Origin: a virus
Taxonomy: Duplodnaviria; Caudoviricetes
DNA length: 64,000 nucleotides
Reading direction: 5' to 3' (one strand)
Virus record (IMG/VR): IMGVR_UViG_2522572155_000001
Coordinates: 32,001-96,000 of that record
In this document: one piece after another, positions 1-64,000 of the stretch
Numbering within the stretch: the first letter of the stretch is position 1
Layout of the letters: the number at the start of each line of letters is the position of its first letter
Program-made: the position numbers and the translations under genes
Notes under the pieces: model-generated
What the model saw: only the letters and a program-made list of their open reading frames with translations
What the model was told of the DNA's origin: nothing
The model's database searches: none

Positions 1-200
1 AACCAGTCGAGCAGTAGCTCGCCGTACTTCGGTCCCTCCACGTGGGCGACCGGGGCATCCGCGCCCCGGCCACTGCGCACGAACTCCAGCCGGAACCTGC
101 CGTTGCCCACCGAATAGCAGAGCAGGGGGCGGCCCTTGAACTCGCCACGGTACCCGCTCTCGTGACGCTTGAGGTACTTCAGGGGGAAGGTGTCGTCCAT
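1..200 (-). CDS. hypothetical protein, truncated by window start
   Basis: ATG at 200 abuts the ArdC stop; open frame MDDTFPLKYLKRHESGY... runs off the window. Confidence 0.6.
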   Translation of the reverse strand, partial: MDDTFPLKYLKRHESGYRGEFKGRPLLCYSVGNGRFRLEFVRSGRGADAPVAHVEGPKYGELLLDW

Positions 201-1300
201 CACGCAGCCTCTCCGTTGATCGGCTCCTGGGTGTTCTGCTGCACGCCGAGAATGTAGTCGGCGGCCTTCTGCGCGCGGGCGGCGGCCATGACCAGCCACT
301 TGCGGTCCTTGGCCGTCTCGTCCTTGATGGCCTTCGCCCAGCCGCTGAGGTAGGCCGCGCTCTGGTCCAGGTCGCCGTCAATGTTGGCCATGCCGCAGAG
401 GAACGCCGAGCCCATCTCGGCCACAAGCTCCTCCTGCGCATAGGGCTGCCCGCTGCCGAAGCCCGTCCACTGCTTGACGCGGTGCAGGCGGCTCTCGTGG
501 CCGGTCGAGTGCACAAGCTCGTGGAACAGCGTCGCGTAGTACGACTCCTCGGTGCGGAAGTCGCCGCGCTCGGGCATCTGCACGTGGTCGAGGAAGGGCG
601 CGTAGTGGGCGCTGTTGCCGCCGTGACGGAGGCTGGGGGCGTTGGGCATTTCGGTGACGATGGACTCGGCGGCTTCGATCGGAGTGAACTCGACCTCGGG
701 CTCGGCCTCCGGCTCCTCCACGATGCTGGCGAGGTCCAGGTTGTCGCACTGCTCGACGTTGAAGACCTTGAAGTAGGTGAGCAGCAGCCGCTGGACCTGC
801 TTGGGCTTGCCGGTCTTCGGGTCCAGGATGACCTCGCCCGTCTTCGGGTCCTTGGCGTCGGCCCTGAACGGCTTCCAGAGGGTCACGAGGGTGGACTCCT
901 CGCCCTTGATGACGCCGCCCCGGTAGCCCGCCTTGACGGCCTCCATGTATGCCGTCTCGCCCGCCTCATCGTCCGCGTGCCCGTTGGCCTTCAGCCACAC
1001 GGCCTTGGCGCGCTTGGCGGCCTGGTTGAACGTCAGCCAGCGCGGATCGTTGTAACCCATCGAGGCGGCGGCGACGTTGAGGAGGAAGACGTTGATGCCC
1101 CGGTAGGCACGGCCGGTGATCGCGTTGCGCATCTGCTCGATCGGCTGGCCGGGCTTGCTGCTCCAGGGCTTGCGCCAGGGCTTGATGCCCGCGTCGAGCG
1201 CCTTGTTCATGGCCTCGTTGACGGCGACGTAGACGTCAAAGCGCTCGGCACTGGAGCGGCGCTTGCGGGGGGACTTGCGGGAGGTCTTCTTCGCGGCCAT
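200..1300 (-). CDS. ardC: ArdC-like antirestriction protein (ssDNA-binding N-domain + zincin-like domain)
   Basis: PWRKPW, YRGIN, RWLTFNQ, VFNVEQ and HELVHSTGH...EELVAE motifs. Confidence 0.9.
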   Translation of the reverse strand: MAAKKTSRKSPRKRRSSAERFDVYVAVNEAMNKALDAGIKPWRKPWSSKPGQPIEQMRNAITGRAYRGINVFLLNVAAASMGYNDPRWLTFNQAAKRAKAVWLKANGHADDEAGETAYMEAVKAGYRGGVIKGEESTLVTLWKPFRADAKDPKTGEVILDPKTGKPKQVQRLLLTYFKVFNVEQCDNLDLASIVEEPEAEPEVEFTPIEAAESIVTEMPNAPSLRHGGNSAHYAPFLDHVQMPERGDFRTEESYYATLFHELVHSTGHESRLHRVKQWTGFGSGQPYAQEELVAEMGSAFLCGMANIDGDLDQSAAYLSGWAKAIKDETAKDRKWLVMAAARAQKAADYILGVQQNTQEPINGEAA

Positions 1301-1348
1301 GTCGTGACTCCAATCGTGGGGAGTAAAGGGGCGCTGCTTGCAGAGAGG

Positions 1349-1378
1349 ATACTACAGGCTAGGAAAGGGTTACGTCAA
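1349..1378 (-). promoter_or_regulatory. sigma-A-type promoter for ardC
   Basis: TTGACG-N18-TAGTAT. Confidence 0.75.
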
Positions 1379-1402
1379 GCGTACCCGTTACTGCCCCCGA
1401 GG

Positions 1403-1621
1403 CTATGCCGTGGCGCGGGCGACGAGATCGGCGCAGGCGGGGTGCACGAGCATGTCGCCCATCTCGATGTGCTCCACGTCGATGACCATGACCTCGCGCT
1501 GCTTGGCCACCTCGTCGGCGTACTGCACGGCCTCCACGAGCGTGTCGAAACTCGCGTGCGGCCGGAACTGGTCGCCGGGGACAAAGCGGTGATACACGAT
1601 GTTGCGGGCGTAGCGCTCCAT
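1403..1621 (-). CDS. hypothetical protein
   Basis: MERYARNIV... 72 aa, coupled to upstream gene; shorter than the ORF-track call. Confidence 0.6.
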   Translation of the reverse strand: MERYARNIVYHRFVPGDQFRPHASFDTLVEAVQYADEVAKQREVMVIDVEHIEMGDMLVHPACADLVARATA

Positions 1622-1803
1622 CACGAAATCCTTTCGATCTTCCTGTACCCGGCCGAGACGTAACGGCCGGGAGGGGTGGACTCGCCCACCGCCAGCGTCA
1701 GGACCGGCGCGAACGCCTTGCTCTTCTCGAAGTGGGTTTCGTCCACCTCGCGCGGGGGCCGGTTGGCCGTGTAGGTGATCTTGAACGTCATCGAGGACTC
1801 CAT
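1621..1803 (-). CDS. hypothetical protein
   Basis: MESSMTFKITY... fills the gap between neighbours. Confidence 0.5.
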   Translation of the reverse strand: MESSMTFKITYTANRPPREVDETHFEKSKAFAPVLTLAVGESTPPGRYVSAGYRKIERIS

Positions 1804-2108
1804 CGCGTGCCGACCCACTCGCCCGGTTGCGCGACGTTGCGCAGGTGCGTGTCGATGTGGGAGTGAGAGAGGTTGCGGGGCGACGGGTAGACGACCGTCT
1901 CGCCCTGCGAGGTCGTGTGGGCCACCGCGCGCCAGTCGGTCTTGCCGTTGCGGTTGGTCGTGAGGCGCAGGGTCCAGGTCGTCGCGCGGTCGTTCTTGTT
2001 GCGGACCACGAGGGCGAACGGCTCGCCCGTCTCCTTGTCGATGCCCGAGCCTCCCTTGAACCATGTCTCGGGCTCAAGGGAGGTGGTGAACGGGTGACTA
2101 ACAGGCAT
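1788..2108 (-). CDS. hypothetical protein (leaderless)
   Basis: ATG 7 nt downstream of a -10 box. Confidence 0.7.
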   Translation of the reverse strand: MPVSHPFTTSLEPETWFKGGSGIDKETGEPFALVVRNKNDRATTWTLRLTTNRNGKTDWRAVAHTTSQGETVVYPSPRNLSHSHIDTHLRNVAQPGEWVGTRWSPR

Positions 2109-2115
2109 GGATAGG

Positions 2116-2145
2116 AGCTTAGCAGGGGTTACGAGGGTAGGTCAA
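2116..2145 (-). promoter_or_regulatory. sigma-A-type promoter
   Basis: TTGACC-N18-TAAGCT. Confidence 0.7.
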
Positions 2146-2159
2146 CCGTACTGCGAGGC

Positions 2160-2375
2160 TCAGTCCTCCTGCTCGCCGTTGCGTTTCTCGTCTCTCTTCT
2201 GCATGAGGTCGATGACCCGGACGCTGAGCACGTCGAGCAGGTGGTCGTCCCCGTCCATCTCGGCGTCGAGCCTACTCGACTTCAGTTCGGAGTGGTACCG
2301 CCCGCACGAACAGACTGCGACGTAGTAGCCCCTGCCTGCCGGTTCGACGGTGATTGTGTGCTCAGCGTCGGCCAT
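2160..2375 (-). CDS. small hypothetical protein (CxCG...H)
   Basis: ORF track; operon packing. Confidence 0.6.
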   Translation of the reverse strand: MADAEHTITVEPAGRGYYVAVCSCGRYHSELKSSRLDAEMDGDDHLLDVLSVRVIDLMQKRDEKRNGEQED

Positions 2376-2379
2376 GGGG

Positions 2380-2715
2380 CTACCGGATCCGCTTGCCCTT
2401 GCGGTCGAGGTCGCCCACGGCCTGGCCGATGCGCTTGACGCCCGCGTCGGTCAGCGCCCACAGGACGGCGGGGCGGCCGGGCCTGCCGGTCTGCTCGACG
2501 CCGACGCGGCGCACGAGCGCGGACCCCACGTCGGGGTTCTCCAGGTTGAGCATGTAGGCGGGGGTTGTGCCCGCGTCCTTCGCCGTCAGCGGGACGCGCT
2601 TGCCGTTCTCGCCCACCGAGCGGTACAGGGCGAGGAGAACCTGGTTGCGGTTCGGCGCGACGTAGGTGCGCTGACGGACACGCGACTTCGTGGTCGCGAC
2701 GGGAACGGTGGACAT
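2380..2715 (-). CDS. putative winged-helix DNA-binding protein
   Basis: wing-like motif TGRPGRPAVLWALT. Confidence 0.55.
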   Translation of the reverse strand: MSTVPVATTKSRVRQRTYVAPNRNQVLLALYRSVGENGKRVPLTAKDAGTTPAYMLNLENPDVGSALVRRVGVEQTGRPGRPAVLWALTDAGVKRIGQAVGDLDRKGKRIR

Positions 2716-2752
2716 CGTGAGACCCTCCCAGGGCTTCGATTGCGTGGATAGG

Positions 2753-2782
2753 ACCCTATCAACGTCTCGTCGCGTATGTCAA
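2753..2782 (-). promoter_or_regulatory. sigma-A-type promoter
   Basis: TTGACA-N18-TAGGGT. Confidence 0.65.
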
Positions 2783-2805
2783 CCGTTGAGCGTTACACGG
2801 GTTAT

Positions 2806-4047
2806 CTATCTCCGCTTGATGAAGGGGCCGGGTGCCTTGACCCATCCCGCCACCGTTAGGTCCGAGGCGGGGATGAAGGCACGGACGTGGTAGGGCTCCA
2901 TCGGCCCGTTGTTGCGGCACGGTCCCGCGAAGATCACCTCTACGACCTTGCCGAGCACGGGTAGCTCGTCCTCTCCCATGACGGTGCCGATCTCGTTCTG
3001 GGGAATCTCCATGTACTGCCCGGCGCCGTGCTCTTCGGACTTGCCTTCGAGGATGCCCATGTGGGGCTTGTCGAGCCGCACCTGCATGTCCGGCGTGAAC
3101 TCGGCTGCGGCGACGTGGGAGAACGTACCCCCTGCGTTCTGCACGGGGTTGAAGGGATCGGGGACCTTGGCGCCGGGGACGGAGACGGCGTTGGGCTGCG
3201 AGATGCCACCGCCGGGGGTCGTGCCCGGGATCGGTAGCTGCAACTGGTCGACGCCGAAGCCGGGCAGCATCGGCTGCGGCGGGATCACGCCGGAGCCCGG
3301 GGGAGCCATCCCAGCCGGAGCCGGAGCCGGGGCGGGCGCAGGGGACGGCGCAGGGGTCTGCTGAGGGCTCGGGAGGGGTGGAGGGGCGTAACCGGCGGCG
3401 TCGAGGTCTAGCTGCCCCGCAGGCGGCCCGGGAGGGGCTCCAGGGGGCGCGCTCGGAGCGGGTCCCATCTGGCCCTTGGGCAGCGGCCCGTGCTCACTCG
3501 GGTCGTAGTCTTCATCGACCGGCGTGCGGCGCGCCTGCCAGAACGTGGCCAGCACGTGCGAGCAGACGCGTCCCTCGTACTTCTTCCACTTGCGCGTGCG
3601 CTGCCAGGCGTACTGGTCCCAGGGGCATTCGCACTGCCAGCCGGTGATCGTCCACGAGTTGGGGTCGTCGCGGGAGAACTCGCAGTTGTACTCGCCGTGG
3701 TCTCCGATGACGTGACCCACCACCATGTTGCGGTGGTTGCGCAGAACCTGTACCTGCCCGGAGTCGATCAGGCGCTTGGCCTTCGCCATGATGTCGTCCC
3801 AGTGGGACTGCTTGGTCACCGAGCCGGTGATCTCGAACTGCGCGGCCTCGTAGCCGCACTCGGCTAGGGAGACACGGGTGACGTAGAGGGCGACGGCGCG
3901 ATCGTCGGCCGTGCCTCCAAGTACCTTGATGAGGGCGACGCCGGGATCCGTCTCCTCCCAGGAGACATCGACTGCGCCGAGACGGAACACCTTGGAGGGG
4001 AGAGCGGGCATGCTACCCGTTATCGGCCAGATACTGGCGCGCGTCAT
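2806..4047 (-). CDS. SWIM zinc-finger protein with Pro-rich linker
   Basis: CECPW...CSH motif; true start may be ATG at 4011. Confidence 0.7.
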   Translation of the reverse strand: MTRASIWPITGSMPALPSKVFRLGAVDVSWEETDPGVALIKVLGGTADDRAVALYVTRVSLAECGYEAAQFEITGSVTKQSHWDDIMAKAKRLIDSGQVQVLRNHRNMVVGHVIGDHGEYNCEFSRDDPNSWTITGWQCECPWDQYAWQRTRKWKKYEGRVCSHVLATFWQARRTPVDEDYDPSEHGPLPKGQMGPAPSAPPGAPPGPPAGQLDLDAAGYAPPPLPSPQQTPAPSPAPAPAPAPAGMAPPGSGVIPPQPMLPGFGVDQLQLPIPGTTPGGGISQPNAVSVPGAKVPDPFNPVQNAGGTFSHVAAAEFTPDMQVRLDKPHMGILEGKSEEHGAGQYMEIPQNEIGTVMGEDELPVLGKVVEVIFAGPCRNNGPMEPYHVRAFIPASDLTVAGWVKAPGPFIKRR

Positions 4048-4096
4048 GTAGCTACACGTACTGGCGCCTACCCTTCTTCGTCATCGCTTGCCTGCC

Positions 4097-4570
4097 CTAT
4101 ACATCATCGAAGATGATGTTGCACGAACCGCACTCCGCACATCGTCCAGCCTGACCGGTCCCATGCTGCCCTGTCCGTAGCTGCAAGTTCTCGATGCGGT
4201 TATCGGTCTTGTCGCCGTTCTTGTGATGGACCGTCTCATACGATTCGAGCGGCCGACGAAGGTGATTCGCCATCACGTACCGATGCTCTGCGACGTAGCG
4301 TGAGGAGGGACGCTTCATCGCTTCGAGGAACGGCCACTCGTCGGAGGGCATCACCTGAACGTAGCCCGAGTCGGCTAGGTGCCGCCCCCAAATCTCGGGA
4401 GGATCGCCTGCCGCGACGGCGCGCTGCACCGTCTGGAAGTGCACTCCATACCGACGCCCGAGGGCTGTCCATGACGTACCCTCGGCTCTCAGGCGTTTCG
4501 CCTCTCTCCTCTGTTCAGCCGTGAGCTTCTGCTTCCGCCACTTACGCTCGGCTACCTGTTCCTCTATCAC
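4097..4570 (-). CDS. HNH endonuclease with N-terminal HTH
   Basis: YVAEHRYVM...VHHKNGDKTDNRIENL. Confidence 0.9.
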   Translation of the reverse strand: MIEEQVAERKWRKQKLTAEQRREAKRLRAEGTSWTALGRRYGVHFQTVQRAVAAGDPPEIWGRHLADSGYVQVMPSDEWPFLEAMKRPSSRYVAEHRYVMANHLRRPLESYETVHHKNGDKTDNRIENLQLRTGQHGTGQAGRCAECGSCNIIFDDV

Positions 4571-5150
4571 GAGTATTACTCTGCCTGTACGAGCGCGAGT
4601 TGTAGTAGCGCTTCGAGCCGCCGTTGCGCTTGGCGATGAACGAGTTCAGCAGGCGAGTGACGCGGTGGGGACGGTAGTCCAGTACCTCGACCGAGACGTT
4701 GATGTTACGCGCTCTAGACCTCTCGCCACGTGCGTACGGGTGGTTGTGGATGTGGCCGTGCACGTGAATCTCCTTGTGGTCATGCACGAACAGCGGGTAG
4801 TGCGAGAAGGAGACGGTATAGCCCCGGTAGGGCATCGAGAACGGCTTCAGGACGGTGAAGCCGAGTGCCTCGTAGTCCCACTTCTTCTTGTCATGGTTAC
4901 CGAGGATGATGAACTTCTTGCCAGGCAGATTCGGCGTCAGTTCTTCCTTGAACCGGTCGTATCCTTCCTGCCCGCCGAAGAACAGGTCTCCGAGGTGAAG
5001 GATCGTGTCTGAGTCATCGATGGTGCGTTGCCAGCGCTTGACCATCATGACCTCGTGGTCATAGGGGCGACCGCAGAACTCAAGGATACGCTCATGGTAG
5101 AAGTGCGTATCGGAGAGTACGTAGAACGGCGCCTTCAGTGGGGGAGCCAT
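4542..5150 (-). CDS. calcineurin-like metallophosphoesterase
   Basis: SDTH, LGD, GNHD, SHYP, HGHIH. Confidence 0.9.
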   Translation of the reverse strand: MAPPLKAPFYVLSDTHFYHERILEFCGRPYDHEVMMVKRWQRTIDDSDTILHLGDLFFGGQEGYDRFKEELTPNLPGKKFIILGNHDKKKWDYEALGFTVLKPFSMPYRGYTVSFSHYPLFVHDHKEIHVHGHIHNHPYARGERSRARNINVSVEVLDYRPHRVTRLLNSFIAKRNGGSKRYYNSRSYRQSNTRDRGTGSRA

Positions 5151-5215
5151 CGCCCGTTACGCACGGGCGGCCTGACCTTTGCTAGCGTCCTCTCGGACAA
5201 CCCGAAGGGAGGCTG

Positions 5216-5371
5216 ATGGTTCAGCAGGCAACGAAACCAGACCCGGGCTCGGACGACGCGCTCAAGCGCGGTTGTACTTGTCCGCGCCCTGACTCAAGCA
5301 AGCCAGGGACGAACGTCTTCGCCGTGAAGCGCGATTGCGAGGTTCACGGCTGGGCGCGGACGTCCAGCTAG
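5216..5371 (+). CDS. small Cys/His protein (51 aa)
   Basis: RBS GGAGG; MVQQATKPDPGSDDALKRGCTCP...CEVHG; below the ORF-track cutoff. Confidence 0.6.
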   Translation: MVQQATKPDPGSDDALKRGCTCPRPDSSKPGTNVFAVKRDCEVHGWARTSS

Positions 5372-5497
5372 GCGGCTGCTAGGGTTCTAGCCGCCGAGAG
5401 GCGAACTGCTCAGGCCCTGGCCCGGGGAACCGCACACAATACAAGCGGTGGTCTTCAGTGATCCCGGGCCGGGGCAGGGGCGGCTTGCCATAGCGCG

Positions 5498-5839
5498 TCA
5501 CTCCTCGTGCAGCGCCCAAGTGGCGCGCAGGTTCGCCATCATCTCGTCGTAGGTCTCGTAGAGGTCCCACTCCTCGGGGAAGGGACCCCACACCTGCTCC
5601 GGCGCGATGCGCCCATGCATGAGCAGGAGACGGACGCGGATGTTGTCCCCGCCATATCTGACCATCCACCCCTGGCACGCAAGCTCGGTGCCGTCCTTGG
5701 ACCAGTGGCACGCGAAGACGTTGCCCATCTGGTCGGTGCAGGTGGGCTCAAGCTCCTCGGCAAGCTCCATCTTGAAGCCGGGGATCCTGCGCGCGTCGGC
5801 GCCCCTGCGCCAGGGGCAGGTGGGGCAGGGCGGCTTCAC
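5498..5839 (-). CDS. DUF6283-like Cys-rich protein
   Basis: PCPTCPWR...FACH...CQGW. Confidence 0.7.
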   Translation of the reverse strand: MKPPCPTCPWRRGADARRIPGFKMELAEELEPTCTDQMGNVFACHWSKDGTELACQGWMVRYGGDNIRVRLLLMHGRIAPEQVWGPFPEEWDLYETYDEMMANLRATWALHEE

Positions 5840-6112
5840 CTACTGCCCCCCAAGGCGGGCGAACTCGGCCCGTTCGTCGGCGTCCTGGTGCGGATAGCCG
5901 CGCTCGACGCTCGTCCACTCGTCGCCGTAGCGGTACATCGTGACCGGCTCGCCTACGGCCCCCCGCCAGTCGGCGGCCGTGACGAGGACGCATTCGACCT
6001 CCTCCAGGTCGCGCTTGCACGTCGGGCAGTACCAGTCGGCGAATCTGGCGTCGTTGTCGCTGACGAGCCCGTGGTCGGGGCATTGGTATGCCGACTGCGT
6101 GATAACGGGCAT
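5840..6112 (-). CDS. zinc-ribbon hypothetical protein
   Basis: CPDH...CPTC. Confidence 0.6.
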   Translation of the reverse strand: MPVITQSAYQCPDHGLVSDNDARFADWYCPTCKRDLEEVECVLVTAADWRGAVGEPVTMYRYGDEWTSVERGYPHQDADERAEFARLGGQ

Positions 6113-6400
6113 TCAGTAGTCCCTCGGAGTCAGGATGGTGGTGACAGAGCGGTCGGCCTCGGTGATGACGTAGAGCTTGGTGGCGAAGTCGGTGCCGTAG
6201 ACGCTCATGAGGCGGCCGTCGTGCTTCAGGGCGTTCTCGTTCGTGCCTCGGTCCTGCTCGTCCACGTCGCCCCAATCGCCGGAGACGTGCCGGTCGAGGA
6301 GCCCACTGGCGTAGCGCTGGACGTTGCCGTCCGGGTCCAGGCGCTCCATGATCTCCTGAGCGCCCGGCGTCATGACGGTCTGACCGAGGGGGAACATCAC
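6113..6400 (-). CDS. conserved plasmid/phage hypothetical protein (RHxxGDWG family)
   Basis: FPLGQTVMTPGA...RHVSGDWG...ITEADRSVTTILTP. Confidence 0.8.
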   Translation of the reverse strand: MMFPLGQTVMTPGAQEIMERLDPDGNVQRYASGLLDRHVSGDWGDVDEQDRGTNENALKHDGRLMSVYGTDFATKLYVITEADRSVTTILTPRDY

Positions 6401-6936
6401 GGGCACAGCGTACAGTCGGGATGGTCGTAGCCGTCGTTGTGCTTGCCCTGCTCGTGGGCCTCGCGTTCCTCCTGCTCGTGCTGCTCGAACAGGGCGGCCT
6501 CGGCCTCGGCCTGCTCGCGCTCGACGCGCTCCATGTCGGCCCACTTGTCCTGCGCCATCTTGAGCAGGACGGGGAAATCAGCGAGCAGATAAGGACGGGG
6601 CTCCATGCTCCACGTCAGGGGCATGTCCCCGCCGAACATCTTCACCATGACGCTGCATAGCGTCCAGAGGCCGAGCACCACGTCGTGGTTGCCGCCCTCG
6701 CCCTGCTGGTACTCGAAGGCGATGTGCACGTCGAACAGACCTGTGCCGGTCAGGGAGAAGGCGACGGAGGTGAAACCGTCCGCAAGGCCGACGCTGCGGT
6801 CACCGGGGTCGTACTCGAACTCGATGTCCAGGTCGGCCACGCCGGAGATCGTGCGCATGAGGCCCGCGTCGGAGAAGTTCTGCGGGTCGTACCACTCGGG
6901 GAGGGTGAGAGCGTCGGTCATGCCGACTCGCTCCAC
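6397..6936 (-). CDS. hypothetical protein
   Basis: ORF track; overlapping operon junctions. Confidence 0.65.
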   Translation of the reverse strand: MERVGMTDALTLPEWYDPQNFSDAGLMRTISGVADLDIEFEYDPGDRSVGLADGFTSVAFSLTGTGLFDVHIAFEYQQGEGGNHDVVLGLWTLCSVMVKMFGGDMPLTWSMEPRPYLLADFPVLLKMAQDKWADMERVEREQAEAEAALFEQHEQEEREAHEQGKHNDGYDHPDCTLCP

Positions 6937-7220
6937 TCGCCGTCGCGAAGGTAGGACTCAATGTAGGGCGTCATGGCCTCGCTGTCCGCGAGCGTGACGT
7001 TGATCCTGTCAACGCACTCGTGCTCGGGGTCGAAGCGGGCTCCGGTGGCCTTGCTCGTGCCGCCCCTGTACGCCTGGAGAACGCCGCCGCCGGTCGCGGT
7101 GGGGAAGTAGAGGAAGCGGTATCTCCCGGCCTCCACGTTGCGGTCCGTGTTGTGGAATTGCTCGGTCCGGGTGACGGTCACGTCACGCTGGAACCAACCC
7201 TCGGGAAGTGTCGTCGGCAT
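6918..7220 (-). CDS. hypothetical protein (leaderless)
   Basis: ATG 7 nt after -10 box. Confidence 0.7.
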   Translation of the reverse strand: MPTTLPEGWFQRDVTVTRTEQFHNTDRNVEAGRYRFLYFPTATGGGVLQAYRGGTSKATGARFDPEHECVDRINVTLADSEAMTPYIESYLRDGEWSESA

Positions 7221-7227
7221 GGAGAGG

Positions 7228-7256
7228 AGTGTAGCCTACTCCCCCCGGGGAGTCAA
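7228..7256 (-). promoter_or_regulatory. sigma-A-type promoter
   Basis: TTGACT-N17-TACACT. Confidence 0.8.
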
Positions 7257-7258
7257 CG

Positions 7259-8074
7259 CTACCTATCTGTATCCACGTGCTGGAAGGGAGACGTGGTAGG
7301 CACAAGGGTCATCTCGAAACTCTGGCCGACTGTCCACCGGTTGCCTACGTCACCCGAGTATTCCCGCCTGCCCCTGCGGTCCTGTCCACGGATAGATACA
7401 GGGTTGACCTGCTTGGCCTGGTAGCGCTCGTGGGTCGCCACGATGTTGCCGCTGCGGTCTAGCTCGACGTTGACGATCATGTCGTTGTCGTTCATGTCCG
7501 GCCACCAGGGAGCCTGCGCGGTAGCCGTCTGAACCTTGATGAGGGCACCGGTCGGCGCGAGCTTGAAGAAGTCCTCGGCTGCGTCGGGCTCGATGAAGTA
7601 CGTCAGGTAGCCGCGATCAAAGCCACGATAGAGGGGAGCCGGTACGTGCGCGCTGGACGGCTTGACGGCCGCCTTGACGATCGTCCCGTCCGGCGCGATC
7701 CACTCGCCTGGAGCCGTCTGAACCGAGCAGAAGCCGGTACCCCAGGAGAGTGGGTCGACGGCGCGTGTCTGGCCGTAGGCGTCGGCCATGTTGGGGGAGC
7801 GCTGCGCGAGACCGCTCTCTACGTCCTCGGCGGTGTACATGCGCTTCACCAGGATCGGCTGACCGAAGCGGCGGAATGTGTCGTAGACGGAGCGACGGAG
7901 CCGCTTGATGTCGCGGGGGACATTCTCATTCCCTAGGTACTTTGCGGAAGGCTCCGGCCTGATCCCACGCACCCTCGGCGTGAGCGGCGGGAGGGTGACG
8001 GGAGCTTCCGAAGTCCCACCGGGGTACAGCGTGCTTGCCGGAAAGAGTCCGGTAGACGGATAGAGCATCGGCAA
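7259..8074 (-). CDS. putative virion structural protein
   Basis: last gene of a structural operon; function from context only. Confidence 0.5.
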   Translation of the reverse strand: MPMLYPSTGLFPASTLYPGGTSEAPVTLPPLTPRVRGIRPEPSAKYLGNENVPRDIKRLRRSVYDTFRRFGQPILVKRMYTAEDVESGLAQRSPNMADAYGQTRAVDPLSWGTGFCSVQTAPGEWIAPDGTIVKAAVKPSSAHVPAPLYRGFDRGYLTYFIEPDAAEDFFKLAPTGALIKVQTATAQAPWWPDMNDNDMIVNVELDRSGNIVATHERYQAKQVNPVSIRGQDRRGRREYSGDVGNRWTVGQSFEMTLVPTTSPFQHVDTDR

Positions 8075-8084
8075 GCCAGCGCCC

Positions 8085-10715
8085 TTACAGCAGCGTCCAC
8101 GTCCACGTCGGGGCGGACGAGTACGTGAGTGTGATCGTCTTCCCTGACGGCAACATCACTAGGCCGCTCGTGACGCCGAGCGTCTGGCCGTCTACCGCGA
8201 TTGCGGTAACGGTGCCGCCGCTGACGAGGACGGCAGCGTCACGGAAGAAGGGGTTGGTGAACGGCGTAGCGGAGGCCGGGATTACTGGCGTGGAGGGAGC
8301 CGCGCCAGCGACCCGGTTTAGGTCGGTGATGCGAACGTTCTTCGCCCCACTGACTGTGGGCGCCACGTTGTTGTTGTCGGTGAAGTTGATCTGCCCGACG
8401 AGGCCGTTAGTCGGATCGCTGAACGTCGTACCGGTGCTCGTCTCGATGTTCAGGTTACCGATGAACACGGGGAACTTGCAGCCAGCGTTGACGCTGGTGT
8501 CAATGATGGTATCGCTCGCCTCGACGGAGAGATTGAGGATCGACGCGCCGTGGAAGGCACGTCCTCCTAGTCCGTACAAGCCCAGTGCCTTCTTGGCGAA
8601 CAGGATGCCGATTCGGTTCGCAGCGAGGTGGTCGGTGAGCGTCATACCGGTGTAGAAGCCCGCGCACGAGAACGTGTCAATCGTAACGTTGTCGTTGTTG
8701 CCAACCTTCGGCAGGATCAGACCCGCGCCATTCGGGTTTGTGGGCTTCGCGGCGTTCATCTGTGCCGTCGTCTGGAAGGCGAGCGTCGAGAGGCTCTTGA
8801 CGTCTGCCATCGCGATGCGCTTGAGATTGACTGCGACAAGCCCGGGGTTAGGCGGCGCGATGACCTGGAGTCCGTCGATGACGAGGAGCATGTTGCTCCA
8901 CCCGGACGGGAACGGGCTTGTGGCAATGATCGCGTCTGTCGGGTCGGGGCCGCCGATGATCGACGGGACACCGTAGCTGGGATCAGTTGCGACGCCGGTA
9001 AGCGTACTGCGGAGAATCACACCGTTGTGCTGCGCAACGTCCTGGTTCCAGTGGTTCCAGGTACTCGCGTTGGCGGTCCCCTTGAGGACGAGAGTGAACT
9101 TCTGCTCGTCATCGTCGCAGATCGGGAGCGGGATTTGCGCGTTGCCGAGGGTGGTCCCGCCCTTGATCGTGGGGCCATCGAGGAGGTACTCGCCACGCTC
9201 GGCAGAGAAGATGACCTCGGCGTAGTGGGAGCCATCCGCGCGACCCTGCGCGAACGCCGCCCCGATGGCGTCATTGATTGCCTGCTGGTCGCTGACACCG
9301 GACGCGACGTAATCTTCGACGTAGAAGCGATTGAGTCCCTCTGAGCCCCTCGCAAACGTTACGGGCTGCCAAGTGCCGCTCACGAGCACAGACATGCGCG
9401 CCGAGACAGGGGCGGGCGGCGTCGCGGGGGCAGTCGGGGTCACCGCGTTCGAATCTGCCGATGCGGAGCCCGCGCCGTTAGAGGCAGTCACCGTACAAAG
9501 GATTGCCTGACCCTCGTCGGCGGGCTGAAGGTCGTAGAGGCTCGACGTTGCGCCGGGGATGCTCGTGCCAGCGCGCTTCCACTGGAATGCGAAGCTCGTG
9601 GGCGAGTTGGTCCAGGAGCCATTCGAGCACGCAAGCGTCTGCCCGGTCTCCGCTGTGCCGGTGAGCGCAGGCGCGACGGTGTTTGCCGGAGGGCTGCCAG
9701 CAGGTGCGGTGGGTGTGACGGTGTTCGAATCGGCGGATACGGAGCCGCCCGCATTCGTTGCCGTCACGGTGCACGTCACAGGCTGGCCTTGGTCAGCCAC
9801 CTGGAGAGCGTAGGCGTTAGCGGTCGCGCCGGAGATTACCGCGCCTGCCCGCTTCCACTGGAATGCGTACGCGGATGGGCTATTCGCCCATGTGCCGGTG
9901 GAGCAGGTGAGCGTCTGTCCGGTCTCTGCGACGCCGGTGATGGCGGGAGCGGTCGTATTCGCCGGGGGAGACGTGGTGGCGGTGCCCGCTGCGTAGTGGG
10001 CAGCAACGCGCGTGCTGGAAAGTTCGCCCTTGTAGACGGCAACCTCATCGAGGCGTCCGGCCAGGTTCAATGACGTAGTGCCGCGAGCCATCAGGAATAG
10101 CGTGCCACTCACCTTGAACGTACTGGCGGTGACGAGTGCGTCCTGACGCGAGGTGGTCGTCACGGGCGCTCCATCTACGTACACCTTGATACGGCTCGCG
10201 GAGGCGACAGCCGGATCGGGCGTGTAGACAGCTACCAAGTGGTGCCAGGCCGCAGCGGACATCGCGGAGCGCGGGAACGTGTGACGGACGATCTCGTTGA
10301 GGTTCGTGCGAAAGCCCACGCTAACCGTGTTGGCCTCCGCACCGGTTGCGGAGTTGTTGGGATCGATGACGAATGTCCCGGAGTTCGTTGACCACGCGCC
10401 GCCGAACTCAGCGAGCATCCGATCATCGTTCGAGTAGGCGTCAATCCAGCACCAACATTCGAAGGTGAGGGGTGCTCCGGCTGTCCCTGACAGGTCGAGC
10501 CCGCTACGGTCGGCGTATTCCGTCGAGCCGTTGAACTGTCGAGCCTGATCCGAGTCTGCTGCGAGCGCTCCAGCGACAGCGGTAAGATTGCCCGCAGGAA
10601 TGACAAGGTCCCGCAAACTGATGGTCGGGTTGATCTCATCGTGGATCGGGGTCGAGCCTCCCATCCGGTAATAGAGATGGGGAGTGTCAGCGAGTACTTC
10701 GGTGGTGTAACTCAT
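8085..10715 (-). CDS. tail appendage protein: LamG-like domain, two Ig-like repeats, beta-helix-like region
   Basis: WHHLVAVY...GRLDEVAVY; two PANTxAPAxTGxAETGQTLxCSxGxW repeats. Confidence 0.75.
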   Translation of the reverse strand: MSYTTEVLADTPHLYYRMGGSTPIHDEINPTISLRDLVIPAGNLTAVAGALAADSDQARQFNGSTEYADRSGLDLSGTAGAPLTFECWCWIDAYSNDDRMLAEFGGAWSTNSGTFVIDPNNSATGAEANTVSVGFRTNLNEIVRHTFPRSAMSAAAWHHLVAVYTPDPAVASASRIKVYVDGAPVTTTSRQDALVTASTFKVSGTLFLMARGTTSLNLAGRLDEVAVYKGELSSTRVAAHYAAGTATTSPPANTTAPAITGVAETGQTLTCSTGTWANSPSAYAFQWKRAGAVISGATANAYALQVADQGQPVTCTVTATNAGGSVSADSNTVTPTAPAGSPPANTVAPALTGTAETGQTLACSNGSWTNSPTSFAFQWKRAGTSIPGATSSLYDLQPADEGQAILCTVTASNGAGSASADSNAVTPTAPATPPAPVSARMSVLVSGTWQPVTFARGSEGLNRFYVEDYVASGVSDQQAINDAIGAAFAQGRADGSHYAEVIFSAERGEYLLDGPTIKGGTTLGNAQIPLPICDDDEQKFTLVLKGTANASTWNHWNQDVAQHNGVILRSTLTGVATDPSYGVPSIIGGPDPTDAIIATSPFPSGWSNMLLVIDGLQVIAPPNPGLVAVNLKRIAMADVKSLSTLAFQTTAQMNAAKPTNPNGAGLILPKVGNNDNVTIDTFSCAGFYTGMTLTDHLAANRIGILFAKKALGLYGLGGRAFHGASILNLSVEASDTIIDTSVNAGCKFPVFIGNLNIETSTGTTFSDPTNGLVGQINFTDNNNVAPTVSGAKNVRITDLNRVAGAAPSTPVIPASATPFTNPFFRDAAVLVSGGTVTAIAVDGQTLGVTSGLVMLPSGKTITLTYSSAPTWTWTLL

Positions 10716-11033
10716 TTATAGGAGCCTTGCGATCCAGAGTGTGTTGGCGGCATAGGCACTCGGATCCGGGGATGCCTCGGCGGGTCCCGTGACTACGATC
10801 TGCACCAAAGCGTCTGCGCCATCGGCTCCGGCAGGACCGGCGGGACCGGCGGGACCCTCAGGACCGGCGGGACCCTCAAGACCGGCGGGACCGGCGGGAC
10901 CGGCGGGACCCTCAGGACCAGGCTGCGTCTCCGCATAGGCAGCTAGGCGCGTCTCAAGATCGATGAGGCCCGCTGCGTCAAGCGGCGTTGAGCTATCGGG
11001 GGAGTTCTTCCACTGCTTCGGCGTGAATGCCAT
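10716..11033 (-). CDS. collagen-like virion protein
   Basis: (GPE/GPA)n triplets. Confidence 0.8.
   Translation of the reverse strand: MAFTPKQWKNSPDSSTPLDAAGLIDLETRLAAYAETQPGPEGPAGPAGPAGLEGPAGPEGPAGPAGPAGADGADALVQIVVTGPAEASPDPSAYAANTLWIARLL
10828..10922. repeat. 9-bp tandem repeat encoding Gly-Pro-X
   Basis: repeated accggcggg/accctcagg units. Confidence 0.85.
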
Positions 11034-11083
11034 ACCACCTATTGAGGTGGCAGAGGTGCACTCGTTCCTTGCCTAGAAACGCG

Positions 11084-11106
11084 AAAGCCGAGCGAGGCTC
11101 GGGCTC
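11084..11106 (-). terminator. putative intrinsic terminator after the 2581-aa gene
   Basis: CCGAGC-CTC-GCTCGG hairpin followed by CTTT. Confidence 0.45.
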
Positions 11107-11190
11107 TTCACGGGGCGACGGAGAGGTGTGTCAGACGAACGCGCCGCGCTCACACGTTCAGGGCGCAGCATCACCCCTTACCCCGCCGCA

Positions 11191-14100
11191 TCAGGGCTGA
11201 TGGTAGCCCAGGGCCGTGTGCACATCCTCGACCGGCACCTTGAAGCCCGGATCGGCGTACGGGTTCCGGCTGCCGTTGTGTTCGCTCACCGTGCGGAAGC
11301 GATAGTGTCCGCCCTCGTTGATGAGTTCGTGAGGCGTGCCGTAGGTATCCTTGAACTGCCCGCCGCCCATTCGCATCGCCTGTTCCAGGCTTTCCCGGTC
11401 GTAGTGGTGAGTCTCGGTGCAGGGGTTCGGGTGCTCCTGGGGCTCGACCCACGGGTGATACTCGACCGGCGGTCCGTCGAAGTGGTGATTGAGCCCAATC
11501 GGCTGCCAACCCTGAAAGTCCTCAATTGAGCGTCGGGGGTAGCCTAGCTTCTCGTCAATTGCACGGTGCTCATCCAACTCGTGCTCGGCGTAGCGGTGCG
11601 CGGAACGCGGCCGTCCGCACTGCCCGCACTCGTCGTAGTCGGACCACTGACGCTGATCCTCTACGGTGACGTTGTGCTTGCTCGTGGTGTCGAACACGAC
11701 CGGGTGGCCGTGTTCGGACTCCTTCATCACCGTTAGGTCGCGCGGGGGCGGCGGGCGCTTCTCATCGCCGCGACAGTAGGCACACTTGTCGCTCGGCAGT
11801 CCCATCAGGGTTCCGGTGCCCGGGACGACCTTGTACGTACCGTGACAGTTATGGCACTGGCCGAGGAGATTCACCTTCTTCATGTAAACCAGGAGATCGG
11901 TGTAGTCCTTCCCGTCGTGGATCAGGTCCATACCCGTAGCCGCCTTCTGCTGCTCGATGATGTTTCGGGCCATCGTCTCGGCCTCGGCCTCGGCCTTATC
12001 GGGCGGGAGCGACTTCAGGTACTCGGTAATCAGGTGATTGGGCACCGTATTCGGATCAGGCTCAGGCGTCCAGTCTTCGGGGAAGTAGTCGGGCACGTCG
12101 GACGACAGCTTAGCGCCCGCGAGCAGCCCTGTCACCTGCTGGAGCAGCCCTCGGTTGTCCAGCATCTTGTAGGTGAGGTTCGAGGCGGCGAAGTCCCCCT
12201 TGCCCGCCGCCTGGTCGCGCATCCGCTTGCGGTGTAGCTGCCGGTAGAACATGACGGCCTTGTCGGGCTCGTAGCGCAGCAGCCGATCCATCTTGTCGGC
12301 GTTGATGAGCGCCTGCGTGTATGCCTCGTTCTCCTCGTGCTCGGGATCGTGCGCGAGATCGGGCTGGGGCGGGACGAGCCACTTGTCCTGGATGACGTTG
12401 TAGCCCGAGCGTAGACCGGGCTGGTAGAGGTCGGCGGGCTTGATGCCGCGCGCCACGACGTAGGTCTGTAGCTCATGTGTGGTGCCCGGCATGATGAGGC
12501 CGTCGCACGCCTGGATCATCAGGCCGATCATCTCCGAGCGCGACCACTCGGGGAACTGCTCGGCGTCCACGAACAGCGACACGTCCACGTCCGAGTGATC
12601 GGCGTACTGGTACGTCGTGAGGCTACCGGTGAGATACAGGCTGCCCCACTTCTCGCAGCCCGTGTAACCCGCCTCGCTTAGGATGCTGTAGATCGAGTCC
12701 ATGATCCACAGCCGATGCTCGTGCTTGAGGCGCGGAGTGGGGGAGGCCGGGTCATCCCATACCGTGGGGTCGAGTGTGTCGCGGATCGGGTCGAGGACGT
12801 TGCCCTGGCGCTTCGGGATGCGCGGGTCCGGCTTCACGGAGTCGTTGATGTCCTCCTCGATCACGCGCTTCCACCACGGACCCTCGTATGGGCCGCCGTC
12901 GCTCTCGCCCTCAAACCACATCATGAGGGCGTTCTGCATCGCCTTGTCGGCCATCTCCGGCGTCGTGCCGGGGTGGATCCTCACGAGGCGGTCGATCGCG
13001 TCCTGGCGCGAGAGGTTGTCGCCGTTGACCATGAGGTTCCACGCCGACATCTGGAGATCGGAGTCGGGGTACCGGCGGAAGTCAGTGGCAACACGCGCCG
13101 CACGTAGCTGCGACGGGGGTACGATGTTCTCCTCGCCCGTCTCGGCGTGCACAACGCTGACAAGCGGCTCGTGCGGGTCATTGACGATGTCGGTCACATA
13201 GTGCGGCTGACCGTTGAGGAGAACGCGCTGCCCGTGCGTAAGCTGGCGCTGGAAGAGTGCCTGTGCGTCCTCCGTCGACACCGGCTGAGCCATCGGGTGC
13301 TCCGCGTTGGTGAAGACGTGATCGCACGCGCCCTGCTCGCAGCGCTGTAGCTGGCGCCTGATGTTTCCAATCTGGACCGGGACCGGCTGTCCTCGGCCGC
13401 CGCCATGGACGCTGCCGAAGCCGGTAACGATGTGGCGGTTGCCGTTCGCGTCGGGCCACGAGTACATCGGGTGGCCCTGGGCGTTGTACTTGTCCAAGGA
13501 CCAGTGCGGCATCTCGGCCGCCATGAAGTCGGCCTCGGACTTATAGTTCGCGGCTAGGCGTGATTGAGCGTCCGGCAGTGCGGACAGACGCCTGTCGGCC
13601 CGGGCAGCGCGATCGGCTCCCGGCAGCCCGAGCAGGTCACGACGGTCGTCCGGCCGCCCTGCGCCGATGTGAGTGCGATCTTCTTCATGCTCGTTACGCG
13701 ATTGTACCGGGCCGCCCTGTAGTGGTCCATGGCGCTTCGCCACGGTACGGTCAAACAATGTCTCCTGCCCCGGTGGCGTCCTCTTCGGCCTCGGCCGAGG
13801 GTCGTAGGGCTCAATTGACCGCCACCTCGGGATCAGTGCGCCGCCGAGGTGGTTGTAGTACTGCGCGGCGATCGGGTCAATCTCCTGGTGGAACTCCAGC
13901 GGACGGAGCTTGCGCCAATCCGCTACGCCGTTGTCGGCCATGTGCTCGGTCAGGGCTTCGCGAAGATAGTCCTCGTGACCGGCCTCCTTCGCGTGCTGGA
14001 GGAGGAAGTTCGCCCATTCGGGACGGTAGCCCGGCTGTACCTGGACGCGCTGGTTCCGCCCGTCCTGCCACGTGTTCCACGACGACTCGAACCGGTCAGG

Positions 14101-17100
14101 CTCAATCATCGAGCCGATGATCTTCTCGTAGTTCGGGTCCCCGATCTCTAGGTCGGGTCCCTCGACGCCATGCTCGTCGGCGTCGCCCTGCGCGATCCGG
14201 TAATCCTCGGGCTCGTTCTCGTACCACTGATCCTGCGCATACGGGTGCATATCCGGCAGATGGTGTTCGCGGCCACCCACGTAGCCGCCGTTGTACCCGA
14301 CCAACTGTGTGAGAGATTCGGGACCGTCCATGTGGTAGGTGTCATCCCACCACGGCTGGTAGGCAGCCGCCTCGGCGCCCTTCGTCCCGAGGTACTCGTT
14401 CATGCGGTCGTTGTACTCGTCGTCCACGTCCTGGTTGGAGCGACCCTTGTACTCCGTCGTCTCCGACCCGGGACCGACCCGGGCGCGGATCACGCCGCCG
14501 CAGTGATCGCACTGCTGGCCATGACCGTATCGACCGTAGTCATGTCCACAGTTGGCGCACTCGGCGTGATCCGGCGTCATCTGGAGCGTAGCGTGGGGAT
14601 GGTTCTTGCGGTCGCGAAGCGACAGGAAGACAGAACTGCCTAGCTCTGCATCATCGCCATAGCTCCCAACGCAATGGCCCATCATGTCGCCCTCGTCGCG
14701 CATCTCATGCCGGTTGTTCAACTGCCGCACGGTCCAGCCGTCAGGGAACTCGTGAACAACCTCACCGAGATCCTTGCGGGCCTTAGCCTCCTGGTCGGCG
14801 CGCCAGTCGGTAATGCGGGTCAGTAACTCCGGCGCACCCAACTGCATGATGTCGATGCCCTGACGGGCCTTCTTCATCTGATCGAGGTCGCGCTGAATCT
14901 CGGCCAGCGTCTGCGGGTTGAGCGGGGACTGCCCGGGACCGGGGACGCCAAGTCCTCCCACATCATTTGGGATCAGGCGTCCCTTACGCCACTCACGAAC
15001 GACCCAGGGGAGCAGCTTGTCGGCCTGGCGGTAGCCCTGTTCATCAAGGAAACGCAGGAACTCCTCACCCTCCGGCGTCTGCATGTCCGGGCGCGCGGCG
15101 AGCCAGTCGAACTTGGACGCGGTGCGCCCCATGTAGGTGTGTGCGCCCCACGGGCAGGTGCACGGCTGCCCGGTGGTGATGTGCGAGTGCGGGCGTCGCT
15201 TCACGCTCTTGTGAGGCGTTGCGCCCTGGCGGGGCGTCAAGCCCTCCGGCAGAACGCGCGGGTCAACCTCGCCCGGCACCGCGCCCATGTCCTCGAAGGG
15301 GTACTCACGGCCGGGCACAGGATCATCGCCGCCGACCATCTGGCGGTGTCCGCACCCAAGGCACAGGAGAGTTGGAACGCCGGTCTGTTCGAGGTACATC
15401 TGGTGCTCGCCGCATTCGGGGCATAGCAGCCACTCTTCGTCTACAGAGGCCCACTTAGAGGGCGTTACCGAGCCAGTCGTAGGTCCTAGAGGGTGCTCGG
15501 TTTCCGGAAGGGCGCGCAAGGCATCGCCCAGTGGCGCAATTAGCTGCTCGTGCATCTTCATGCGATCCCCAAAGGTGTAACCGGACGAGCAGCCGTTGCA
15601 CACGTAGCCGTTCATCTCAGGCACGATCGAGAGGTCGCTGCCGCACCTCGGGCACGGGGCACCGAACTGCATCAGGTAGGGCCTCTTGGGCGGGTTGACA
15701 GCAGATGTCTTAGAGGGCGTTACCTCGCCGTCCTGGTCGTCAACTAGGCGCAGGCGCTCAGGAGCGATGTGGGTGACATCGCTCTGCCAGGCGCCAGGGC
15801 GACCCCTGCCTGGCGCGGGGTCCCAGTAGTCCGCCGGAACCTGCTTGAACCACGGATCGCGCTTCAGCCTACCGACAGCGCGAGGATGAACCTCCCACAA
15901 GTCGTGCGGCTCGATGCCGTTACAAATCTCGGCGTAACGCCGCGCCTCTGGGAGGTTGTCCCAGAAGTGCATCGGGTTGCCCGTAACGGGGTTGGGGACC
16001 ATACCCTCAGCAAGCACCTGCTCGCGTATGGAGGAAGGCAGAAGCCTGTAGTACGGACGTACGCGCGCCGAGGCGACAGAGGACCGACGAGTCATCTTCT
16101 CCCAATGCTCGTACGTCGGGGCAAAGCGCAGACCGCCTCCAGCGAAGCGTCTCGCCTTCTCGATGGCATTCGGGTCAGGAGACCTACTGTCGCTCAGGGT
16201 GTACCACCCGCTCGGATGGATGACAATAGGACACTCGTAGTCCTGCGGCCAGGGGCAACGGGTCGCAGCTACATCGTCGTGGTGCGGGGCCAGCCCCGGA
16301 GCGCGGACGTTCCACATCACGGGCTCGTTGTTGACGAGGAAGCCCTTGCCCCACTCGCCGGGAGTCCAGTCCATGTGGAGCGGCGTCGAGGCCGTGCGCT
16401 CCTGGTCTACAGAAGATGCCTTAGCGGGCGCCGCCGGGATGTACGCCGGGAGATGCGTATCTCCGCGACGATGCGCGACGGTGGCACGATGCCAGCCATC
16501 GAGCAAGGTGCCCTCATGGTCGATGACCACTTCGGGCATCGGCCCAGGCATCTGCGCGAGGCTATTCACCCGGTCGGGCTCCACGTCCAGGGAGCCCACC
16601 CCGGCGATGCTCGCCAGCGGGTGTTGTGTGCGCGTCCAAGAGGGATGCTGGTGGATCTTGCGCTCCATGCGCTCCCACCAGATGTCGTTATCCACCCGAG
16701 AGCGTCCACGCGAGCCCTTGTGGAGGGCACGCATGTGCTCCATAACCTGCTCAGGTGAGATCACGGCCACAGACTCTACAGAACCGCCATTAGGGGGCGC
16801 TGACGCCATCCGGCTCCAGTCGCGAACCTTGTTCTTGAGCCACGGGTTATCCCAATGGAAGGCGTCAATCGGCTGGCCACCCGCACGAAGCTCCTCGGTG
16901 AGCCGGTTGAACAGACCCTTCCCACGGTGCTCAGGATGCGTGTACGCCGAGCCAAGCATGATGCCGCCTGGCACACCCTGCCAGGTCACGCTCGCGACCG
17001 GCTCGCCGTTGTAGTACGCGACGCGACCGTCGCCCTGGCCATGCTTCGTCGTCAGCGTGTCACCGCCACGGCTATCGAAGCGCGGGACGAAGGTCCCGGT

Positions 17101-18936
17101 GTCGTGGGAGAACCATCCCTCGTCGGCGGGACGAATCTCGTACGGGTCTACAGAATCCGCGTTAGAGGGCGTTGACGCCTGACGAGTACTCGCCCACTCG
17201 TTCACACGCGCCATGTACTCGGGCTTCGGATCGGAGTTCTTCATCCCTAGCGGCTGGTCAACGCGCGCCATGTTCGACCGGAGGCCGGAGTAGAAGCTCA
17301 CATGCGGGATGTTGTCCGGGTCTCGGAGGGAGTGCGGGTAGTTCGACCAGCCAGCCGGGTCAATGCGGTGGTGAAGTTCCAGGACCGGGTGCCCTGCCGC
17401 CTTCGCATCCTCGTAGTACTCGGACAGCGGGCCGTAAGGGATGTCCACTCCGCTGTCATCCTCATCTGGGTCGAGCCAATCCCCCTGAGGGTGGCTGGCC
17501 CACATGCCCGCCGGAGAGTCGGAGTAGTCGCCGTTCCAGCAGTTGTGCATCAGTGCACCCTCGCGGTACACATCGCTCCAGGTGGTCGGACGGCGGATGG
17601 TCCAGCCGTCCGGGAAGGCGTGGACGACCTCGGACTGATCGGGTGCGCCAATGGCCGCCTCTACTTCGGCGGCGCGACGGAGCTTTTGCGTCCTGGTCTC
17701 CGCTCCCACGCGCTGGGAGTTTACAGAAGGCCCGTTCGCAGGCGCTGACGCGACGGTGCGATCGAAGAGCGACGCCTGTCCCTCGGGATCCTGGGTCGGC
17801 ACCACGGGCCACGGCTTGCCGTTGACGCCCGTGATGTTGACGGCGTCACCCGTGGGGACGCGCCACTCCTTGAGTGAGCCCATCGGGTAGCCGTGACCAT
17901 TCTTGACCGGCTGGGCCTCAACGACGCCGATGTGGTTCGGATTGACCTTAGCGAACCACTCGGGGTCGACACTAGTGAAGAGCGGGTCAGGCGGACCGCC
18001 GCTCCAGCCACGCATCGGCGCATACGGGTTACGCCACCACTCGAATGCCTCATGCGCCTGCTCCTCTGGCGAGAGGTGACGGTAGACGCTCTGGGCGGTG
18101 TAGATCGGCTTCTCAGGCGACCCGAGGGCGTAGGCGTCCTCGTAGGGGTAGTAGCCGTACTGCGCCCACTCCTCAGCCGGAAGGGTCTGAAATCCGCCGC
18201 TCATACCCTTTAGCGGGTGGCCCTCGGGTAGCAAGTGTGAGTAGAACGGCTTACGGCCCAGGAGGAGGTCATCAAGCGCGCGAGGATTGCCCCGCGACCA
18301 GTCATGGTCACCGAACATCTTGCGTAGCCACGGCTCCTTGGCTCCCTCGCCCTTCTCGGCCATCTCGACCAGGCGGTGGATCGGGAGGCGGCCGGAGGCA
18401 ACGTCGGCGCCCTCGCGCATGGCCATGAGGATGTTGTGCGCGATCGTCGGGTCGTCGGTCAGCGAGATCGTCTCATCGTCACCGCCGCCGAGTCCACGAC
18501 CGGCGTTGACGCCGTTGAGATCGAGTTCATGACGCGACCGCAGAACCCCGGACTTCAGAACGTCGGGCAGGTTCGTGGTGACGTGATAGAGCTTCTTCGG
18601 CAGCGGCTTCCAGGACCCGGTGTTCTCGTGGTACGGCGCCCAGGAGTTCGAGTCGGCCTCGTAACCGCTCGGGCGGTACCCGCGAGCCACCGCCTCTGCG
18701 GGGGTGAGACGGCCGGTCGCGATGGCATGGCGGGCGGCGCGATCCCACTCCTTCTCCAGGCTCCGAACCGTCTCGTGATCGCGGTCTAGGTGCCGCGTCC
18801 GCGCCCCGTAGTCCTCGTATGGCTCGTACGGCCGCTGCGAGGGATAGCCTCGATACTCGTCACGGGTCTGGTTGAGGATGTCGTGGTTCACCGGGATGAC
18901 CGGCATCGCCTTGCGCCTGAACGGATTACGCATCAT
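11191..18936 (-). CDS. giant polyvalent protein (two ART-like, two PcfJ-like, GNAT, ParB-N-like, Zn ribbons, HicA-like, Pol-beta nucleotidyltransferase)
   Basis: LYHVTT..ISLTDD..EWRV; EGALMHNC and EGDMMGHCVGSY; THPEHRGKGLF; LLDGWHR; GSLTTYQYADHSDVDV. Confidence 0.8.
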   Translation of the reverse strand: MMRNPFRRKAMPVIPVNHDILNQTRDEYRGYPSQRPYEPYEDYGARTRHLDRDHETVRSLEKEWDRAARHAIATGRLTPAEAVARGYRPSGYEADSNSWAPYHENTGSWKPLPKKLYHVTTNLPDVLKSGVLRSRHELDLNGVNAGRGLGGGDDETISLTDDPTIAHNILMAMREGADVASGRLPIHRLVEMAEKGEGAKEPWLRKMFGDHDWSRGNPRALDDLLLGRKPFYSHLLPEGHPLKGMSGGFQTLPAEEWAQYGYYPYEDAYALGSPEKPIYTAQSVYRHLSPEEQAHEAFEWWRNPYAPMRGWSGGPPDPLFTSVDPEWFAKVNPNHIGVVEAQPVKNGHGYPMGSLKEWRVPTGDAVNITGVNGKPWPVVPTQDPEGQASLFDRTVASAPANGPSVNSQRVGAETRTQKLRRAAEVEAAIGAPDQSEVVHAFPDGWTIRRPTTWSDVYREGALMHNCWNGDYSDSPAGMWASHPQGDWLDPDEDDSGVDIPYGPLSEYYEDAKAAGHPVLELHHRIDPAGWSNYPHSLRDPDNIPHVSFYSGLRSNMARVDQPLGMKNSDPKPEYMARVNEWASTRQASTPSNADSVDPYEIRPADEGWFSHDTGTFVPRFDSRGGDTLTTKHGQGDGRVAYYNGEPVASVTWQGVPGGIMLGSAYTHPEHRGKGLFNRLTEELRAGGQPIDAFHWDNPWLKNKVRDWSRMASAPPNGGSVESVAVISPEQVMEHMRALHKGSRGRSRVDNDIWWERMERKIHQHPSWTRTQHPLASIAGVGSLDVEPDRVNSLAQMPGPMPEVVIDHEGTLLDGWHRATVAHRRGDTHLPAYIPAAPAKASSVDQERTASTPLHMDWTPGEWGKGFLVNNEPVMWNVRAPGLAPHHDDVAATRCPWPQDYECPIVIHPSGWYTLSDSRSPDPNAIEKARRFAGGGLRFAPTYEHWEKMTRRSSVASARVRPYYRLLPSSIREQVLAEGMVPNPVTGNPMHFWDNLPEARRYAEICNGIEPHDLWEVHPRAVGRLKRDPWFKQVPADYWDPAPGRGRPGAWQSDVTHIAPERLRLVDDQDGEVTPSKTSAVNPPKRPYLMQFGAPCPRCGSDLSIVPEMNGYVCNGCSSGYTFGDRMKMHEQLIAPLGDALRALPETEHPLGPTTGSVTPSKWASVDEEWLLCPECGEHQMYLEQTGVPTLLCLGCGHRQMVGGDDPVPGREYPFEDMGAVPGEVDPRVLPEGLTPRQGATPHKSVKRRPHSHITTGQPCTCPWGAHTYMGRTASKFDWLAARPDMQTPEGEEFLRFLDEQGYRQADKLLPWVVREWRKGRLIPNDVGGLGVPGPGQSPLNPQTLAEIQRDLDQMKKARQGIDIMQLGAPELLTRITDWRADQEAKARKDLGEVVHEFPDGWTVRQLNNRHEMRDEGDMMGHCVGSYGDDAELGSSVFLSLRDRKNHPHATLQMTPDHAECANCGHDYGRYGHGQQCDHCGGVIRARVGPGSETTEYKGRSNQDVDDEYNDRMNEYLGTKGAEAAAYQPWWDDTYHMDGPESLTQLVGYNGGYVGGREHHLPDMHPYAQDQWYENEPEDYRIAQGDADEHGVEGPDLEIGDPNYEKIIGSMIEPDRFESSWNTWQDGRNQRVQVQPGYRPEWANFLLQHAKEAGHEDYLREALTEHMADNGVADWRKLRPLEFHQEIDPIAAQYYNHLGGALIPRWRSIEPYDPRPRPKRTPPGQETLFDRTVAKRHGPLQGGPVQSRNEHEEDRTHIGAGRPDDRRDLLGLPGADRAARADRRLSALPDAQSRLAANYKSEADFMAAEMPHWSLDKYNAQGHPMYSWPDANGNRHIVTGFGSVHGGGRGQPVPVQIGNIRRQLQRCEQGACDHVFTNAEHPMAQPVSTEDAQALFQRQLTHGQRVLLNGQPHYVTDIVNDPHEPLVSVVHAETGEENIVPPSQLRAARVATDFRRYPDSDLQMSAWNLMVNGDNLSRQDAIDRLVRIHPGTTPEMADKAMQNALMMWFEGESDGGPYEGPWWKRVIEEDINDSVKPDPRIPKRQGNVLDPIRDTLDPTVWDDPASPTPRLKHEHRLWIMDSIYSILSEAGYTGCEKWGSLYLTGSLTTYQYADHSDVDVSLFVDAEQFPEWSRSEMIGLMIQACDGLIMPGTTHELQTYVVARGIKPADLYQPGLRSGYNVIQDKWLVPPQPDLAHDPEHEENEAYTQALINADKMDRLLRYEPDKAVMFYRQLHRKRMRDQAAGKGDFAASNLTYKMLDNRGLLQQVTGLLAGAKLSSDVPDYFPEDWTPEPDPNTVPNHLITEYLKSLPPDKAEAEAETMARNIIEQQKAATGMDLIHDGKDYTDLLVYMKKVNLLGQCHNCHGTYKVVPGTGTLMGLPSDKCAYCRGDEKRPPPPRDLTVMKESEHGHPVVFDTTSKHNVTVEDQRQWSDYDECGQCGRPRSAHRYAEHELDEHRAIDEKLGYPRRSIEDFQGWQPIGLNHHFDGPPVEYHPWVEPQEHPNPCTETHHYDRESLEQAMRMGGGQFKDTYGTPHELINEGGHYRFRTVSEHNGSRNPYADPGFKVPVEDVHTALGYHQP
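15438..15465 (-). repeat. dif-like 28-bp site 6 (in-frame)
   Basis: ACGCCCTCTAA-GTGGGC-CTCTGTAGACG. Confidence 0.75.
15693..15720 (-). repeat. dif-like 28-bp site 5 (in-frame)
   Basis: ACGCCCTCTAA-GACATC-TGCTGTCAACC. Confidence 0.75.
16404..16431 (-). repeat. dif-like 28-bp site 4 (in-frame)
   Basis: GCGCCCGCTAA-GGCATC-TTCTGTAGACC. Confidence 0.8.
16773..16800 (-). repeat. dif-like 28-bp site 3 (in-frame)
   Basis: GCGCCCCCTAA-TGGCGG-TTCTGTAGAGT. Confidence 0.8.
17145..17172 (-). repeat. dif-like 28-bp site 2 (in-frame)
   Basis: ACGCCCTCTAA-CGCGGA-TTCTGTAGACC. Confidence 0.8.
17718..17745 (-). repeat. dif-like 28-bp site 1 (in-frame)
   Basis: GCGCCTGCGAA-CGGGCC-TTCTGTAAACT. Confidence 0.7.
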
Positions 18937-21900
18937 ACATTCTGGCCGCGCTCAGCAGCGTTTCCGGGTTGTTGGCCGCCGGGTCTTCGAGCACGATGTC
19001 GGTGAGGTGACGTAGTACCTCGCCCATCTGCGGGCCGGGCGTGAAGCCAGCACGGATGAGGTCGTGCCCGTTGATCGCCAGATGGCTCGCGTTCGTGGGC
19101 TCGCCCGCTTCACGTACTCTGTTCACCAGTTCGCGCTGCTTATCCACGTTGAGCTTCGGATCGCTCGGGTATTCCAGCTTGCCGCCCTGGTCGGCCTGGC
19201 GCAGGAGGAGAAGGTCATCGGCGTTCTCGTCGCCCACCTTGTTGATGAACTTTCGCGCGCCGTTGGTGGAGTGGAAGGCAGGGAACATGTGATGGCGCAC
19301 GATGTGCGTCATGTAGCCGATGTCGTCGTTGGAGACGCGGAGGTCACGCAAGTCCTGCTCGAACTGGTCAGCCCCGAGCGGAGCGTGGTCGGCTCCCCAT
19401 ACAGTGCGGGATCCGTTCGGATTCTCCTGGCGCCACTCGTAGTAGTGACCCTCGCCGTCCTGCCCGCAGGTGGGGCACACCTTGCCGGGGATCGGGTTCT
19501 TCACGCGTAGGCCGGTGGCGTGGTCGGTCTGCGAGCACGGCTTGCACTCGAACCACTGCGAGTCCACCTTGCCGTTGTCGTGGTTCGCCGCCGCTAGCTG
19601 GAGTAGCGGGTGTGCCCCGAGTTGCTTGGCGTGACGGAGGACGAGCAGGTTGTGCTCTCCGAGGTCGCCCTCGGGGTGATGCGGGTTGTACTGCTCGAAG
19701 CCCATCGTGCGGGCGAGGCCGGGTAGGAAGTAGGGGAGAGTGCCTGTCTCGTGCGCGAGCCGCAGCGACCGCTCGGTGTACGGCGCGGGCTTGGGTTCCC
19801 GCGTTTCGGGGTCGAGCCCGAACATCTTGAAGAGTTCATTGCGCTTGCGATCGGCCGGGAGGTGCACGAGGCGATCGGCGTACATCGCCATCTGTGCCTT
19901 GGTCATCTCGTCGGGTTCGAGTCCGTGGCGCGCGTTGAGCGCGAGCGCGCGCATGATCCGCAGCGGGTCGTCCTCGAAGCTCTTGGTCGAGGTGGTCGAG
20001 AACGTGCCGTGCCGGATGGCGTCGGCGCCGCCGTAGGGGTCCACGAGCTTGCCGGTGTCGAGGTCGACGCCCATCGCGTTGACATTGAAGTCTCGCCGGG
20101 CGAAGTCTTCCTCGGGGGTCATCGTATGGTCGGCCTGCACGTCGAAGTCGGTGTGCTCGGGGCCGGTCGAGCGCTCGCGACGGGGGAGGGCGATCTCGAT
20201 GACCTCGCCGTCCTGGCGATAGCGGATGACGCTGAAGTCCTGGCCGTGCTGCATGACCTTACCGGGGAGCCTGCGCAGGGCGGCCAGCACCTGCTGATGC
20301 GGGAGCCCGGTGACCATCAGGTCCAAGTCCTTGGGGGCCTCGCCCATGACGGCGTCGCGGACCGCGCCGCCGACCACGTAGACGTGCCCGCCCTCCTGCT
20401 TGAGGGCCTGGTAGACGCGCCAGGCAAGGTCATCCTGGGCGACGAGGTTGGCGATGTGCTGGCCGATCTCCATGTTGGACGTGATCGGCCGTGCCGACAC
20501 GGGCTGGTATGCGGGATTGGGGGCGAACTTCCAGCCTCCGGGGCCGTCGTCGCTGATGCCGGTCATGACGTGCGTGCCGACGATCGCGTGCGGAGGGATA
20601 GTGCCCTGGTGTGCGAGCGAGTGATGCTGGTCGCTTTCGAGGATCACTTGCGTGAGTTCGGGATTGTCTCCCAGGCCAACTCCCTCCGCCCACCTGCCCT
20701 TGTTGTCGTACTCGCCGGTGTCCCACATCCCAGTAGGAGTGGCGTCCTCGTCGGGGTTGATGTTCTCCGGGTCGAGATAGCGCGGATCTACCTCAACTAC
20801 CGTGGCGTCATCTGACGCGGTCGTGGGAGCGATGTTCCACGCAAAGTCCTTGTCGTTAGTTAGGTACACGTGGCCCGGGCGCGGGGTCATCCTCGGGTCC
20901 CAGTTATGCTGACCTAGCTCATCCCACGGACGCAGACCCTGGCGGGTGATGTCAGCGGCACGACTGCTCGTCGTGCCATGGTAGAGCTTCTCCCACTTAG
21001 GCCAACCCTGGTAGCGAGACCGTGCTAGTTCCGGCTGCGTCTCGTCCTCCCAATAGCCTTCATCAACCGGGCGGGCGACGCGTGCCAGCTTCGTGTCGTT
21101 ACCTGCGTCGTCGCGCAGATGGACCGACTTGATGACGAATTCCGGGTGCTGGTAATACCAGAGTTCCAGCATGTGCCGAACCGTGTAGGGCATGTTGGTG
21201 AGCGAGCGGACGATTACCTTGCCGCCCGGCTCGTATGTGCCCTCAACGATGCCGCCCGGGGTGAACTTGCCCTGGATGTCGGAGTGGCGCTCGCCGGGGT
21301 GACCGACTGTCACGGAGTCCTCGTCCACGTCATAGATGAACGGTACGGCACCTTCAAGGAGCTTGGAGGGATCCTGGTCGGCCGACCAGCGGTAGATACG
21401 GTGCCCGGCATGGATGAAGCCCATCCGGGTGAGGACGTGGAACTCTTCAGTCGCCGCAAGCCGCTGCCCGTCCGGCGAGTACTCAGCGGCGAGGTGCATG
21501 TGGAGGTCCGTGTAGACTCGCTGAAGGCGCGAGAGGATCGCGTCAGTGACGTGGAATCCCACGGGTGAGGAAATCCAGGTGAGCAACGGGCCTTCGAGGG
21601 CAGCGCAGCCAACCGGCGATCCGTTCTCGTAGGCCGTGTAGTAGGTGCTCTCTGCGTGGCGGAAGTAGCGGTGATTGACACCGGGTACCTTGTCTGCCTC
21701 TGCATTGCTCGTGCGGAGGATGACGCCCTCGAAACGGGAGAAGTTCGCCCCCGGAGGACCGGGCGGGCCATCCGGGTAAGCCGAGCGGGGCATAGGGAAG
21801 TGGCGCAGGAAGTAGTCGCGCACGAAGTCGTGCGTGGCGGGCACCACCGCACTGACACCGCCGTTCAGGAAGATGAGACGGTCGCCGCCAGCAACGTTGA

Positions 21901-23530
21901 CCGAATCGAACCCATTCGCGGCCAACCAGTTAGCCGCCTCAGCCAAGTCACTCTGCACGTCCCCCTCAAAGGCGTGCGGATCAGCCTTGATCTCCTCAGG
22001 ACTCCACGCCTGCCCGAAGCCAACCTGTCCAACCGGCTGATCGCCACGGTAGACGTAGATGCCGAACCCGCGAGTGGCGAGATCAGCATCCCAGGGCCAC
22101 GGCCCGCGTCCATGAGCCGCAACGACGTTCGTCGGCTCGAAGCTCTGCTCGGAGAAGTTGGGCGGGAAGGTGGCGTCCTGGTCAGGAAGCTCGGGGAACT
22201 TGGACGGCTGCACCGTGGTGTCGGTCGTCCCCATCGGCTCCTCCTGCTCACGGTGACGAATGTAGAGGTCCCAGCGGGGGAAAATCTGGTCGCACTCGGG
22301 GCACTTGAAGACTCCACCGGGCGCGCGCTCGTCACGCTGCGGCTCGTTGAAGAACTGGCCGCCCTCGGGCTCGTTGTCGGTTGGGCTCCAGAGGTTGTCG
22401 GTCTGTAGGTCTTCGATGCGCTTGACGACGTTATCCCCGGCCATCAGGCGCAGACCGCTGTCTGTTGCCCACTCGCTCAGTGCGGTGAACAGGTACGGGC
22501 GATCCCGGAAGCGCGCCACCTTGGCGACAGCACCTTCGATGTGAATCGCGCCGGTTACGGCGGCCTCCCTGGGTCCCACGCCGTAGTCAGCTTCGATCGC
22601 CGTGGCGAGGTCCCATGCGGAGCGCGCGAGCAGCAGATGCTCTGTATCAGGTAGCCAGGCGTAGATCAGGCGGGATGACTTCTTCGGAGCGAAGTCATCG
22701 TTGATCGGCTGCCCGCTGGAGTCCACGAGCCCGCCCCACTCCCAGCCCACGTGCTTGTCGTAGTCCTTGAGCACCCGCTCCAGGGCGTGGAGAGCGATGT
22801 TCGACCGTAGCTGCCAGTTGGCGCTGCCCATATTGACCGTCACGAATCCGGCGGCGAACGGGCCGGTGTGGTCGACCGGGATCCCGGCCTGGCGAGCTAG
22901 CTCCTCGTGGGAGTCGTCGGCCGAGAGATGAAGGTTGCCATTGCCGTAGACGACGTTGTAGGTCTTCGGGCCGTCCGGGGCTCCGGGGGTGTCGTGGAGA
23001 TAGCGCTGGTTGTAGTTCTCGACCGCCTGCGCCTCCTCGCCGGGGTAGGCGTCTCCGAGGTCGAACGCGAGCTTGGCGTAGCGGCCCTCTAGCGCGCGAT
23101 CGGCGCGCGACATGAAGCGGACAGTGCGCGGCTCCGGATCGATGTCCGGGATGACCTCATGCCCGGCGAAGATAGGATGAGTAGTTCGCTTGTAGAGCAT
23201 CGGTGCCGTCCTCCACCGAAGGTGCTCCGGGTGAAGCCGCAGGCCGGGATCCTCTTCGTCCAGCCGGATGCCCTCGATAGACGGATCGGCAGGCGGTAGG
23301 ACGTGGCGATCACCGCAGATATCCAGAGCGTGCTTGCCGTCCGTCCAAAAGTAACAACCATCCTTGCGCCCGACGTGTCCCCCGAGCTTGCTCTGAAGCC
23401 AGCGTGAGGTGACGTAGCACTGGCCCACCGCAGGTACCGGGTGACCACGAAAGGCGTCAGGGCGCGTGTCATCAGACCACGCCTGCGTCGCGGCATTCTG
23501 GAGGGCATGGATTTGATCCTGGCTAAGCAT
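18926..23530 (-). CDS. giant multidomain protein: YunG-like N-terminus, ART/Tpt1-like domain, C-terminal CCA-adding enzyme with HD domain
   Basis: GQCYVTS; LYHGTT..GLRP..VYLT; [37 protein letters not shown]. Confidence 0.85.
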
Positions 23531-24303
23531 TAGAAGTGGTTGATCGCGTCGTCTGCGTCCGGCGCATCCTGGACCGTCGGGCTCGGGTGATCCGGTTCCA
23601 GAAAGGGGTTACGGAAGGGAACTTCCTCTATGAGCTTCGGCACGGTATGCGCGCGGTAGGCGAAGATGCCTTCGAAGCGTCTGCCGCCGATGGTTACGCC
23701 CGCGAGCGGCATCTCCTTGACGTAGATGTCGGCTACCGACCGGCGATAGTCGAGCATGACGAGGATGCCAAGCACACCCTTGTATCCCATCTTCGCCGCC
23801 GTTTCGTTCTTACTAGCCTTCTCGCTTGGGCGTCCGGCGATGAAGCGATGGTTCTTTGCGTCTACCGCGACGGCCTTGACCTCGATGCCCCACTCTGCCG
23901 TGCCCCCGTCGAGGGGCGAGTTGTAGATATCGGACCACCATGTGATCGGCCCGTAACCCGGAATCTCTCCGAGGCCCTTCACGATGTTCTCGGCCAGCCG
24001 CCCCTGCTCGGTCGGAGAGAGCCCGACGATAGTGCGACCTCCCGGCGTGAAGCGACCCTGAGCGAACGGAGCCGGGTCGAGGAGGTTGTATGTCTTCCGG
24101 CACGACGGGCAGGTGAAGGCGTCATACTCGTCGTGCGTCGCCAGACGGTCCGGGTGGATGTGATAGTCGCACACCGGGTTGTAACACTTCTCGAACCCTG
24201 CCTGCTGGAGGGTGGCGGCTTCCTGAGCGGACCCCGCGACCTGACCCTCGGGCGAGGTGTCAACATTGTTCAGAGTCGAGACGGGGATCTGCTCAGGAGC
24301 CAT
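23530..24303 (-). CDS. Zn-finger + PD-(D/E)xK-like nuclease
   Basis: CPSC; PLDG..IEVK. Confidence 0.6.
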   Translation of the reverse strand: MAPEQIPVSTLNNVDTSPEGQVAGSAQEAATLQQAGFEKCYNPVCDYHIHPDRLATHDEYDAFTCPSCRKTYNLLDPAPFAQGRFTPGGRTIVGLSPTEQGRLAENIVKGLGEIPGYGPITWWSDIYNSPLDGGTAEWGIEVKAVAVDAKNHRFIAGRPSEKASKNETAAKMGYKGVLGILVMLDYRRSVADIYVKEMPLAGVTIGGRRFEGIFAYRAHTVPKLIEEVPFRNPFLEPDHPSPTVQDAPDADDAINHF

Positions 24304-24309
24304 TACCTA

Positions 24310-24528
24310 TTAGTCCTCAGGAGTAACGCGCTTCCAGTGCTCGGCCATAGCCGCTTCGAGTTCCGGTCCGTCACATGTAGAGCAGAGCCGGAGGGGGATG
24401 TCCTTGGCGAACTCCAAGGCGGTGATCTCGTCCGGGAGGACCACTAGCTCGCGCGGTGACTGACCGGCACGTTCGCGGTCCTTCTTGCATCCTTGGCAGT
24501 ACTTAGACGGGCTTGCATCCAACGCCAC
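24310..24528 (-). CDS. small Zn-finger protein
   Basis: CQGC...CSTC. Confidence 0.6.
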   Translation of the reverse strand: MALDASPSKYCQGCKKDRERAGQSPRELVVLPDEITALEFAKDIPLRLCSTCDGPELEAAMAEHWKRVTPED

Positions 24529-24721
24529 AGGTCAGTCCTCTCTTTCCGATCTTGCGGGCCTCCCGGCGGCACTTGACGCAGCGCGTCTCTCCTCCGGTGC
24601 ACTTGGCGAACTGCGCGGAGGGAGCGGCGTATACCGTGCCTCCGCACTCGCAGTTCCATTCATTCTTGATTGGGCGGTCATTCACCACCCGGCGGGAGAA
24701 GACGTGTCCCCTACCGTCCAT
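24503..24721 (-). CDS. small Cys-rich protein
   Basis: MDGRGHVF...CECG...CVKC. Confidence 0.5.
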   Translation of the reverse strand: MDGRGHVFSRRVVNDRPIKNEWNCECGGTVYAAPSAQFAKCTGGETRCVKCRREARKIGKRGLTCGVGCKPV

Positions 24722-25310
24722 TGCGCTTGCGCATCCTCTCTCGAATCGACTTCTGAAGTACCTCCTGGCCGAGTTCCATCGCCTCGGCTTCAAGAAGGTC
24801 AACCGAGTTCTGGTCCATGGCGGCCGAGATGCGGTTCGGGTACATGTCAACTACTCCGTGGACCTGTTCCTTCGTGATCCACATGAGCACGAAGCCCTCT
24901 GACCCACGCGCTTCCTCTACCGCGTGCTCGAAGAGCGCGCGGAGGTAGTCGCGGTTCTCCTGCTCATGGTTACCGCCGCAGCCCGGGCAGACATCATTCG
25001 CCCCGATGGGATTGTCGAGGTCTAGTACCTGTTCGGCGGCTTCGCGCTCGATCGCATCCTCTACGAAGTCCTTGACGCTCGGCGCCCGCACGACGTGGAA
25101 GTGACTCGGGTAGGTCCAACCGTCTTCCTGGCCGGGGCGGTAGAGCCAGTGATCGCGGTCCCACTTGACGTAGATCATCTCGAAGCCGTCCTCATCGACC
25201 TTGGCGTCAACGACGGTCCCTCGCCACCCAGCGGTAGCTACCACGTAGAAGTCGGCGCCGGACTCCGTTACCTCAACGGTGAGGCCAACGAGGTTCGTGA
25301 CATCGCTCAT
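24711..25310 (-). CDS. hypothetical protein
   Basis: ORF track; coupled junctions. Confidence 0.7.
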   Translation of the reverse strand: MSDVTNLVGLTVEVTESGADFYVVATAGWRGTVVDAKVDEDGFEMIYVKWDRDHWLYRPGQEDGWTYPSHFHVVRAPSVKDFVEDAIEREAAEQVLDLDNPIGANDVCPGCGGNHEQENRDYLRALFEHAVEEARGSEGFVLMWITKEQVHGVVDMYPNRISAAMDQNSVDLLEAEAMELGQEVLQKSIRERMRKRNGR

Positions 25311-25597
25311 GGCAGTAGCCGCCGCAAGCGGGGAACGAGGTCATCCACGAGTTCCTCCACGTGAATGTTGGTGAGCGGGTAGGTTTCGAGGTAATCGAGG
25401 ATGTCTCGAATCTCGGCCGCAAGGTCACGATCGCGAGCAGACACGCGGCCCCTCGCCTCAGCGACCTGAGCCTCAAGATCGGCGCGCACATCTTCGGCGT
25501 CAACGAACGAACCGAGAGTTTGCCCCGTGAACGGCGAGTCCTGGGAGTGGAAGCCGTAGCTGGGTGACCAGCCTGCGCGTCCGACCTCCTCACTCAT
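25307..25597 (-). CDS. hypothetical protein
   Basis: ORF track. Confidence 0.6.
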   Translation of the reverse strand: MSEEVGRAGWSPSYGFHSQDSPFTGQTLGSFVDAEDVRADLEAQVAEARGRVSARDRDLAAEIRDILDYLETYPLTNIHVEELVDDLVPRLRRLLP

Positions 25598-25814
25598 CCT
25601 CGGGCTCCTCGGCGGACTCGATGTAGCCTTCGAGCTTCAGGAGCGCGTCGGCTACGGCATTGGTCAGCGGTGAGCGGCGCACGCGCGTGTCTAGCTTGCG
25701 GTACTGCGACGCGAGGTCTTCCGCCTGGAGGACGTTGTGAACCGCGTTGAGGGTGTCCCGGATCAGGGTAAGGTCGCCTACGAGGATCGGTGCTTCCTTC
25801 GTGGGATCAGGCAT
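25590..25814 (-). CDS. hypothetical protein
   Basis: ORF track. Confidence 0.6.
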   Translation of the reverse strand: MPDPTKEAPILVGDLTLIRDTLNAVHNVLQAEDLASQYRKLDTRVRRSPLTNAVADALLKLEGYIESAEEPEDE

Positions 25815-26463
25815 TGATGTACTCCGTAACGTCTACGATTGGGTAGACAGGGTCGTAGACGTCGTTGACGTGGGCGACGCTGATGACGGGTGTTCCTGAC
25901 ATGTGCTCGTGAATGCCGTGGCTTTCGTGTATGTGGCCGCAGATGAACACCTGGGGCTTCACTCGGAAGAGCATTAGGTTGGCAGCCGATGTGCCCACAT
26001 GGTCGGCGCGAGGGATACGGTCAGCAACGAAATGGGGCGGGCCATGGGAGATCACGATGTCCGTGTCATCCGGCACCGCCGCATAGACTCTGGCCAGCGT
26101 CGCGTCGGATGCGTAGAAGGCCCAGTACCTGAGGTTAGGTACCCACGGGGTCCCGTAGATGGTTAGCCCCTGCCAGACCGTGGTCTCGTCGCGCAGGTAC
26201 GTCCACGGCAAGTCCTTGGGTACGAGATCGCCGTTTTCGAACACGAAGTCGTGGTTACCCGCGACGCCGATGACCGTCGTGGTTGTCGGCATGTCGAGTA
26301 GCCATTCGCGGAACTCAGTGTCGAGCCAGTCAGACTGGCGCGACGCCATCTCGCTGGGCGTCCCGCCGAAGTCGGGGCAGATATCTCCCGCGATGATGAG
26401 GAGGTCACAGGGCTCGACCTCTGGAAGGTTCCCGTGGAGGTCGCTAGTAGCGAAGATCCGCAC
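25807..26463 (-). CDS. metallophosphoesterase
   Basis: SDLHG, AGD, GNHD, SHGPP, CGHIHE. Confidence 0.9.
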   Translation of the reverse strand: MRIFATSDLHGNLPEVEPCDLLIIAGDICPDFGGTPSEMASRQSDWLDTEFREWLLDMPTTTTVIGVAGNHDFVFENGDLVPKDLPWTYLRDETTVWQGLTIYGTPWVPNLRYWAFYASDATLARVYAAVPDDTDIVISHGPPHFVADRIPRADHVGTSAANLMLFRVKPQVFICGHIHESHGIHEHMSGTPVISVAHVNDVYDPVYPIVDVTEYINA

Positions 26464-27079
26464 TGCTGAGCGCCCCCTTGTCCATCATCGTGTGGATCAG
26501 CAGACGCCACGACGGCGCAAGCTGAATGCCTGGGACATCGGTCAACGCGCGGTTGTACTCCTTCAGTAGCCCGAACCCGAGACGGGGAGTGTCGGGATTC
26601 AGCAGCGCCCAGTCAGCGTCATAGGCGAACTGCACGAGCGTCTTGGGACGGTCGTCCACGATGTAACGGCACTCACGGACATACGGAATCTTGGAATCGT
26701 GCGTGCAGATCAGGTCCCCGGGAGGGAACCCGCAGAAGTCGAACAGCCACGTTGCGGTCGCCTCAGTTGCCTCGGGCTTGCGCGTGGAGATGTAGAGGAT
26801 GCTGTCGAACTCCTCAGCGATGTCCCACATGCCCTCGTAGGCGCCCAGGTACGGCTCCTGCGTAGTGATGGCGTCGTTGTCGTGACAGCGGTCGATGATC
26901 TCCAGCCACTGGGAGAGGTCGATTACGTCAGCGGGTGAACGCCACTCCGGCCATGCGCAGTAGGCGCCACGGAGGAGGGTCTTGTCTCCGGACTCGATCG
27001 CGAGCTTGGACCACGTATCTCGGGCGAGGTCACCGAAGCTGTACAGCGTGTCGTCAATATCGATTGCGATGCTGGCCAT
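26444..27079 (-). CDS. HAD-family 5'(3')-deoxyribonucleotidase-like protein
   Basis: IDIDDTL, ISTR, VDDRP. Confidence 0.75.
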   Translation of the reverse strand: MASIAIDIDDTLYSFGDLARDTWSKLAIESGDKTLLRGAYCAWPEWRSPADVIDLSQWLEIIDRCHDNDAITTQEPYLGAYEGMWDIAEEFDSILYISTRKPEATEATATWLFDFCGFPPGDLICTHDSKIPYVRECRYIVDDRPKTLVQFAYDADWALLNPDTPRLGFGLLKEYNRALTDVPGIQLAPSWRLLIHTMMDKGALSSADLRY

Positions 27080-27085
27080 GTACCG

Positions 27086-27724
27086 TTACCTATTCGGCCA
27101 GCGAAGCCCGTAGTGATGGAGCAGCGCCTGAGAGAGGTGCGCCTTGAGATCGTCCAACGTGCCCGAGTTGTCGATTACTACGTCCAGGTACTCGGGAGCG
27201 AGGGGCTTTTCCGAAGCGTGACCATCGCCCTTTGCAACTGTGGGTCGATCGATCTTCCATACCTGGCCGCCGCAGTCATGGATATGGTCTGCCTCGTTGG
27301 GGAAGCGCACGTCGGTGATGACGAGGAAGTCGGCCATCTCGTCTACGTCGGCGCGCCCCCAGTTGGCCGCCACGGGGTTAGGGAGGACGACTCGCGTCCA
27401 GAAGTCATGCCCGAACACGTCGCGATGTGCCTCTGTGCCGTAGTGCTGGAGGAAGACGCGACCGGTGATCCCGAGCCTGCCGTAGGACATCTCCGCTTCG
27501 TCATCAGAGAGGGAGAAGATGTGCCCGCTCTCCTTGAGGGAGTTGCACCATGCGATGGCGTCTTCCACCGCGATGTCGGGGAAGAAGACGCGCGCGGCTG
27601 ATAGCTTCAGACGGTCAGCGAAGGCGTCACGGATCACGTTCATGTCCGGCAATAGCTCGCGGATGAACGTGAGTGATTGATCCTTGCCGGATTCGGCAAG
27701 GCCATGCAATCCGAGAAGAGGCAA
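27086..27724 (-). CDS. deoxynucleoside monophosphate kinase
   Basis: GLAESGKD, FADRLK, LQHYGTE, ITDVRFPNE; TTG start after AAGGA. Confidence 0.9.
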   Translation of the reverse strand: MPLLGLHGLAESGKDQSLTFIRELLPDMNVIRDAFADRLKLSAARVFFPDIAVEDAIAWCNSLKESGHIFSLSDDEAEMSYGRLGITGRVFLQHYGTEAHRDVFGHDFWTRVVLPNPVAANWGRADVDEMADFLVITDVRFPNEADHIHDCGGQVWKIDRPTVAKGDGHASEKPLAPEYLDVVIDNSGTLDDLKAHLSQALLHHYGLRWPNR

Positions 27725-27743
27725 TGTTGTCCTTAGGGAAAGC

Positions 27744-27770
27744 GAAGGGGCACCAGAAAGGTGCCCCTTC
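27744..27770. terminator. intergenic hairpin / terminator
   Basis: GAAGGGGCACC-N5-GGTGCCCCTTC, 11-bp stem. Confidence 0.65.
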
Positions 27771-27789
27771 ACAACGGCTCTAGGTGCGG

Positions 27790-28335
27790 CTAGGAGAGGG
27801 CGAGGGCGGTGTCGGCAACGGCGTTGGCCGCGATGCCTGCGATGTAGTTGGCGTCGAAGCCCTGGACGGCCTGTAGGAGTACCTCGGCGGCACGTGTGCG
27901 CTCGCCCACGTACTCGTCTTCGTCGGCCACCACATCGCTGAGGAAGACGATGGCCTGTCCCGCGACGAGCGAGAGCGGATCCGGGACCGGCGCATGAAGG
28001 ATGTCCGCGAGGTCGTCCAGACTGACCTGGACGAAGTCGTCGGCCGCCTCGTCGGAAGGCGCGTCGCCGCAATCGCAGTCGTCACCGCAGAACGGGCCGC
28101 CGTCGACCGGGCAGGTGTCCTCGGCCTCCTCGGCGGCGCGTTGCGCGAGGAGAAACTCGGCGGTGCCGACATCCTCTTGGACGAAGACCTTGGGATTCGA
28201 GAAGTATCCCGGTCCGTATTCACCGCCGGTGGCGAGAGCGCGGTACTTGCCCTTGACGGAGCCGTCACTCTCGAACACGGGGTCAAATACCTCGTAGGTG
28301 TTGTCGCCATACGCCTGAACAATGATGCTGGTCAT
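27790..28335 (-). CDS. hypothetical protein
   Basis: ORF track. Confidence 0.65.
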   Translation of the reverse strand: MTSIIVQAYGDNTYEVFDPVFESDGSVKGKYRALATGGEYGPGYFSNPKVFVQEDVGTAEFLLAQRAAEEAEDTCPVDGGPFCGDDCDCGDAPSDEAADDFVQVSLDDLADILHAPVPDPLSLVAGQAIVFLSDVVADEDEYVGERTRAAEVLLQAVQGFDANYIAGIAANAVADTALALS

Positions 28336-28344
28336 CCTGTATCC

Positions 28345-28590
28345 CTACTTGTTGAGTGCTGTGCGTGCGTCTTGAAGTGCCTGGTATTCCGCCTCAGCGT
28401 GCGGCTCGACCTCTTCTCGAAGGTCTGCCATCTTCGCGGCGTGGAATGCCTTGGCGTCTTCCTCGGTCCATTCACCCGACCAGACTCGGCGCATGGTGAA
28501 CGTGTAGTTCGCGTCCTGCTCGTACTTGACAAGCTGGAACTTGCCCCCAACGGAGACGGAGGCGCTGACTTCGGTGACTACGGGATCCAT
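28345..28590 (-). CDS. hypothetical protein
   Basis: MDPVVTEV... 81 aa. Confidence 0.6.
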   Translation of the reverse strand: MDPVVTEVSASVSVGGKFQLVKYEQDANYTFTMRRVWSGEWTEEDAKAFHAAKMADLREEVEPHAEAEYQALQDARTALNK

Positions 28591-28595
28591 GTGAA

Positions 28596-28916
28596 CTACG
28601 TTGTCGGCCGGACCGCTGCCGACTGCTGAAGGACGATGCCCTGAAAGAAGCCACCGCGCGCGACCCGCTTCCCGTCCGCGACCAAGAGAAGGTCTTCCTG
28701 GACGTAGTTGTCTAGTGCGGCGAGTGCGAGCAACACCTCGAAGATGTCTGCTAGCTCTTCGACATTGCCTTCCTCTAGGTACTCCGTGACCTCCTCCTGG
28801 AGCTTGTCGCGGAGTAGCTGCTCGTACTCGGTGCCCGCAGCGCGATACGTCGTCGGGAAGGATCCCTCGCGCTGCGCGATGATGAGAGGGATACGATCCC
28901 GGACGAGCTTCCTCAC
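28596..28916 (-). CDS. MazG-like / PRA-PH nucleotide pyrophosphohydrolase
   Basis: KLVRDRIP...KLQEEVTE...EELADIFEV...RGGF. Confidence 0.85.
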   Translation of the reverse strand: MRKLVRDRIPLIIAQREGSFPTTYRAAGTEYEQLLRDKLQEEVTEYLEEGNVEELADIFEVLLALAALDNYVQEDLLLVADGKRVARGGFFQGIVLQQSAAVRPTT

Positions 28917-29051
28917 TCGTCTTCGTCCGGAAGGACTCCCATGTTTGCCAACACGGTGGAAGCCATGACACTCGACGTGATGGCGAGAGAATTCGCCGCC
29001 TCTAGGGCTCCGGCGACACGCTCGACGGCCTCAATGAGACGCTCTGACTGT

Positions 29052-29573
29052 TCATGCAACACTGGTACTCTCCTCACTCGACTTGTGGACCAGGGTCATC
29101 CCCAGTCCCGACTGTGCTACTGCTTCTGCGTTATCGGCCCCGTAGGCGACGAGTGCTGATGGGGCGCCGGAGTTGCCTGGGGCTTTCTGCCCGTCGCCTG
29201 GTACGAAGGTGAGGCGGCCCGCGACGAGGCACACGGCGTCGGCGTCGCGTACCGTCTCGTGCCACCACTTCACGTCGGTGCGCGCGAACACCAGCGCGAT
29301 TCCGTTGCCGTGATCGCGAAGCTTGTGCATCCACTTGCCTGTGACTCTCCCGTAGGGCGGGTTCATCCAGACGCGGCCGAACCACCGCTGACTGAGACCG
29401 TCGTCGGCCTCAGACATCCAGGTCTTCACGGGAATCCACGGGACGCCCTCAGGCGGCGAGCAGGGGTCGAGCGAGAACTCGACCCCCAGTGCCTCGAAGA
29501 CATGTGGGGGCGTGTACCACTCATTCGTTGCCCCCTCGTTCGGTGCGTGGAGCTTACGCCACGGATCCGTCAC
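29052..29573 (-). CDS. phage DNA N6-adenine methyltransferase
   Basis: WYTPP, LDPC, DGL..W, NPPY, ARTD. Confidence 0.9.
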   Translation of the reverse strand: MTDPWRKLHAPNEGATNEWYTPPHVFEALGVEFSLDPCSPPEGVPWIPVKTWMSEADDGLSQRWFGRVWMNPPYGRVTGKWMHKLRDHGNGIALVFARTDVKWWHETVRDADAVCLVAGRLTFVPGDGQKAPGNSGAPSALVAYGADNAEAVAQSGLGMTLVHKSSEESTSVA

Positions 29574-29788
29574 GTCCTCGTGAAGTTGATGAGGTACCCC
29601 TTCGAGAATGCGATCTCGTGGATGGAGTTCACGATCTCGGTTGCGTCTGAGTCCGGCATCGGCTTCCCGCTCGGGTCGTGAACAACGATGCAGACGGCTG
29701 GTGACCTCTGCACGTAACCGTGAGAGCGGCCACGCGAGCGTCCGGCAGTGCGACGGCTCTTGGAGCCGCCGTTCTTCTGTTCAGCCAT
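29570..29788 (-). CDS. hypothetical protein
   Basis: RBS GAGG; ORF track. Confidence 0.6.
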   Translation of the reverse strand: MAEQKNGGSKSRRTAGRSRGRSHGYVQRSPAVCIVVHDPSGKPMPDSDATEIVNSIHEIAFSKGYLINFTRT

Positions 29789-29819
29789 GATTACCTCTGG
29801 CTAGGGGATGGATACGAAG

Positions 29820-31112
29820 TTAGTACCGCTGGTCGCGCCACATAAGCTTGCCGTCAACGTATGAGGCAAGTTCTGCCTTGAAGGTGCCGTCAGGCCACAC
29901 GATTGCCGTGCCGAAGCCGTTCTGCCAGTTGGCGAACCGCTTGTAGCCGAGGCCGCCCTGAATGCGGGCCATCGTGCCAATCTCCATGCCGGTCACTGTG
30001 CAGGGGACGCCGTCAATGTCGTGGACGGTCTTGTGTGTGATCGCCTGGCGATGGGTGTGCGCCATCGCGATGGAGTGCTGTACCTCGTCCAGGTGTGCGA
30101 GGACCGAGGCGCCTGGATCCTTCTTCACCTTCTCGCCGTGAATGGCTGCGAGCACATCGGACACGCGGTAGTGCGCGTGTGCGTAGCCGCCGTCCGGCTC
30201 GATCAGCTTGATGCCGAGAGAGTCAAGGTGCAAGAGGTCACGGATGTCCCACACCGCCCGGAAGGGGTCCTCGCCAGGGATGTCAGCGGGGCGGATGCCG
30301 TGCAGGTTGGTCATATAGTTGATGAGGCGGTTGCGGATCCGCTCATCGTGGTTTCCGAGCAGCTTGACCCAGTTCGTGGAACGGCATGCCTGTACGTAGT
30401 CCCGCAGCATGAGATAGCCCGAGTTGATTGATGTCTGGGCATCGACGTGCCAATCTGGATTGCCGGGGTGACGAGACACGTCTGGCAGGTCAATGGTGTC
30501 ACCCATAAGGACGCCGCGATCCGGGCGGTTGAACTCCAACCACTGGCAGAACTTGTCGTGTAGGTCCGGGTTCTGGTACGGAGCCTGCTGACATCCGACG
30601 AAGACCACTAGCTCGGCGTCGCGGTCGAGCGTGACGTATAGTCGGTCCAGCCGGAAGCTCGGCCCGTCTACAGCAGGCATGACGAACTCGTACGGCTTCT
30701 TGCGCGCGCACGTCACCTTCAACTGCTTCATCGTGACGATGGGGTTCTCGCCGTACTCATCAGCGCTCCCCATCGTGTCCCATTCGTTGACCGTAAGGGA
30801 CGTGATCTCCCACTCGTCGGGGTCAAGCCCCCGCTCGCGCAGTAGCTCCCCAGGTGAGTTGAGGACGGTTGCCGCACGACTCGTTACCGTGGCCTGGTCG
30901 CCGTCGATACGGACTCCTGCCTTCTCGGCGTGATCGTCACCCGGAGCTACCGCACCCCAACGTCGAAGCGCCCGGCGCACCGACCGCTCGGACGTTGTGA
31001 CACCGAGGGCATACAATTCGCGAACGATCTCGGGGTTCGTGAACGGCCTGGCGTGAAGGTCTAGAATGAACTCCCGATGCGCGTCAAGCGGGCTTGTCTG
31101 GGTCTGAGTCAC
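29820..31112 (-). CDS. phage metallophosphoesterase with N-terminal HTH
   Basis: MGDTIDL, GNHDER, IHGE, AHTHR. Confidence 0.8.
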   Translation of the reverse strand: MTQTQTSPLDAHREFILDLHARPFTNPEIVRELYALGVTTSERSVRRALRRWGAVAPGDDHAEKAGVRIDGDQATVTSRAATVLNSPGELLRERGLDPDEWEITSLTVNEWDTMGSADEYGENPIVTMKQLKVTCARKKPYEFVMPAVDGPSFRLDRLYVTLDRDAELVVFVGCQQAPYQNPDLHDKFCQWLEFNRPDRGVLMGDTIDLPDVSRHPGNPDWHVDAQTSINSGYLMLRDYVQACRSTNWVKLLGNHDERIRNRLINYMTNLHGIRPADIPGEDPFRAVWDIRDLLHLDSLGIKLIEPDGGYAHAHYRVSDVLAAIHGEKVKKDPGASVLAHLDEVQHSIAMAHTHRQAITHKTVHDIDGVPCTVTGMEIGTMARIQGGLGYKRFANWQNGFGTAIVWPDGTFKAELASYVDGKLMWRDQRY

Positions 31113-33336
31113 TTGCCTTGTAATCCGGTTCGATGATGCTGTAGGACTGCTTCTTCACCGGCCGGGGCAGGCGCTCTACCGTCTTCTCTGCGGAGGCGAC
31201 ACGCGGCCGTAGTGCTGTACCTTCATTCTCGGCCGCATCGTGGGTAACCTCAGCCTTGACAGACGATGTTGGTCCGCCGATGCCGGGCCGCCTCTCCATC
31301 GAGATTGCAGGGGCCACCAGACCGCCGCCAGGGCCTCCCTGAGGGCCAGGGGCGGTGATGGCGGGGCCGCCACCCGGCACGCTGTCTCCGAAGCCTCCAG
31401 GGCCAAGCATTCCGCCCGGGGGAGGGGGCATGACGATTGAGTCGCCCGGCGTACCTCCCGGCATCGGCGGACCGCCTGCGTCGGGTCCCATCGGAGGCCC
31501 GGCCATCGGCATCCCGCCGGGCGCACCCGGACCGGGGGTACCCGGTGCGATCGGCATCGAGCCCTGAAGGACTGTCTCCACCTCGGCCTTGAGGTCGGGC
31601 GGGATCGGCAGGTTCTTCTCGTGAAGTACCTTGTAGGTCTTCATCTTCGCTTCCTGCTGAGCGACGGTCTTCTTGACCAGTTCCTCGTTGTAGTCGTTGA
31701 TCTCGTCCTCGATGTCGAAGTCAACGCCGATGAGCATGCTCTTGTCGGAGATGGGCACACCCATGGTCCGGAGTGTCTGGAGGAACTGACGCTCGGTTGC
31801 CTCGTCGCGGAGATCGAGCGTCTGGAAGCGAAGCTCCGGGATTAGGAGCTTGTGCCGCTCCACGATGACCTTCTTGCCCTCGGCGTCGTGCTCTACGACT
31901 TCCTCCATCACCGGCACGCGAGTCTGTCCACGCGTTTCGTACTCGTAGTGCCCCTGAGCCTCTGCCACGACCATCGCGCGGGAGCGGAAGTGATCCTTGA
32001 GGAAGCCCTGGTAGGTACGGAGAATCTGGTTCAGGAACTCAGCCTGAAGCGCGGAGGATGCATACGGCTGGGAATTGGATCCAGCGGAGAGCAGTGACGG
32101 GTTGACGCCGAAAATCTGCATGAGGCGACGCTCGACGCGATCGAAGTCGTCACCAAGGCGAGGCATCTGCTCACGCCCGAAGACGTTCTCCATCTCGATG
32201 CCGACGTGGTGAACGAGGAGACGGAAGTCCGAGGTAAGAGCGATGTCCAGGTCGTCGCGGAATGCATCTAGCTCTTCCGGGCCAGGGATGTACGGCGGGT
32301 AACCGTCACCCAGGTCCACGATGCCGAGCTTCGCAAGGATGAGCGGGGAGTACAGACGCTCCGCGATGGCGTCCTGTGACGCTAGGAGCTTCTCCTCGTG
32401 GATGAGTGTCCGTAGGCCGCGCAGGAGGATCGGCGTGCCGTGGTCGTCCCACGGTGAGGTCTTGTTGGCTACCTGCTTGAGGAGGACATCCGAGATGGGG
32501 ATGTGGTCGCCGCGCTTCAGGTAGGGGATCAACTCGGGGAAGTTGAGTTCTAGCTGGCGATACTCCTTCGGCGGGGTCTTGGACTGAGCGAGCTTCTTGA
32601 GATAGTCCGGCGGTACGATCTTCAGTGATCGTGTACCGAGCAGCGGAAAGTTCTCGATCACCACGTCTTCCGGGTTGATGAGTTCTTCGCGCTCGAAGAT
32701 GCCAAGGTTCTCATCGAACGAGGCCATGGGGAACGCCTCGCCTACGGTCCAGTACTCACGACCGAGGTTGACGAAGAAGTTTTGGTACTCAAGCTGGTCA
32801 AGAAATAGCTCGGAGTACCAGTCGGCTAGCTGTTGGTCCTTGCAGTACATCTCCATGCCCACGAGTGGGAAGCGGGTGAAGATGTCGATGAGGATGGGTA
32901 CGAGGTGGTGCGTCGCGTAGTAGAGACGGAGCCACTTGTGGAGCTTGTGCCGGTGAGACTCGTCAGCGGTGTTCCACGGCAGCCCCGTTACGTCCCAGTA
33001 CTCGATCGGGTCATAGAAGCGAGGAATGGCGGCGAACACGTCGTTGCCGCCGCTGCTGAAGCTCGATGTACGCTGGACGGAAGAGGCACGGCGTTGCGCC
33101 CGCATCGCTCGCATGAGGCGCGTGTTCTGCTCGATCGCCTCTACGCTGTTGGCACCGCCTGCGAGCCCGGACATGATCGTCCGCTCAAGGTCACCGGGCG
33201 ATTGAGCCATCCGGTGCATGTCGTGAGCGGCGAGTCGGGCTCGCGCGGTGTTCTGAGGGAGAGCAACCCCTCGCTTCTGGAGATTGGCTAGCTCTGCGTC
33301 AAGCTGCCTCGTGTCAACTCGCTTCTGCATACTCAA
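31084..33336 (-). CDS. portal protein
   Basis: size, context, GREYWTVGEAF and HGTPILLRGL segments, Pro/Gly-rich tail. Confidence 0.75.
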   Translation of the reverse strand: MSMQKRVDTRQLDAELANLQKRGVALPQNTARARLAAHDMHRMAQSPGDLERTIMSGLAGGANSVEAIEQNTRLMRAMRAQRRASSVQRTSSFSSGGNDVFAAIPRFYDPIEYWDVTGLPWNTADESHRHKLHKWLRLYYATHHLVPILIDIFTRFPLVGMEMYCKDQQLADWYSELFLDQLEYQNFFVNLGREYWTVGEAFPMASFDENLGIFEREELINPEDVVIENFPLLGTRSLKIVPPDYLKKLAQSKTPPKEYRQLELNFPELIPYLKRGDHIPISDVLLKQVANKTSPWDDHGTPILLRGLRTLIHEEKLLASQDAIAERLYSPLILAKLGIVDLGDGYPPYIPGPEELDAFRDDLDIALTSDFRLLVHHVGIEMENVFGREQMPRLGDDFDRVERRLMQIFGVNPSLLSAGSNSQPYASSALQAEFLNQILRTYQGFLKDHFRSRAMVVAEAQGHYEYETRGQTRVPVMEEVVEHDAEGKKVIVERHKLLIPELRFQTLDLRDEATERQFLQTLRTMGVPISDKSMLIGVDFDIEDEINDYNEELVKKTVAQQEAKMKTYKVLHEKNLPIPPDLKAEVETVLQGSMPIAPGTPGPGAPGGMPMAGPPMGPDAGGPPMPGGTPGDSIVMPPPPGGMLGPGGFGDSVPGGGPAITAPGPQGGPGGGLVAPAISMERRPGIGGPTSSVKAEVTHDAAENEGTALRPRVASAEKTVERLPRPVKKQSYSIIEPDYKASDSDPDKPA

Positions 33337-33380
33337 CTCTACGTACTCGTCCGTTCACCGCGAGAATCGCGGCGGCAGGG

Positions 33381-34097
33381 TTACGCCTGCTCGAACTCGC
33401 TGATCGCGCCGAGTGCCTGAGCGGTGGTGAGGAACCCGGAGGTGACCGGGTTAGCTTGGCCTGTGTCCGGGAAGGTGTCGGTGTGGATGACCGGCTGGGT
33501 GTCTACCTTGCCGATGTCCGTGTTGTGGTCGAGGAGTTCCCCGTACTCACGAGCATCGTTCGCGTAGTCGGCCGTGTCCTTCACGTCCTGCCGCTCGGAC
33601 TTGAAGGCGCCGCCGTCCACGTTGATCTCCGGCAGATTGCCGTCTCCGGTGAGTGCGTTTGGCTTCCACTTGGTCTTGTCCATTGACGGACCGGATACTT
33701 CACCCTTGCCGCCGAGGTTGTCCTCGGCGGTGCGGACCGAGGACTCGACCTCGCCCTTGCCTACGGCAGACACGTCGTCAGAGAGTGCGCCCTCGCCGTT
33801 GTCGTCGCAGGAGCACATCTTCTTCGGGCCAACCTTCCAGCAGCGGCAGTCGTCGCAGAAGGCACCGCCAGCGATGCGAGCAACGAACGCCGTCACGAGC
33901 GCTGCGTCACCCTCGGCAAGGTCGCTCATGGCGCCCTTAGTGAGGGCTACACGAGCCTCGAACTCGTCCATGGTGGACGCCTGGCGAAGGAACCCCTCGA
34001 ACTGCTCGGAGGCGCGGAGATTGAAGAGCACGGACGCGTTGCGAGCGGCCGTGCGCTCCTCGTGCTGCTGTGCTGCGTCGTAGGAGAAGAGATCCAT
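33381..34097 (-). CDS. putative head/internal virion protein
   Basis: adjacent to portal; several R-x-A motifs. Confidence 0.55.
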   Translation of the reverse strand: MDLFSYDAAQQHEERTAARNASVLFNLRASEQFEGFLRQASTMDEFEARVALTKGAMSDLAEGDAALVTAFVARIAGGAFCDDCRCWKVGPKKMCSCDDNGEGALSDDVSAVGKGEVESSVRTAEDNLGGKGEVSGPSMDKTKWKPNALTGDGNLPEINVDGGAFKSERQDVKDTADYANDAREYGELLDHNTDIGKVDTQPVIHTDTFPDTGQANPVTSGFLTTAQALGAISEFEQA

Positions 34098-34107
34098 TGG
34101 TTCAGCC

Positions 34108-35280
34108 TCAGGAGAAGAGGATGTCGTCGGGGAGAGCCGCGTAGCGGTCTTCCTTTGCCGACGCTTCCTTGTGGGTGGTCTGCTTGCGGTTGGCTAGCTC
34201 CGAGCGGCGCGTCTCCTCGACGCTCGTGAGGAAGCGCTGCGTGATCTCCTGGGCGCGCTCGGGAGCGATCCCGGCCACCTTGGAGCGGATGTGCGCGAGC
34301 GCCACGGCGCGAGTGGAGCCCATGTCGGCAACGGTGCCGTCCGAGAGGCTCGCGACCAGGGTGTGGGGCTCCTCGGTCAGCACCTTGTCGAAGTCGGTGC
34401 CCTCTGCCTCCGCGATCATCTCGTTGACCGTGTTGTCGAGCCAGGACGCCTCGCCGCCGCCTAGGGACTCGCCTACCGGGCCAGCGGTGTACTCCAGCGG
34501 CTTGTAGGCGTACGCCTGAGCCTCCTGAGCCTCGATCGCGTCGAGCGCCTGGCGCAGGGTCCCGCGCTCGGCGTCGGCAGCCACGACGATGCCGTCAAGC
34601 GTCTGCGCATCCTCGTGGGACGCGGTGCGCTGAGCGGCGATGGCATCGGAGCGCATGCCTTCAAGCGCCTTCAGGCGCGCTGTGATCGACGCGCGATCGG
34701 AGCCGAAGGGAGCCTCTAGACGTGAGGTAAGCTCGACGGCTGCCGAGCGGGTAGAGGCAGTCTTCTCGGTAGAGAAGCGAGTGTCCTCCGTCACGCGGAG
34801 ATGAGCGATGCGACCGTTCTCTAGGCGAACGGCGACCTCCTCACCCCATACATCGTTGACGCGGCTGAGGATCTTGCCCTTCAGCCCGCCTGGGGTGACG
34901 ATGTGTGTAGCCCTCGTGGAAGCGGTTGTGTCCCACGGGCTGTTACCGCCCATGTCGGGGTAGTCGTCACCGGGGTCGCCGTAGGGGGCAGCATTGCCGT
35001 CCGGGTCGAACTCGGGGAACTGCTGCCCTCCAGCCGGGTGACCGCAGTATTCACACTTCTGATCGCCGGGCGCAAGCGGAGTACCGCAGCCAGCGCAGGG
35101 TCCGTCGTGGTAGTTGTTGGGGTCCTCGTGTTCACCGAAGCCGCCGGAGTAGCCGGTGTCAGCGCCGTCCCACGCTAGCTTGGTTTCTAGGGTGGCAAGG
35201 TTTTCCGCAGAGGCCACTACCTTGCCCTCACGGATGGCGTACACCTTGTCGTTCTCGTAAATGAAGTGTAGATCGCTCAT
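34108..35280 (-). CDS. putative head/internal virion protein with Zn ribbon
   Basis: CAGC...CEYCG; head-cluster context. Confidence 0.55.
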   Translation of the reverse strand: MSDLHFIYENDKVYAIREGKVVASAENLATLETKLAWDGADTGYSGGFGEHEDPNNYHDGPCAGCGTPLAPGDQKCEYCGHPAGGQQFPEFDPDGNAAPYGDPGDDYPDMGGNSPWDTTASTRATHIVTPGGLKGKILSRVNDVWGEEVAVRLENGRIAHLRVTEDTRFSTEKTASTRSAAVELTSRLEAPFGSDRASITARLKALEGMRSDAIAAQRTASHEDAQTLDGIVVAADAERGTLRQALDAIEAQEAQAYAYKPLEYTAGPVGESLGGGEASWLDNTVNEMIAEAEGTDFDKVLTEEPHTLVASLSDGTVADMGSTRAVALAHIRSKVAGIAPERAQEITQRFLTSVEETRRSELANRKQTTHKEASAKEDRYAALPDDILFS

Positions 35281-35319
35281 CTCTACTGCTTAGTCGTAGC
35301 CCCCGTAACCTTTCTAGGG

Positions 35320-36687
35320 TTAGTTGACCGATGGGACACGAAGGACAATGCCGCCAGCATCGTCCACGGCGAGGTCGATTACGTATGGGATAGTGCGCGC
35401 CGCCACCTTGCCGTCAACGGTTCGGAGGACGACGGATGTCGGCGTTTCGATCTCTCTAGCGCCAAGAGCGGTGAGGCGCGCGATGCTGTGGCCCTCCTTG
35501 ATCCAGGTCAGGAAGTGAGTGCTGTTGGCCCCAGCGCCAAGATACGCGATCGCTGCGGATCCCGATCGGATAATGAAGTTCGGAAGTAGCTGGTTACCCG
35601 ATGCGCTCAGCCCTAGCGCGCCCGAGCCTGTCTTGAGGTAGTTGCTTGTGACGACACCAACGGACTTGAAGCCTGAAACAACCACGCGAGTGACGCCCGC
35701 TCCGGCCCGAGCAATCTCCGTGTACGGCAAGAAGGTGTCCGCACCAGACGCGACGAACCTCTCCACTGCCCCGCCAGACTTCACGTGGGTCTGCGACGGT
35801 AGGAACTGCTTGCTACCGGAGGCAACCGTCCGGAGCGCTCCTGTGCCTGTCACAGGGTTGATGGCGGGCCGGATCCGTATCGAGAGCCCGGACCCGCCGA
35901 GGGCCGTGATCGCGGTACCCGTCTTGGAGATGACCGTGAAGGGGATGAAGAGCTTGGCGCCGGACGCAGTGCGCACCGTGATCGCTGCGCCGGTACGCGT
36001 CACGTGATGTTCCATCGCGCCACGTGCCTGCCAGCCGATCGGAGCCGCCAGGGACAGCATTCCGTAGCGCGGGGTCCCTGTGCCTCCGGCCCCACCGCCG
36101 GACGTCGACTTGACGAGAGAACGGGGACCCGAAGCTCCTAGCGCCGTGATGCCCGAGCCAGTCTTGATGATGCTGTTGAGCTTCCTCGTGCCGGTCGCGC
36201 TCCATCCGGGCGCACGAGAGAGGGTGAGCAGGCCGAATGACGGCGTGCCGCTGCCGCCTGCGCCGCCGCCTCGCTTGACGAGACGTAGGACGGCGACGGA
36301 CGCACCCGAGCCACTCCATGCAGTCGTAGCGGAGCCGGTTCGCTGCTTCGGGATAGCGCCGATCGCAGCGACGCCGGTCTTAGGAATGATATTGGCGACG
36401 ACGTTCGTCTTGCCGCCCGAAGCGGCCCAGGCAGATACTCCGGCGCCCGTCTTGGTCTTGTCGCTGTTATGTACCTCGGTGCCGGACCCTACCCAGATGG
36501 AGACGCCCGAGCCGGACTTGATGAATGGGATGGCTCCGAGGACGCCGATGCCGGACTTGGCCGTTTCGGCACCGACCGCACCGTGAAAGCTAGACCCAGA
36601 GGCAGTGAGGGTAGTCTTCGCTCCCCCGATGTTGAGTAGGGGTAGCTTGCCTAGCCCAGCAGAGCCCGTCTTGCTGTACGTAGGCAT
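35320..36687 (-). CDS. Gly/Thr-rich repetitive virion protein
   Basis: recurring (K/R)(T/S)G...SG units. Confidence 0.65.
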   Translation of the reverse strand: MPTYSKTGSAGLGKLPLLNIGGAKTTLTASGSSFHGAVGAETAKSGIGVLGAIPFIKSGSGVSIWVGSGTEVHNSDKTKTGAGVSAWAASGGKTNVVANIIPKTGVAAIGAIPKQRTGSATTAWSGSGASVAVLRLVKRGGGAGGSGTPSFGLLTLSRAPGWSATGTRKLNSIIKTGSGITALGASGPRSLVKSTSGGGAGGTGTPRYGMLSLAAPIGWQARGAMEHHVTRTGAAITVRTASGAKLFIPFTVISKTGTAITALGGSGLSIRIRPAINPVTGTGALRTVASGSKQFLPSQTHVKSGGAVERFVASGADTFLPYTEIARAGAGVTRVVVSGFKSVGVVTSNYLKTGSGALGLSASGNQLLPNFIIRSGSAAIAYLGAGANSTHFLTWIKEGHSIARLTALGAREIETPTSVVLRTVDGKVAARTIPYVIDLAVDDAGGIVLRVPSVN

Positions 36688-36691
36688 GGGC

Positions 36692-37354
36692 TCACGGTCC
36701 GACTAGCGCGATACCGGTCTTGGTGTACGTGACTCCCGATGAGGAAGCCTTGAAGGTCGCAACGAGGCCGCCTACGGCGCTGCCCTCGGATGGCGTTGCC
36801 GTCGAGGTAACAGTGCCGGTGCTCGTGAGCGAACGAAGCGCCACGTGAATTCCGGTTCCATTCGTTCCCACTGCGGCTACGGTGGTCGCCGGATTCGCGG
36901 TAAAGCCATTAGTCCAAGTAGCGCTAATCGTGCCGCCGACCGCCGTCATGCCTACAGCGGCAACCGCAAGTTCATCATTCTGCGCGGTCGCTGCTGTTGT
37001 GCCGGTGGTGGCGCCTCCGCTTGCGTGTGCGGTCTGGTCCAGGACGCCGGAGGTGGCATTCCCGGTGAACTGCATCACTACCAACTCTGCCGATGCTGCC
37101 ACACTCGGAGCGATCGTCACCGTGGATGACTCCGACGAACCGGCGATCTTGTACCACAGGTAGAGGCCGGTGCCTCCGATGGAGGAATCCGCGAGCGACC
37201 ATCCAGTGCTGCTCATTGTGAGCGTTGCGTCGGAGTTGGCGGCACATAGGAGCAGCCGTCCCGACGCGGGCGCGGTTGTGAATGTCGCGGAGAGCGTAGT
37301 TACGTTCGCAGCGGAAGAAACGGCGACAGCAGGTTCAAATAGTGTCAGTGGCAT
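36692..37354 (-). CDS. virion structural protein
   Basis: Ala/Thr/Ser-rich beta-type composition; LWYKIA. Confidence 0.6.
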   Translation of the reverse strand: MPLTLFEPAVAVSSAANVTTLSATFTTAPASGRLLLCAANSDATLTMSSTGWSLADSSIGGTGLYLWYKIAGSSESSTVTIAPSVAASAELVVMQFTGNATSGVLDQTAHASGGATTGTTAATAQNDELAVAAVGMTAVGGTISATWTNGFTANPATTVAAVGTNGTGIHVALRSLTSTGTVTSTATPSEGSAVGGLVATFKASSSGVTYTKTGIALVGP

Positions 37355-37363
37355 GATCTATGC

Positions 37364-38404
37364 TTAGCCGCACCGAGTGTTTGAACTAGTGCTGGTGTCG
37401 TCCCACACGTTGCCGGATACGACCGTGCCTGCGGGAAGAGCGAGGCACATTCCGTACGCGCCACCGCGAGGGAAGTAGCCATTGACATCGGCGCCAGCGG
37501 AACAGACCCATGAACCGCCCCCGCTCGCGACTTCAACGCCTCCACCACAGCGTGCGACGCGATTGTTGGTGATCGAGACGGTGCCCGTGCCATCGCTTGA
37601 AGAGTTGGCGCATCCGTAGATCGAGTAACCACCACCGGCAAGCAGGTTGTTGTTGATGGTGAGGTGGTTCGTGCAGGGGCCGCCGGAACCATTTCCGGTG
37701 TTCGCGAAGATATTGGCGGTCTGATCCTGCTTGTTGATGAACGTGTTATGGTCGGCTAGGAGGGTGTGACCGTCGCTGTAGGTGTTCTCTAGATGGTCGC
37801 CCACGATGGCAAGATCGATGACCGAGTAGGTGTCACGGATCTCAGCGTTGCCGCACCAGCACAGTGAATCGATCGTGCCGTGCTGGTACGCATTGTTGAT
37901 GTGTAGCTGACCACCCGCCGGGTTGCGAATCGCATGCTCGACAGTTGTGCCCGCTGAAGTCAACTCCACGTGCGACACCGTGACGCTGTATGGCCCGGTG
38001 AGCGTGATGATAGAGTTACCACACGTGGAGGTCGTTCCGCATCCTGCGCCGCTAGCGGTGATGCGAGTGTTCTGGATCGTCACGTTGTCGGCGCTCACCG
38101 TAATGCCGCCGGTGACATCCTTGCCATCGATCACCTGCCCCGGCGTCGACGCCGTGATGCTTCCGGAGGCGGTTAGGGTTGTGCCAGACGGTACGCCTAC
38201 GGTTCCGAAGGCGGGATCAGGGAACCCGCACGCTCCAGGCGAAGAGAAACAATGGTCGGTACGCGCGGTAGCCGTTGCTGTGGCCGTAGGAGTAGGCGTT
38301 GGAATTCCGCCGCCTCCACCGGTTGAACTCGCCACGACGCCGCCAGCGACGGCACCACTGACGAGAATCGTCGTGATGACTCGCCGCCAGGTGCTTCCTA
38401 CCAT
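37364..38404 (-). CDS. beta-helix-like protein with signal peptide and PT linker
   Basis: hydrophobic N-terminus, PTPTPT, VIDGKDVTGGITVSADNVTIQNTRI. Confidence 0.7.
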   Translation of the reverse strand: MVGSTWRRVITTILVSGAVAGGVVASSTGGGGGIPTPTPTATATATARTDHCFSSPGACGFPDPAFGTVGVPSGTTLTASGSITASTPGQVIDGKDVTGGITVSADNVTIQNTRITASGAGCGTTSTCGNSIITLTGPYSVTVSHVELTSAGTTVEHAIRNPAGGQLHINNAYQHGTIDSLCWCGNAEIRDTYSVIDLAIVGDHLENTYSDGHTLLADHNTFINKQDQTANIFANTGNGSGGPCTNHLTINNNLLAGGGYSIYGCANSSSDGTGTVSITNNRVARCGGGVEVASGGGSWVCSAGADVNGYFPRGGAYGMCLALPAGTVVSGNVWDDTSTSSNTRCG

Positions 38405-38820
38405 TCGGTGTACCCCACCGGACCCGCTGTGCCGCTGGCCTCTAGAATCATGGAGACTGTGGCCGTCGTGGGCCAGTAACCGGTCGCCTTTGCGGGAAGA
38501 TAGGTTCCCTGCCCGGCGACGGCGGTAGAGCCGAACGCGAGCCAGACGCCGCTGGCGCCGCCGTTGCTGATCTCGACCATTGTGCGACCAGTATTCGCCG
38601 CGACAAGAGTGCCCGCCGCCAGCGCTGAGTTTGCACCGCCCTTGCTCAGAGCATTACCCTTGACAGGGTCACGCACGGGGAGCGGGTTCAGCAGCGAGAC
38701 ATCCGTGGCCGCACCATCTGTGCCGAAGTTCGGCTTGATGCGCTGGTACAGGACACCTGCGACATCGTCGGCAGCGACAACCGCACCGCCGCCGGGGGTA
38801 ACGTTGAGGTTGTCAGCCAT
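38398..38820 (-). CDS. virion structural protein
   Basis: ORF track; structural context. Confidence 0.6.
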   Translation of the reverse strand: MADNLNVTPGGGAVVAADDVAGVLYQRIKPNFGTDGAATDVSLLNPLPVRDPVKGNALSKGGANSALAAGTLVAANTGRTMVEISNGGASGVWLAFGSTAVAGQGTYLPAKATGYWPTTATVSMILEASGTAGPVGYTEW

Positions 38821-38825
38821 TGGAC

Positions 38826-39260
38826 TTAGTTGTTGGCCTGGATAGTCGGCGTGACCTTGATGACATCGTTCGTGGCGATCGATACCGCCGTGGTGTCATC
38901 GAAGTTCGCCGCGAAGATGCACTTGTCACCCGCGTTGGACGACTGATTTGCGAGCCAGAACCCGTTGATGGGCGCAGACCCGGGAGTTGTAGCAGTCGGG
39001 AACGTCTTCTGAGCGGCAGTCGTCTTACGACCACCGGTTCCGGCACCGAGTGCGCCCCAATCGGCTGCGAGAACCGCTACGCGCGCATAAGCGCCGAAGT
39101 CGGACTCGGTGTAGTTGTCGGCTACCGACGTTGATGCGCCGACCGTCGCGGCAGTGAACGACGTGAAGAGCGCGAGAAACGTCGTCGTGAGGTTGGCTCC
39201 TCCCTTAGGGAAGATGTTGAGAATGATGTCGAGCCCCTCGTCGGGGAAGATTTCGGCCAT
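38826..39260 (-). CDS. phage tail-fibre-associated protein
   Basis: FLALFT...GAYARV...TFPTAT pattern. Confidence 0.65.
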   Translation of the reverse strand: MAEIFPDEGLDIILNIFPKGGANLTTTFLALFTSFTAATVGASTSVADNYTESDFGAYARVAVLAADWGALGAGTGGRKTTAAQKTFPTATTPGSAPINGFWLANQSSNAGDKCIFAANFDDTTAVSIATNDVIKVTPTIQANN

Positions 39261-39266
39261 TGGGGA

Positions 39267-39479
39267 TTACCTCCTCCGGGAGGGATTCGTGATGGGAATT
39301 TGGGTGGGGCGAGCGTCACCGTTTGAGCGGCAATGCGTGCAGAACCATCGGTCGCGCGATAGGAAGAGAATCGAGCTAACCCGCTCGCACTCCGCGCACA
39401 CGGTTAGCTGTAGGGAAGGACGGCCGCCGCGATGTGCCTCGACCGCCGGATGCCCTGAGATTTCACGGGTAAGTGCCAT
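39267..39479 (-). CDS. small Zn-ribbon protein
   Basis: CAEC...CTHC. Confidence 0.6.
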   Translation of the reverse strand: MALTREISGHPAVEAHRGGRPSLQLTVCAECERVSSILFLSRDRWFCTHCRSNGDARPTQIPITNPSRRR

Positions 39480-39508
39480 CGATGCTTATGGGGATGGCCG
39501 CTGTAGCT

Positions 39509-39856
39509 TTAGAGGTCACGGACTCGAAAGAGACCGTGCAGCAGGGCGTCGGTCCTTCCGGCTGGCGAAGTAACCGTCAGCGAGTAGGCGGCAGCGTTGA
39601 ACGTCCACGAGGCGGTGACCTCTGGAGTGGCCTGGAGGAAGATGATGCCCCCGGCGCGCAACTCGATCATCGCATTCTCGGTGGTCATCGCGGCGAGTGT
39701 TACGCCGCCGATCTTGTCGCGCAGTATGAGTTCGGCAGTGAACCCGGTGAGATCGTGCGGGCTCGCCTCATCGCGATCCTCGTAGTACGTGATCGCCTTC
39801 TCAAAGGTGGTACCCCTCCACACGGTGAAGGACAGTCTTGCTGGATCAACGCTCAT
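39509..39856 (-). CDS. virion/baseplate-associated protein
   Basis: RGTTF...DLTGFTAEL...YSL...LLHG. Confidence 0.65.
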   Translation of the reverse strand: MSVDPARLSFTVWRGTTFEKAITYYEDRDEASPHDLTGFTAELILRDKIGGVTLAAMTTENAMIELRAGGIIFLQATPEVTASWTFNAAAYSLTVTSPAGRTDALLHGLFRVRDL

Positions 39857-39898
39857 CTCCCTCATTACGAGGCAGAAGGGCGCCAATGTCATGCCCAG

Positions 39899-41953
39899 TT
39901 AGAAGCCTCTACGCTTGCCTCGGGCACGGAAGCCCGAGCGCGCGGGATTGGTCCCGATCTGCCGGGCGCGACTGGCAGGCGAGCCGCCGGGTGACTGTTC
40001 GCCAGCGCGACCGCCTGAGAACTGCCCAAAGAGAGGATGCTTGCCGTTGCCCGGTCCGCCACCGGCCAGGGGGTACCCGCCGAGTGCGCCGAGTCCGAGC
40101 GGGGTGCTGCCGAGGGAGGCCATCATCTGATCGCGGAGTCGGTTGGAGAGGAAGGACTCCGTGACGGTCATCACGCAGTCGGCCATGTCCTTGGTCTGGA
40201 CGGGGCCGATCTCCTGCTTGTCTACACGCGGTGTGAGGCCGGTGCTGATCTGCTGGAGGTACTTCAACTCTAGAGCGCAGTAGCGATTATCCGGCGTGTC
40301 TGCCGGGCCGTGGACGAGGTCACGGTAGAGACACGTGCGGAAGATTTCGGACCGGTTCCAGTTGCTCTGCGAGGTTGCTGACTTCTTGAAGACCTTCACT
40401 CCTCCGACGTTGCGCATCCGTAGCTCCTTGTTGAGCCACTCGATCGGCGCGTCGGAGTTGAACTGGTCCATCGTGATCTCTGTGGGACGGAAGAGATCGA
40501 TGTATCCATAGACCTCCCGTAGGACGGTCTCCCACTCGATCACGCCGCTCTCGAAGTTCTGCGGCTGCCAGCGCTTGATGATGTCGAAGACGACGTGCTC
40601 CTCCGGCTCGCCGTCCGAGCCGGGAAATGCTTCGAGGTGTCCGAGCGCGAAACCAAAGCCCGCCGTGGTGGAGGACGGGTCGAGGTGCGCGCGGTACTCG
40701 TAGAGGAAGCCGTTAGGTGAGGTGTAGTTGGAGGCGACGGCAATGTGCGAGCCGTCCGGGGCGGGCACGCCCTCAAACATGCGGTCTACGGCCTTGGGGT
40801 CAAGGTACGCGTCGATGATCTCGCTGAACTGCCCACGACGCTCCACCTTGTACGTGTCGGGGTTCTGCTTCTCTTCGTCTCGTGCCAGCTTGATACCGAT
40901 GCGGTCGTCCTCGGAGAAGAAGTACGTGCCGTCTTCGTTCTTCTGCTCGTGATCCCAGTCAGGCGACTGCGTGATGCACTTGCGGGGTCCCTTGTACAGC
41001 GGCTCTTCCCACCAGCCCTCGAACAGTGCCCAGGAAGGGAACTGGAAGGACACCATGTAGGGGTTCAGCGGGATAGACGGGTGATCCTTCTCCACCGCCA
41101 TGCCAGCCTGGAAGCGCTCGAAGAATCGGCCGAGCTTCGTATAGGGCGACGAGTTGCAGAACATCATCGCCTCCTTGCCGAACTGCGCCAGCGACGGGAG
41201 GGCCGCGTCGTACACCTTCTCTGCGGACGCGTCGGTCTCCGCGCCTACCTCCATGAACGCCATCTCGTCAAAGGCAATCGCCATCGTTGTGGAACCGCGA
41301 ATCGTGGAGGCGTTGGCTGCGAGTGCGTTACCTCGGAGCTTCGAGATGTCGCGCCCGATCTTGTGTGACTTGCGGCGGTGAGCCGCCATCTTTCGGAGGT
41401 CCGCCTCCGTCGCGACGGAGAACTCCTTCTCGTACAGCTTCGTGAGGTTGTCCCCGAACGCGTGGCACTCCGAGACGGTGGTGGCGAGGTCGGAGTACTG
41501 GAACTTGCGGGCCTGGTCCAGGGACGCCGCCACGCAGGAGAAGTAGATCTGCTTCTCGGGGTCGATGCCGTATGCGGTGTTCGGATCCTCTAGCTGGAGG
41601 GTGTCGAACATCTTCTTGGCCATCGCGAGCCCCGTGACGAACCCCTTGGAGCAACGACGGCCACCGACTAGCACTACCTCGCGGAAGTGGGGGAACCCCT
41701 GGTCGCGGAGACTGTCGATCCGCTTGCGGATGTGCGGTGCGAGGACGATCTCGCCGCCACGCCCGCCCTGCATCCAGTAGTTGAGTGTGTCTTCCTCGCG
41801 ATTGGATAGCTCCTCTAGGAAGAACAGCTTGAGCAGGAGCTTCTGCCGTGGGTACAGCGACTTGCCGCAGAAGTCGCTCGACTCTGCGAACTCCTCGATG
41901 CTCACCTTCCTAGGAGCGAGCGAGGACTCCAGTTCCTTGAGGAAGTCCGCCAT
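39899..41953 (-). CDS. terL: terminase large subunit
   Basis: GGRRCSKG (Walker A), IAFDEMAF (Walker B), NSSP, HLDPS nuclease motif, KDMADC. Confidence 0.9.
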   Translation of the reverse strand: MADFLKELESSLAPRKVSIEEFAESSDFCGKSLYPRQKLLLKLFFLEELSNREEDTLNYWMQGGRGGEIVLAPHIRKRIDSLRDQGFPHFREVVLVGGRRCSKGFVTGLAMAKKMFDTLQLEDPNTAYGIDPEKQIYFSCVAASLDQARKFQYSDLATTVSECHAFGDNLTKLYEKEFSVATEADLRKMAAHRRKSHKIGRDISKLRGNALAANASTIRGSTTMAIAFDEMAFMEVGAETDASAEKVYDAALPSLAQFGKEAMMFCNSSPYTKLGRFFERFQAGMAVEKDHPSIPLNPYMVSFQFPSWALFEGWWEEPLYKGPRKCITQSPDWDHEQKNEDGTYFFSEDDRIGIKLARDEEKQNPDTYKVERRGQFSEIIDAYLDPKAVDRMFEGVPAPDGSHIAVASNYTSPNGFLYEYRAHLDPSSTTAGFGFALGHLEAFPGSDGEPEEHVVFDIIKRWQPQNFESGVIEWETVLREVYGYIDLFRPTEITMDQFNSDAPIEWLNKELRMRNVGGVKVFKKSATSQSNWNRSEIFRTCLYRDLVHGPADTPDNRYCALELKYLQQISTGLTPRVDKQEIGPVQTKDMADCVMTVTESFLSNRLRDQMMASLGSTPLGLGALGGYPLAGGGPGNGKHPLFGQFSGGRAGEQSPGGSPASRARQIGTNPARSGFRARGKRRGF

Positions 41954-41959
41954 GCAGGA

Positions 41960-42394
41960 CTACTTCTCGCGGCGCGCGTTGGGAGCTTCCTTCTGCCCCA
42001 GGAAGTCCTCACCGCGTTCCTTGGACTTGCGTACCTCGTACTGCTTCTGCTCGTGATCGAAGCCGTACGTGTGCTGGGAGTGACCGCTGATCTTGCCGAG
42101 GATCTCTACGACCGGCGGCTCTCCGTAGAGGCAGGGAGCCGGGTCTACGGTTGCGAGGATGCCCATCTCCGCGAGGCGGGTGACGTACTCGTCACGCATG
42201 GCCTCTAGGTTGTCTGCGGTGTTCGCCATGTAGCCGTACTTCTGCTGTAGGCGTACGTGAAGCTGGAGGACCGCCTGCACTTCTGTGTCCAGTAGCTCGG
42301 TGGCGAACTCAGCGAACTGCTTGCCGCTCGTGATCTTGTCGTCGGGTACCTGGGGGTTCATAACTCTCTTCTCGTTGACTGGACTGACCTGCAA
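41960..42394 (-). CDS. hypothetical protein
   Basis: ORF track; upstream of terL. Confidence 0.65.
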   Translation of the reverse strand: MQVSPVNEKRVMNPQVPDDKITSGKQFAEFATELLDTEVQAVLQLHVRLQQKYGYMANTADNLEAMRDEYVTRLAEMGILATVDPAPCLYGEPPVVEILGKISGHSQHTYGFDHEQKQYEVRKSKERGEDFLGQKEAPNARREK

Positions 42395-42416
42395 CCCTTA
42401 TGGCGCCAGTACAACG

Positions 42417-42442
42417 ACAAAAGCCCGCACCAGGCGGGCTTC
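42417..42442 (-). terminator. intrinsic terminator
   Basis: AAGCCCGC-CTGGT-GCGGGCTT-TTGTCGTT. Confidence 0.75.
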
Positions 42443-42463
42443 AGTCGGCTCAGGAGAGGAGAC

Positions 42464-43027
42464 TTAGGAGTTGGCCGGAAGGACCGTGCCGCTTGCGAGG
42501 CGCGCGTTCACGGCAGATACCGTGTACTGGCCTACGGAGCGGTGATGGTTCAGTGCCTGGCGGGTGACGATGTCGTCCACGTTGACAATCACGTCAGCCG
42601 TCGCCTGGAGCCGAGCCTGTCCTGCCTTGGCCGTCGCCGTGTTGCGTACCGGCACCGTTGCTACGACAAGCCCGGTCTGCGTGGTGTGCAAGAACGAGTT
42701 GGTCGTCGTCTCGAAGTAGCCAGTCTGGCCGTTCGACGCGGTGCCGACGTACACACGGTACTTCTGTGCGCCCGTGACGGCGGCCCACGCAAGGCTGACG
42801 CTGCTCGTGGCGCCGGTGAGGGCGCCCGAGTTGACCTCGGCTGCGGGGGTGGTCTCGCCAAAGTCGCCTAGGGCGGTGACCTTGTAGAAGTAGGTGCCCG
42901 CCGCAAGAGCGCCACCGTTGGCTGAAGGCGTGGGCGTGACGACGCCAGGGGCCGCTACAGCAGCCACGGCGAGGACGCGCACGCGCGAGGATCGATTGAG
43001 TGCCCGTAGGGCTACATAGGTCGGCAT
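42464..43027 (-). CDS. virion decoration-like protein with inserted Fn3-like domain
   Basis: GTYFYKVTA...GET...VSLAWAAVTGAQKYRVY; paralog of next gene. Confidence 0.7.
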   Translation of the reverse strand: MPTYVALRALNRSSRVRVLAVAAVAAPGVVTPTPSANGGALAAGTYFYKVTALGDFGETTPAAEVNSGALTGATSSVSLAWAAVTGAQKYRVYVGTASNGQTGYFETTTNSFLHTTQTGLVVATVPVRNTATAKAGQARLQATADVIVNVDDIVTRQALNHHRSVGQYTVSAVNARLASGTVLPANS

Positions 43028-43036
43028 GGCCAGACC

Positions 43037-43261
43037 TTAGGAGTTCGCCGGGAGGGCTACGCCGCCGTCGTTGGCGTTGCCTGCGGTAACGATCCACTGG
43101 CCCACCGCTGCATGACGGTTGAGGGCGCGGCGGTTGGTCGCGAGGTCAAGGTCCACAACCACATCGGTGGTTGGGGTGAGCTTGACGGTCGCGCCGGTAC
43201 GGTCTACGACCTTGATGTTGGCCGAGCGGTTGAGCGCCCGGACTGCTACATGCTGTGCCAT
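43037..43261 (-). CDS. small virion protein, paralog of 42464-43027
   Basis: shared VAxRALNRS...RxALNxHxxVGQ...LPANS. Confidence 0.75.
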   Translation of the reverse strand: MAQHVAVRALNRSANIKVVDRTGATVKLTPTTDVVVDLDLATNRRALNRHAAVGQWIVTAGNANDGGVALPANS

Positions 43262-43354
43262 CTGTGTTCCTCTTGGGGTTTGTTCTCGCCTACGCCAGCC
43301 GCAGTGTCACGTAGGCTTGGATGTCGCCAGTTACGCGACAGCGGGGTCCCCGAT

Positions 43355-44407
43355 TTATGGGTTACGTACTCGCATGATGGGGATGACCGTCACGTACGCC
43401 GCGCGCATGTCGAAGTTGGGCGGAAGCTGCCCGTCCGTCGATACAGGTGCGGATGGCACCTGCGTTAGGAGCGCGTCTACATTGAAAGTTGTGAATGGCG
43501 CGGTGCTCTCGGTGAACACGTCACCGTCCATGCCGCCCGTGTGCCCTCCATGGCTGTGGATCCCGCCACCCTGGATGCCATGGACGTGGTTACCGGCGCC
43601 GTTCATTGGGCGGGTCTGGCTTGTGTCTCCGGAGTTGAAGCCCGGGATGTACAGCGCCTGACGAATCCCGTCAGGGCTGGGGTCGCCCACGCGACGGCTT
43701 GCTAGGTGCTGACCGGAGCCGTTGTCTGCGTTCCACGTGTGCGTGTGATCCCCAGCAGGATCCATACCGTGGCCATGAAAGCCGTCCGCGTTGATGACGT
43801 GCGTGTGGCCGCTGACGCGGTGGGCATGCGAGTCCACTTGGTGACGGTGCGCAGGGATGGGGTGCGTGTGCCCGGCGACCGCGTGGGAGTGCGAGAGGTT
43901 TCGGAAGTTCGCACCGCCGAATACCTGCGTGCCCGAGCCGTCAGCCGCATAGGTGTAGAACACGAAGCGGTCCGTCCAGTTCGGCAACGTGACAGAGCCT
44001 GCGACGCCGGGGAGGTTGTGTTCCCCCTGCTGGAGCGTCTGCCCGCGAGGTACCTCGAACAGCGTGCCCGGTCCGGCCGGGATCGGCTGCGACGGATGCA
44101 GGCGCGTCCAGGGCAATGCGACACCGAGGGGGATGATCCCGGCGAGCAGGTTGGCGCTCGCCTTGATGAGGTCTACAGAGTGGTCCTGGAGCTTGCTCCC
44201 GGGGAGCGCGCCGTTGGCGATGTGCTGAGCCCCGATCGCGTTGTCCTCGATGCCGCCCCCGGGGATCTTCACTCCCTGGCCCGTGGTGTGGTTATGGCTA
44301 GCTACCGCGTTCCAGTTCTGCACCAACTCCCCGTGGGAGTAGGGATCATCAAGCTCATCCCAGAGGATGAGTTGGGTCATGAATTCTGCGTGGTTGATTT
44401 GGGCCAT
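43355..44407 (-). CDS. tail fibre protein with collar and H-x-H tip repeats
   Basis: start MAQINH; many HxH motifs; C-terminal YVTVIPIMRV. Confidence 0.8.
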   Translation of the reverse strand: MAQINHAEFMTQLILWDELDDPYSHGELVQNWNAVASHNHTTGQGVKIPGGGIEDNAIGAQHIANGALPGSKLQDHSVDLIKASANLLAGIIPLGVALPWTRLHPSQPIPAGPGTLFEVPRGQTLQQGEHNLPGVAGSVTLPNWTDRFVFYTYAADGSGTQVFGGANFRNLSHSHAVAGHTHPIPAHRHQVDSHAHRVSGHTHVINADGFHGHGMDPAGDHTHTWNADNGSGQHLASRRVGDPSPDGIRQALYIPGFNSGDTSQTRPMNGAGNHVHGIQGGGIHSHGGHTGGMDGDVFTESTAPFTTFNVDALLTQVPSAPVSTDGQLPPNFDMRAAYVTVIPIMRVRNP

Positions 44408-44409
44408 AG

Positions 44410-45216
44410 TTAGAAACCTGTTGTCCAAACCCACAGCTTGCGGTTCTTCGCCGTCACCGGGTCCGGGCCAGTGGCGTATCGCACCGACACATCGTACGTT
44501 CCCGCCGCCGCGAAGATGTGGCACACTCCACTACCTGCGAGCGTGCCGTTCGCTGGGCTGACGCCGATGATCTGGCCTGTCGTAGCGTCGCCTGTATACG
44601 CCCCCGATGAATTGGCGGAGGAGTGAAGCCCAAAACCGGACGTGGCGAGCGCGCGGTAGAGGTTCGCGCCGGTCGGCATGTTCGCCGCCGCCGACGCTGG
44701 GTTGGTCGCTGTGTCTAGGACTACCTGCACCTGCGTGGAGTTCAAGAACAGCGCCGCCATGGCGTTCGCGGGAGTCACGGCCTTCCACATCGCCTGAAAC
44801 GCTACGCTGATAAGGCCATCAGTCGGGAGAGAGACGCTGGTAACCCTGTCTGGTGTGGGCATTAGCTGGAAGCCGATGCCGCCAGTCGTCACAGATTCCT
44901 CCGCAGAGATCATTGACTTACCACGACGGACAGTGGTCCCCTGTGTGATCCCGAGGTACGTCGCGAATGCCGAGTCGAGCTTCGGGACGGTGACGGCACC
45001 GTTGAGAAGCTTGGTCGTCGTGACGGCGTCGGTCGCGAGCTTGAAGCTGCTTACCGAGCCGTCAGCGAACGAGTCAGCGCCCAGCGGCTTACCCTTGCCC
45101 GGAGAGTGATCGTGGTTGTCGATTCTCTGCATGTTCAGAGCAAGCTGCGCTGAACTGAACTGATCGGTGGGGGACGGCCATGCGACCAGTCCCATGTTGG
45201 CGAGGAGGGATGCCAT
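44410..45216 (-). CDS. tail fibre protein
   Basis: start MASLLAN; DGSVSSFKLATDAVTTTKL repeats; N-terminus similar to neighbour. Confidence 0.75.
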   Translation of the reverse strand: MASLLANMGLVAWPSPTDQFSSAQLALNMQRIDNHDHSPGKGKPLGADSFADGSVSSFKLATDAVTTTKLLNGAVTVPKLDSAFATYLGITQGTTVRRGKSMISAEESVTTGGIGFQLMPTPDRVTSVSLPTDGLISVAFQAMWKAVTPANAMAALFLNSTQVQVVLDTATNPASAAANMPTGANLYRALATSGFGLHSSANSSGAYTGDATTGQIIGVSPANGTLAGSGVCHIFAAAGTYDVSVRYATGPDPVTAKNRKLWVWTTGF

Positions 45217-45218
45217 GA

Positions 45219-45839
45219 TTAGGAGAGGAAGAGCTTGCGCTCCGCTTCGCGACGGCTTGTGAGCCCGGGTAGCACACGGCTGCCTGCCATGTCCCAATCG
45301 AGCAGGTGGTTCGCCGCGCCCTTCCAGTCGTGCGAGCGCAGCGCGCGGCCGACGCCGGTATCCCGGTCGATGGCTCCGGGTCCGCAGTTGTAGACGAAGC
45401 TCACCAGGGCGTCGAACTGATGCTGGCTCAGCGGGAGGTGAAGGGCGGCGACCGGCGGGGCGTACTTGTGGTTGAGGTCTGTCTTGAGGAGAGCCGTCGC
45501 CTGCTTCTCGGTGATGTTCTTCGAGTTTGGGCCGACGCCGGACGTGTGACCGTAGCCGATGGTCCACACGCCCACGGCGTCGCGGTAGGGGTGATCTACG
45601 AAGCCCTCGAAGCGCTTGATGAGGGCGACGCCCGAGTCAGAGACCTTGGTGATGCGCTTGGCGGCAAGCTGCTTCTTGCGACGCTGCACCAACTCATGGG
45701 CGTTCTTGTACATCCCGTACCAGTAGGCCCGGCGCGGGGACTTGGAGTTCTTCTTGACATAGTCTCGCCAGTTCTTGTGGAAGCGAGACTCACGCTCTTC
45801 CCAGAGGGCGAGAGAGTGCTGTAGCTCGGTAACGGTCAT
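45219..45839 (-). CDS. endolysin, GH24 lysozyme
   Basis: IKRFEG..PYRDAVGVWTIGYGHT..FDALVSFVYNCG..GLTSRREAE. Confidence 0.92.
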   Translation of the reverse strand: MTVTELQHSLALWEERESRFHKNWRDYVKKNSKSPRRAYWYGMYKNAHELVQRRKKQLAAKRITKVSDSGVALIKRFEGFVDHPYRDAVGVWTIGYGHTSGVGPNSKNITEKQATALLKTDLNHKYAPPVAALHLPLSQHQFDALVSFVYNCGPGAIDRDTGVGRALRSHDWKGAANHLLDWDMAGSRVLPGLTSRREAERKLFLS

Positions 45840-45874
45840 GTCTATCCGTTACGACTTAGGTCGCGCCCGAAAAG

Positions 45875-45947
45875 TGGCTCTAGCAGGAGTCGAACCTGCG
45901 GCCTCTCCCTTATGAGGGGATCGCTCTGGCCTCTGAGCTATAGAGCC
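45875..45947 (-). tRNA. tRNA-Met/Ile2 (CAT)
   Basis: cloverleaf, loop CTCATAA. Confidence 0.85.
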
Positions 45948-45953
45948 GGTGAG

Positions 45954-46025
45954 AGCCGCGTGCGGGACTCGAACCCGCGATGCCTGCTTGGAAGGCAGGA
46001 GTGTTGGCCACTACACCAACGCGGC
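45954..46025 (-). tRNA. tRNA-Gly (TCC)
   Basis: cloverleaf, loop CTTCCAA. Confidence 0.9.
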
Positions 46026-46136
46026 GTGCAGAGAAACGGTGCTCTGATGCACCAGTTTCGCCTCGCGAGATTCTTACCTCCCGCGCCCTTCGGAAGAGGT
46101 GAAGGTCACCATCCATCTACCCGAAAGGGAAACATC

Positions 46137-46379
46137 ATGTCTCAGGTTGTCAAGCTCGACAGTCGCACGTTCGTAGCTGTCCCACAGCTAGCAATCGGCG
46201 CCCATACCATCGACGGATACGTGTTCGGCGGGATGCCGTACTACAACCCGGCGCCGGACTCCATTAGCGCCGTCACGATTTGGTGGAAGCTACTCGCGGA
46301 CCCGAGCTACGCGTCGTTGCCGCCGGTCACGTCGATCAGCGTGGAGACCACGGTCTCCGGTACCGTCAACCCGGTCTAG
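46137..46379 (+). CDS. hypothetical protein, antisense to the tRNA array
   Basis: RBS AAAGGGA; MSQVVKLDS... 80 aa. Confidence 0.65.
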   Translation: MSQVVKLDSRTFVAVPQLAIGAHTIDGYVFGGMPYYNPAPDSISAVTIWWKLLADPSYASLPPVTSISVETTVSGTVNPV

Positions 46380-46579
46380 GAGAAGATCCGAGCGATCTGC
46401 TCGTGCGTCGCTCCCTGGGCGAGATAGCGACGCACGTCGTGGTGACTGAGGGCGAAGCCGTCCAAGCCCTTTGCATCCACGAGGCTCATCACCTGGTCGT
46501 CAACGAAGCCGAGCGAGCGAAACGTCTCGCTACGGTACGCCCTGATCTTGTCACCATTGAGGTCGGTGGTACCTGCCAT
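46376..46579 (-). CDS. hypothetical protein
   Basis: ORF track. Confidence 0.5.
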   Translation of the reverse strand: MAGTTDLNGDKIRAYRSETFRSLGFVDDQVMSLVDAKGLDGFALSHHDVRRYLAQGATHEQIARIFS

Positions 46580-46583
46580 TCTA

Positions 46584-46655
46584 AGCTCCCTATCAGAATC
46601 GAACTGATTTCCCGGGGTTACAAGGCCCGTGCATCTCCATCAATGCTTAGGGAGC
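46584..46655 (-). tRNA. tRNA-Thr (TGT)
   Basis: cloverleaf, loop CTTGTAA. Confidence 0.8.
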
Positions 46656-46665
46656 GGGACGAGCC

Positions 46666-47199
46666 CTACTTCCTCGGGCTCTTCTTGTGTCGATGCAAGC
46701 GAGAAGCATGCGCGTTGAGTCGCCTGCGGGCGAGCTTCGCCGGGCTTGCTGCGAAGTTCACGTGGTGAGCCTCGGAGGCCGTGTGATACGGCTGGTGCAC
46801 CTTGTAGCCGTAGCGATGGAGCACGCGGAGTAGGTCATCCCATTCCGTAACGTCGAGACCTAGCTGATAGGGCCGGAGCTTGTGCCCGACGTGGCCGATG
46901 GTGCCATCTCCGAGCAGCAGGTGGGAGCCCTGGGTCGGTGGGTTCGCGGGCAGGAACCCGGGCAGGCGCTTCGTCCATCCGTTGAACAGGTACGCCTGGT
47001 CGTGAAGCTTGGTCTTGTGCCTCTTGTTGAACGACTTGATCGTGGATACGCGACGATCTGCCGAGACAAGGTGTCCCTTCCAGCCGTTGTTACGCGCGTC
47101 CTGGAGTGCCCATGCGAGGCCCCGGTAGACGGGCACATTGTCGAACTTGACGATGTGCCACGCCGGGTAGACCGTGCTCAGAAGCGGTAGGCGGCTCAT
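46666..47199 (-). CDS. peptidase M15-like cell-wall hydrolase
   Basis: DQAYLF..ANPP..SH..GLDV..EAHHV. Confidence 0.6.
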   Translation of the reverse strand: MSRLPLLSTVYPAWHIVKFDNVPVYRGLAWALQDARNNGWKGHLVSADRRVSTIKSFNKRHKTKLHDQAYLFNGWTKRLPGFLPANPPTQGSHLLLGDGTIGHVGHKLRPYQLGLDVTEWDDLLRVLHRYGYKVHQPYHTASEAHHVNFAASPAKLARRRLNAHASRLHRHKKSPRK

Positions 47200-47234
47200 G
47201 CCGCTTACGTGAGAGGCTCAACGATGAAGTAAGG

Positions 47235-47512
47235 TCACGCCCTATAGCCAGGATTCTGTCGTGGTCGATCATCTACCTCTGTATCGCGTATCGATACGCG
47301 ATACAGGCCACACCTTTACGTGGTGGCTGCCCTCAACCTTGCTCACCCCTGGTTGCCCTCGGGTGGCTATTGCGAGGTTGCACCCTGCCTCCCCACTGAG
47401 GTTCGAACGGCCGTAAGCCTCCCTCCGGAGGATCAGTATCTGCGACGAGGTTTGCCCCCGCCAGGGTGTCCTGAACTTCCTCTGGCCGAGGCCAGCGATC
47501 GACTAGGCGTGA
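47235..47512 (-). ncRNA. rnpB: RNase P RNA (compact, ~278 nt)
   Basis: P1 TCACGCC/GGCGTGA; P2 GTCGATC/GATCGAC; P3 CTGGCC/GGCCAG; GAGGAAGTTCAGGA pairs ACAGAATCCTGGCT (P4 with bulged U); CACCCTGG/CCAGGGGTG; GAGCAAG. Confidence 0.85.
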
Positions 47513-47513
47513 G

Positions 47514-47586
47514 AGCCCACGCGGGGATTCGAGCCCCGGACCTCTCCCTTACGAGGGGAGCGCTCTACCTGCTGAGCTACGTGGGC
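47514..47586 (-). tRNA. tRNA-Thr (CGT)
   Basis: loop CTCGTAA; T-loop reads CTCGAAT. Confidence 0.88.
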
Positions 47587-47591
47587 GTGCA

Positions 47592-47664
47592 AGCCACCAC
47601 AGGGAGTCGAACCCTGGACCCCTGCCTTACCATGGCAGTGCTCTGTCCTCTGAGCTATGGCGGC
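47592..47664 (-). tRNA. tRNA-Thr (GGT)
   Basis: loop ATGGTAA. Confidence 0.9.
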
Positions 47665-47667
47665 GTA

Positions 47668-47739
47668 AGGGGTATGTGGGAATCGAACCCACCTTTGCGA
47701 CATGGCAAGCCACCGTAATAGCCGATATACGAATACCCC
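47668..47739 (-). tRNA. tRNA-Gly (GCC)
   Basis: loop TTGCCAT. Confidence 0.85.
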
Positions 47740-47752
47740 TTGTCTACTGCTA

Positions 47753-47823
47753 GCGCCCCAACGAGGAATCGAACCTCGCATCTCGGATTCGAAGTCCAAG
47801 CGCCAGACACACTGGCAAGGGCG
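47753..47823 (-). tRNA. tRNA-Arg (TCG), irregular acceptor stem
   Basis: loop CTTCGAA, good T- and D-arms. Confidence 0.65.
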
Positions 47824-47827
47824 GAAG

Positions 47828-47900
47828 TGCCCCCTACTGGATTCGAACCAGTGACCTCGGCCGTCGCAGGGCCGCGCTCTATCCACTGAGCTAAGAGGGC
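47828..47900 (-). tRNA. tRNA-Arg (GCG)
   Basis: CGGCC-CTGCGAC-GGCCG. Confidence 0.9.
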
Positions 47901-47902
47901 AG

Positions 47903-47936
47903 AGGGTGGGGTCACACACCGCTAGGACCCCACCCT
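47903..47936. other. hairpin between HNH gene and tRNA
   Basis: AGGGTGGGGTC...GACCCCACCCT, 11-bp stem. Confidence 0.6.
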
Positions 47937-47937
47937 G

Positions 47938-48534
47938 CTACTGATCGAACCGGCCTTCGAGCCAGTCCTTTACGAGGCGAGCCTCGTATACCTGGTCATC
48001 GCCTTCCGCGAGCAATTCGATGATCTTCGGGTGCTCGCGACGAAGCTGTTCCAGGAGGCGACGGGCGTTCGCCCGTTCCTCCTGCGTGAGGTACCCCACG
48101 ATCGAGACGGTGTTATCTCTGTCGTGGAGGTCACGGTGGCAGTCGATGCACACAGGGATTGTGCACCGTGACCGGGCGGCGACCTGTACGTAGTTGGATA
48201 GCTCCCGCATCATCCAACGGTTGACGTAGTGGTGCCTCGTGGAGTCCCCAGGACGGCCGCAGCAGCGACATTCAGGCTGAACCTGTCTCAGCGCTCTGTA
48301 GGCGTTCCTGCGCTCTACGATCTCGGCCGGGGGAGTACCCTGGTCTAGGGCATCACGCAGAGCCTCCACGATTTGCCCTTGCGTCGGGTGCGTATCGAGC
48401 AAGTCGTCAAGCTCGATCCCCGTCACCGTGGTGAGGAGTTCAAGCTGCTCGTGCGTTGCCTTGCGGCCATTGGCCGAAGCGTCGTACCACCAGGTGTCCC
48501 CGGTGGGGAGAGTGATGGGACGGGCGCGTGACAT
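47938..48534 (-). CDS. HNH-like endonuclease within tRNA array
   Basis: CRCCG..TRHH..VCIDCHRDLH. Confidence 0.7.
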   Translation of the reverse strand: MSRARPITLPTGDTWWYDASANGRKATHEQLELLTTVTGIELDDLLDTHPTQGQIVEALRDALDQGTPPAEIVERRNAYRALRQVQPECRCCGRPGDSTRHHYVNRWMMRELSNYVQVAARSRCTIPVCIDCHRDLHDRDNTVSIVGYLTQEERANARRLLEQLRREHPKIIELLAEGDDQVYEARLVKDWLEGRFDQ

Positions 48535-48551
48535 TGTTCCTCACTGGTTAG

Positions 48552-48624
48552 TGCCGCGTACGGGAATCGAACCCGTGTTACCTACGTGAGAGGCAGGCGT
48601 CCTGGTCCACTAGACGAACGCGGC
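48552..48624 (-). tRNA. tRNA-Glu (CTC)
   Basis: loop CTCTCAC. Confidence 0.9.
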
Positions 48625-48631
48625 AGGTGGA

Positions 48632-48707
48632 GGGCGACCAGCGGGATTCGAACCCGTCGCTGCTGGAGTCACAGTCCAGAGTGCTAACCGCTGACACTAT
48701 GGCCGCC
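48632..48707 (-). tRNA. tRNA-His (GTG)
   Basis: loop CTGTGAC, G-1:C73. Confidence 0.9.
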
Positions 48708-48713
48708 ATGAAG

Positions 48714-48784
48714 CTGGGGAGCAAGGATTTGAACCTCAACTAACGGGGCCAAAACCCGTCGTGCTGCCGTTACACCACTCCCCA
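48714..48784 (-). tRNA. tRNA-Gln (TTG)
   Basis: loop TTTTGGC. Confidence 0.9.
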
Positions 48785-48798
48785 GTGGTTACTGCTGA

Positions 48799-48872
48799 TA
48801 GCGGGAGGAGGATTTGAACCTCCGACCTCCAGGTTATGAGCCTAGCGAGCTACCTGACTGCTCCATCCCGCA
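48799..48872 (-). tRNA. initiator-like tRNA-Met (CAT)
   Basis: fMet-like body, 1:72 mismatch, loop CTCATAA. Confidence 0.88.
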
Positions 48873-48887
48873 TGGGTGAACTGCAAG

Positions 48888-48962
48888 TACCCTCGCTCGG
48901 ATTCGAACCGAGACATGAACGGTGTTTGAAACCGCTACCTCTGCCAATTGGGCTACGAGGGC
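48888..48962 (-). tRNA. tRNA-Leu (CAA), short variable arm
   Basis: loop TTCAAAC. Confidence 0.88.
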
Positions 48963-48963
48963 A

Positions 48964-49035
48964 TAGGGCGACGGAGAATCGAACTCCGGCTACGGGGGTG
49001 AAAACCCAGCGGTCTGACCACTAACCTACCGCCCC
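48964..49035 (-). tRNA. tRNA-Glu (TTC)
   Basis: loop TTTTCAC. Confidence 0.85.
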
Positions 49036-49047
49036 AGGTACTTCGAG

Positions 49048-49122
49048 TGCACCCACGAGGATTTGAACCTCGGACCTCCGCCTTATCAGAGCGGCGCTCT
49101 AACCAAACTGAGCTATGAGTGC
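49048..49122 (-). tRNA. tRNA-Ile (GAT)
   Basis: loop CTGATAA. Confidence 0.9.
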
Positions 49123-49126
49123 AGAG

Positions 49127-49198
49127 TGGAACGCCCCGGAATCGAACCGGGTACACCGCGAGTTTCAGCCGCGTGCTCTACCGATGAGCTAGCGCTCC
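49127..49198 (-). tRNA. tRNA-Phe (GAA)
   Basis: loop CTGAAAC. Confidence 0.9.
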
Positions 49199-49201
49199 AG
49201 G

Positions 49202-49294
49202 TCAGGCCACGAGGCAAAGGGGGAGCCTCGTCTGAGCGGCGTCATGGGACATCCCGGACCGCCGCTAGCGTCTCGCGATCCCCTCGTGACCTGA
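49202..49294 (-). ncRNA. unassigned structured RNA
   Basis: 13-bp closing stem, inner AGCGGCG/CGCCGCT; fills the spacer between two tRNAs. Confidence 0.55.
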
Positions 49295-49296
49295 AG

Positions 49297-49369
49297 TGGA
49301 GCCTAAGGGGTTCGAACCCTTCACCTCCTGCTTGCAAGGCAGGCGCTCTCCCAACTGAGCTAAGGCCCC
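49297..49369 (-). tRNA. tRNA-Ala (TGC)
   Basis: loop CTTGCAA, G3:U70. Confidence 0.92.
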
Positions 49370-49530
49370 ATGTCGTCGCCAAACGATTCCCACTTGGCGA
49401 TTGCACCATCTTCGAGATAGACGCGCCACCAGCGCATCCTCACGATCCTTCCGTGCGTATCCCATTCGACCCACACGTGGAACTGAATTCGGTCGTACGT
49501 GGGATGGTCGATGACCACCATCTGCTCCAT
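49360..49530 (-). CDS. small hypothetical protein (56 aa) whose stop lies inside tRNA-Ala
   Basis: MEQMVVIDHPTYDRIQFHVWVEWD... Confidence 0.4.
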   Translation of the reverse strand: MEQMVVIDHPTYDRIQFHVWVEWDTHGRIVRMRWWRVYLEDGAIAKWESFGDDMGP

Positions 49531-49547
49531 GCACAAACGTAGTCGGA

Positions 49548-49634
49548 CGGAGAGAGGGAGATTCGAACTCCCGAGACACTTTCGTGTCTACCGTCTTTCC
49601 AGGACGGGCCGTTCAGCCACTCCGGCACCTCTCC
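49548..49634 (-). tRNA. tRNA-Ser (GGA)
   Basis: long variable arm, loop CTGGAAA. Confidence 0.92.
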
Positions 49635-49637
49635 AAG

Positions 49638-49721
49638 CGGAAGCAGAGGGAATCGAACCCCCGACGCTGTCACACGCAGCCGGGTTCAAACCGGTGTCCT
49701 CGTCCATGCCGGACTACTTCC
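49638..49721 (-). tRNA. tRNA-Ser (TGA)
   Basis: loop TTTGAAC, atypical D-arm. Confidence 0.8.
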
Positions 49722-49724
49722 GTA

Positions 49725-49796
49725 AGGCGGGGAGGGGAATCGAACCCCTGTAACGCGCTTTGCAGGCGCGCACATAAGCCACTCTGTCACCCCGCC
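49725..49796 (-). tRNA. tRNA-Cys (GCA)
   Basis: loop CTGCAAA, U73. Confidence 0.92.
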
Positions 49797-49852
49797 GGGT
49801 GTGGACAAGCAGCAGTTTAGCAGTAGCGAATGCCCTGCACGCTACAGATAAG

Positions 49853-49924
49853 CTGGCCCGGGAGGATTCGAACCCCCGACATCCCGAGTAACAGTCGGGC
49901 GTTCTGCCACTGAACTACGGGCCA
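49853..49924 (-). tRNA. tRNA-Asn (GTT)
   Basis: loop CTGTTAC. Confidence 0.9.
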
Positions 49925-49943
49925 GTAGTTAGGTGCTGGTAGG

Positions 49944-50017
49944 TGGACCGTCCGGGATTCGAACCCGGATAGCAAGGGTAAGAGCCAAGTATGTTATCCA
50001 GTTGACATCAACGGTCC
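49944..50017 (-). tRNA. tRNA-Lys (CTT)
   Basis: loop CTCTTAC; two U-U mismatches in anticodon stem. Confidence 0.75.
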
Positions 50018-50021
50018 GATA

Positions 50022-50109
50022 CGGAAGGAGAGGGAGTCGAACCCTCGGTACCCGGTTAGGGCACACTCGCTTAGCAGGCGAGCCTATTCGGCCTCTCTAG
50101 CATCCTTCC
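50022..50109 (-). tRNA. tRNA-Ser (GCT)
   Basis: long arm, loop CTGCTAA. Confidence 0.9.
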
Positions 50110-50111
50110 AG

Positions 50112-50183
50112 TGCCCCCGAGAGGACTCGAACCTCCAGCCTAACCCTTAGGAGGGGTTCGCTCTTCCGTTGAGCTACAGGGGC
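50112..50183 (-). tRNA. tRNA-Arg (CCT)
   Basis: loop CTCCTAA. Confidence 0.9.
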
Positions 50184-50191
50184 GAAGATTG

Positions 50192-50322
50192 CCCACCAAG
50201 GCTTGTCCGCTTGCCTGTCCTCCGTGCGGAGGAGATCGGTCCTGACCGCAGACATGTATCCGATCTTTCAGTCTGCGGGTAGGCGGTTTCGCCTGGCTCG
50301 TAACCGATCCAGGTCGGGTGGG
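50192..50322 (-). ncRNA. unassigned multi-stem RNA
   Basis: CCCACC/GGTGGG, GATCGGT/ACCGATC, AGGCG/CGCCT, CCGCAGAC/GTCTGCGG, TCCTCCG/CGGAGGA. Confidence 0.6.
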
Positions 50323-50328
50323 ACTTAG

Positions 50329-50709
50329 TGGAGGCGCCGGGAGTCGAACCCGGGTGTTCCGTGCGCGTATCTCGCCAGTCTTTCAGCAGCTTAGGCCGTA
50401 GGTGGCCATCCACAATCTAAGGACACAGGCTAGCTGTGTCTCCACCACCTGCTCGATACGGTCGAGCAGGAAACCGGCCCTCCGTTTAGGAGGGCGTCAC
50501 CCGGAGTTCTGGTCCTAGGCCCCGGGAGCCCGCGCCGTAGGTTACGCTACGGCTAGAAGTGCTTCCAGTTCGTCCTCGACGGTCATAGTGACCTCGGACG
50601 GCATGGAAGCGATGATGTTCTCGCCAGTTATGGCTTGTGGCAGGTAGGTGTGCCGACCGCTGCACTGCTCGGGACTGCATCTCACGGAGTCGAAGCCATG
50701 TTCGCCCCC
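50329..50709 (-). ncRNA. ssrA: tmRNA
   Basis: 5' GGGGGCGAACATGGCTTCGAC; 3' CCCGGGTTCGACTCCCGGCGCCTCCA; G3:U; tag ORF 50542-50625. Confidence 0.92.
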
Positions 50710-50713
50710 AGGA

Positions 50714-50778
50714 GGTTCGCCACTCCGACCACCCTTCGCGGGTGGACCCGGAGCGCTCGAAGTCTCCGGCTGCGAACC
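50714..50778 (-). ncRNA. small three-way-junction RNA
   Basis: GGTTCGC/GCGAACC, CCGGAG/CTCCGG, CCACCC/GGGTGG. Confidence 0.45.
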
Positions 50779-50779
50779 A

Positions 50780-50852
50780 TGTACCCCACAGGGCTCGAAC
50801 CTGTGACCTCGTGCCTGTCAAGCACGTGCTCTCCCAACTGAGCTAGGGGTAC
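50780..50852 (-). tRNA. tRNA-Val (GAC)
   Basis: loop TTGACAG. Confidence 0.9.
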
Positions 50853-50855
50853 GGA

Positions 50856-50928
50856 TGCGCGGTGACGGACTCGAACCGCCGACCTACCGGGTGTAAACCG
50901 GTCGCTCTCCCAACTGAGCTAACCGCGC
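50856..50928 (-). tRNA. tRNA-Val (TAC)
   Basis: loop TTTACAC. Confidence 0.92.
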
Positions 50929-50937
50929 GAGGTATAG

Positions 50938-51009
50938 CAGGGGATACAGGACTCGAACCCGTAGCCTCGGTTTTGGAGACCGAGATGTTCGCCTTTACAC
51001 CAATCCCCT
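50938..51009 (-). tRNA. tRNA-Trp (CCA)
   Basis: loop CTCCAAA. Confidence 0.9.
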
Positions 51010-51014
51010 GGGAG

Positions 51015-51088
51015 CGGTAGTGACGGGGCTCGAACCCGCGACCTCTGCCGTGACAGGGCAGCGCTCTAACCAACTGAGCTACACCACC
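51015..51088 (-). tRNA. tRNA-Asp (GTC)
   Basis: loop CTGTCAC, G73. Confidence 0.92.
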
Positions 51089-51099
51089 AGGTACTTCTA

Positions 51100-51174
51100 T
51101 CAGGATGAGAGGATTCGAACCTCCGACTTCTCGCTCCCGAAGCGAGCGCTCTGGCCAGACTGAGCTACACCCTG
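51100..51174 (-). tRNA. tRNA-Pro (CGG)
   Basis: loop TTCGGGA. Confidence 0.92.
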
Positions 51175-51186
51175 TTACCGCGTAAG

Positions 51187-51268
51187 TACACCCGGAGAGA
51201 TTCGAACTCTCAATCCCGAAGGCACTGGTTCCTAAGACCAGCGTGTATGCCAGTTCCACCACGGGTGC
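51187..51268 (-). tRNA. tRNA-Leu (TAG)
   Basis: loop CTTAGGA, long arm. Confidence 0.9.
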
Positions 51269-51271
51269 ATA

Positions 51272-51337
51272 AGCGACGAGGCCGAGGGAGGGAAGGGACC
51301 TGGAGGTGCAAACCATGAACCAGGGGGCCTCGTCGCT
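51272..51337 (-). ncRNA. unassigned hairpin RNA with C/U-rich internal loop
   Basis: AGCGACGAGGCC/GGCCTCGTCGCT perfect 12-bp stem; loop TCCCTTCCCTCCCTC. Confidence 0.55.
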
Positions 51338-51339
51338 AG

Positions 51340-51420
51340 CGCGCCCTCAAGGAATCGAACCTCGCCAGCAATTGCAACCGGGTTACAGCCGGTCGGGAAC
51401 TCCAGTTCCCCATAGAGCGC
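51340..51420 (-). tRNA. atypical tRNA with GTA (Tyr) anticodon
   Basis: loop CTGTAAC; 6-bp D-stem with 4-nt loop. Confidence 0.75.
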
Positions 51421-51425
51421 GAATG

Positions 51426-51530
51426 ACGCAGGCTCACTGATTCGGGCGCGACCACGGAGCAACTAGACCCCAGCTAGGCTTGGGGGCCATGCGGTATTTC
51501 ACCGCTGCACTCAGGAGGATTACCCTGCGT
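51426..51530 (-). ncRNA. unassigned structured RNA
   Basis: ACGCAGG/CCTGCGT closing stem; GCGGT-GAAAT-ACCGC; GGCCCC/GGGGTC. Confidence 0.5.
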
Positions 51531-51566
51531 TGAGACGTTGATATGTACCGGTGTCTCAGACCGGAG

Positions 51567-51638
51567 TGTCCTCCAAGGGACTCGAACCCTTGACGATGCC
51601 CTTAGAAGGGGCGCGCTCTGCCGCTGAGCTAGGAGGAC
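51567..51638 (-). tRNA. tRNA-Arg (TCT), first tRNA of the array
   Basis: loop CTTCTAA. Confidence 0.9.
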
Positions 51639-51689
51639 GACTTGCATGAGAACGTCATCGGCCGGGGCCGGGCGAACTCCTATGTCGAG

Positions 51690-51721
51690 AGAAAGAAAAG
51701 GCCCGCTCGAATGGCGGGCCT
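51690..51721 (-). terminator. intrinsic terminator (attenuator) in the tRNA-array leader
   Basis: AGGCCCGC-CATTCGA-GCGGGCCT-TTTCTTTCT. Confidence 0.85.
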
Positions 51722-51752
51722 CCTGTACGCGCGATGTGCGGGTAGCAGGAGG

Positions 51753-51812
51753 CTACGACAGGGTCTGACCCTTCGGATCGCGACGCGAGTTATGTCTAAT
51801 GAAGTAGGCCAT
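51753..51812 (-). CDS. putative leader peptide MAYFIRHNSRRDPKGQTLS
   Basis: ATG after purine-rich AAGGGGTACAGAGAAG; stop codon overlaps the antiterminator arm. Confidence 0.7.
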   Translation of the reverse strand: MAYFIRHNSRRDPKGQTLS

Positions 51813-51914
51813 TGCTTCTCTGTACCCCTTACCCCAGGCGTGTGGGGCGGTTTCCAGTGCCGCCAGCCTAAAGATTGTCTAAAGGCTGGCGGCGTGGAAG
51901 GGCGACGACGGAGA

Positions 51915-51943
51915 ACTATAGCCCGGGGCCTACCGTTCGTCAA
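51915..51943 (-). promoter_or_regulatory. sigma-A-type promoter of the tRNA array
   Basis: TTGACG-N17-TATAGT. Confidence 0.85.
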
Positions 51944-51970
51944 GGAGAAACTATAAGGCGGGTTCGAATC

Positions 51971-53926
51971 CTAGGCGATCTCGCATGCCCCTGCTACGCA
52001 GGCAAGCTCCTTCATTCCCTCCGTGGCGTCCTCCGTCTCGAACGATGTGAGGGCGTCCCAATACAGGCTGTCGGGCATGGCCTCGGCCAGGCGCACGTAC
52101 ATCTCCTGGTCGATGTCCTGGTAGGGCGCCTGCTGGTATGTATGGTCGGAGTGGGGGAGGAACGAGACGCCGGACATGCGGTCGAAGTGCTTGAAGACGA
52201 AGGCGCCGACCTCCATCCACTCGTCGTCGCGTACGTAGACCGTGATCGAGGGCTTGTGCTCGCACCAGTGCTCGGCGTACGTCAGCCATAGCTCTAGCTG
52301 CTCGATGGCGCTCATGTCGTGCCGCGTGATCGCGCCCTCGGGGGCCTGCATGGGGTAGCTGAAGACCAACGTGCTGTCTGGGTGCAGAAGCTCGTCTTCG
52401 ACCGGCACGCCGCTAGCGGCGAGGAACTGGGCCACGGGGTCGTTCTTGCTCGCGCGGTTTGTCCGCACGTAGTACGGCGCGTAGCGCGGATGGATACCCG
52501 AGGACGCGTCTACAAGCTGCGAGACGGTCCCGGAGGGCTTCACACACGTGATCGCCGTGGGGACGTTGATCCCGAGCTTGGATGCCCAGTTGGTGGCCGT
52601 GTCGATGGCCACCTGCTTCAGGCCGTCGAGGATGTCCCGGAGTAGTGCCTTGCCCTTGCGCCCGGCCATGACCAGGTTGTCCATGATGCCGGTGATCGAG
52701 ACGCCCAGGAGACGCTCTTCCTCGCAGTTCTTCTTCCACGTGGGGGAGAGGAAGCGGAAGTCGGTGAAGGTGCTCTGGATGCAGCCCAAGATGGTCGCGA
52801 GGCGTACCTTCTCTGCCAGGGTCTCGAAGGTATCGTCGGCCCGGCACACGACCTCGGACAGATTGCAGAACTGCCGGTCCCTGAGGATGATCTCCGAGCA
52901 CGGGTTGGTGCCGAAGTCGAAGGAGGCGTCACGACGCCCGGACCGAGCAGCGATCTTCTGCATCCCGGCGCGGTTGACGATCCCGCGTTCCCCTGACTTG
53001 GACTTGATGAGGCTGGTCCACTCCTCCATGAAGAGTTCAGCCGTGGGGCGCTCGTCGTAGACGGCCGAGTTGTTGGCGAGCGCGTACTCGGGGTGGCTAT
53101 CCCACCACTGCCCGGCCTTCGCGTTGCGCATGCGGTCGTCGGAGAGGTTCGAGAGGGAGATCAGGGCCGAGCGACGGACACCGCCCACCACCACGATGTC
53201 TCCCACCTTGCACATGACGCCGTGGCACTCGATAGAGGTGAGCTTGCGGCCCTGCGCTGCCCTGAACGTCTCGATGATGTACCGGAACAGATCCTCCAGC
53301 GGAGCCGGACCAGACGCACGGCCGCCGAAGGTCTTCAGCCGAGCACCGGCAGGGCGTACCTTCGAGGTATCGACGTTCGGGATGTTGCCCGCGTAGAGAG
53401 CCGCCAGCAGACGATTCAGGGCGGACGCCCAGCCCTGCTTCGAGTCCGCGACCACGATCACGTCATCACAAGGGAAGAGGTTCGGCACCTCAGGGAGCTT
53501 GCTGACGTACTGACGCTCCACCGAGAACCCGACGCCGGTACCGCACATCAGGATGTACATGGCCTCAGCGAACGCCTGAACGCGCGAGACGGTGAGGTAG
53601 GCGCAGTTGTAACCCGCAACGTTATCCCGCTCCAGAGCAGGACCGGCGGTCATGAGTGCCCTCATGGAACCAAGGGAGCGGAGGTCGAGCATTCCATCCG
53701 CGAGCGCGGAGCGCTCATCAGGGGTTAGAGCGTACCCCATCTTCAGCGCCTGCTTCTCCATCGCGGAGATGTAGCGCTCGATGCTCTCGTGCCAGAACTC
53801 CCGGCGACCCTCGCGTTCGACCCACCGCGAGTACTTCGTCATGTGGATCTGCTGCTGGTACAGGGTTGGGAGGGTAACGATGTCGTTCTCTTCAGTCATA
53901 AGCGTGCTCGTTACATAGTCGGCCAC
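51971..53926 (-). CDS. nrdJ: class II (B12-dependent) ribonucleotide reductase
   Basis: YNCA, GTGVGFSV, GGVRRSA, TNPCSEI, TCVKPSGT, C-terminal CVAGAC. Confidence 0.92.
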   Translation of the reverse strand: MADYVTSTLMTEENDIVTLPTLYQQQIHMTKYSRWVEREGRREFWHESIERYISAMEKQALKMGYALTPDERSALADGMLDLRSLGSMRALMTAGPALERDNVAGYNCAYLTVSRVQAFAEAMYILMCGTGVGFSVERQYVSKLPEVPNLFPCDDVIVVADSKQGWASALNRLLAALYAGNIPNVDTSKVRPAGARLKTFGGRASGPAPLEDLFRYIIETFRAAQGRKLTSIECHGVMCKVGDIVVVGGVRRSALISLSNLSDDRMRNAKAGQWWDSHPEYALANNSAVYDERPTAELFMEEWTSLIKSKSGERGIVNRAGMQKIAARSGRRDASFDFGTNPCSEIILRDRQFCNLSEVVCRADDTFETLAEKVRLATILGCIQSTFTDFRFLSPTWKKNCEEERLLGVSITGIMDNLVMAGRKGKALLRDILDGLKQVAIDTATNWASKLGINVPTAITCVKPSGTVSQLVDASSGIHPRYAPYYVRTNRASKNDPVAQFLAASGVPVEDELLHPDSTLVFSYPMQAPEGAITRHDMSAIEQLELWLTYAEHWCEHKPSITVYVRDDEWMEVGAFVFKHFDRMSGVSFLPHSDHTYQQAPYQDIDQEMYVRLAEAMPDSLYWDALTSFETEDATEGMKELACVAGACEIA

Positions 53927-54124
53927 TCGCGACCTGAAGTAGAAGCTCAGGTTGATGACTGAAGGGCCGATAACACGCGCGCACTCGGTCAGATATTTAT
54001 CTGCGCGTAGCGCCTCTCTCTGAGGATTAGGAGGTACTAGAAGACTGTGCGCGTGCGCGCATCAGTGCCTGGGCGGGGTGCCGACTAGGTACCGACACAT
54101 ACCTTATGTTCTTGAAGGAGGCTC

Positions 54125-54862
54125 ATGACGACCCTAGAGGCAGTACCTAGCTCCGCTGTCATCGGATCATGGAGCGATCGGAAGCTCGACAACTCGATTC
54201 GTAAGGGCCACGCTGCGGCGGGTTCCCACAAGGCGGCCTACGAGCAGCACGCGACTGTTACCGGCATCCTGCTGATCGAGCGCAAGCGGCGGTTGAAGCA
54301 CGGCGCATGGCTGCCGTGGCTCGCGGAGAACTTCGAGGGCTCGACGGTCGTCGCGCAGAGATACATGCGACAGGCCGACGAGTGGCTAGCAAATACGTCG
54401 TCAGCGACGCGTTTCGACCCGCCAGCCGAGCACCCGACGCCGCCTGTGGAGGACACTACGGAGACGTGCCTTCGACCGCGTGAGGAGACGGGAGTTCCCG
54501 TTGCCACACCTGGCGCACCTGAGCACGAGCCTGTGATCGCGACGCATCGCCCCGGCCCTGAGGAGAGCAAGCGCACGCGTCGCCCTCTGACGGAGGAGGA
54601 GATTGACGAGATCGTCCAGGCGGAAGAGGAGAAGATCGCGCAGATGCGGCGCGGCGCCGCCTTCGAAGCGCATCGCACGCGAGCGCTTGCCTCCCTAGCC
54701 TCGGGTGACGACGCCTATACCGCCGTCGTCGCGGCGATCGACGCCATCGCTCGTGCACGTGGCAAGGTGGATGCGAGGCTGGCGGGCGAGCTAGGAGAAG
54801 CGCACAAGATCGTCAGGCGGGTGCTCATGTCTCTCCACGAGGCAGGGGAGAGTCATGTCTAG
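54125..54862 (+). CDS. DUF3102-domain protein
   Basis: GILLIERKRRLKHGAWLPWL...AQRYM; RBS AAGGAGG. Confidence 0.75.
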   Translation: MTTLEAVPSSAVIGSWSDRKLDNSIRKGHAAAGSHKAAYEQHATVTGILLIERKRRLKHGAWLPWLAENFEGSTVVAQRYMRQADEWLANTSSATRFDPPAEHPTPPVEDTTETCLRPREETGVPVATPGAPEHEPVIATHRPGPEESKRTRRPLTEEEIDEIVQAEEEKIAQMRRGAAFEAHRTRALASLASGDDAYTAVVAAIDAIARARGKVDARLAGELGEAHKIVRRVLMSLHEAGESHV

Positions 54863-55445
54863 AGGTCCGCGCCTCGATTTGCGCAAGGAGGGCAGTATCG
54901 CCGCGATGGTCGTGGACAATCTGAACCACGCGAATCGTCCGTGCACCAAACGTGAGCTTGCCGAGGAGATGGCCATGTTCCTCGACTACCCTAGGTACCC
55001 GGAAACGCGGGTGGCCACGATTCTCCGGCGGACCAGAGAGCCGGGGTACGAAGGGCGGCCGATCGCGTGGGTGCAGGCGAAGGGAAGATACGAGACAATC
55101 AGCACCAACTCTAATCTCCTAGCTGACCACCAGCGAGGCACCATGAATCCGGTACGCAGGGGGCTCGAAGGGGCTACGAGCGGAATTCTGCTCGTCGCGT
55201 CGGAGAAGTGTCCCGAACTCGTGCCCGAGTTGACCCGCATAGAGGACGCCTACAGGCGCGAGATACGGGAGCTAAGGGCAGACAACGACGCTCTGCTGCT
55301 CACACTTCGCGTGGTGCATCGTGATCCTCAAGGACAGAAGGTGCTCAGTGCTGCGCTTGATAGAGCATGTGAGGAGTTCTCCGATGAGCTTCCGGCGCTG
55401 CCACCGGGTCCCAGCGCTCCATATGGTGACGGTGCCGTTGGGTAA
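54855..55445 (+). CDS. hypothetical protein
   Basis: ORF track; coupled to upstream gene. Confidence 0.65.
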   Translation: MSRGPRLDLRKEGSIAAMVVDNLNHANRPCTKRELAEEMAMFLDYPRYPETRVATILRRTREPGYEGRPIAWVQAKGRYETISTNSNLLADHQRGTMNPVRRGLEGATSGILLVASEKCPELVPELTRIEDAYRREIRELRADNDALLLTLRVVHRDPQGQKVLSAALDRACEEFSDELPALPPGPSAPYGDGAVG

Positions 55446-55481
55446 CGGGTGACAAGCCCCAACCCCAAAAGGAACGACTCG

Positions 55482-55658
55482 ATGAAGAAGACCGAGGCAG
55501 TCAAGGGCGTAATCGCAGCCGGACTAGCGCTTGCCGTTGCGAAGGGACTCCTGGTCCCGGGCGACAGCGACTCCATCAAGGCGATCGTGGACGCCGTACT
55601 CGTGGCCGTGGGTGTCTTCGGCATCCACCCCTTCGGCACGTCCGACGAAGCCGAGTAA
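55482..55658 (+). CDS. small two-TM membrane protein (holin-like)
   Basis: two hydrophobic segments. Confidence 0.55.
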   Translation: MKKTEAVKGVIAAGLALAVAKGLLVPGDSDSIKAIVDAVLVAVGVFGIHPFGTSDEAE

Positions 55659-55682
55659 GGCTCGGCCACTCCAGGATGTATC

Positions 55683-55708
55683 AGAAGACCCGCCTTGGCG
55701 GGTCTTCT
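55683..55708 (+). terminator. intrinsic terminator
   Basis: AGAAGACCCGCC-TT-GGCGGGTCTTCT. Confidence 0.7.
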
Positions 55709-55755
55709 GCGTTCTGTAGGAGTTCGCTCGCGCAGCGGCCGATTAGGGATCCACG

Positions 55756-56091
55756 ATGGACCTAGCTGCCTATCAACGCTGCCGTTCGCGTGCTCCGTGG
55801 GTTCCCGTGCACGTCCCGTCGCAGACTGACCCTGACATTCGGTACACGGTCTTGGTCTGCCCATTCGGGACCACTGACGAGAACATCTGCGAGTGCACCG
55901 GTTACGAGTATCGCGGCGCGTGCAACCACCAGGTCATCGCCATGCAGTTGTGGTGCGGGTGGACCGAGATGGGGATTCAGGCGCATCAGCAGACGAGGGC
56001 ACAGCGGGCCACGATGGTCTGCCCCTCCTGCGGTGAAGACACGGAATGGGCCTTACGGCCCCTGAGGGAGGATGACCAGCTTGACGCTTGA
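55756..56091 (+). CDS. SWIM zinc-finger protein
   Basis: CECTG...CNH; CPSC. Confidence 0.7.
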   Translation: MDLAAYQRCRSRAPWVPVHVPSQTDPDIRYTVLVCPFGTTDENICECTGYEYRGACNHQVIAMQLWCGWTEMGIQAHQQTRAQRATMVCPSCGEDTEWALRPLREDDQLDA

Positions 56092-56662
56092 CGAATCGAC
56101 CGCTGCCCTGGGCAGGGCCTATGAGGGATGGAAGCTCCACGAGAAGGCCAAGAACACCCGGAGGGACGAGTTCTTCGAGCGCATGACCGACCTCGCGGCC
56201 GAGAGCGGCCTGGCCGAGGTACTGGTCGAAACGGTGGCAGCCAACGGCGTCGAGGCGACGGACCGCCTGGAGAAGTACCACCCTCGTCACAAGGTGGACG
56301 CCATCCGCGTGGGGCTCCCGGCAGGAAGGGACGGCTACGAGTACGAGGCGATCCTGATTGAGCGCCCCGAGTTCAAGCCCATGAGCTACGTGAACGCGGA
56401 GGACGGCACGGTCTACACCAAGCAGGTGCAGGACGGGCCATTTCTCGTGGATGATGAGCGCCTGGCCAAGGAGAACGTGCTCCTGTACGAGCAGTTGGTC
56501 TTCGAGTTCCCCTGGGGCGGCACCACGCTGCGCCCGCTCGACTCGCTGCACGCGGACAACCTCGCGGCCCTCCAGCCCTACATCTACCGAGGCAAGCCCG
56601 TCGTGAAGCTCGCGGCCCCGCGCGAGGCCACGGAGGAAGAGCTTGCCGCCCTCGCTGACTGA
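56072..56662 (+). CDS. hypothetical protein
   Basis: ORF track; RBS GAGGGAGG. Confidence 0.7.
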   Translation: MTSLTLDESTAALGRAYEGWKLHEKAKNTRRDEFFERMTDLAAESGLAEVLVETVAANGVEATDRLEKYHPRHKVDAIRVGLPAGRDGYEYEAILIERPEFKPMSYVNAEDGTVYTKQVQDGPFLVDDERLAKENVLLYEQLVFEFPWGGTTLRPLDSLHADNLAALQPYIYRGKPVVKLAAPREATEEELAALAD

Positions 56663-56912
56663 GGGCTTCGTCTTCACCGTCACCGACCTCGGCCTCTTCC
56701 TGGGCAAGAGCGCCGTCACCCTCCGGGGCTGGGACCGACAGGGTCTGGTGACGATCCCGCGTGACCCCTCCGGCGACCGCAAGATGTCGGCGGGGCAGGT
56801 GCGAGAGATCGCGCACGCCGCATATGACCTCGGCCGCATCTCCTGCGACCGGCTGAAGCTCGTCCTGGCGAGCCTCACGCTGCTCGAACTACTAGAGAAG
56901 GATAAGACTTGA
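56643..56912 (+). CDS. MerR-like HTH protein
   Basis: LGKSAVTLRGWDRQG...RDPSGDR. Confidence 0.7.
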   Translation: MPPSLTEGFVFTVTDLGLFLGKSAVTLRGWDRQGLVTIPRDPSGDRKMSAGQVREIAHAAYDLGRISCDRLKLVLASLTLLELLEKDKT

Positions 56913-57475
56913 AGATTGGACTTGTGGGGCCGCCGGGCTCCGGCAAGACACGTCTGGCGCAGGCGCTGGCCAACGCGCTCGATACTGACGACCGGACAGT
57001 GGGCGTCATTGACGAGTACGCAGAGGGGTACTCGACTACCTCTGACTTTGCCATCGGAGAAGATGCCACGTACATCGTCAACCTCGGCATCGCGCTCTCG
57101 CGGTTGCAGTCCGAACGCCGCATGGGAGACGACTTCATCGTCTGCGGGACGATGGCGGACACGGCGACATACATGGCGTGCGAAGCCACGCTGTTCCCTG
57201 ACGAGCCCGGCTGGCAGCGCCGTCACCTGGCTTCGCTCGCACTCGCGGGGTGCATGGTCAACGACCTCGTGACATACGACTTCACGTTCTACCTGCCGCT
57301 GCCGGAGCACACGCAGACGTTCGGGATCGGCTTCGATGAGGAAGTGCGCAGCAATCTTCCCGTCTCGCTGAGGCTCTTCGACATCCCGCACATCACGCTC
57401 GACCGCCCGTCCTTCGAGGAGAACCTTGCTCACGCTCTCAACGTCATCCATGAATCTGCCCCGCCTGCGGAGTGA
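56909..57475 (+). CDS. P-loop kinase/ATPase (NadR/AAA_28-like)
   Basis: GPPGSGKT, DEYA. Confidence 0.75.
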   Translation: MKIGLVGPPGSGKTRLAQALANALDTDDRTVGVIDEYAEGYSTTSDFAIGEDATYIVNLGIALSRLQSERRMGDDFIVCGTMADTATYMACEATLFPDEPGWQRRHLASLALAGCMVNDLVTYDFTFYLPLPEHTQTFGIGFDEEVRSNLPVSLRLFDIPHITLDRPSFEENLAHALNVIHESAPPAE

Positions 57476-58277
57476 CGCCGAGTACGACCGCGCCGTAGAG
57501 CTAGCGCGGATGTCGGGCGTCCCCCTCTCGCGCTGTCCCACGTGCGGGTCGAACCCGGAGAAGGTCCGTGTCGCATACGCAGACGGCACGGCCGAGGCTG
57601 AGGGTCGCGAATACGGGACCTACAAGTACATGGGGGAGGTGTACGAGTGCGACTGCGAGACGCAGATTCAGCTTCGCAAGCACTACCTCCTCGCAGGTAT
57701 CGGGGAGCAGTATATGCGCCTGGACTGGGCCGACTACCGCAACGACGCGGTGAAAAGGGACGTTGAACTCTACCTGGGGAAGTGGGATGCCATTCGCCGG
57801 AATGGGATGGGCATCGAGTTCGGCGGCGAGGCCCTGGGAGTAGGCAAGACATTCGCCGCTACCTACGTCGCGAAGGAACTCATCAAGAAGGGGGTGCAGG
57901 TGCTGTTCGTGCCCTTCCTGGAATTCCTCTCGACCGTTATCCGCGATGACGACGAGTCCAGGGAGCGCATGGAGCGCATGCGTCGCGTGACCGTCCTTGT
58001 GGTGGATGAGCTTCGTCCGCCGCGCACTGAGAGGCAGGCGTGGTTCGGGGACCGCTTCGAAGAGCTTGTGCGGCATAGGACGAACTTCAACCTGCCGATT
58101 ATCACTACTACGAACCTAACCGAGGATGAGCTTCGGACGCACTACCCCCGCGTCTACTCGCTCATGAGTGCGAAGCACATCCGTCTTGACCTGACGGGTC
58201 AAGACGCGCGCATGTCGTGGATCGCGGCTCAGAACCTAGACCTCGTGCTGAACGACGAAGTAAGGCCGATCACTTGA
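57450..58277 (+). CDS. DnaC/IstB-like helicase loader
   Basis: CPTCG..CDC, GVGKT, VVDEL, ITTTNL. Confidence 0.85.
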   Translation: MNLPRLRSDAEYDRAVELARMSGVPLSRCPTCGSNPEKVRVAYADGTAEAEGREYGTYKYMGEVYECDCETQIQLRKHYLLAGIGEQYMRLDWADYRNDAVKRDVELYLGKWDAIRRNGMGIEFGGEALGVGKTFAATYVAKELIKKGVQVLFVPFLEFLSTVIRDDDESRERMERMRRVTVLVVDELRPPRTERQAWFGDRFEELVRHRTNFNLPIITTTNLTEDELRTHYPRVYSLMSAKHIRLDLTGQDARMSWIAAQNLDLVLNDEVRPIT

Positions 58278-59524
58278 CTGAACAGACCATCTACGAGCTA
58301 GACATCGATCTAGACCTCATCAACCACCTCGCCTACCCGGACTCGGTAGGCAAGCTCCAGGCTGAGCAGGTGAAGGCGGCGGTCATCTTCGATCCGCTCG
58401 CGAAGAGGGTCTTCAAGTGGCAGATGCAGCACGTTCGCGATTACGGCGAGGCTGCTACTCCGTCCGTTCTCGAAGACGAGTTCGCGGACATCACGCTGGA
58501 CACGCCGGAGACGCAGATCAACGATCTCATCCTGCGCCTGCGGACTCGCTACCTCCGGTCGGAGGGCAAGAAGGCTATCCGTGAGATTTCCGAGCTTGCG
58601 ATCACCGAGCCTATGGAAGTCGCTCGCGCGATGTCTCAGAAGTCGCGCGAGCTTCTTGACCTCACCGTGCAACGAGGCGAGGTCTACGGCCGCTACGACT
58701 TTCCGCGCGCTCGCCAGGAGTATGACAAGGCAGTCCTGCGTGGCAAGGGGCCGTCCCTGGGCTACGACGAGCTTGACGATCACTTTCACGGCCAGGTAGG
58801 CGTGACATTCCTCATCGCGCCGCCGAAGACTTACAAGTCGTGGGTGACGATCAACACCGTGCTGGCGAACGTAGAGAAGGGCTTCAACCCGTACCTCTAC
58901 TCGCTGGAGCTACCGTCGCTGGAGTCCTACTGGCGTCTCGCGTGCATGGCGGCCGACGTGCCGTACTGGAAGTACCTCAAGCGTAGCCTCATGCCCGATG
59001 AGCTACGGAAGGTAGAGAGCGCCGCCAAGACCCTGGACGAGATGGGCAACTTCCGCATGGACAAGCCCAACCAGGGCTCGCGCTCGGTCGCTCAGCTAGT
59101 AGACAAGGCACTTGATTCCGGCGCTGACTGCATCATCGTAGATCAGCTTCAGTACATCGAGAATCGCAAGGGTAACTCGATCGGGGCACAGAACTCGACG
59201 GCGGACTACTTCGAGGTAGTGAACGACCTCCGGAATTGGTCAGACCTCATCCCGGTCTTCGTGGTCCACCAGTTCAACCGTTCCGTGATGAGCGCGACGG
59301 CGATGCCGGAGATGCAGCAGGCGAAGGGCTCATCTGCGATCGAGGAGGTAGCAACGCTCTCCCTCGGTCTATGGGCAAACAAGGACATGCGGCGCTCGAA
59401 CGTAGTGGAGCTAGGCACGCTCGCGTCGCGCAACTACGGACACGCCTCATGGGAACTCGGCGTCCAGCTTTCACGCGGATGCCGCATTGAGATGAAGGGC
59501 GAGATCGAGGACGTGGACGAGTAA
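58274..59524 (+). CDS. DnaB-like replicative helicase
   Basis: APPKTYKS, SLE, VDQLQ, HQFNR. Confidence 0.85.
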   Translation: MTEQTIYELDIDLDLINHLAYPDSVGKLQAEQVKAAVIFDPLAKRVFKWQMQHVRDYGEAATPSVLEDEFADITLDTPETQINDLILRLRTRYLRSEGKKAIREISELAITEPMEVARAMSQKSRELLDLTVQRGEVYGRYDFPRARQEYDKAVLRGKGPSLGYDELDDHFHGQVGVTFLIAPPKTYKSWVTINTVLANVEKGFNPYLYSLELPSLESYWRLACMAADVPYWKYLKRSLMPDELRKVESAAKTLDEMGNFRMDKPNQGSRSVAQLVDKALDSGADCIIVDQLQYIENRKGNSIGAQNSTADYFEVVNDLRNWSDLIPVFVVHQFNRSVMSATAMPEMQQAKGSSAIEEVATLSLGLWANKDMRRSNVVELGTLASRNYGHASWELGVQLSRGCRIEMKGEIEDVDE

Positions 59525-60405
59525 TGTACCGCGCAGAGGTAATCGCAGATTCGATGTCGCCCGATGGCGTGCGACTAACCACCCTTGAGGTGGAGTACCC
59601 GCACGCCATCCACAAGGACATCATGACGCACCGGATGTTCTCCCGTAGCTTCAAGTCCTTTCGTGCCTTCCCGCCGGAGAAGGTGATCGCGAACATCGAG
59701 GACGATCCGTTTATCCCCGAGACGTTCGATAGCCGCGTGACAGGCATGGGGCAGGGGCAGGCACTGCCTGAAGAGCAGGAACTGCGCGCACGCGAACTGT
59801 GGGAAGAACACATCGACCACACGCTCAACGTCGCGGACCAGATGATCGAGTTGGAGATCGCGAAGGCGCAGGTGAACTTCCTGCTCCAGGATTTGACGTG
59901 GATCACAGGCATCATCACGGCCACCGAATGGGACAACTTCTACGCACTCCGGCGCGCAGAGAACGCACGTCCCGAGGTGCAGAAGATCGCCAACCTGATG
60001 TACGACGCGATGTACCCGGCGGACCCCGATTACCTCGCGCTCGGGGAGCCCCACCTGCCGTACATCCGGCTCGAAGACCGGATGGACGTAGGGGACAACT
60101 TCCAGGTGCTGGCCAAGGTATCAGCCGGGCGGTGCGCTCGCGTTTCGTACCTGAATCACCGTGGCCACCGCGATCTCAACGCCGACGTACACCTCGCCAA
60201 TCAGCTTGAGAGTGACGGGCATATGTCCCCGTTCGAACACGTCGCGACACCGGTTGCGCTGACCGGCCCGAAGTGGATCAAGCACGTCTACCACACCGGA
60301 CAGGTGTTCACCCTTCCGGGGCAGGAGTGGCGGGGCAATTTCTACGGGTGGCTCCAGTACCGAAAGACCATCCGCGACGAGCACAACTACGAGCTAGCGG
60401 CATGA
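59524..60405 (+). CDS. thyX: flavin-dependent thymidylate synthase-like protein
   Basis: THRMFSR..SFRA, CARVSY, HMSPFEH. Confidence 0.85.
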   Translation: MYRAEVIADSMSPDGVRLTTLEVEYPHAIHKDIMTHRMFSRSFKSFRAFPPEKVIANIEDDPFIPETFDSRVTGMGQGQALPEEQELRARELWEEHIDHTLNVADQMIELEIAKAQVNFLLQDLTWITGIITATEWDNFYALRRAENARPEVQKIANLMYDAMYPADPDYLALGEPHLPYIRLEDRMDVGDNFQVLAKVSAGRCARVSYLNHRGHRDLNADVHLANQLESDGHMSPFEHVATPVALTGPKWIKHVYHTGQVFTLPGQEWRGNFYGWLQYRKTIRDEHNYELAA

Positions 60406-60523
60406 CTCGGCTCGAAGCGCTGAAGAACTTGCGGTACCAGATGCAGATGCACCCTGACCCCGTCGTGGTCTGGTGGGGAACGTTCATGGTGGGCAAGCTC
60501 GTAGCGCTCGCGGAGCGCCTGAC

Positions 60524-61630
60524 GTGACGAAGCGCGTTCATCGCTACAAGGACTTCGCGAGCCGGATTGACGTAGAGGAAGTCATCCTCGCGCTTGGGAT
60601 CCTGGAGGAGCGCGAGGAGGGTAGGAATAAGCATGGCGAGCCCGAGTACGTCGGGCAGTGCCCTGACCCATGGAGTCTCCATAGCAACGGGGACACCACG
60701 GGCAAGTTCGCCCTGAACCCTGGGCGCAAGGTCTACAACTGCTGGGTCTGCGGGGGAGGGTCACTGCTCTCACTCACGATGGCCATGCTCGACCTCGACC
60801 CCGACGAAGCGACGGACTGGCTCATCCAGTACGCCGACGAGAACAGAGAAGTGTCCGATGAGCGGTTCCTGGACGAGATCGACAGCCTCCTCGCGCAGTT
60901 GACTCCGAGTAGGAAGCAGGATGAGACCCTTCCCTACTACAACGCCAACATCCTCCGCAAGTGGGAGGACCAGGGGCGTGGCCTGGAGGACTGGAACCTC
61001 GGGGTACTCGACGGGAAGCCGAGGAACATCGCCAGGGACGCGCTGCGGGCCGCGCATGTGTGCTACGCGCCGAGCGCGATCAAGCATCCTCCGCGAGACT
61101 CGAAGACCGGCGTGCCGCTGGACGACCTCTACGAAGGTCCGTGCGTCATCTTCCCGCACTACGTCGGGGAGCGGCTCGTGGGGTGGCAACACCGCTGGCT
61201 GGAGGACGACCGGCCGAAGTGGTGCTCGAAGTACACCAACACGCCGGACTTCCCGAAGCGCACGACCCTCTACAAGCCGCGTGGAGGCCCCTCTGGGCCG
61301 CTCCCCGTGGTCATCGTGGAGTCCGTACCGACCGCCATCTTCCTGGCCGGAATCGGCTGGCCCGCCGTGGCGACTTTCGGGGGCACCGTGACGACGGAGC
61401 AGTTGAAGCTCCTCCGTCGCTACCAGCAGGGCGTGATCCTCGCACCCGACAACGACGGCGCCGGGCTGCGCTCGTGCGTCGCTACGGCGGACTACCTGGA
61501 CGGCTTCATCCCGCTCTCGGTGGTCCTACCCGAATGGGACACCGGGGAGAAGTGGGACCTCCTGGACCGCTTCAACGAGAACGGTGAGGACATCGACTCC
61601 CTGCTGCGCGCAGCGGAACGAATTTCCTAG
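60524..61630 (+). CDS. DNA primase
   Basis: CPDPWSLH..CWVC zinc finger, KYTN, VES, PDNDGAG (TOPRIM). Confidence 0.9.
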   Translation: MTKRVHRYKDFASRIDVEEVILALGILEEREEGRNKHGEPEYVGQCPDPWSLHSNGDTTGKFALNPGRKVYNCWVCGGGSLLSLTMAMLDLDPDEATDWLIQYADENREVSDERFLDEIDSLLAQLTPSRKQDETLPYYNANILRKWEDQGRGLEDWNLGVLDGKPRNIARDALRAAHVCYAPSAIKHPPRDSKTGVPLDDLYEGPCVIFPHYVGERLVGWQHRWLEDDRPKWCSKYTNTPDFPKRTTLYKPRGGPSGPLPVVIVESVPTAIFLAGIGWPAVATFGGTVTTEQLKLLRRYQQGVILAPDNDGAGLRSCVATADYLDGFIPLSVVLPEWDTGEKWDLLDRFNENGEDIDSLLRAAERIS

Positions 61631-61658
61631 TTCTTCCGCACACGTAACTGGAAGACAG

Positions 61659-61817
61659 ATGCGTAAGTACACCGGCACCGAGAAGACCGAAGTCCTCACC
61701 CCTGACGAGCATCGCCAGGCGGGTGACGCCCTTCGCGAGATGGGCAAGACTTCCGCTCGTGACCTTACCGAGGCCGAACGCCTCCGGTTCATTCAGGTCA
61801 CGAGCAAGGTCAAGTAG
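61659..61817 (+). CDS. small hypothetical protein
   Basis: MRKYTGTEK... Confidence 0.45.
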   Translation: MRKYTGTEKTEVLTPDEHRQAGDALREMGKTSARDLTEAERLRFIQVTSKVK

Positions 61818-61905
61818 GCACTGGCCGACTACGTAAGTCACGGGCTGCAAGTACCTCTTCCGAGGTCCAAGCCTTAGAAATCACCAGAGTAAAGGAGCAG
61901 TATCC

Positions 61906-62898
61906 ATGCCTAACTTTAGGCGCGGCGCAGCGGCCATCGAGCAGGCCGCCACTTCGAAGGCCGGAGGCAACTTCCGCGCATTCGTGCCCGAGATTCAGTG
62001 GCGCGAGGACAAGGAGGAGAAGCACGTCCTGTTCCTGACGGCGGTGGAGGAGATCCCGACCATCCAGTACCACGACTGGATCCCGGTAGGCACTGGCGAG
62101 AAGGCAAACGGCGAGACCTACACTCGCTATGAGAAGTTCATCTCTCGTAAGGACCCCGCTATTGGCGAGTCCTATGACGAGCTTGAGGACCGACTAGGCG
62201 TCAAGCCGAAGACGCGGCAGATTGCCGTCGCCGTCGAGCTTGAGCCGATCACCGAGATGGTCAAGGGCCGCACGAAGGCAGTCGGCTTCTCCGTGGCAAC
62301 CGATACCTACACCCGCAAGACGGATAACGGTGAGGTAGAGGTGACGCAGCCGAAGGTCGGGCTCGTGGTCCAGGCCGCGCAGAACTTCTTTGGCTGGCTG
62401 TCCTCCTATGACGCCTCGCGGGGTCCGATCGAGGAAACCCCGATGCAGATCGTCCGTCGCGGCAAGAACGCCGACACGGCGTATGACTTCATCGCACTGG
62501 AAAACCTCCCGGTCGATCTGTCCGCGCTCGTCAACCACATCGACGGCGTCTCCTACCTGGGCAACGCCGAGGAGATCACCGCCTTTGTCAGCAAGCTTCC
62601 CGAGGACGACGGCGAGGCGGCCTCGGTCATTGCAGCGGCCCTGCTCGACAAGCGCCTTGAGGAGCTTGCGGACAAGGAGCGTTACGACGAGCTTGTGAAT
62701 CCGATCGAGGAGATCACGCAGAAGTTCGGCGGGGGCAGCAAGAAGGCGGCTCCGCGCGAGCGCCCGCAGCGGGCATCTCGTCGCGTGAGCGCTCCGGCGT
62801 CCGAGGCACCCGAGGCGTCCGAGACGGCCGAGGCTCCCGAGGAGACTAACGCAGAGCGCTTCGCCCGCCTGAAGGACAAGATCGCGCAGCCCGCCTAA
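61906..62898 (+). CDS. putative ssDNA-binding protein
   Basis: strong RBS; replication context; IVRRGKNADTAY; charged tail. Confidence 0.6.
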   Translation: MPNFRRGAAAIEQAATSKAGGNFRAFVPEIQWREDKEEKHVLFLTAVEEIPTIQYHDWIPVGTGEKANGETYTRYEKFISRKDPAIGESYDELEDRLGVKPKTRQIAVAVELEPITEMVKGRTKAVGFSVATDTYTRKTDNGEVEVTQPKVGLVVQAAQNFFGWLSSYDASRGPIEETPMQIVRRGKNADTAYDFIALENLPVDLSALVNHIDGVSYLGNAEEITAFVSKLPEDDGEAASVIAAALLDKRLEELADKERYDELVNPIEEITQKFGGGSKKAAPRERPQRASRRVSAPASEAPEASETAEAPEETNAERFARLKDKIAQPA

Positions 62899-62902
62899 TT
62901 CG

Positions 62903-63139
62903 ATGCGAGTCTCTGATGAGGCCATCGAGTACGCCACGCAGCGCGTAGAGGCACTGATGAGGGTCAACTTCACCCGCCCGAAAGGCGAGCGTAGCGAAAC
63001 CCTGGAGACAGTGTGGGAGGGGGTCGGCGTGACGAACGTCGACCTCCTGTACCAGCGCGCGGGGGAGATCAGCGAGCACGCCGGTCCCTTCCTTACAGGC
63101 GTTCTCTTTGGCCTCTTCGTGAGGCAATTCGACTACTGA
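62903..63139 (+). CDS. hypothetical protein
   Basis: ORF track. Confidence 0.55.
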   Translation: MRVSDEAIEYATQRVEALMRVNFTRPKGERSETLETVWEGVGVTNVDLLYQRAGEISEHAGPFLTGVLFGLFVRQFDY

Positions 63140-63564
63140 TGCTCGACACATCTGAGGGCGTGGCCCTCTACACGGACGGATCCTCGAACTACAAGGATAA
63201 GTCCGGCGGGTGGGCGTACGTTGCCGCCGACGCCTTCGGTAACCAGACCGAAGGTTGGGGCGCCGAGACGGACGCGACCAATAACCGCATGGAGATGACG
63301 GCCGTCATTCGCGGACTCCTGCGTCTGGCGGCCGATTACGGCGAGTGCGAGGTGCTGGTGCGGTCCGACTCCCAATACGTGGTGCTCGGGTGTCAAGACC
63401 CGTCGCGCTCGCGCAAGAAGAACACGGACCTCTGGTGGCTGTTGGACACGGCGCTGCTCGGACACTCGTATGTGGAGTTCGAGCACGTGAAGGGTCACGA
63501 GGGAGAGCACTTCAACGAGCGCTGCGATGTCCTCGCAGGTGAAGCACGGAAGGGACAGCGATGA
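63139..63564 (+). CDS. rnhA: ribonuclease HI
   Basis: YTDGS, TNNRMEM, SDSQYV, NTDLW, HVKGH, NERCD. Confidence 0.93.
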   Translation: MLDTSEGVALYTDGSSNYKDKSGGWAYVAADAFGNQTEGWGAETDATNNRMEMTAVIRGLLRLAADYGECEVLVRSDSQYVVLGCQDPSRSRKKNTDLWWLLDTALLGHSYVEFEHVKGHEGEHFNERCDVLAGEARKGQR

Positions 63565-64000
63565 GTCTTCAGGAGATGACGGCGTACGCAGTTGATCTCG
63601 AACCGTACGAGCTAGCGCAGGCCGCCTACGTGGGTTGCCAGCGTCACATCGAGTCGGTCGCCAAGGGCCTGCCGGATCGCTACGGCGCGGAGAAGGGCGG
63701 CTGGAATCTACATATCGAAGGTGCTGCCGGTGAACTCGCGTTCGCGAAGTGCCTCAACGTGTACTGGAGCGGCAGCGTCAACACCTTCGGTGAAGGGGGC
63801 GACGTTGGCCAGATTCAGGTACGGACACGAAGCCGTCACGACTACGAGTTGATAATCCGCGAGAAGGACCGCGACGATGACGTGTTTGTCCTCGTCACGG
63901 GCGTCAGTCCGGAGTATGTCGTGGTGGGGTGGACATTTGGCGGGATCGCCAAGGCCCACGATGAGTGGCGTAAGACGCATGGAGGGCGCGCGGCTGCCTG
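63561..64000 (+). CDS. phage protein, possible PD-(D/E)xK fold, truncated by window end
   Basis: RBS/ATGA coupling; GAAGELAFAK...DVGQIQVRT. Confidence 0.65.
   Translation, partial: MSLQEMTAYAVDLEPYELAQAAYVGCQRHIESVAKGLPDRYGAEKGGWNLHIEGAAGELAFAKCLNVYWSGSVNTFGEGGDVGQIQVRTRSRHDYELIIREKDRDDDVFVLVTGVSPEYVVVGWTFGGIAKAHDEWRKTHGGRAAA

Follow-up and report, generated by a model that had tools for sequence, protein, structure and literature searches.

Does a short sequence that recurs six times within a single phage gene join protein domains, mark sites of DNA recombination, or do both? The question is raised by a stretch of prophage DNA of 64,000 nucleotides (the window, to which all coordinates refer), and our answer, drawn from sequence analysis, is that the repeats may serve as linkers and as recombination sites at once. 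The gene (11191..18936, (−) strand) is an open reading frame whose translation has 2581 amino acids, and it lies in a 165-kb prophage of a 6.64-Mb host genome in the company of portal, terminase and tail-fibre-like genes. Pfam placed a PcfJ-like domain at residues 1399–1457 of the protein, with weak GNAT, Zn-ribbon and pol-β-NTase-like segments, and a protein search returned free-standing homologues for each segment. Next to it stands a second polyvalent protein gene of 1534 amino acids (18926..23530, (−)), with an ART-like domain and a CCA-adding enzyme. The window also encodes an ArdC-N and MPTase-PolyVal zincin metallopeptidase (200..1300, (−)), a candidate processing protease for polyvalent proteins on the strength of Iyer et al. 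2017 (PMC5512222). With several unrelated effector domains, a phage context and an associated MPTase, the 2581-residue protein is a polyvalent (multi-effector) protein. Like those described by Iyer et al. 2017 (PMC5512222), it unites PcfJ-like, GNAT, ParB-like, Zn-ribbon and NTase domains in one polypeptide, has virion genes adjacent and shares its element with an MPTase-PolyVal; that paper reports neither junction motifs (the word ‘linker’ does not occur in it) nor conservation of junctions at the DNA level.

The six repeats are 28 nt long, co-oriented on the (−) coding strand and all inside the 2581-residue gene. They share the junction peptide [AT]-P-[SAP]-[NK]-x-x-[SA]-V-[DEN]. Site 1 (17718..17745; A-P-A-N-G-P-S-V-N, residues 398–407) is the most divergent copy and has a left arm without TAA. 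It is followed by site 2 (17145..17172; T-P-S-N-A-D-S-V-D, residues 589–598), site 3 (16773..16800; A-P-P-N-G-G-S-V-E, residues 713–722), site 4 (16404..16431; A-P-A-K-A-S-S-V-D, residues 836–845), site 5 (15693..15720; T-P-S-K-T-S-A-V-N, residues 1073–1082), in which the right arm diverges (GCT GTC AAC), and site 6 (15438..15465; T-P-S-K-W-A-S-V-D, residues 1158–1167), all on the (−) strand. With up to three mismatches allowed, the repeat pattern gives six matches in the 64-kb window against 0.03 expected and is not found elsewhere in the 6.64-Mb genome. An earlier reading of the same DNA, made from the sequence alone, had described these six repeats with a different spacer in each and proposed a genome-wide scan, which confirmed both the copies and their confinement to this gene. 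It had also stressed that the intervals are multiples of 3. The lengths are correct (255, 711, 369, 372 and 573 nt), but they are no independent evidence, because the other two forward frames of the motif contain TAA and TAG and only one frame is open, which forces the phase. Two further degenerate half-sites proposed in that reading turned out to be weak: positions 15205–15220 encode T-P-H-K-S-V with ordinary codons, and positions 16070–16085 resemble the right arm at no more than 7/10.

We asked what lies between the repeats. Free-standing homologues and matches in other giant proteins start and stop at the six junctions, so the intervals correspond to whole domains, as the sequence-only reading had held. 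Cassette 1 (17173..17715, (−); 181 amino acids) gives a weak Pfam match to PcfJ and has many free-standing homologues of 150–210 amino acids that end at the junctions. Cassette 2 (16801..17142, (−); 114 amino acids) is a GNAT-like domain on the basis of weak matches, with free-standing homologues of 135–199 amino acids, 50–70% identical, that begin directly after the junction. Two free-standing homologues of cassette 3 (P0136 and P0151) terminate at the junction; this segment (16432..16770, (−); 113 amino acids) is named ParB/sulfiredoxin-like from its DGxHR motif only. Cassette 4 (15721..16401, (−)) is a 227-residue domain with no family assigned and a free-standing homologue of 264 amino acids (P0014). 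Cassette 5 (15466..15690, (−); 75 amino acids) shows weak Zn-ribbon matches, and comparison with the next Zn-ribbon module gave no significant similarity.

Boundary peptides alone would place no demand on codon choice, whereas the codons here are constrained. Identity at third codon positions among the six copies exceeded that in every one of 20,000 codon-usage simulations (z = 5.2), and three comparison polyvalent genes with recurring linkers showed no excess (z = −1.5, 1.3 and −0.05). Mean pairwise identity was 0.82 in the left arm and 0.76 in the right arm, against 0.33 in the spacer and 0.35–0.43 in the flanks. The claim of DNA-level conservation around a free 6-nt centre thus held up, and so did the accompanying observation that T- and A-ending codons recur in a G/C-ending gene: TCT-GTA is found in 5/6 sites, whereas gene-wide TCT encodes 13.7% of serines and GTA 11% of valines, at a GC3 of 81%. 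In two junction codons the third base T is held despite a varying amino acid. As internal controls, an LFDRTVA motif that occurs twice in the same gene differs by five synonymous changes, and P-S-K in the neighbouring 1534-residue gene is written with TCC rather than TCT; the junction-like P-S-K peptides of that neighbour use ordinary codons, and it carries none of the 28-nt sites. A search for a conserved RNA fold at the six sites found none, so RNA structure offers no competing explanation. We conclude that conservation at the junctions is at the DNA level and not of the peptide alone, and that two arms of about 11 bp are kept around a free 6-nt centre, the geometry of Xer/dif-type sites.

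The strongest competing account takes the repeats as peptides only, either linkers or protease sites at which the ArdC-type MPTase (200–1300) or a head protease would release the domains of a virion-delivered protein; their DNA identity would stem from copy-and-paste growth or from gene conversion, with the likeness to dif a coincidence. We consider this a real possibility, if one that falls short of being probable. Junction peptides do recur in other polyvalent proteins with free synonymous variation (K-T-x-G-F-W-D eight times, S-K-W-K seven times and K-T-A-N-x-W-D nine times), and in unrelated phages this protein's GNAT-like domain follows peptides of the A-K-x-S-S-x-D type written in other codons. 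The 2581-residue protein itself contains the junction-like A-K-L-S-S-D, N-D-S-V-K and T-P-H-K-S-V in ordinary codons. One such peptide-only junction is A-G-A-K-L-S-S-D-V (12088..12117, (−)), for the most part in ordinary codons; the closest relative has an orthologue that ends three amino acids ahead of it. An MPTase-PolyVal gene is present in the prophage and another in a second such locus. In sub-groups of the six sites, identity runs 5–6 nt past the 28 nt, as expected of copies and a better fit to copying than to a 28-nt site. The sequence-only reading had named a peptide kept with free synonymous variation in homologues as evidence against recombination; such variation is seen in the junction peptides of distant homologues, while the array itself has no orthologue in the databases searched in which to look for it.

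What the peptide-only account leaves unexplained is the set of kept silent arm positions, the six randomized central bases, the fixed third-base T in the two amino-acid-variable codons and the outer-arm matches to family dif sites described below. Processing of phage cargo has precedents: gp21 cuts the T4 internal proteins, and the inner-body proteins of phiKZ are cleaved at S/A/G-x-E. By analogy, a brief peptide that recurs where modules meet and ends in S-V-D/E/N would suit such a cut site. Nothing else encoded by the 165-kb prophage carries the motif, however, which leaves a general head-protease site unsupported, and peptide sites need no conserved codons. Cleavage at the junctions has never been observed.

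Could the constrained codons instead serve translation? The junctions close alternative frames and carry rare codons, and they might cause pausing between domains or stop ribosomes that have slipped out of frame, perhaps by +1 at CCC-N. Off-frame stops are present in 5/6 sites (TAA in one frame, TAG or TAA in the other), and the junctions, with the rare codons TCA, NCT, TCT and GTA, lie 2.2–2.5 SD under the mean codon adaptation of the gene. Many windows of the gene outside the junctions are equally rare or rarer in codons, however, and we dropped the model of rare-codon pausing as not specific to junctions. Codon identity is also position-specific (TCA at one Ser, TCT at another) and not a matter of any rare codon, the conserved T-TCT is not explained by off-frame stops, and the RNA-fold search found no conserved structure. 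A role in translation is thus unlikely.

We then compared the arms with dif. The dif of the host was located; it is unique in its genome, and the genus conserves it in 18/18 genomes, once in each. With this dif the linker arms agree at 14–15 of 22 positions, and 15/22 is reached by only 43 of 13.3 million genome positions. Agreement rises to 17–19/22 with the dif of sister genera, outer arm positions included, and is 9–13/22 with E. coli dif. When the whole genome was scored against a family-type dif, only the true dif came out ahead of the linkers. The host family also has natural left arms that equal those of the linkers or come very near to them; site 4 shares its left arm with a dif-like site that occurs naturally in a sister genus, and it reaches 19/22 against L045, while site 2 shares 17–18/22 arm positions with dif sites of the host family. 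For an outer-arm test, dif sites of six genera were chosen by their inner core alone. At the ten outer arm positions the linkers matched these at 6–8, against a null mean of 2.5 (P(≥7) ≈ 0.005). Part of the overall resemblance to dif is a look-elsewhere effect, since the locus was picked for its dif likeness out of very many. The likeness suggested in the sequence-only reading, which had set the sites beside E. coli dif alone, was strengthened by the comparison with the host dif that it had proposed and by outer arm positions on which it could not have drawn. On sequence grounds we read the linker arms as resembling dif of the host lineage, with a similarity to the host's own dif that is moderate only.

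The sites also depart from dif. The inner XerD-arm motif TTATG, present in every family dif found, is missing from all six, which have TTCTG (five) or TGCTG (one). GTA is preferred in the linkers although the host dif has G at the same arm position. All six centres are different, the closest pair agreeing at 5/6 positions; none equals the centre of the host dif, and no two sites share the central region expected of recombination partners. Two of the departures from dif are systematic second-codon-position changes, by which a would-be Met and a would-be Tyr become Thr/Ala and Ser. Such losses invite a reading of the array as a relic: Xer-type recombination would have captured cassettes flanked by dif-like sites a single time, and the sites, inactive today, would persist as linkers only. 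The loss of TTATG in all copies, the diverged centres and the absence of current mobility in our searches fit a relic, but silent positions in inactive sites should decay at the rate of the centres, which is not what the copies show; we regard this explanation as very unlikely.

Genes of XerC/XerD type are present in the host (C1:880 kb and C13:169 kb), and the prophage has one integrase, which is the tyrosine recombinase nearest to the array and lies about 106 kb away at the far prophage end. Neither an XafT-like activator nor a serine recombinase was found in the prophage. The prophage sits about 45 kb from the host dif (GC skew along the contig was too weak to place the terminus) and has an 11-bp att core, defined from empty sites in three related genomes, that is unrelated to dif. 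A first att candidate, a 13-bp repeat that includes the TCTACAG of the linker arm, was discarded when the empty sites gave this other core; its likeness to the arm is taken as chance, TCTACAG occurring 17 times in the prophage.

Our search for traces of exchange covered several collections. Among 50,697 phage records, megablast and tblastn found no relatives of the 2581-residue gene, and the cluster that holds the protein consists solely of alternative start calls on the same contig. Protein searches at near and at shorter lengths, and one across 1.84 billion representatives, turned up homologues at the level of domains; an orthologue of the array was not among them. No second multi-site locus was found in 400 family genomes, IMG/VR, JGI metagenomes and 185,579 species genomes. 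Exact-pattern scans yielded 0 matches in IMG/VR, 6 single matches in metagenomes and 10 single matches in species genomes, which is chance level. We had considered the metagenome matches as TTCTG-bearing dif variants and dropped the idea, as their count is that of chance and the genome matches fall in unrelated low-GC taxa. The one relative available for comparison, the closest, lacks the whole array, and its module breakpoints lie at places without dif-like DNA. Gain or loss of domains at the sites, as the sequence-only reading had it, is thus not what this relative displays, and a module turnover that bypasses the dif-like sites favours the peptide-only account. The broader proposals of that reading (recombination, gain or swapping of cassettes, binding by host XerCD and an integron-like array) found no support either: TTCTG or TGCTG stands for TTATG, the spacers are all mismatched, and our searches returned no rearranged variant, excised form or second locus of the repeats.

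Weighing these results, we favour dual-use junctions, in which each repeat is both linker and recombinase site, and give this reading a probability of about 0.4. As protein, each repeat would be a flexible linker of 10–13 residues between whole domains of a phage polyvalent effector, and its peptide would belong to a wider class found in polyvalent proteins. As DNA, the arms would come as near to the family dif as a Ser/Thr/Ala/Pro-rich linker permits. The most economical reading is that a Xer-type tyrosine recombinase acts, or until recently acted, on the sites, with host XerC/XerD as the leading candidates, since the prophage brings along no such enzyme other than its integrase. Recombinase binding, strand exchange and a function in cassette exchange are what we infer here from sequence. 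In this way whole domain cassettes could join the array, drop out or be exchanged with the frame left intact. In classical tyrosine recombination, mismatched centres block complete exchange (PMC5357621). Exchange between different junctions of one genome would be disfavoured, since every centre differs, and full recombination would take place only with same-centre partners such as the same junction in a co-infecting relative. A fuller version, offered tentatively and in our view rather doubtful, is that this temperate phage wrote Xer/dif-type sites into the linkers of a giant effector directed against the host, so that a recombinase, probably host XerCD, could move domains in and out of one frame; the distinct centres would act as heterospecific sites that keep the array stable within a genome and permit position-specific exchange between co-infecting relatives.

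Several known systems combine some of these features. In-ORF sites swap protein modules in frame in the R64 shufflon (Rci/sfx), the Gin/gix tail-fibre switch of phage Mu and the hsdS shufflons. Their repeats are inverted, a dedicated recombinase is encoded alongside, and the C-terminal segments come in alternative forms, whereas here the repeats are direct, no recombinase is adjacent and there are no alternative silent segments; the locus does not fit a shufflon or an invertase switch. Nor does it have the IntI, attI and folded attC of integrons, there being no nearby integrase and no conserved hairpin. Further parallels are found in the pdif dif modules of Acinetobacter plasmids, where several 28-bp sites of 11-6-11 geometry bound exchangeable modules (PMC13141974, PMC5790767). 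They share with our locus conserved arms, variable 6-bp centres and no dedicated recombinase nearby; pdif sites are there intergenic, alternate in orientation, have a canonical XerD arm and flank whole genes. Unlike pdif, the sites here are in frame, all co-oriented and without TTATG, and they flank domains in one phage ORF. The IMEX elements CTXphi, VGJphi and TLCphi, which exploit host Xer, likewise bring along a phage-borne likeness of dif, in which the XerC-side arm is good and the XerD side deviates (PMC5357621). They have one or two attP for integration at dif, whereas this prophage has its own integrase, an unrelated att core and six sites within one gene.

Among the weapons that phages and plasmids bring into cells, polyvalent proteins are the principal multi-tool ones, and their domain sets turn over quickly. 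Should the recombination reading prove wrong, the locus still offers a clear case of a coding segment under strong nucleotide-level constraint and adds a test case to the junction motifs of phage polyproteins. If the linkers double as recombinase sites, domain shuffling in these effectors would be programmed, frame-preserving and carried out by a housekeeping enzyme of the host, and the array would stand beside integrons and dif modules as their equivalent at the level of protein, a natural form of recombinase-mediated cassette exchange.

We found all six 28-nt repeats that a sequence-only reading had located in the 2581-aa ORF (window 11191-18936, minus strand), each on the coding strand with two arms around a 6-nt centre, and the observation proved stronger than first stated. 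A pattern search returned six matches where 0.03 were expected, and the motif, with up to three mismatches, does not occur elsewhere in the whole genome. The sites encode the peptide [AT]-P-[SAP]-[NK]-x-x-[SA]-V-[DEN] at residues 398, 589, 713, 836, 1073 and 1158, which was not found in any other ORF of the prophage. The inter-site intervals are indeed all multiples of three, but this carries no independent weight, because TAA and TAG in the alternative frames of the motif leave one open frame on that strand. Another sequence, Q-x-[ST]-L-F-D-R-T-V-A, was found at window 17749-17769 (residues 387-396), just before site 1, and at 13738-13758 (residues 1724-1733), both on the minus strand; the stretch past the second copy (window ~13560-13735, minus strand) is rich in Arg, Asp, Gly and Ala and looks off-frame, yet a long frame is open.

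With the six peptides held fixed and codons drawn from the usage of the gene, third-codon-position identity among the copies exceeded that in all 20000 simulations (z = 5.2), whereas the same statistic in three comparison genes was -1.5, 1.3 and -0.05. Third-position T is retained in two codons despite a changing amino acid, and TCT-GTA occurs in five of the six sites in a gene with a GC3 of 81%. Two internal controls show that a peptide can recur in this phage without the same codons: the two copies of the heptapeptide LFDRTVA in this gene have five synonymous differences, and P-S-K of the neighbouring giant gene is written with TCC. The arms had mean pairwise identities of 0.82 and 0.76, compared with 0.33 for the 6-nt centre and 0.35-0.43 for the flanking sequence. 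Saturated centres beside near-invariant silent sites cannot arise by simple recent duplication. A translational role for the nucleotide constraint is improbable: no conserved RNA fold was found at the sites, and rare-codon clustering, rejected as an explanation, is not specific to junctions. We tentatively favour, at a probability of about 0.4, junctions of dual use that would serve both as linker peptide and as a Xer-type DNA target that is currently active or was so until recently.

The resemblance to dif, the chromosome-resolution site acted on by XerC and XerD, is real. The probable chromosomal dif of the host lies at C5:425343-425370 of genome G000, ~106 kb past the window end and ~45 kb outside the prophage. 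No other site of that genome has a dif core, and 18 of 18 genus members carry it as one conserved copy; the GC skew is too faint for the terminus to be confirmed. Linkers and host dif agree at 14-15 of the 22 arm positions, and a score as high as 15 occurs at just 43 of 13.3 million positions genome-wide. Scanning 400 family genomes with the linker pattern gave mostly one site per genome, evidently their dif sites (two matched genomes, G142 and G235, are unpublished, and no claim depends on them). These differ from the linker arms mainly in TTATG, the inner core of the XerD arm, with A where the linkers have C, and the family also has natural left arms that equal, or nearly equal, those of the linkers. 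The resemblance also survived an independent test, in which dif sites of six genera were picked by inner core alone to avoid circularity: of the ten outer positions, 6-8 are shared by the linkers, where the null gives 2.5 on average (P(≥7) ~0.005). Ranked genome-wide against a family-type dif, the linkers come directly after the true dif, a result that is partly circular because the reference was assembled from matches to the linker pattern. The two constant departures from dif both fall at second codon positions and turn would-be Met and Tyr into Thr/Ala and Ser, which we infer is what a linker requires. One sister-genus genome has a second dif-like site (L052:10247-10274; G097 contig C13), whose left arm is identical to that of site 4 and which abuts a 3-kb lower-GC segment with a RES-Xre toxin-antitoxin pair; no second site flanking this segment was found, and the arrangement recalls a dif module or the insertion of an element at a dif-like site.

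Recombination at the six sites is unproven and faces specific objections. TTATG is absent from all six, and every centre differs from the others and from that of the host dif; in tyrosine recombinases, centre mismatch limits or blocks full exchange (PMC5357621). Within sub-groups of sites, identity extends 5-6 nt past the 28 nt, the pattern expected of copies. No second multi-site locus was found in family genomes, IMG/VR, JGI metagenomes or 185,579 species genomes, where single matches are at chance level, and the prophage lacks both a second recombinase and a Xer activator. The sites came out of a very large scan, and selection accounts for part of the dif resemblance. That the sites are a decayed relic is very unlikely.

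The window corresponds to C5:255233-319232, enclosed in a segment of 63-66% GC within a 6.64-Mb genome of 72.5% GC. Empty sites in three same-genus genomes delimit a prophage insertion at C5:215,012-379,713 (~164.7 kb), with an 11-bp direct repeat as att core at C5:215,001-215,011 and 379,713-379,723. The reconstructed attP has two direct 13-bp repeats either side of the core and at least five GTGGGAA-type repeats, probably integrase arm sites, and the right prophage end carries a divergent tyrosine integrase. The element is a phage, with a portal, a large terminase and a tail-fibre-like protein. A 1534-aa ORF ending in a CCA-adding enzyme immediately precedes the 2581-aa ORF. The window also contains an ArdC-N and MPTase-PolyVal gene (200-1300), an HNH endonuclease that also has an HTH domain and lies amid short early-type genes (4097-4570, minus strand), and 32 tRNA genes with a tmRNA gene (45874-51638, minus strand). 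The tmRNA specifies an unusual 27-residue tag, and the tRNAs include tRNA-Val(UAC) and tRNA-Ser(GGA), readers of the junction codons GTA and TCT.

The 2581-aa protein matches the polyvalent class described by Iyer et al. 2017 (PMC5512222). Its inter-site intervals hold PcfJ-like, GNAT-like, ParB-like and Zn-ribbon domains and a 227-aa domain of unknown family, and comparison with 1.84 billion representative proteins shows every interval to be a domain mobile on its own: all have size-matched free-standing homologues and copies inside other giant proteins, with homology limits within about three residues of the junctions. The closest relative, IMG/VR contig L057 (metagenome 3300017651), encodes an orthologue of the 1534-aa protein (61-75% identity), and another contig of that metagenome encodes a portal 88% identical. 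The place of the 2581-aa ORF is taken there by a gene of only 394 codons (L057:9474-10658), so that related phages differ by the gain or loss of more than 2300 residues. Its product joins an unrelated 163-aa N-terminal module to an NTase-like domain; it shares residues 2044-2272 of the 2581-aa protein at 72% identity, lacks everything upstream, including the whole array, and ends three residues short of the A-K-L-S-S-D junction. The 1534-aa protein contains a 128-residue insertion (residues 472-599; window ~21733-22117, minus strand) absent from the L057 orthologue, with no junction motif at its ends. The locus is thus a hotspot of module turnover. The breakpoints visible against L057, where the array is wholly missing, made no use of dif-like DNA.

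That the junctions are conserved for their peptide only, with a coincidental resemblance to dif, is a real possibility. Many related giant proteins have recurring junction peptides of their own, and in the DNA of four such proteins the linkers vary freely at synonymous sites, in favour of this explanation. In unrelated phages, A-K-x-S-S-x-D-type peptides stand before this GNAT-like domain and are written with different codons; such peptides also occur outside the array in the 2581-aa protein, in ordinary codons. Peptide selection cannot hold the silent positions of the six sites. Proteins of this class commonly have recurring junction peptides; the unusual feature here is the conservation of the junctions as DNA.

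Follow-up and report, generated by a model that had tools for sequence, protein, structure and literature searches.

Arrays of tRNA genes with a tmRNA are already known in the Bixzunavirus (cluster C) mycobacteriophages, among them HyRo (NC_028869), and were assigned to group G4 by Morgado and Vicente in 2018 (PMC5966550). These arrays hold about 26-35 co-oriented tRNA genes and, in addition, a single tmRNA whose tag is long and acidic. Replacement of a nuclease-depleted tRNA pool is a published idea for cluster C1 mycobacteriophages (van den Berg et al. 2023, PMC10264068), and phage tRNAs were also presented as counter-defence by Azam et al. 2024 (PMC11555353); RNase P RNA is involved in neither study. 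Extra RNase P RNA homologues were found in Mycobacterium austroafricanum and M. sp. YC-RL4 by Behra et al. 2022 (PMC9569102). These rnpB-like copies, which have conserved catalytic residues and an altered specificity domain, lie beside an endonuclease gene and were judged to be horizontally acquired, and the same mycobacterial genome carries an additional phage-type tmRNA (PMC9569102). Neither a phage origin nor membership of a tRNA array was ascribed to them (PMC9569102).

In this study, we analyzed a tRNA array in a 64,000-nt stretch of viral DNA (the window). We consider it very likely that the array, together with the mechanism that we propose for it, is a translation-support module of an integrated phage. 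What we observed, and what this explanation builds on, is the set of genes, the order in which they lie, and how the RNAs fold and are conserved. The novel part of the array is an RNase P RNA; our literature search found no published description of an RNase P RNA gene in a virus.

An integrated phage related to cluster C

The array lies on one strand between a ribonucleotide reductase (RNR) gene and the lysis/terminase genes of a prophage roughly 164 kb long that is integrated in the host chromosome. The origin in a phage, as first proposed, is borne out by terminase, portal, endolysin and RNR genes, by an integrase-like ORF at the right edge of the island, and by the contrast in GC content (62-66% in the island, 72.5% in the genome). 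The large terminase is 32-34% identical to those of phage E3 and the cluster C phages, and we regard the phage as distantly related to the Bixzunavirus (cluster C) and Rhodococcus E3 actinophages. HyRo, likewise a large actinophage (terminase 32% identical), shares the order endolysin, lysin B-like gene, terminase, and its array also contains an HNH gene and a lysin-type gene. The two differ in that the present array is just upstream of the lysis/terminase genes, in a phage that is integrated in the chromosome. HyRo also has a peptidyl-tRNA hydrolase gene within its array, where we saw none in ours, and our searches of HyRo detected no RNase P RNA.

Genes and spacers of the array

ARAGORN called 32 tRNAs and one tmRNA at 45874-51638, all on the minus strand, in line with the count and the shared orientation given in the first-pass annotation, and Rfam confirmed 31 of these tRNAs. 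The array runs as follows, with the tRNA genes identified by both programs apart from the degenerate one.

51566-51638, minus: tRNA-Arg(UCU), first gene of the array
51421-51565, minus: spacer, 145 nt, no significant fold (z = -0.56)
51339-51420, minus: tRNA-Tyr(GUA), class II
51269-51338, minus: spacer, 70 nt, hairpin with 12-bp closing stem and C/U-rich unpaired stretch (z = -4.6)
50780-51268, minus: six tRNAs, Leu(UAG), Pro(CGG), Asp(GUC), Trp(CCA), Val(UAC), Val(GAC)
50328-50709, minus: phage-type tmRNA (ARAGORN; Rfam 49 bits, gathering score 47)
50184-50327, minus: structured spacer, 144 nt, from tmRNA to tRNA-Arg(CCU) (z = -3.2)
49545-50183, minus: seven tRNAs, Arg(CCU), Ser(GCU), Lys(CUU), Asn, Cys, Ser(UGA), Ser(GGA)
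49370-49544, minus: spacer, 175 nt, neither significant fold nor family
49296-49369, minus: tRNA-Ala(UGC)
49199-49295, minus: structured spacer, 97 nt, 13-bp closing stem (z = -3.2)
48551-49198, minus: eight tRNAs, Phe, Ile(GAU), Glu(UUC), Leu(CAA), Met, Gln(UUG), His(GUG), Glu(CUC)
47938-48534, minus: HNH-endonuclease-like ORF, 198 aa (weak phrog_8048 match; Atlas 0.96 to viral HNH clusters)
47827-47900, minus: tRNA-Arg(GCG)
47753-47826, minus: degenerate tRNA-Arg(UCG) (cloverleaf with 6-bp D-stem, 5-nt loop)
47513-47740, minus: three tRNAs, Gly(GCC), Thr(GGU), Thr(CGU)
47229-47514, minus: compact RNase P RNA, 286 nt (RF00010, 40.2 bits, E 2.3e-11, model 1-367)
46666-47199, minus: peptidase M15B/VanY-like ORF (cell-wall hydrolase type), 177 aa (Atlas score 0.93)
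46584-46655, minus: tRNA-Thr(UGU)
46376-46579, minus: 67-aa ORF, conserved in relatives L006, L009 and L010
46026-46375, minus: non-coding stretch, 350 nt, missing from the closest relative
45874-46025, minus: last two tRNAs, Gly(UCC), Met(CAU)

All 20 amino acids are represented, as claimed at first sight, by 31 canonical genes; the 32nd is the degenerate tRNA-Arg(UCG). ARAGORN had called this gene as a 91-nt 'His' tRNA (47753-47843), which we rejected in favor of the shorter gene with its shortened D-arm; relatives carry a normal tRNA-Arg(UCG) at this position. The call for tRNA-Lys(CUU) is borderline (29.4 bits). In the block of eight, tRNA-Leu(CAA) has a short variable arm in place of a long one, and tRNA-Met has an initiator-like U1:U72 mismatch. 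The anticodon of tRNA-Arg(GCG) is absent from the host tRNAs. CCA is encoded by none of the tRNA genes of the array.

The tmRNA, also expected from the first reading, has a G3:U70 acceptor pair, no encoded CCA and the resume codon GGC after AUAACU, and encodes the long, acidic tag GENIIASMPSEVTMTVEDELEALLAVA. In relative R1, the tmRNA resumes at an identical site and its tag frame is open, but the tag itself has diverged. The tag of the HyRo tmRNA is of a similar kind, also long and acidic.

The genes are closely packed. Nineteen of the 32 junctions are 17 nt or shorter, several of them 0-5 nt. With three protein-coding ORFs inside it (47938-48534, 46666-47199 and 46376-46579), the array differs from the RNA operon first described. 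Homologues of the HNH-like ORF also lie inside arrays (82% identity in L006, 63% in L009, 45% in L112 and 41% in L111), and L112 has an M15-like homologue about 200 nt downstream of its RNase P RNA. The proposed 'orphan RNAs' are structured spacers that belong to no known family. No Rfam family was found for the spacers at 51269-51338 and 50184-50327, and the latter gave no blastn match to the 88-nt spacer of R1. The spacer at 49199-49295 is partly conserved, with an overlapping blastn match 74% identical to R1, which retains the closing stem. A weak terminator-like hairpin (46054-46037) lies within the 350-nt non-coding stretch.

A compact RNase P RNA within the array

The RNA at 47229-47514, immediately 3' of a tRNA gene, is an RNase P RNA homologue, as the first-pass annotation had proposed, and we confirmed this assignment by homologues and covariation. 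Window-wide and 9-kb Rfam scans and a search of its own genome missed it, and the match to RF00010 was obtained when the scan was limited to 341 nt, with a score of 40 bits against a gathering score of 100. Its helices P1, P2, P3, P4 (which keeps the bulged U), P5 and P15 (which carries the GGU motif), its palindromic hairpin resembling P18, and its CR-I, CR-IV and CR-V are all shared, in the canonical order, with the type A RNase P RNA of bacteria (M1 RNA of E. coli, rnpB). In place of the type A specificity domain (P7-P14, including CR-II and CR-III), the phage RNAs have about 74-130 nt (about 74 nt here), in which a GNRA-type hairpin, GGAGGGAG and a T-loop-like motif (CGUUYGAACC) occur. CR-I reads GAGGAAGUUC in the phage and GAGGAAAGUCC in type A, with compensating changes in P4.

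Homologues occur in three syntenic relatives and six further viral contigs, and five of them match the Rfam model over its full length, at 19-54 bits. In these nine diverged phage and metagenome sequences, P1-P5 and P15 are maintained through compensatory changes, and the specificity-domain motifs are absent from all. P1, P2 and P3 stand at the expected places in nine distinct sequences whose letters are unrelated. For helices P4, P5 and P15 and the GNRA-type hairpin, the share of paired cells is 95.6%, compared with 33-54% when the partners are slid. Two-sided changes occur in ten pairs, compared with one to four in the slid controls, and in 500 shuffles the observed pairing and covariation values were never reached. 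The invariant residues are the catalytic ones, in CR-I, CR-IV, CR-V, the bulged U of P4, the A of J5/15 and the GGU of L15. Five viral contigs counted as carriers have 25-44 tRNAs each, and the homologues are kept across phages with unrelated terminases. In type A RNase P, the L15 GGU pairs with the 3' CCA of the precursor; the phage precursors are without 3' CCA, yet the GGU is retained. The loss of CR-II and CR-III means that activity on tRNA is not guaranteed, and the HyRo array indicates that a phage tRNA array can work without this element. As they are described, the copies of Behra et al. (PMC9569102) resemble the phage RNA in their conserved catalytic residues and altered specificity domain.

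Proposed mechanism and competing explanations

We infer that the array is transcribed and processed, that its RNase P RNA is an active ribozyme, and that the phage benefits. At least some of the transcription of the array would start at the sigma-70-like promoter (51943-51915) and would run through, or past, a leader with a terminator at its end. The polycistronic precursor would be cut by RNase P at every tRNA 5' end, and because spacers are 0-17 nt, each cut would nearly finish the 3' end of the upstream tRNA. The 3' ends would be trimmed, and CCA added, by host enzymes and a phage module:

18947-20386, minus: tRNA nucleotidyltransferase (CCA-adding) module (PF01743 82.6 bits, PF12627, PF13735; phrog_2244 E 6e-62)

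The CCA enzyme listed at first reading is thus encoded, but only as the C-terminal residues 1049-1528 of a 1,534-aa ORF (18926-23530) about 25 kb from the array; the coding signal is unbroken along this ORF. No RNA gene encodes CCA, and so maturation is genuinely needed at both the 5' and the 3' end. The phage RNase P RNA has retained a complete catalytic domain and the regions that bind the protein subunit in bacterial RNase P, and has lost the domain that reads the tRNA elbow. RnpA, the RNase P protein, is encoded by the host only, and we found no phage rnpA; the phage RNA would pair with host RnpA and add or secure 5'-processing capacity for the phage's own precursor load. The tRNAs would keep phage mRNAs, with their higher content of A/U-ending codons, in translation, and may also do so under host tRNA depletion, while the tmRNA with SmpB, likewise encoded by the host only, would free stalled ribosomes.

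That codon supply alone accounts for the array, with tRNAs offsetting the codon usage of a GC-rich host and the tmRNA and RNase P RNA as accessory passengers, is possible and somewhat doubtful. The phage has 63% GC and the host 72.5%, and the phage uses A/U-ending codons 2-16 times more often than the host; CUA, AUU, GUA, ACA and ACU, for example, are 6-16 times commoner among phage synonyms. Ten U34 tRNAs read A-ending codons. The set also includes tRNAs for codons that the host uses heavily (GGC, GAC, AAG and CGC), however, and in a low-power test the phage/host bias did not differ between covered and uncovered codons (p = 0.47). Selection on the RNase P RNA and tmRNA in many diverged phages also argues against mere passengers.

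The first-pass annotation interpreted the array as a self-contained, inducible unit that makes up for a host tRNA pool lost to defense nucleases. In full, this reading has an attenuator turn the unit on when charged tRNAs are scarce, and the nucleases would be anticodon nucleases. We consider this unlikely as a whole, and codon supply explains the data equally well. The set covers all 20 amino acids, not just rare codons, and the same role was proposed for broad phage tRNA sets in mycobacteriophages of cluster C1, with anticodon-loop changes proposed to block VapC-type cleavage (PMC10264068), and phage tRNAs have been shown to defeat retron and other tRNA-targeting defenses (PMC11555353). The tRNAs of our phage are 55-88% identical to the host isoacceptors, and about half differ from them in the anticodon loop, often by an A38-to-C38 change; these differences are compatible with such a replacement. 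'Self-contained' is an overstatement. The set reads 51 of the 61 sense codons, or about 87% of phage codon usage, leaving GCC/GCU, CUC/CUU/UUA, CCC/CCU/CCA, AAA and AUA unread, of which GCC, CUC and CCC are frequent; SmpB and RnpA come from the host, and three protein genes interrupt the array. The stretch before the first tRNA contains the following:

51915-51943, minus: candidate sigma-70-like promoter, TTGACG-17 nt-TATAGT, 28 nt past the RNR gene stop
51855-51893, minus: 11-bp hairpin, predicted 5' end of the leader transcript
51753-51812, minus: putative 19-codon leader ORF, MAYFIRHNSRRDPKGQTLS, weak Shine-Dalgarno match
51696-51724, minus: intrinsic-terminator-like hairpin, core GGCCCGC/GCGGGCC then U-run, 57 nt before the first tRNA

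Promoters of this quality number only three on both strands of the 166-kb island, and the fold of 51790-51910 has z = -3.9. Promoter, ORF and terminator do follow one another in this order, and pairing is possible between GCCUCCUG, located at the stop of the ORF, and CAGGAGGC beside the terminator stem. But the alternative helix overlaps the terminator core by only 2-3 nt and coexists with the terminator in the minimum-free-energy fold, the ribosome-binding site of the ORF is weak, and no relative covers the leader. The rare promoter and the terminator-like hairpin are present, with a putative regulatory role for either. Since a strong terminator separates the only good promoter from the first tRNA, this promoter may serve a separate short transcript. 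Overall, the initial observation largely holds and is partly confirmed, and its interpretation is partly supported.

It is very unlikely that the RNase P-like RNA acts as a decoy by titrating host RnpA and so disturbing host tRNA maturation, or is a decaying relic, as the missing specificity domain, the low Rfam score, the lack of a phage rnpA and the HyRo array without such an element might suggest, because eight or more helices are kept by compensatory change across phages with unrelated terminases, the invariant residues are catalytic ones that a pure protein decoy would not need, and activity is known for RNase P RNAs, both natural and engineered, that have little or none of the specificity domain (Pyrobaculum type T, Mycoplasma fermentans, Micro-P). 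Rfam scans of the array region and of the 341-nt piece gave no match to type T (RF02357). The phage RNA resembles the type T and M. fermentans RNAs, natural RNAs that have kept the catalytic domain and lost most or all of the specificity domain; these, however, are encoded by essential cellular genes present as single copies in archaea or Mollicutes.

An RNase P RNA in a phage tRNA array

What is new in this array is a compact RNase P RNA in a phage; the array itself and its tmRNA belong to an already known kind. RNase P RNA is generally taken to be a ribozyme universal to cells, and literature searches turned up no account of one encoded by a phage or another virus. The first-pass annotation had placed this RNA at 47235-47512, and a full-length RF00010 match at nearly the same place (model positions 1-367; 40.2 bits, E 2.3e-11; Infernal, 341 nt scanned) bears it out. 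A window-wide Rfam scan, a 9-kb Rfam scan and an RF00010 search of its own genome had all missed the gene. Because the 341-nt scan relaxes Infernal's filters and yields the match, these default-scan negatives are a filter artefact. Neither this score nor those of the homologues (19-54 bits) reaches the RF00010 gathering score of 100 bits.

RNase P RNAs of the phage and of its host bacterium (G000, the assembly holding the window; C3, one of its contigs)
47229-47514, minus strand: phage RNase P RNA, 286 nt
47279-47306: perfect 28-nt palindrome, CUGUAUCGCGUAUCGAUACGCGAUACAG, the P18-like hairpin of the phage RNA
G000:C3:274685-275007, minus strand: the host's own RNase P RNA, short (~323 nt), with a full specificity domain

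The alignment contains P1, P2, a short P3, CR-I (GAGGAAGUUC), P5, J5/15 CAA and P15, and further a P18-like hairpin, J18/2 AGAUGA and CR-V (ACAGAAUCCUGGCU); the catalytic-domain helices P1, P2, P3, P5, P15 (L15 GGU) and P18 are present in canonical order. The long-range helix P4 pairs CR-I (GAGGAAAGUCC) with CR-V (ACAGAAcCCGGCU) over 8 bp with a bulged U, and across seven sequences all of its cells are paired (100%) and four of its pairs have changed on both sides. Absent is the specificity domain P7-P14 with CR-II and CR-III, model positions ~74-215 being deleted in all alignments. Between the P5 strands lie only 84-139 nt, in which the motifs GGG(G/C)AAAC, GGAGGGAG and CGUUYGAACC are conserved and the host-type motifs GGAAAGUGCCACAGAAAAG and GGCAAACCCC are missing. 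The host's own RNase P RNA, in contrast, has the CR-II and CR-III motifs. That RNA appears to lack P18 and is not picked up by the phage-type profile at E ≤0.01. The genome holds one copy of the phage-type RNA, and RnpA is encoded by the host only, at G000:C2:264872-265198. The P18-like stem is kept with different letters in the related contig L006.

Homologous elements were found by nhmmer at the same array position in three relatives (contigs L006, 3e-20; L010, 6e-14; L009, 8e-11), the one in L010 carrying the canonical GAGGAAAGUC. Scanning IMG/VR for the CR-I motif and then applying nhmmer added six further viral contigs, five of which give full-length Rfam RNase P matches (19-54 bits) and carry 25-44 tRNAs each. 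Two of these five carriers are complete genomes, one of 160,765 bp with terminal repeats and one of 139,911 bp. The terminase of the 160.8-kb phage is 55% identical to that of the window and the other four carriers have no terminase match, so the RNase P RNA spans more than one phage lineage. In nine distinct sequences whose letters are unrelated, P1 (6-16 bp), P2 (7-9 bp) and P3 lie where expected. An independent prediction by RNAalifold recovers P4 including the bulged U, together with P5, a GNRA-type hairpin and P15. The structure is conserved by covariation, counted over the 23 RNAalifold pairs.

Covariation of the phage RNase P RNA, with partners slid by 1-3 columns and 500 shuffles as controls
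Cells paired: observed 95.6%; slid partners 33-54%
Pairs changed on both sides: observed 10; slid partners 1-4
Shuffles reaching the observed values: 0/500

The compact RNase P RNA is a real and conserved variant of a known ribozyme, lacking annotation so far and found in a carrier where it was not expected. We see an even chance that the 286-nt RNA is also an active virus-encoded ribozyme with minimised substrate recognition. Such a ribozyme would process the closely packed, CCA-less pre-tRNAs and the pre-tmRNA of the phage, with host RnpA or alone, making phage tRNA maturation independent of host rnpB, and would represent a phage-wide family invisible to standard annotation.

RF00010 and nhmmer detected no RNase P RNA in HyRo (NC_028869), a Bixzunavirus among the cluster C mycobacteriophages whose array includes a tmRNA. 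Against 50,697 phage records (megablast, blastn), the RNase P RNA, the tmRNA and the whole array gave only short tRNA matches or noise, and no cultured phage matched the RNase P RNA. Three contigs (L007, L098 and L111) have no significant RF00010 match; L111 has an nhmmer match to the phage RNA with a large insertion inside. Among genome contigs, the motif scan returned 67 matches, close to the ~35 estimated by chance for the database size, and nhmmer gave matches confined to the motif, with no compact RNase P RNA of full length. Four MAG contigs of Chloroflexota and Dehalococcoidia (L144, L195, L171 and L167) likewise contain the variant CR-I motif GAGGAAGUUC between P2/P3-like flanks. These sites are probably those genomes' own RNase P RNAs, and they might hint at the source of the phage CR-I variant. 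Two Mycobacterium genomes have been described with extra RNase P RNA homologues that have altered specificity domains and lie beside an endonuclease gene, with no phage assignment (PMC9569102).

A conserved phage copy without a specificity domain would amount to a natural experiment on the minimum RNA for tRNA 5' processing, and it would lengthen the list of virus-carried translation functions past tRNAs, tmRNA and CCA-adding enzymes. As the filters and the 100-bit threshold cause default Rfam/Infernal pipelines to miss the gene, tRNA-rich phages deserve rescanning at laxer settings. The location of this copy in a prophage of a sequenced bacterial genome ties it to a host with known RnpA, SmpB and tRNAs, which allows induction and biochemical experiments to be planned.

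The tRNA array, its tmRNA and its leader

At 45874-51638 ARAGORN called 32 tRNAs and a single tmRNA, every one of them on the minus strand. The 32 tRNAs claimed at first reading stand for the 31 that both ARAGORN and Rfam recover. The 32nd call, a 91-nt 'tRNA-His' overlapping tRNA-Arg(GCG), was rejected as a mis-call: 74 nt at 47753-47826 fold otherwise, into a cloverleaf whose anticodon is UCG and whose D-arm is shortened, at a place where three relatives carry a normal tRNA-Arg(UCG). The set is complete for all 20 amino acids and the genes are tightly packed (19 junctions of ≤17 nt, several of 0-5 nt), both as first noted; Arg(CCU) and Ser(GCU), for example, adjoin with a 0-nt spacer. The 3' CCA is missing from every tRNA gene and from the tmRNA gene. 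Tran et al. (2016, PMC4758250) define a tRNA array unit as at least 20 tRNA genes at a density of at least 2 per kb; here 31-32 genes lie in 5.77 kb, or ~5.5 per kb. For cluster C phages and mycobacterial genomes, tRNA arrays that also include a tmRNA, an HNH gene and genes of lysin type are on record (PMC5966550).

RNA genes are not the sole content of the array: it also encloses three ORFs whose coding bias is clear.

Proteins and spacers within the array
47938-48534, minus strand: HNH-like protein, 198 aa, found too in the arrays of four relatives, with 41-82% identity (L006 3403-3999; L009 2894-3490; L112 5710-6312; L111 13088-13687)
Inside the array, minus strand: M15B/VanY-like peptidase, 177 aa
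Inside the array, minus strand: 67-aa protein with no assigned function
51269-51338: spacer folding above shuffled controls, z = -4.6
50184-50327: spacer folding above shuffled controls, z = -3.2
49199-49295: spacer folding above shuffled controls, z = -3.2, partly conserved in the nearest relative
46026-46375, minus strand: 350 nt of non-coding sequence that the closest relative lacks, separating the 67-aa ORF from tRNA-Gly(UCC)

The HNH-like ORF stays within the tRNA array across phages whose terminases are only ~55% identical. Since it is kept in the arrays of diverged phages, it may, unlike a sporadic homing endonuclease, have a role connected with the array. The 177-aa ORF was considered as a dedicated protein partner of the RNase P RNA and rejected, because it resembles an M15 cell-wall peptidase and is absent beside the RNA in most homologues. 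Lax-filter Rfam scans of the array spacers, the three with significant folds among them, matched no known family; the 350-nt insertion contains a weak terminator-like hairpin and likewise has no Rfam match.

The tmRNA is also present as first reported, by an ARAGORN call and by RF00023 at 49 bits against a gathering score of 47. Its acceptor stem (GGGGGCG/CGCCUCC) includes G3:U70, the pair recognised by alanyl-tRNA synthetase, and it has a T-arm and a tag ORF with resume codon and stop. The tag starts at the GGC following AUAACU and reads GENIIASMPSEVTMTVEDELEALLAVA. In R1, the closest relative (a 26-kb IMG/VR contig with an 87% identical terminase), a tmRNA of 47.3 bits lies at the same place with an identical resume context, and its tag frame is open and diverged, reading GTYDPVAEAEAILAEAASRDLALA. 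The HyRo tag is long and acidic, comparable to that of the window. SmpB is encoded on the host chromosome only (C3) and not in the phage.

The strong promoter proposed upstream of the array corresponds to a sigma-70-like candidate, TTGACG-17-TATAGT at 51943-51915, which is the sole consensus-grade site near the array and one of three such sites in 332 kb (the island, both strands). A site in the correct orientation at this place would be unlikely by chance (estimate ~0.003). Transcription from it would start near 51908. Downstream come an 11-bp hairpin, a 19-codon ORF with a weak ribosome-binding site and, at 51696-51724, a strong terminator-like hairpin that leaves 57 nt to the first tRNA. 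A helix between GCCUCCUG and CAGGAGGC could compete with the base of this terminator, overlapping only 2-3 nt of its core, and the match to Rfam Trp_leader has E = 1.1. None of the relatives extends over the leader. This arrangement makes a trp/his-type attenuator possible; the leader unit could equally be a separate short transcript.

Codon coverage and the function of the array

By standard wobble, the phage tRNAs read 51 of the 61 sense codons, which make up 87% of phage codon usage; GCC, GCU, CUC, CUU, UUA, CCC, CCU, CCA, AAA and AUA have no phage tRNA. With ten codons unread, the module is unable to replace the host tRNA pool alone. The array had been called a self-contained and inducible replacement for that pool; given this coverage and the host-only SmpB and RnpA, 'self-contained' is not borne out, and 'inducible replacement' is not supported by the evidence.

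Two putative functions fit the sequences. Codons ending in A or U are 2-16 times commoner in phage genes than in host genes, an enrichment that fits codon supply. Identity of the phage tRNAs to their host isoacceptors is 55-88%. Roughly half have a different anticodon loop, in many cases with C38 in place of A38; these differences fit the nuclease-evasion hypothesis published for cluster C1 phage tRNAs (PMC10264068; see also PMC11555353). Position 38 is C in nine of the phage tRNAs (Phe, Leu-CAA, Ser-UGA, Asn, Lys, Tyr, Val-UAC, Arg-GCG and His). Eight of them have a host isoacceptor, with A at this position in seven and U in His. tRNA-Arg(GCG) has no host counterpart, the host using ACG.

The phage island and its predicted CCA-adding module

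The window corresponds to G000:C5:255233-319232 of a 6.64-Mb assembly of 72.5% GC and is enclosed by an island of ~164 kb and 62-66% GC (C5, roughly 215-379 kb), with a tyrosine-integrase-like ORF at its right edge (C5:378303-378857). The large terminase in the window shares 32-34% identity with its counterparts in Rhodococcus phage E3 and cluster C mycobacteriophages. Portal, endolysin and class II ribonucleotide reductase genes are also present, and HyRo and the window share the order endolysin, esterase-like gene, terminase. Our reading is that the element is a large, integrated prophage of actinophage-like type. Comparison of the island edges revealed no att repeat above 15 bp, and a terminase search of genome contigs gave no relative. 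A search for sequencing runs, of RNA or of DNA, returned none. A ribonucleotide reductase-based search of viral contigs gave 80 loci at ≤61% identity, with small tRNA groups in only two. In length the island is similar to the complete relative of 160.8 kb, which has terminal repeats.

Protein-coding features of the window outside the array
11191-23530, minus strand: two adjacent giant ORFs, of 2581 aa (with a PcfJ-like domain) and 1534 aa
18926-23530: the 1534-aa ORF, with a tRNA nucleotidyltransferase module at residues 1049-1528
200-1300, minus strand: ArdC-like anti-restriction N-terminal domain fused to a zincin MPTase-PolyVal metallopeptidase (Pfam E 4.5e-25 and 1.4e-33)

The CCA enzyme expected at first reading was found as this module, within the only ORF of the phage with a PolyA_pol match. 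All of its domains score over the cut-off (PF01743, 82.6 bits; PF12627, 25 bits; PF13735, 34 bits), and it matches phrog_2244 at E 6e-62. With PolyA_pol head, RNA-binding and tRNA_NucTran2_2 domains, the set for a class II tRNA nucleotidyltransferase is complete, and CCA-adding specificity is predicted. The module is part of a fusion, as the coding signal runs unbroken through the entire ORF; translation might also start internally, at codon 1020. The ~1020 aa before the module have no assigned function, and GC3 rises from ~0.8 to 0.93 in the CCA part. Both giant ORFs resemble the 'polyvalent' proteins of phages and conjugative elements, and if their products were packaged and injected, CCA-adding activity would enter along with the DNA.

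Follow-up and report, generated by a model that had tools for sequence, protein, structure and literature searches.

The window analysed here, a stretch of 64,000 nucleotides of phage DNA, encodes on its minus strand (47512-47235) a 278-nt RNA which, on the evidence of two covariance models, is homologous to RNase P RNA. The best reading of the sequence is that it derives from bacterial type A RNase P RNA. It stands at the end of a run of co-oriented tRNA genes within what appears to be an integrated prophage, its fold is under selection, and it probably serves as an active catalytic subunit of RNase P that acts together with the RnpA protein of the host on the dense precursor tRNAs of the phage.

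Homology to RNase P RNA and layout of the fold

Rfam at its curated thresholds reported only tRNAs and a tmRNA across the whole window, and the RNase P-like RNA was absent from its output. In a permissive scan of positions 47100-47650, the model for bacterial class A RNase P RNA (RF00010) aligned along model positions 1-367 with 40.2 bits (E 3.6e-11, which refers to the 551-nt search space). This lies under the gathering cut-off of 100 bits because a 74-nt insert has replaced the specificity domain. The alignment retains P1, P2, P3, CR-I, a J5/15-like element, the P18-position hairpin, CR-IV and CR-V, and deletes every position of the specificity domain (P7-P14, CR-II and CR-III). An earlier note on this DNA had proposed an Rfam cmsearch as a check on its reading as RNase P RNA, and took the lack of any covariance-model hit as grounds for giving that reading up; significant matches were found, though below the cut-off curated by Rfam.

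A second covariance model, R1, describes the 3' half of 18 phage and metagenome RNAs, with the window RNA and that of a close relative (IMG/VR contig 3300017651_000007, here L021) left out. It scored 47.8 bits on the rnpB gene of the host, 34.8 bits on the window RNA (E 1.2e-6 in 159 kb) and 30.2 bits on the RNA of L021, hence the phage family is tied to a genuine RNase P RNA and the window RNA to the family.

The RNA is present as a single copy, and CR-I and CR-V each occur once in the 64 kb, in the correct order and complementary to each other. This order and complementarity would not be expected of a GC-rich structured spacer that holds RNase P-like strings by chance, a reading which could otherwise draw on the tendency of GC-rich DNA to fold well by default and on an MFE z-score of only -4.7. 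Two independent covariance models also speak against such a coincidence, and the RF00010 match, the R1 match and the compensatory changes seen in L021 (below) together effectively refute it, leaving its probability close to nil.

The RNA has no credible open reading frame of its own. Its extent follows from the RF00010 alignment and a helix map, and its elements, with the adjoining tRNA gene, are listed here in the 5' to 3' direction of the minus strand.

47513..47586 (-): tRNA-Thr(CGT), immediately upstream, no encoded CCA (ARAGORN; Rfam tRNA 68.2 bits)
47235..47512 (-): whole RNase P-like RNA (RF00010 40.2 bits, E 3.6e-11; phage-family model R1 34.8 bits, E 1.2e-6)
47504..47512 (-): P1 5' strand, pairs with 47244-47235 (one compensatory change relative to L021)
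47497..47503 (-): P2 5' strand, pairs with 47270-47264 (two compensatory changes relative to L021)
47482..47495 (-): P3 hairpin, 6 pairs and a 2-nt loop (a longer hairpin of different sequence at the L021 site)
47468..47482 (-): CR-I, including the P4 5' strand 47477-47469 (reads GAGGAAGUUC instead of GAGGAAAGUCC)
47462..47468 (-): P5 5' strand, pairs with 47387-47381 (7 perfect pairs; two compensatory changes relative to L021)
47388..47461 (-): insert of 74 nt replacing the specificity domain (P7-P14), with small hairpins (RF00010 deletions and folds)
47374..47381 (-): J5/15 (GCAA, 47381-47378) and P15 5' strand (47377-47374) (comparison with relatives)
47341..47367 (-): P16 hairpin, which holds the look-alike string GAGCAAG (helix map; unrelated hairpin at the L021 site)
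47331..47340 (-): L15 loop with GGU (47340-47335), then P15 3' strand (47334-47331) (identical in L021)
47307..47327 (-): extra hairpin with a GUAAAG loop (one compensatory change relative to L021)
47279..47306 (-): P18-position hairpin, a perfect 28-nt palindrome of 12 pairs and a 4-nt loop (four compensatory changes relative to L021)
47271..47278 (-): CR-IV, AG-N4-AU (automatic motif search)
47264..47270 (-): P2 3' strand (helix map)
47245..47259 (-): CR-V (ACAGAA), including the P4 3' strand 47253-47246 (P4 pairing, helix map)
47235..47244 (-): P1 3' strand (helix map)

All four helices from P1 to P4 pair as the earlier note described, including the compensating strands of P4. P4 (47477-47469 with 47253-47246) comprises 8 pairs and a bulged U, and can be drawn in the canonical geometry of three pairs, the bulged U and five pairs. 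The reading GAGGAAGUUC in place of the usual bacterial GAGGAAAGUCC, which the note had also picked out, is seen in CR-I: the three nucleotides before the bulge are A-G-U, where the canonical sequence is A-A-G, and their partners are altered to match. Two near-universal P4 positions differ from the consensus, which counts against reading the RNA as an active ribozyme, and so does the loop of the P18-position hairpin, which is UCGA and not GNRA.

Of the landmark strings named in the note, GAGGAA falls in CR-I and ACAGAA in CR-V, and the AG-N4-AU motif of CR-IV is present as well, whereas GAGCAAG is probably not J5/15 and falls in the 3' strand of P16. An assignment in which GAGCAAG (47344-47338) closed P5 as J5/15 was replaced, since relatives support J5/15 at 47381-47378 and P5 at 47468-47462/47387-47381. 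The J5/15 adenosines are present at 47380-47378. P5 and P16 face a competing alternative, the pairing of 47468-47461 with 47351-47343, for which L021 offers no support. A P6-like pairing covaries in relatives, as judged by eye; the window copy offers no convincing P6 partner. A hairpin is also found at the position of the extra hairpin in L117, L056 and L161. The GGU of L15 in type A RNAs binds the 3' end of the tRNA.

The 74-nt insert occupies the site of an expected specificity domain of ~150 nt. Neither the Rfam alignment nor folds of the insert reveal a canonical specificity domain (P7-P14, CR-II, CR-III) in the RNA, hence recognition of the tRNA elbow would be different or weak. The insert retains a module seen by eye across the whole family (a short stem, GAG, a hairpin and GUUNNAAC), and its internal structure, as modelled, is uncertain.

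Close copies of the 28-nt palindrome at 47279-47306 (93-100% identity) also lie between genes in seven genomes from the order of the host, all of them small at 2.4-3.7 Mb (L003:1503-1530, L005:1502-1529 and five others), where the neighbouring genes are unrelated (DUF488, HTH_17). The palindrome was the only match in a DNA-similarity search of 400 genomes of that order, and could represent a site bound by a protein or else a mobile hairpin.

The tRNA array, the prophage and its host

The tRNA-Thr(CGT) gene ends at 47514 (Rfam) or 47513 (ARAGORN) and the RNase P-like RNA starts at 47512, and the 278-nt length and the 2-nt distance from this tRNA given in the earlier note are correct. From ~51.9 kb to ~45.9 kb on the minus strand, ARAGORN made 33 calls (32 tRNAs and one tmRNA), and the RNase P-like RNA stands at the end of a co-oriented run of these tRNA genes. 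The tRNA set of the prophage covers all amino acids, and CCA is not encoded in any of its tRNAs. A PolyA_pol/CCA-adding-enzyme head domain (PF01743, 88.5 bits, ~20006-20383) is found in an ORF of 1534 aa (window 18926-23530 (-)). The phage tmRNA (window 50326-50709 (-)) scored 49 bits, barely over the Rfam cut-off of 47, and the tag predicted for it by ARAGORN has 27 residues with ALLAVA at its end.

Neither a promoter nor a terminator belonging to the RNase P-like RNA was detected. As no terminator adjoins the RNA and the sole promoter-like site of the window is at 51943-51915, co-transcription with the tRNAs is likely. A lysozyme gene (45219-45839) lies nearby, hence the tRNA array runs into lysis genes. 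Directly downstream of the RNA, an ORF (46666-47199 (-)) encodes a basic protein of 177 aa with no Pfam family. As a candidate for a private protein cofactor this ORF was dropped, given the lack of a Pfam family and the presence of a different ORF at the L021 site (L021:5534-6214 (+)), which encodes a protein of 226 aa with a C-terminal part resembling a CHAP-type peptidase by eye. The flanking ORF and one structural ORF had no tblastn match in phage records.

This arrangement, in which tRNAs, tmRNA, small ORFs and lysis genes share one strand and a single promoter-like site, would also suit a specialised endonuclease RNA with a narrower job, either at the junctions of a tRNA-tmRNA-mRNA transcript or in the maturation of the phage tmRNA. 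A remodelled specificity domain with a small module conserved across the family would fit such a role as well. However, there is no pointer to a non-tRNA substrate, the GGU of L15 is retained, and some relatives lie between tRNA genes in arrays without a nearby tmRNA, so that we regard this narrower role as rather unlikely.

The window corresponds to G000:C5:255233-319232 in the 6.64-Mb genome of an actinobacterium of 72-73% GC. On contig C5, an island of 62-67% GC extends from ~215.0 to 379.6 kb and carries genes for a portal (PHROG 2833, E 2e-156), a large terminase, tail proteins, a lysozyme and a ribonucleotide reductase. At ~40% identity, the portal matches its counterparts in Rhodococcus phage E3, in Gordonia phage Pupper and in >200 mycobacteriophages of cluster C (Bxz1-like). 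A tyrosine integrase lies at the right edge (C5:378210-379610, equivalent to L304:6211-7611 (-)), GC content is at host level on both flanks, and ordinary host genes lie beyond the left edge. No att repeat of at least 17 nt and no tRNA was found at either junction. Taken together, the GC island, the phage genes, the integrase at its edge and the host flanks point to an integrated prophage, and the island appears from its sequence to be a Bxz1/cluster C-like myophage genome of ~164 kb. Known cultured Bxz1-like relatives are lytic, hence a temperate member would be unusual.

The host possesses its own rnpB (G000:C3:274685-275007, 323 nt, RF00010 246.6 bits), with a canonical CR-I, and a single rnpA (C2:264872-265198), the only PF00825 match in the genome. 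No rnpA (PF00825) was found in the window or the prophage, in line with the absence of RnpA that the earlier note had seen in the window. With host rnpB and the sole rnpA elsewhere, the RNA is a second, prophage-borne RNase P RNA homologue; its homology to RF00010 and R1, and the portal, terminase, tail, lysozyme and integrase genes around it, bear out the note in calling it phage-encoded. Given the canonical CR-I of host rnpB, the phage RNA is not a recent copy of the host gene. Recent capture from a host is also countered by a search for the two-motif phage signature (defined below), which had no match among 185,579 species-representative genomes of the size range searched.

Selection on the fold and the wider phage family

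L021 was reached via its terminase, which is 87% identical. It carries the same tRNA-Thr(CGT), followed by a small ORF and then by a homologous RNA of 286 nt, which Rfam missed entirely. The two RNAs show 78% identity in aligned columns, and differ by 13 two-sided compensatory changes in seven helices (P1, 1; P2, 2; P3, 2; P4, 1; P5, 2; extra hairpin, 1; P18, 4), with few broken pairs, mainly at alignment edges. P16 and P3 are unalignable by sequence between the two, with hairpins in both. CR-V in L021 reads ACGAAA in place of ACAGAA. The small ORF of L021 (L021:5081-5218 (+)), between the tRNA-Thr(CGT) and the RNase P-like RNA, is cysteine-rich and has a good Shine-Dalgarno sequence, and its stop codon falls within the P1 5' strand.

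Across nine family members, with the window excluded, P1, P2, P3, P4, P15 and P16 were paired in 95.9% of cells, as against 68.5% in shuffled controls and 27-45% with slid partners for the same nine members, and 26 pairs showed two-sided changes. When the whole family was aligned with MAFFT, P5, the S-like stem and the P15-P16 region of the window came out misaligned, hence pairing counts were confined to helices with checked columns. P1 closes in nearly all members despite unrelated sequences, all five consecutive pairs of P2 have two-sided changes (alignment A5), and the cognate strands of P1 and P2 bind far better than partners taken from other sequences. P16 covaries across the family, and each column of P15 is paired in 17 of 18 sequences with several pair types. 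CR-IV was present in all family members examined by automatic search (31/31). Furthermore, the variable P4 pair, which was left free by the metagenome search pattern, is Watson-Crick in every one of the 25 distinct metagenome copies (GC 12, AU 9, UA 3, CG 1). The fold of the RNase P-like RNA is under selection.

The family itself was recovered by motif. A CR-I string scan of viral contigs, filtered for a complementary CR-V, gave at least 13 more RNAs, and metagenomes scanned with both motifs yielded 28 loci (25 distinct); the earlier note had suggested looking in other phages, and a family is indeed present there, in no fewer than 13 viral contigs and 25 distinct sequences from metagenomes. 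The signature, also found in the window, consists of CR-I GAGGAAGUUC-N-GGAC and CR-V ...AAUCC-N'-GGCUA, with N and N' complementary; all of the recovered copies (at least 38) carry it by construction, because it was the search pattern. At 11 of the 13 other viral loci tRNA genes lie on the strand of the RNA, and in L024, L075, L106 and L137 the RNA is directly between two tRNA genes. The window copy shares with the family the P4 signature, the order of helices, the placement in a tRNA array and the reduced specificity region. Together with L021 it forms a GC-rich actinophage branch, set apart from the rest of the family by its larger P16, by two additional 3' hairpins and by an S-like insert of another kind. 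Unlike family members from uncultured phages, the window copy belongs to a prophage that is integrated in a sequenced bacterial genome.

Two family members (L106:340-683 (-) and L162:550-840 (+)) hold a T-arm-like segment of the GGTTCGAATCC type inside the S-like insert, as if a tRNA-like element were embedded in the RNase P-like RNA. Arrays that contain an RNase P-like RNA also include CUA-anticodon (amber suppressor) tRNAs, called tRNA-Pyl by ARAGORN, at L025:6836-6910, L033:4321-4395 and L079:1739-1810.

Similarity searches returned little beyond these scans. A blastn search of the window RNA against 50,697 phage records gave tRNA matches only, and the same search with two other family members gave nothing, or only one unannotated 735-kb uncultured phage; the match in that phage (LR756501.1:181350-181463) is weak, with 70% identity along 110 nt, and concerns the 3' half of L117. 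A 14-mer common to the window and L021 had only chance matches in viral contigs, and there were no terminase relatives in the genome contig set. Among cultured relatives, Rfam found no RNase P RNA in the whole records of E3, Pupper, Alice, Phabba and Phrappuccino, a weak negative given that the same search first missed the copy in the window, and the CR-I pattern matched these records at control frequency only. Within the tRNA/tmRNA arrays of Alice, Phabba and Phrappuccino, none was found by a sensitive Rfam scan, a core-motif script or model R1. In L022, whose terminase is 55% identical, there was no RNase P-like RNA within 10 kb of the terminase. The lack of a detected copy in cultured Bxz1-like phages suggests that the gene is dispensable for this phage type and, together with the result for L022, that it is patchy even inside this phage group.

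Such patchiness could be taken as the mark of a decaying, non-functional RNase P RNA remnant carried along in the tRNA array. A remnant would accord with the cultured relatives in which no copy was detected, the sub-threshold Rfam score, the loss of the S-domain, and the RNA of L021, which is altered in CR-V and escapes Rfam. Against decay stand the 13 compensatory double changes relative to L021 with very few broken pairs, the strong covariation throughout the family, and the one architecture kept in AT-rich and GC-rich phages alike. We therefore consider decay very improbable.

Probable function and relation to known RNase P RNAs

The function we favour is that of an active catalytic subunit. 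The RNA would be transcribed together with the prophage array of 32 tRNA genes and one tmRNA gene, and 3'-end processing of tRNA-Thr(CGT), two bases upstream, would free its 5' end. Host RnpA, the only one in the genome, would most likely be bound as partner, and the RNA would then cleave the 5' leaders and short spacers of the closely packed phage precursor tRNAs, the outcome being a phage-owned tRNA processing capacity in infection or induction. Transcription, release, protein partner and catalysis are all steps that we infer from sequence. The catalytic domain is kept whole (P1-P5, P15/L15 GGU, P16, the P18-position hairpin, CR-I, CR-IV and CR-V), and an active subunit is favoured because the elements which contact the cleavage site, the 3' end of the substrate and the protein are all retained and covarying. 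Natural and engineered RNase P RNAs that have no specificity domain (type T RNAs, catalytic-domain constructs) retain activity. Weighing on the other side are the missing specificity domain, the two altered P4 bases, the P18 loop that is not GNRA, the lack of an evident P6 in this copy, the competing pairing with P5 and P16, the sub-threshold Rfam score, the altered CR-V of L021 and the cultured relatives in which no copy was detected.

The same RNA could instead be an RNase P-derived decoy with no general ribozyme function, which binds host RnpA or pre-tRNAs and so damps or redirects the maturation of host tRNAs. The conserved RnpA-contacting regions of the catalytic domain, the missing substrate-reading domain, the changed near-universal bases of P4 and the single host rnpA for which to compete would all suit a decoy. 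However, a decoy needs no combination of bulged-U P4, J5/15 adenosines, L15 GGU, CR-IV and CR-V, all of which are conserved in diverse phages, and the RNA sits among phage tRNA genes that themselves require 5' processing. We consider the decoy distinctly unlikely.

A bolder form of the favoured function, which we hold to be possible but doubtful, is a trans-acting phage RNase P with no canonical specificity domain and a rewired P4 that matures the CCA-less tRNAs independently of the host RNA, perhaps free of RnpA. If true, phage translation would continue under a shut-off of host RNA synthesis or an attack on tRNAs, and the RNA would rank as a minimal RNase P of natural origin and as the first multiple-turnover ribozyme encoded by a virus.

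Among known systems, bacterial type A RNase P RNA (RF00010; E. coli M1 RNA/rnpB; the host copy) shares with the phage RNA the order of P1-P5, P15/L15, P16 and P18, the bulged-U P4, CR-I, CR-IV, CR-V and the J5/15 adenosines. The phage RNA differs in its length of 278 nt compared with 323 nt in the host, in the 74-nt insert that stands for P7-P14, CR-II and CR-III, in the GAGGAAGUUC of CR-I, in a P18 position without a GNRA loop, and in an extra hairpin after P15. It also differs in scoring 40 bits against a cut-off of 100, and in being encoded by a prophage and adjoining tRNA genes. The RNase P RNA of E. coli is ~377 nt long. Type T RNase P RNA of the Thermoproteaceae (Pyrobaculum and relatives; RF02357) likewise retains its catalytic domain, with hardly any of the specificity domain left. 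It belongs to an archaeal lineage, has archaeal protein partners and is the only RNase P RNA of the cell. No match to RF02357 was listed here, which is weak evidence since overlapping matches of the same clan are suppressed.

No published description of a phage-encoded RNase P RNA was found in the literature searched. The nearest published case, judged by its description, is that of Mycobacterium austroafricanum DSM 44191 and M. sp. YC-RL4, which have extra RNase P RNA homologues of 196 and 303 nt beside the regular one of 420 nt (PMC9569102). In the 303-nt copy the specificity domain is altered, the two copies have an endonuclease gene between them, and an extra tmRNA in the same genome was attributed to a phage (Nappy) (PMC9569102). 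Behra et al. 2022 suggest horizontal transfer of the extra homologues and leave their function open (PMC9569102); the authors neither call them phage genes nor link them to the tRNA array of a phage.

A further parallel is offered by theta (HDV-like) ribozymes, which adjoin tRNA genes of gut phages and are proposed to act in tRNA maturation (PMC10879173). Like the phage RNA, these are phage-encoded ribozymes physically linked to phage tRNA genes; as described there, they are small, self-cleaving and cis-acting at tRNA 3' ends, with a fold unrelated to RNase P, and not trans-acting.

RNase P RNA is usually treated as a universal cellular housekeeping ribozyme, a picture that a virus-encoded version would alter. 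If the favoured function is true, phages bring tRNA-processing catalysis besides tRNAs; this prophage has tRNAs, a tmRNA, a CCA-adding-type domain and this RNA. Many independently evolved minimal RNase P RNAs would then also exist in nature, and would bear directly on the old question of the extent to which the ribozyme depends on its specificity domain and on particular P4 bases. The window copy stands out in being GC-rich, borne by an actinophage and placed in an integrated prophage of a sequenced host, and as that host has normal rnpB and rnpA genes, induction, deletion and reconstitution would be feasible.

Follow-up and report, generated by a model that had tools for sequence, protein, structure and literature searches.

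The leader element described here lies in the window, the whole stretch of 64,000 nucleotides that was analysed (positions 32,001 to 96,000 of IMG/VR record IMGVR_UViG_2522572155_000001). It is contained in a block of roughly 165 kb with 62-66% GC inside contig C5 of a 6.6 Mb genome of about 72.5% GC. Because of this difference in composition, and because host-like DNA is found on both of its flanks, the block is identified as a large prophage. On the minus strand, a ribonucleotide reductase (RNR) gene is followed by an intergenic leader, by an array of tRNA genes that also holds a tmRNA and an RNase-P-like RNA, and then by genes for a phage lysozyme, the terminase large subunit and the portal (Table 1). 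The array tRNAs cover all 20 amino acids. The RNase-P-like RNA was a weak match that scored 40.2 bits against a gathering score of 100 (E = 2.5e-11). No terminator was found between the last tRNA and the lysozyme gene, and no evident terminator or promoter was found between the array and the lysozyme, terminase and portal genes.

Table 1 Features of the leader and of the genes around it, in the 5' to 3' direction of the minus strand (positions of the window)
Feature	Position	Strand	Remarks
Class II (B12-dependent) RNR gene	51971..53926	minus	Pfam PF02867 and PF21995; directly upstream of the leader
Sigma-70-like promoter TTGACG-N17-TATAGT	51915..51943	minus	-35 at 51943-51938, -10 at 51920-51915
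5' hairpin GCCGCCAGCCT/AGGCUGGCGGC	51859..51893	minus	11-bp stem; loop with two CUUUAG repeats
Leader ORF MAYFIRHNSRRDPKGQTLS	51753..51812	minus	ATG at 51812, TAG at 51755-51753; 19 codons
Hairpin H1, candidate antiterminator, GCCUCCUG ... CAGGAGGC	51718..51753	minus	First base is the last base of the stop codon
H1 5' arm GCCTCCTG	51753-51746	minus	Its G is common to the stop codon
H1 3' arm CAGGAGGC	51725-51718	minus	
Intrinsic terminator	51691..51724	minus	GGCCCGC/GCGGGCC stem and UUUUCUUUC
Terminator core GGCCCGC-CATTCGA-GCGGGCC	51720-51700	minus	Followed by TTTTCTTTC at 51699-51691
Spacer from terminator to first tRNA	51639..51690	minus	No sigma-70-like promoter
tRNA-Arg(TCT)	51566..51638	minus	First gene past the terminator, here and in all relatives
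tRNA array	45874..51638	minus	32 tRNAs, tmRNA, weak RNase P class A match and two small ORFs, co-oriented
tmRNA	50326-50709	minus	Within the tRNA array
RNase-P-like RNA	47229-47514	minus	Weak full-length match to bacterial RNase P RNA (class A)
Phage lysozyme gene	45219..45839	minus	Starts 35 nt past the last tRNA
Terminase large subunit	41953-39899	minus	Downstream of the lysozyme gene
Portal	33336-31084	minus	Downstream of the terminase

The promoter, the 5' hairpin, the ORF, the arms of H1 and the terminator were found base for base where a preliminary description of this DNA had placed them, with tRNA-Arg(TCT) as the first gene downstream. The promoter was the sole sigma-70-like site found in 45500-53500, and as 1.5 such matches were expected in these 8 kb, its presence alone is not above chance. 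The ORF indeed uses 16 different amino acids in its 19 codons, with Arg encoded by AGA, CGT and CGC. It was also confirmed that the H1 arm overlapping the stop codon is perfectly complementary to the arm overlapping the 5' arm of the terminator, and the bases GGC are common to the latter two. The terminator stem is extendable by pairing of AGGA with U's, and the T-run begins 53 nt past the stop codon. The leader of 223 nt folds at -97.7 kcal/mol (z = -6.1 against shuffles), and its minimum-energy fold includes the GCCUCCUG:CAGGAGGC hairpin, that is H1, which alone has -22.5 kcal/mol (z = -5.1).

The leader in related phages

The RNR gene was used as the anchor for finding relatives. No DNA match was obtained in the INPHARED phage records, the best RNR in IMG/VR was 61% identical and lacked such synteny, and DNA searches of 60 related genomes were as negative as a search of 300 genomes of the same class with the RNR protein. 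Scans of metagenome and genome collections with the RNR were dominated by unrelated RNRs of phages and CPR, without a member of the clade. An RNR search of a large protein collection recovered homologues that were 64-74% identical and lay on metagenomic contigs, some of them 150-170 kb long. The same synteny was present in every relative whose DNA was read: a divergent replication module, the RNR gene, sometimes one inserted gene, the intergenic leader, and tRNA-Arg(TCT) at the head of a long tRNA array that includes a tmRNA.

Eight further distinct leaders were obtained in this way (L086, L087, L089, L090, L252, L253, L254 and L258); L255 and L256 were identical to L254. L257, with an RNR of 66% identity, was left out, as it belongs to a different type of phage with a plain terminator after the RNR gene. 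The relatives' contigs P0013 (a long contig), P0009 and P0007 stayed outside the leader comparison, and two of these three seem to carry few or no tRNAs. A profile search of 1.8 billion representative proteins added one new called homologue of the leader peptide, P0124. We also observed that the relatives encode a protein with a release-factor domain, a Ro (TROVE) protein inside the array and a peptidyl-tRNA hydrolase, genes that fit a phage lineage invested in translation rescue.

All nine leaders share one layout. A sigma-70-like promoter was found at the same place in each, in the relatives as TTGACA/TTGCAC, a spacer of 16-18 nt and TAnnnT, with an extended -10 instead in L258. It is followed in every leader by an ATG ORF of 18-36 codons, by H1 starting -1 to +4 nt from the stop codon (z = -2.6 to -6.3), and by a GC-rich stem and a U-run, with a distance of 50-54 nt from the stop codon to the T-run. 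The 5' hairpin is present in seven leaders and absent from L252 and L090, which have almost no 5' UTR ahead of the first ATG; in these two, a second in-frame ATG behind GAAGCA or GAACCC may be the true start. Two smaller features were also seen, an initial transcribed motif TCTC-CGTCG in 4/9 leaders and, between the terminator and the tRNA, a conserved hairpin with an ACATA motif in 7/9. The relatives are not recent copies, with RNRs of 66-74% and leader peptides of 18-71% identity. That eight further diverged leaders repeat this order and spacing indicates that the parts found in the window are not a random assembly; these parts, their conservation and their spacing are direct observations.

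The two arms of H1 are perfectly complementary within each leader, and their sequence differs among the lineages (GCCUCCUG/CAGGAGGC, CCCUGG/CCAGGG, GCCCUC/GAGGGC, GCCCUCUAC/GUAGAGGGC, GGCUUCUUCUUG/CAGGAAGAAGCC, GGCCUCUG/CAGAGGCC and CCGGAA/UUCCGG). These compensatory changes indicate that H1 is a selected RNA helix. The arms were compared directly, without a formal covariation count, and a MAFFT alignment of the stretch from stop codon to terminator was out of register at H1. In 7/9 leaders the terminator 5' arm takes its first 2-4 bases from the 3' arm of H1, which is rich in purines; these shared bases form the bottom pairs of the terminator, adjoining the U-run. In L089 and L253, H1 merely abuts the terminator stem.

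The layout also bears on where the array is transcribed from. A promoter downstream of the terminator would have spoken against the attenuator that the preliminary description proposed, and no sigma-70-like promoter lies in the spacer of the window. In L086 only 11 nt separate the T-run from the first tRNA, which leaves no room for a separate promoter.

Amino-acid diversity of the leader ORF

The leader ORFs are short and rich in different amino acids. Besides the ORF of the window, 17 kinds were counted in 19 codons (L254), 14 in 18 (L087), 20 in 33 (L258), 20 in 36 (L086), 18 in 34 (L252), 17 in 29 (L090), 19 in 31 (L089) and 20 in 31 (L253). Three leaders thus hold all 20 amino acids, and so does the homologue P0124 within 34 residues. 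In 9/9 leaders the diversity exceeded the mean expected from the phage proteome, from random codons of 60% GC and even from 20 equally used amino acids (P = 0.004-0.005 for the window ORF). Among 789 ATG ORFs of 18-36 codons, collected from all six frames of the prophage and the related loci, at least 19 kinds were reached only in leaders.

The diversity belongs to the reading frame and not to the bases as such. In all nine leaders, none of the other five frames across these bases was as diverse as that of the ORF. When the nucleotides were shuffled with the frame kept open, P values ranged from <3e-4 to 0.10, and these combined to 2e-10 (Fisher) over seven lineages without the window leader.

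The peptides themselves are weakly homologous, with an N-terminal M-x-Y/F-F..H and, in several, GQE near the C-terminus; beyond these motifs they have diverged to 18-30% identity. The closest pair, L089 and L253, has 11 codon differences, and at 9 of them the residue changes as well; residues 2-6 are LSFIH in one leader and IFLSY in its partner. What persists between the two is the set of residues and not their order, which points to selection on composition rather than on sequence. Taken together, these observations are strong indirect evidence that the frame of the ORF is read by ribosomes and that its amino-acid content is under selection; translation itself remains an inference. The preliminary description had proposed a translated leader ORF of high diversity, joined through a hairpin at its stop codon to the terminator, and had advised a search for such an ORF with hairpins upstream of related tRNA arrays. 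One was present in all eight further leaders, and the proposal is supported by the nine leader sequences, short of a demonstration of translation.

Several observations restrict this picture. Val, Trp and Cys are often missing from the leaders though the arrays carry their tRNAs, so that the sampling of amino acids is incomplete; the ORF of the window has no Cys, Glu, Val or Trp. The preliminary description had also connected the AGA codon of the window ORF with tRNA-Arg(TCT), the first gene downstream; this connection is weak, since AGA occurs in only 2/9 leaders. A clear Shine-Dalgarno sequence was found in none of the nine leader ORFs, and most genes of this phage also have none. Codon-to-anticodon matching (18/19 against a background of 86%) had no statistical power and is uninformative, because the array reads 86% of all phage codons. 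Enrichment of codons ending in A or T was tried as a further criterion and rejected for lack of discriminating power.

Geometry of the proposed switch, possible scope of regulation and alternative readings

The position of H1 suggests how a ribosome could act on the terminator. With the stop codon in its A site, a ribosome covers about 10 further bases, which is the whole 5' arm of H1. When this footprint was masked in fold models, the modelled probability of the terminator was 0.96-1.00 in all nine leaders, a result that reflects geometry only. With the ribosome farther upstream or absent, terminator probability dropped in 7/9 models. It fell below 0.25 at some positions in L086, L252, L090, L253 and L254, and to 0.3-0.65 in the window. 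No change of the terminator on upstream stalls was seen in the equilibrium folds of L087 and L089. An alternation of two conformers, on which the preliminary description had relied, is suggested by the equilibrium folds of seven leaders and did not appear in these two. The models describe equilibrium, whereas the process itself is decided kinetically, and they are heterogeneous; in addition, H1 and the core terminator overlap by just 2-4 nt. Pairing of the trp-like region 1:2 type was not detected, as duplexes between the ORF and the 5' arm of H1 were no better than those of shuffled ORFs (P = 0.24-0.79). Without such pairing, an untranslated leader should read through, so that the default state would be on and prompt translation would turn it off.

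We propose that the element is a ribosome-dependent (leader-peptide) transcription attenuator, which heads the phage tRNA/tmRNA array and senses general decoding capacity. We favour this reading as the probable one, with considerable reserve, and it is experimentally unproven. Host RNA polymerase would begin at the sigma-70-type promoter and make a leader of about 210 nt, and a ribosome would translate the ORF (19 codons here, 18-36 codons with 14-20 kinds of amino acids in the lineage). If decoding is prompt, the ribosome would arrive at the stop codon before the polymerase has moved more than ~50 nt past that codon. The ribosome would then cover the pyrimidine-rich 5' arm of H1, so that H1 cannot form, the full terminator folds and transcription stops before tRNA-Arg(TCT). 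If the ribosome lags at any codon, because a tRNA is missing, cleaved or uncharged or because translation is lost in general, or if it is absent, H1 would fold first. H1 would keep the bases at the bottom of the terminator stem, by the U-run, and termination would be weakened. In intrinsic termination, the stem pairs next to the U-run matter most; that the bottom pairs carry such weight here is our inference. The polymerase would continue through the genes for the tRNAs, the tmRNA and the RNase-P-like RNA, and its transcript would probably extend into the lysis and late genes. Fresh phage tRNAs would in turn speed translation of the leader and bring termination back as a feedback. Since the output consists of tRNAs for every one of the 20 amino acids together with a tmRNA and an RNase-P-like RNA, feedback control of decoding capacity is the simplest purpose for such a device. 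The direction of the switch and its physiological signal are both inferred.

How far this control extends is a separate question. The preliminary description had the element gating the tRNA array. The terminator does precede the array, but the lysozyme, terminase and portal genes also lie behind it, and the terminator may gate more than tRNAs. Neither a terminator nor a promoter is evident between the array and these late genes, so that a lysogen would pay a cost for read-through if it had no further control. The most serious alternative concerns the scope of regulation. The cassette could belong to a late-operon control in the style of lambda PR'-6S RNA-tR', with a constitutive promoter, a short terminated leader and a Q-like or other processive antiterminator, the ORF being incidental or secondary. 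Such a control would suit the position of the cassette at the head of one co-oriented block from tRNAs through lysozyme and terminase to portal, ahead of which no other strong sigma-70-like promoter was found in the 165 kb element, and the leader length of about 160-230 nt is like that of lambda 6S RNA. What it leaves unexplained is why the ORF is conserved, why its stop codon lies at the foot of H1 in 9/9 leaders and why diversity is specific to its frame. No match to PF06530 or PF03589 was found genome-wide, which is weak evidence as antiterminators are diverse. We think it unlikely that this account is the right one on its own; factor-dependent late-operon antitermination cannot be excluded and could coexist with attenuation.

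The leader could also be a free-standing small gene that makes a stable structured RNA, a functional peptide of 19-36 residues, or both. The terminator would then just end this gene, and the array would be transcribed by leak-through or from an unrecognised promoter of phage type. The strong structure of the leader (z = -6.1) and the weak peptide homology (M-x-Y/F-F..H and GQE) agree with a gene of this kind, and the hairpin with ACATA seen in 7/9 leaders could be a promoter not of the sigma-70 type or a processing site. The replacement of residues at 9 of 11 differing codons between L089 and L253 is not what purifying selection on a peptide would leave, the gap from T-run to tRNA measures only 11 nt in L086, and the cassette always occurs with tRNA-Arg(TCT) in relatives with readable DNA. 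As the peptide is not conserved and the gap in L086 is so short, we consider a free-standing RNA or peptide gene quite unlikely.

A third possibility accepts that translation is sensed and changes the output: H1 would only protect or process the RNA, or efficient translation would promote read-through. H1 does not exclude the terminator in L089 and L253, and the heterogeneity of the equilibrium folds leaves room for such a scheme; against it, the 3' arm of H1 uses bottom bases of the terminator stem in 7/9 leaders, and a ribosome at the stop codon gave the full terminator in all models. We regard a reversed or different output as very improbable. A chance association of a terminator after the RNR gene with a promoter-like match and an open frame can hardly be upheld: one promoter-like match per 8 kb is within expectation and short open frames are common in DNA of 60% GC, but nine diverged sequences share order and spacing, compensatory changes in H1 and an extreme diversity confined to one frame.

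The attenuator reading also allows a more specific proposal, which we put forward tentatively and would not assert. The ORF would be a roster that selection keeps complete, or nearly complete, for the 20 amino acids, and a single switch would in this way report on the tRNA pool as a whole. A collapse of translation, or the depletion or cleavage of any one tRNA (as by anticodon nucleases or host shut-off), would turn on 32 tRNAs, the tmRNA and the RNase-P-like RNA as a self-contained replacement set, and the new tRNAs would shut the switch; late and lysis genes would possibly be licensed with them. Phage tRNA arrays are now seen as a counter to tRNA-targeting defences and host shut-off, and to our knowledge their regulation is largely unknown. 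If the proposal is true, the element would act as a pan-tRNA sensor with a homeostatic effect, and no tRNA operon is known to be controlled in such a way. Leader-peptide attenuation would then reach beyond one amino acid to the whole decoding machinery, and tRNA genes would have a first cis-regulatory logic in which the ribosome itself is the sensor. The element would also supply a signature for searches in large phages, namely a promoter, a mini-ORF of high diversity, a stop hairpin and a terminator. If the cassette times lysis and late genes as well, translational stress would be tied to the developmental programme of the phage.

Comparison with known regulatory systems

Nothing relevant on leader peptides or attenuators ahead of phage tRNA genes came up in full-text searches. 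Among the known systems, the PR'-6S-tR'-Q region of lambda resembles the cassette in having a strong promoter and a terminated leader of about 200 nt directly upstream of lysis and morphogenesis genes. It differs in depending on Q, for which no homologue was found here with the two families named above. The lambda late leader is not known to contain a translated ORF that is conserved and coupled to a hairpin at its stop codon. T-box riboswitches are similar in that a leader RNA makes read-through of a terminator depend on the status of tRNA. They differ in working without a ribosome, by direct binding of one specific uncharged tRNA. A comparison of 51300-52300 with Rfam gave no T-box match at E up to 10.

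Another parallel is offered by antibiotic-responsive ribosome-mediated attenuators. The bmrCD and mef/msr leaders are reported to sense general stalling (PMC4191407, PMC4335068). In them, slowed translation of a small ORF, from any cause, switches the terminator off, which is also what we propose for the phage leader. The stalled ribosomes in bmrCD and mef/msr are bound by drugs and the genes controlled confer resistance, whereas in the phage the composition of the ORF points to the supply of tRNAs or amino acids as the signal and tRNAs are the output.

The leader-peptide attenuators of amino-acid operons are related in design. These include trpL, hisL, leuL and pheL and the multivalent thrL and ilvL of enterobacteria, each of the last two already responding to more than one amino acid. 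Like them, the phage leader has a promoter-proximal short ORF, an intrinsic terminator about 50-65 nt past the stop codon, a stop codon just before an RNA arm able to pair with the 5' arm of the terminator, and ribosome position as the putative signal. A search with Rfam RF00513 (Trp_leader) gave 21.6 bits against a gathering score of 41 (E = 0.12), and the confident alignment covered the terminator only. Unlike the amino-acid attenuators, the phage ORFs have no run of regulatory codons and contain nearly every amino acid once or twice, the antiterminator and terminator overlap by as little as 2-4 nt, and phage tRNAs, a tmRNA and an RNase-P-like RNA are controlled instead of biosynthetic enzymes; the region 1:2 pairing of the trp attenuator was likewise not detected in the phage leaders. 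The phage cassette thus has the anatomy of an attenuator without two of its defining features, the regulatory-codon run and the 1:2 pairing, and it places a near-full roster of amino acids before a complete tRNA array.

Genomic setting of the phage

Contig C5 of the 6.6 Mb genome that contains the window carries a block of about 165 kb (about 215,000-380,000) with a GC content of 62-66%, within a chromosome of 72.5% GC, and both of its flanks are host-like DNA. This low-GC block is a very large integrated prophage, and no close relative of it was found among the 360 related genomes searched.

Motifs in the leader and downstream spacer

Two direct CUUUAG(A) repeats lie in the loop of the leader's 5' hairpin and were kept in the window and in the metagenomic relative L087, while the stems differed. 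These repeats may serve as a binding site for a protein or an RNA. The spacer between terminator and tRNA-Arg(TCT) contains, in the window and most relatives, an additional small GC hairpin and, after it, a (C)ACATA motif located 12-17 nt upstream of the tRNA 5' end. Possible roles are those of a processing site or of a non-sigma-70 promoter; both elements are missing from L086, whose spacer is 11 nt. Upstream of the leader promoter, one relative only (L253) has an inserted 49-codon ORF, which separates that promoter from the reductase gene.

Features of the leader, the tRNA array and related loci (L numbers, metagenomic relatives sharing the reductase-to-tRNA-Arg(TCT) synteny; P0013, protein-collection relative)
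Feature	Locus	Position	Strand	Remark
5' hairpin	window	51859-51893	-	
5' hairpin counterpart	L087	11975-12012		
49-codon ORF	L253	9908-10057		CxxC...CxxC spacing
Spacer	window	51639-51690	-	
Spacer	L089	12324-12374		
Spacer	L253	10420-10469		
Spacer	L252	10225-10270		
Spacer	L090	3265-3312		
Spacer	L254	6266-6310		
Spacer	L258	6178-6222		
RNase P RNA class A (bacterial) match	window	47229-47514	-	full-length but weak
tmRNA	window	50326-50709	-	Rfam
tRNA-His call, 91 nt	window	47753-47843	-	ARAGORN
TROVE, RF-1-domain and PTH2/NAMPT/NUDIX genes	L086; contig of P0013	18301-19725 and 5097-5435 (L086)		

RNAs within the tRNA array

The RNase P RNA match scored 40.2 bits against a gathering score of 100 (E 2.5e-11, 381-nt search) and escaped a search over 7 kb with the cutoff E <= 0.001; the locus seems to encode a phage RNase P RNA of compact or divergent type. 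The tmRNA (49 bits) barely exceeded its gathering score of 47 bits, and its predicted tag, GENIIASMPSEVTMTVEDELEALLAVA, is unusually long and differs from the tags of relatives. The tRNA-His call is probably spurious, as it overlaps tRNA-Arg(GCG) (47827-47900) and lacks Rfam support, which in this region covers 47668-47739 and 47828-47900 only.

Translation-related genes and start signals

Within their tRNA array, relatives have a TROVE (Ro60-like) gene; they also encode a small protein with an RF-1 domain (ArfB-like), and a peptidyl-tRNA hydrolase of the PTH2 type accompanied by NAMPT/NUDIX genes. Taken together, these genes equip the relatives broadly for translation rescue and NAD salvage. 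In the window phage, most structural and late genes (200-45839, minus strand) are without a Shine-Dalgarno sequence, and many have a TAA or TAG from a few to about 12 bases (typically 6-10) upstream of the start codon, suggesting that translation is coupled or that initiation relies on an unusual signal.
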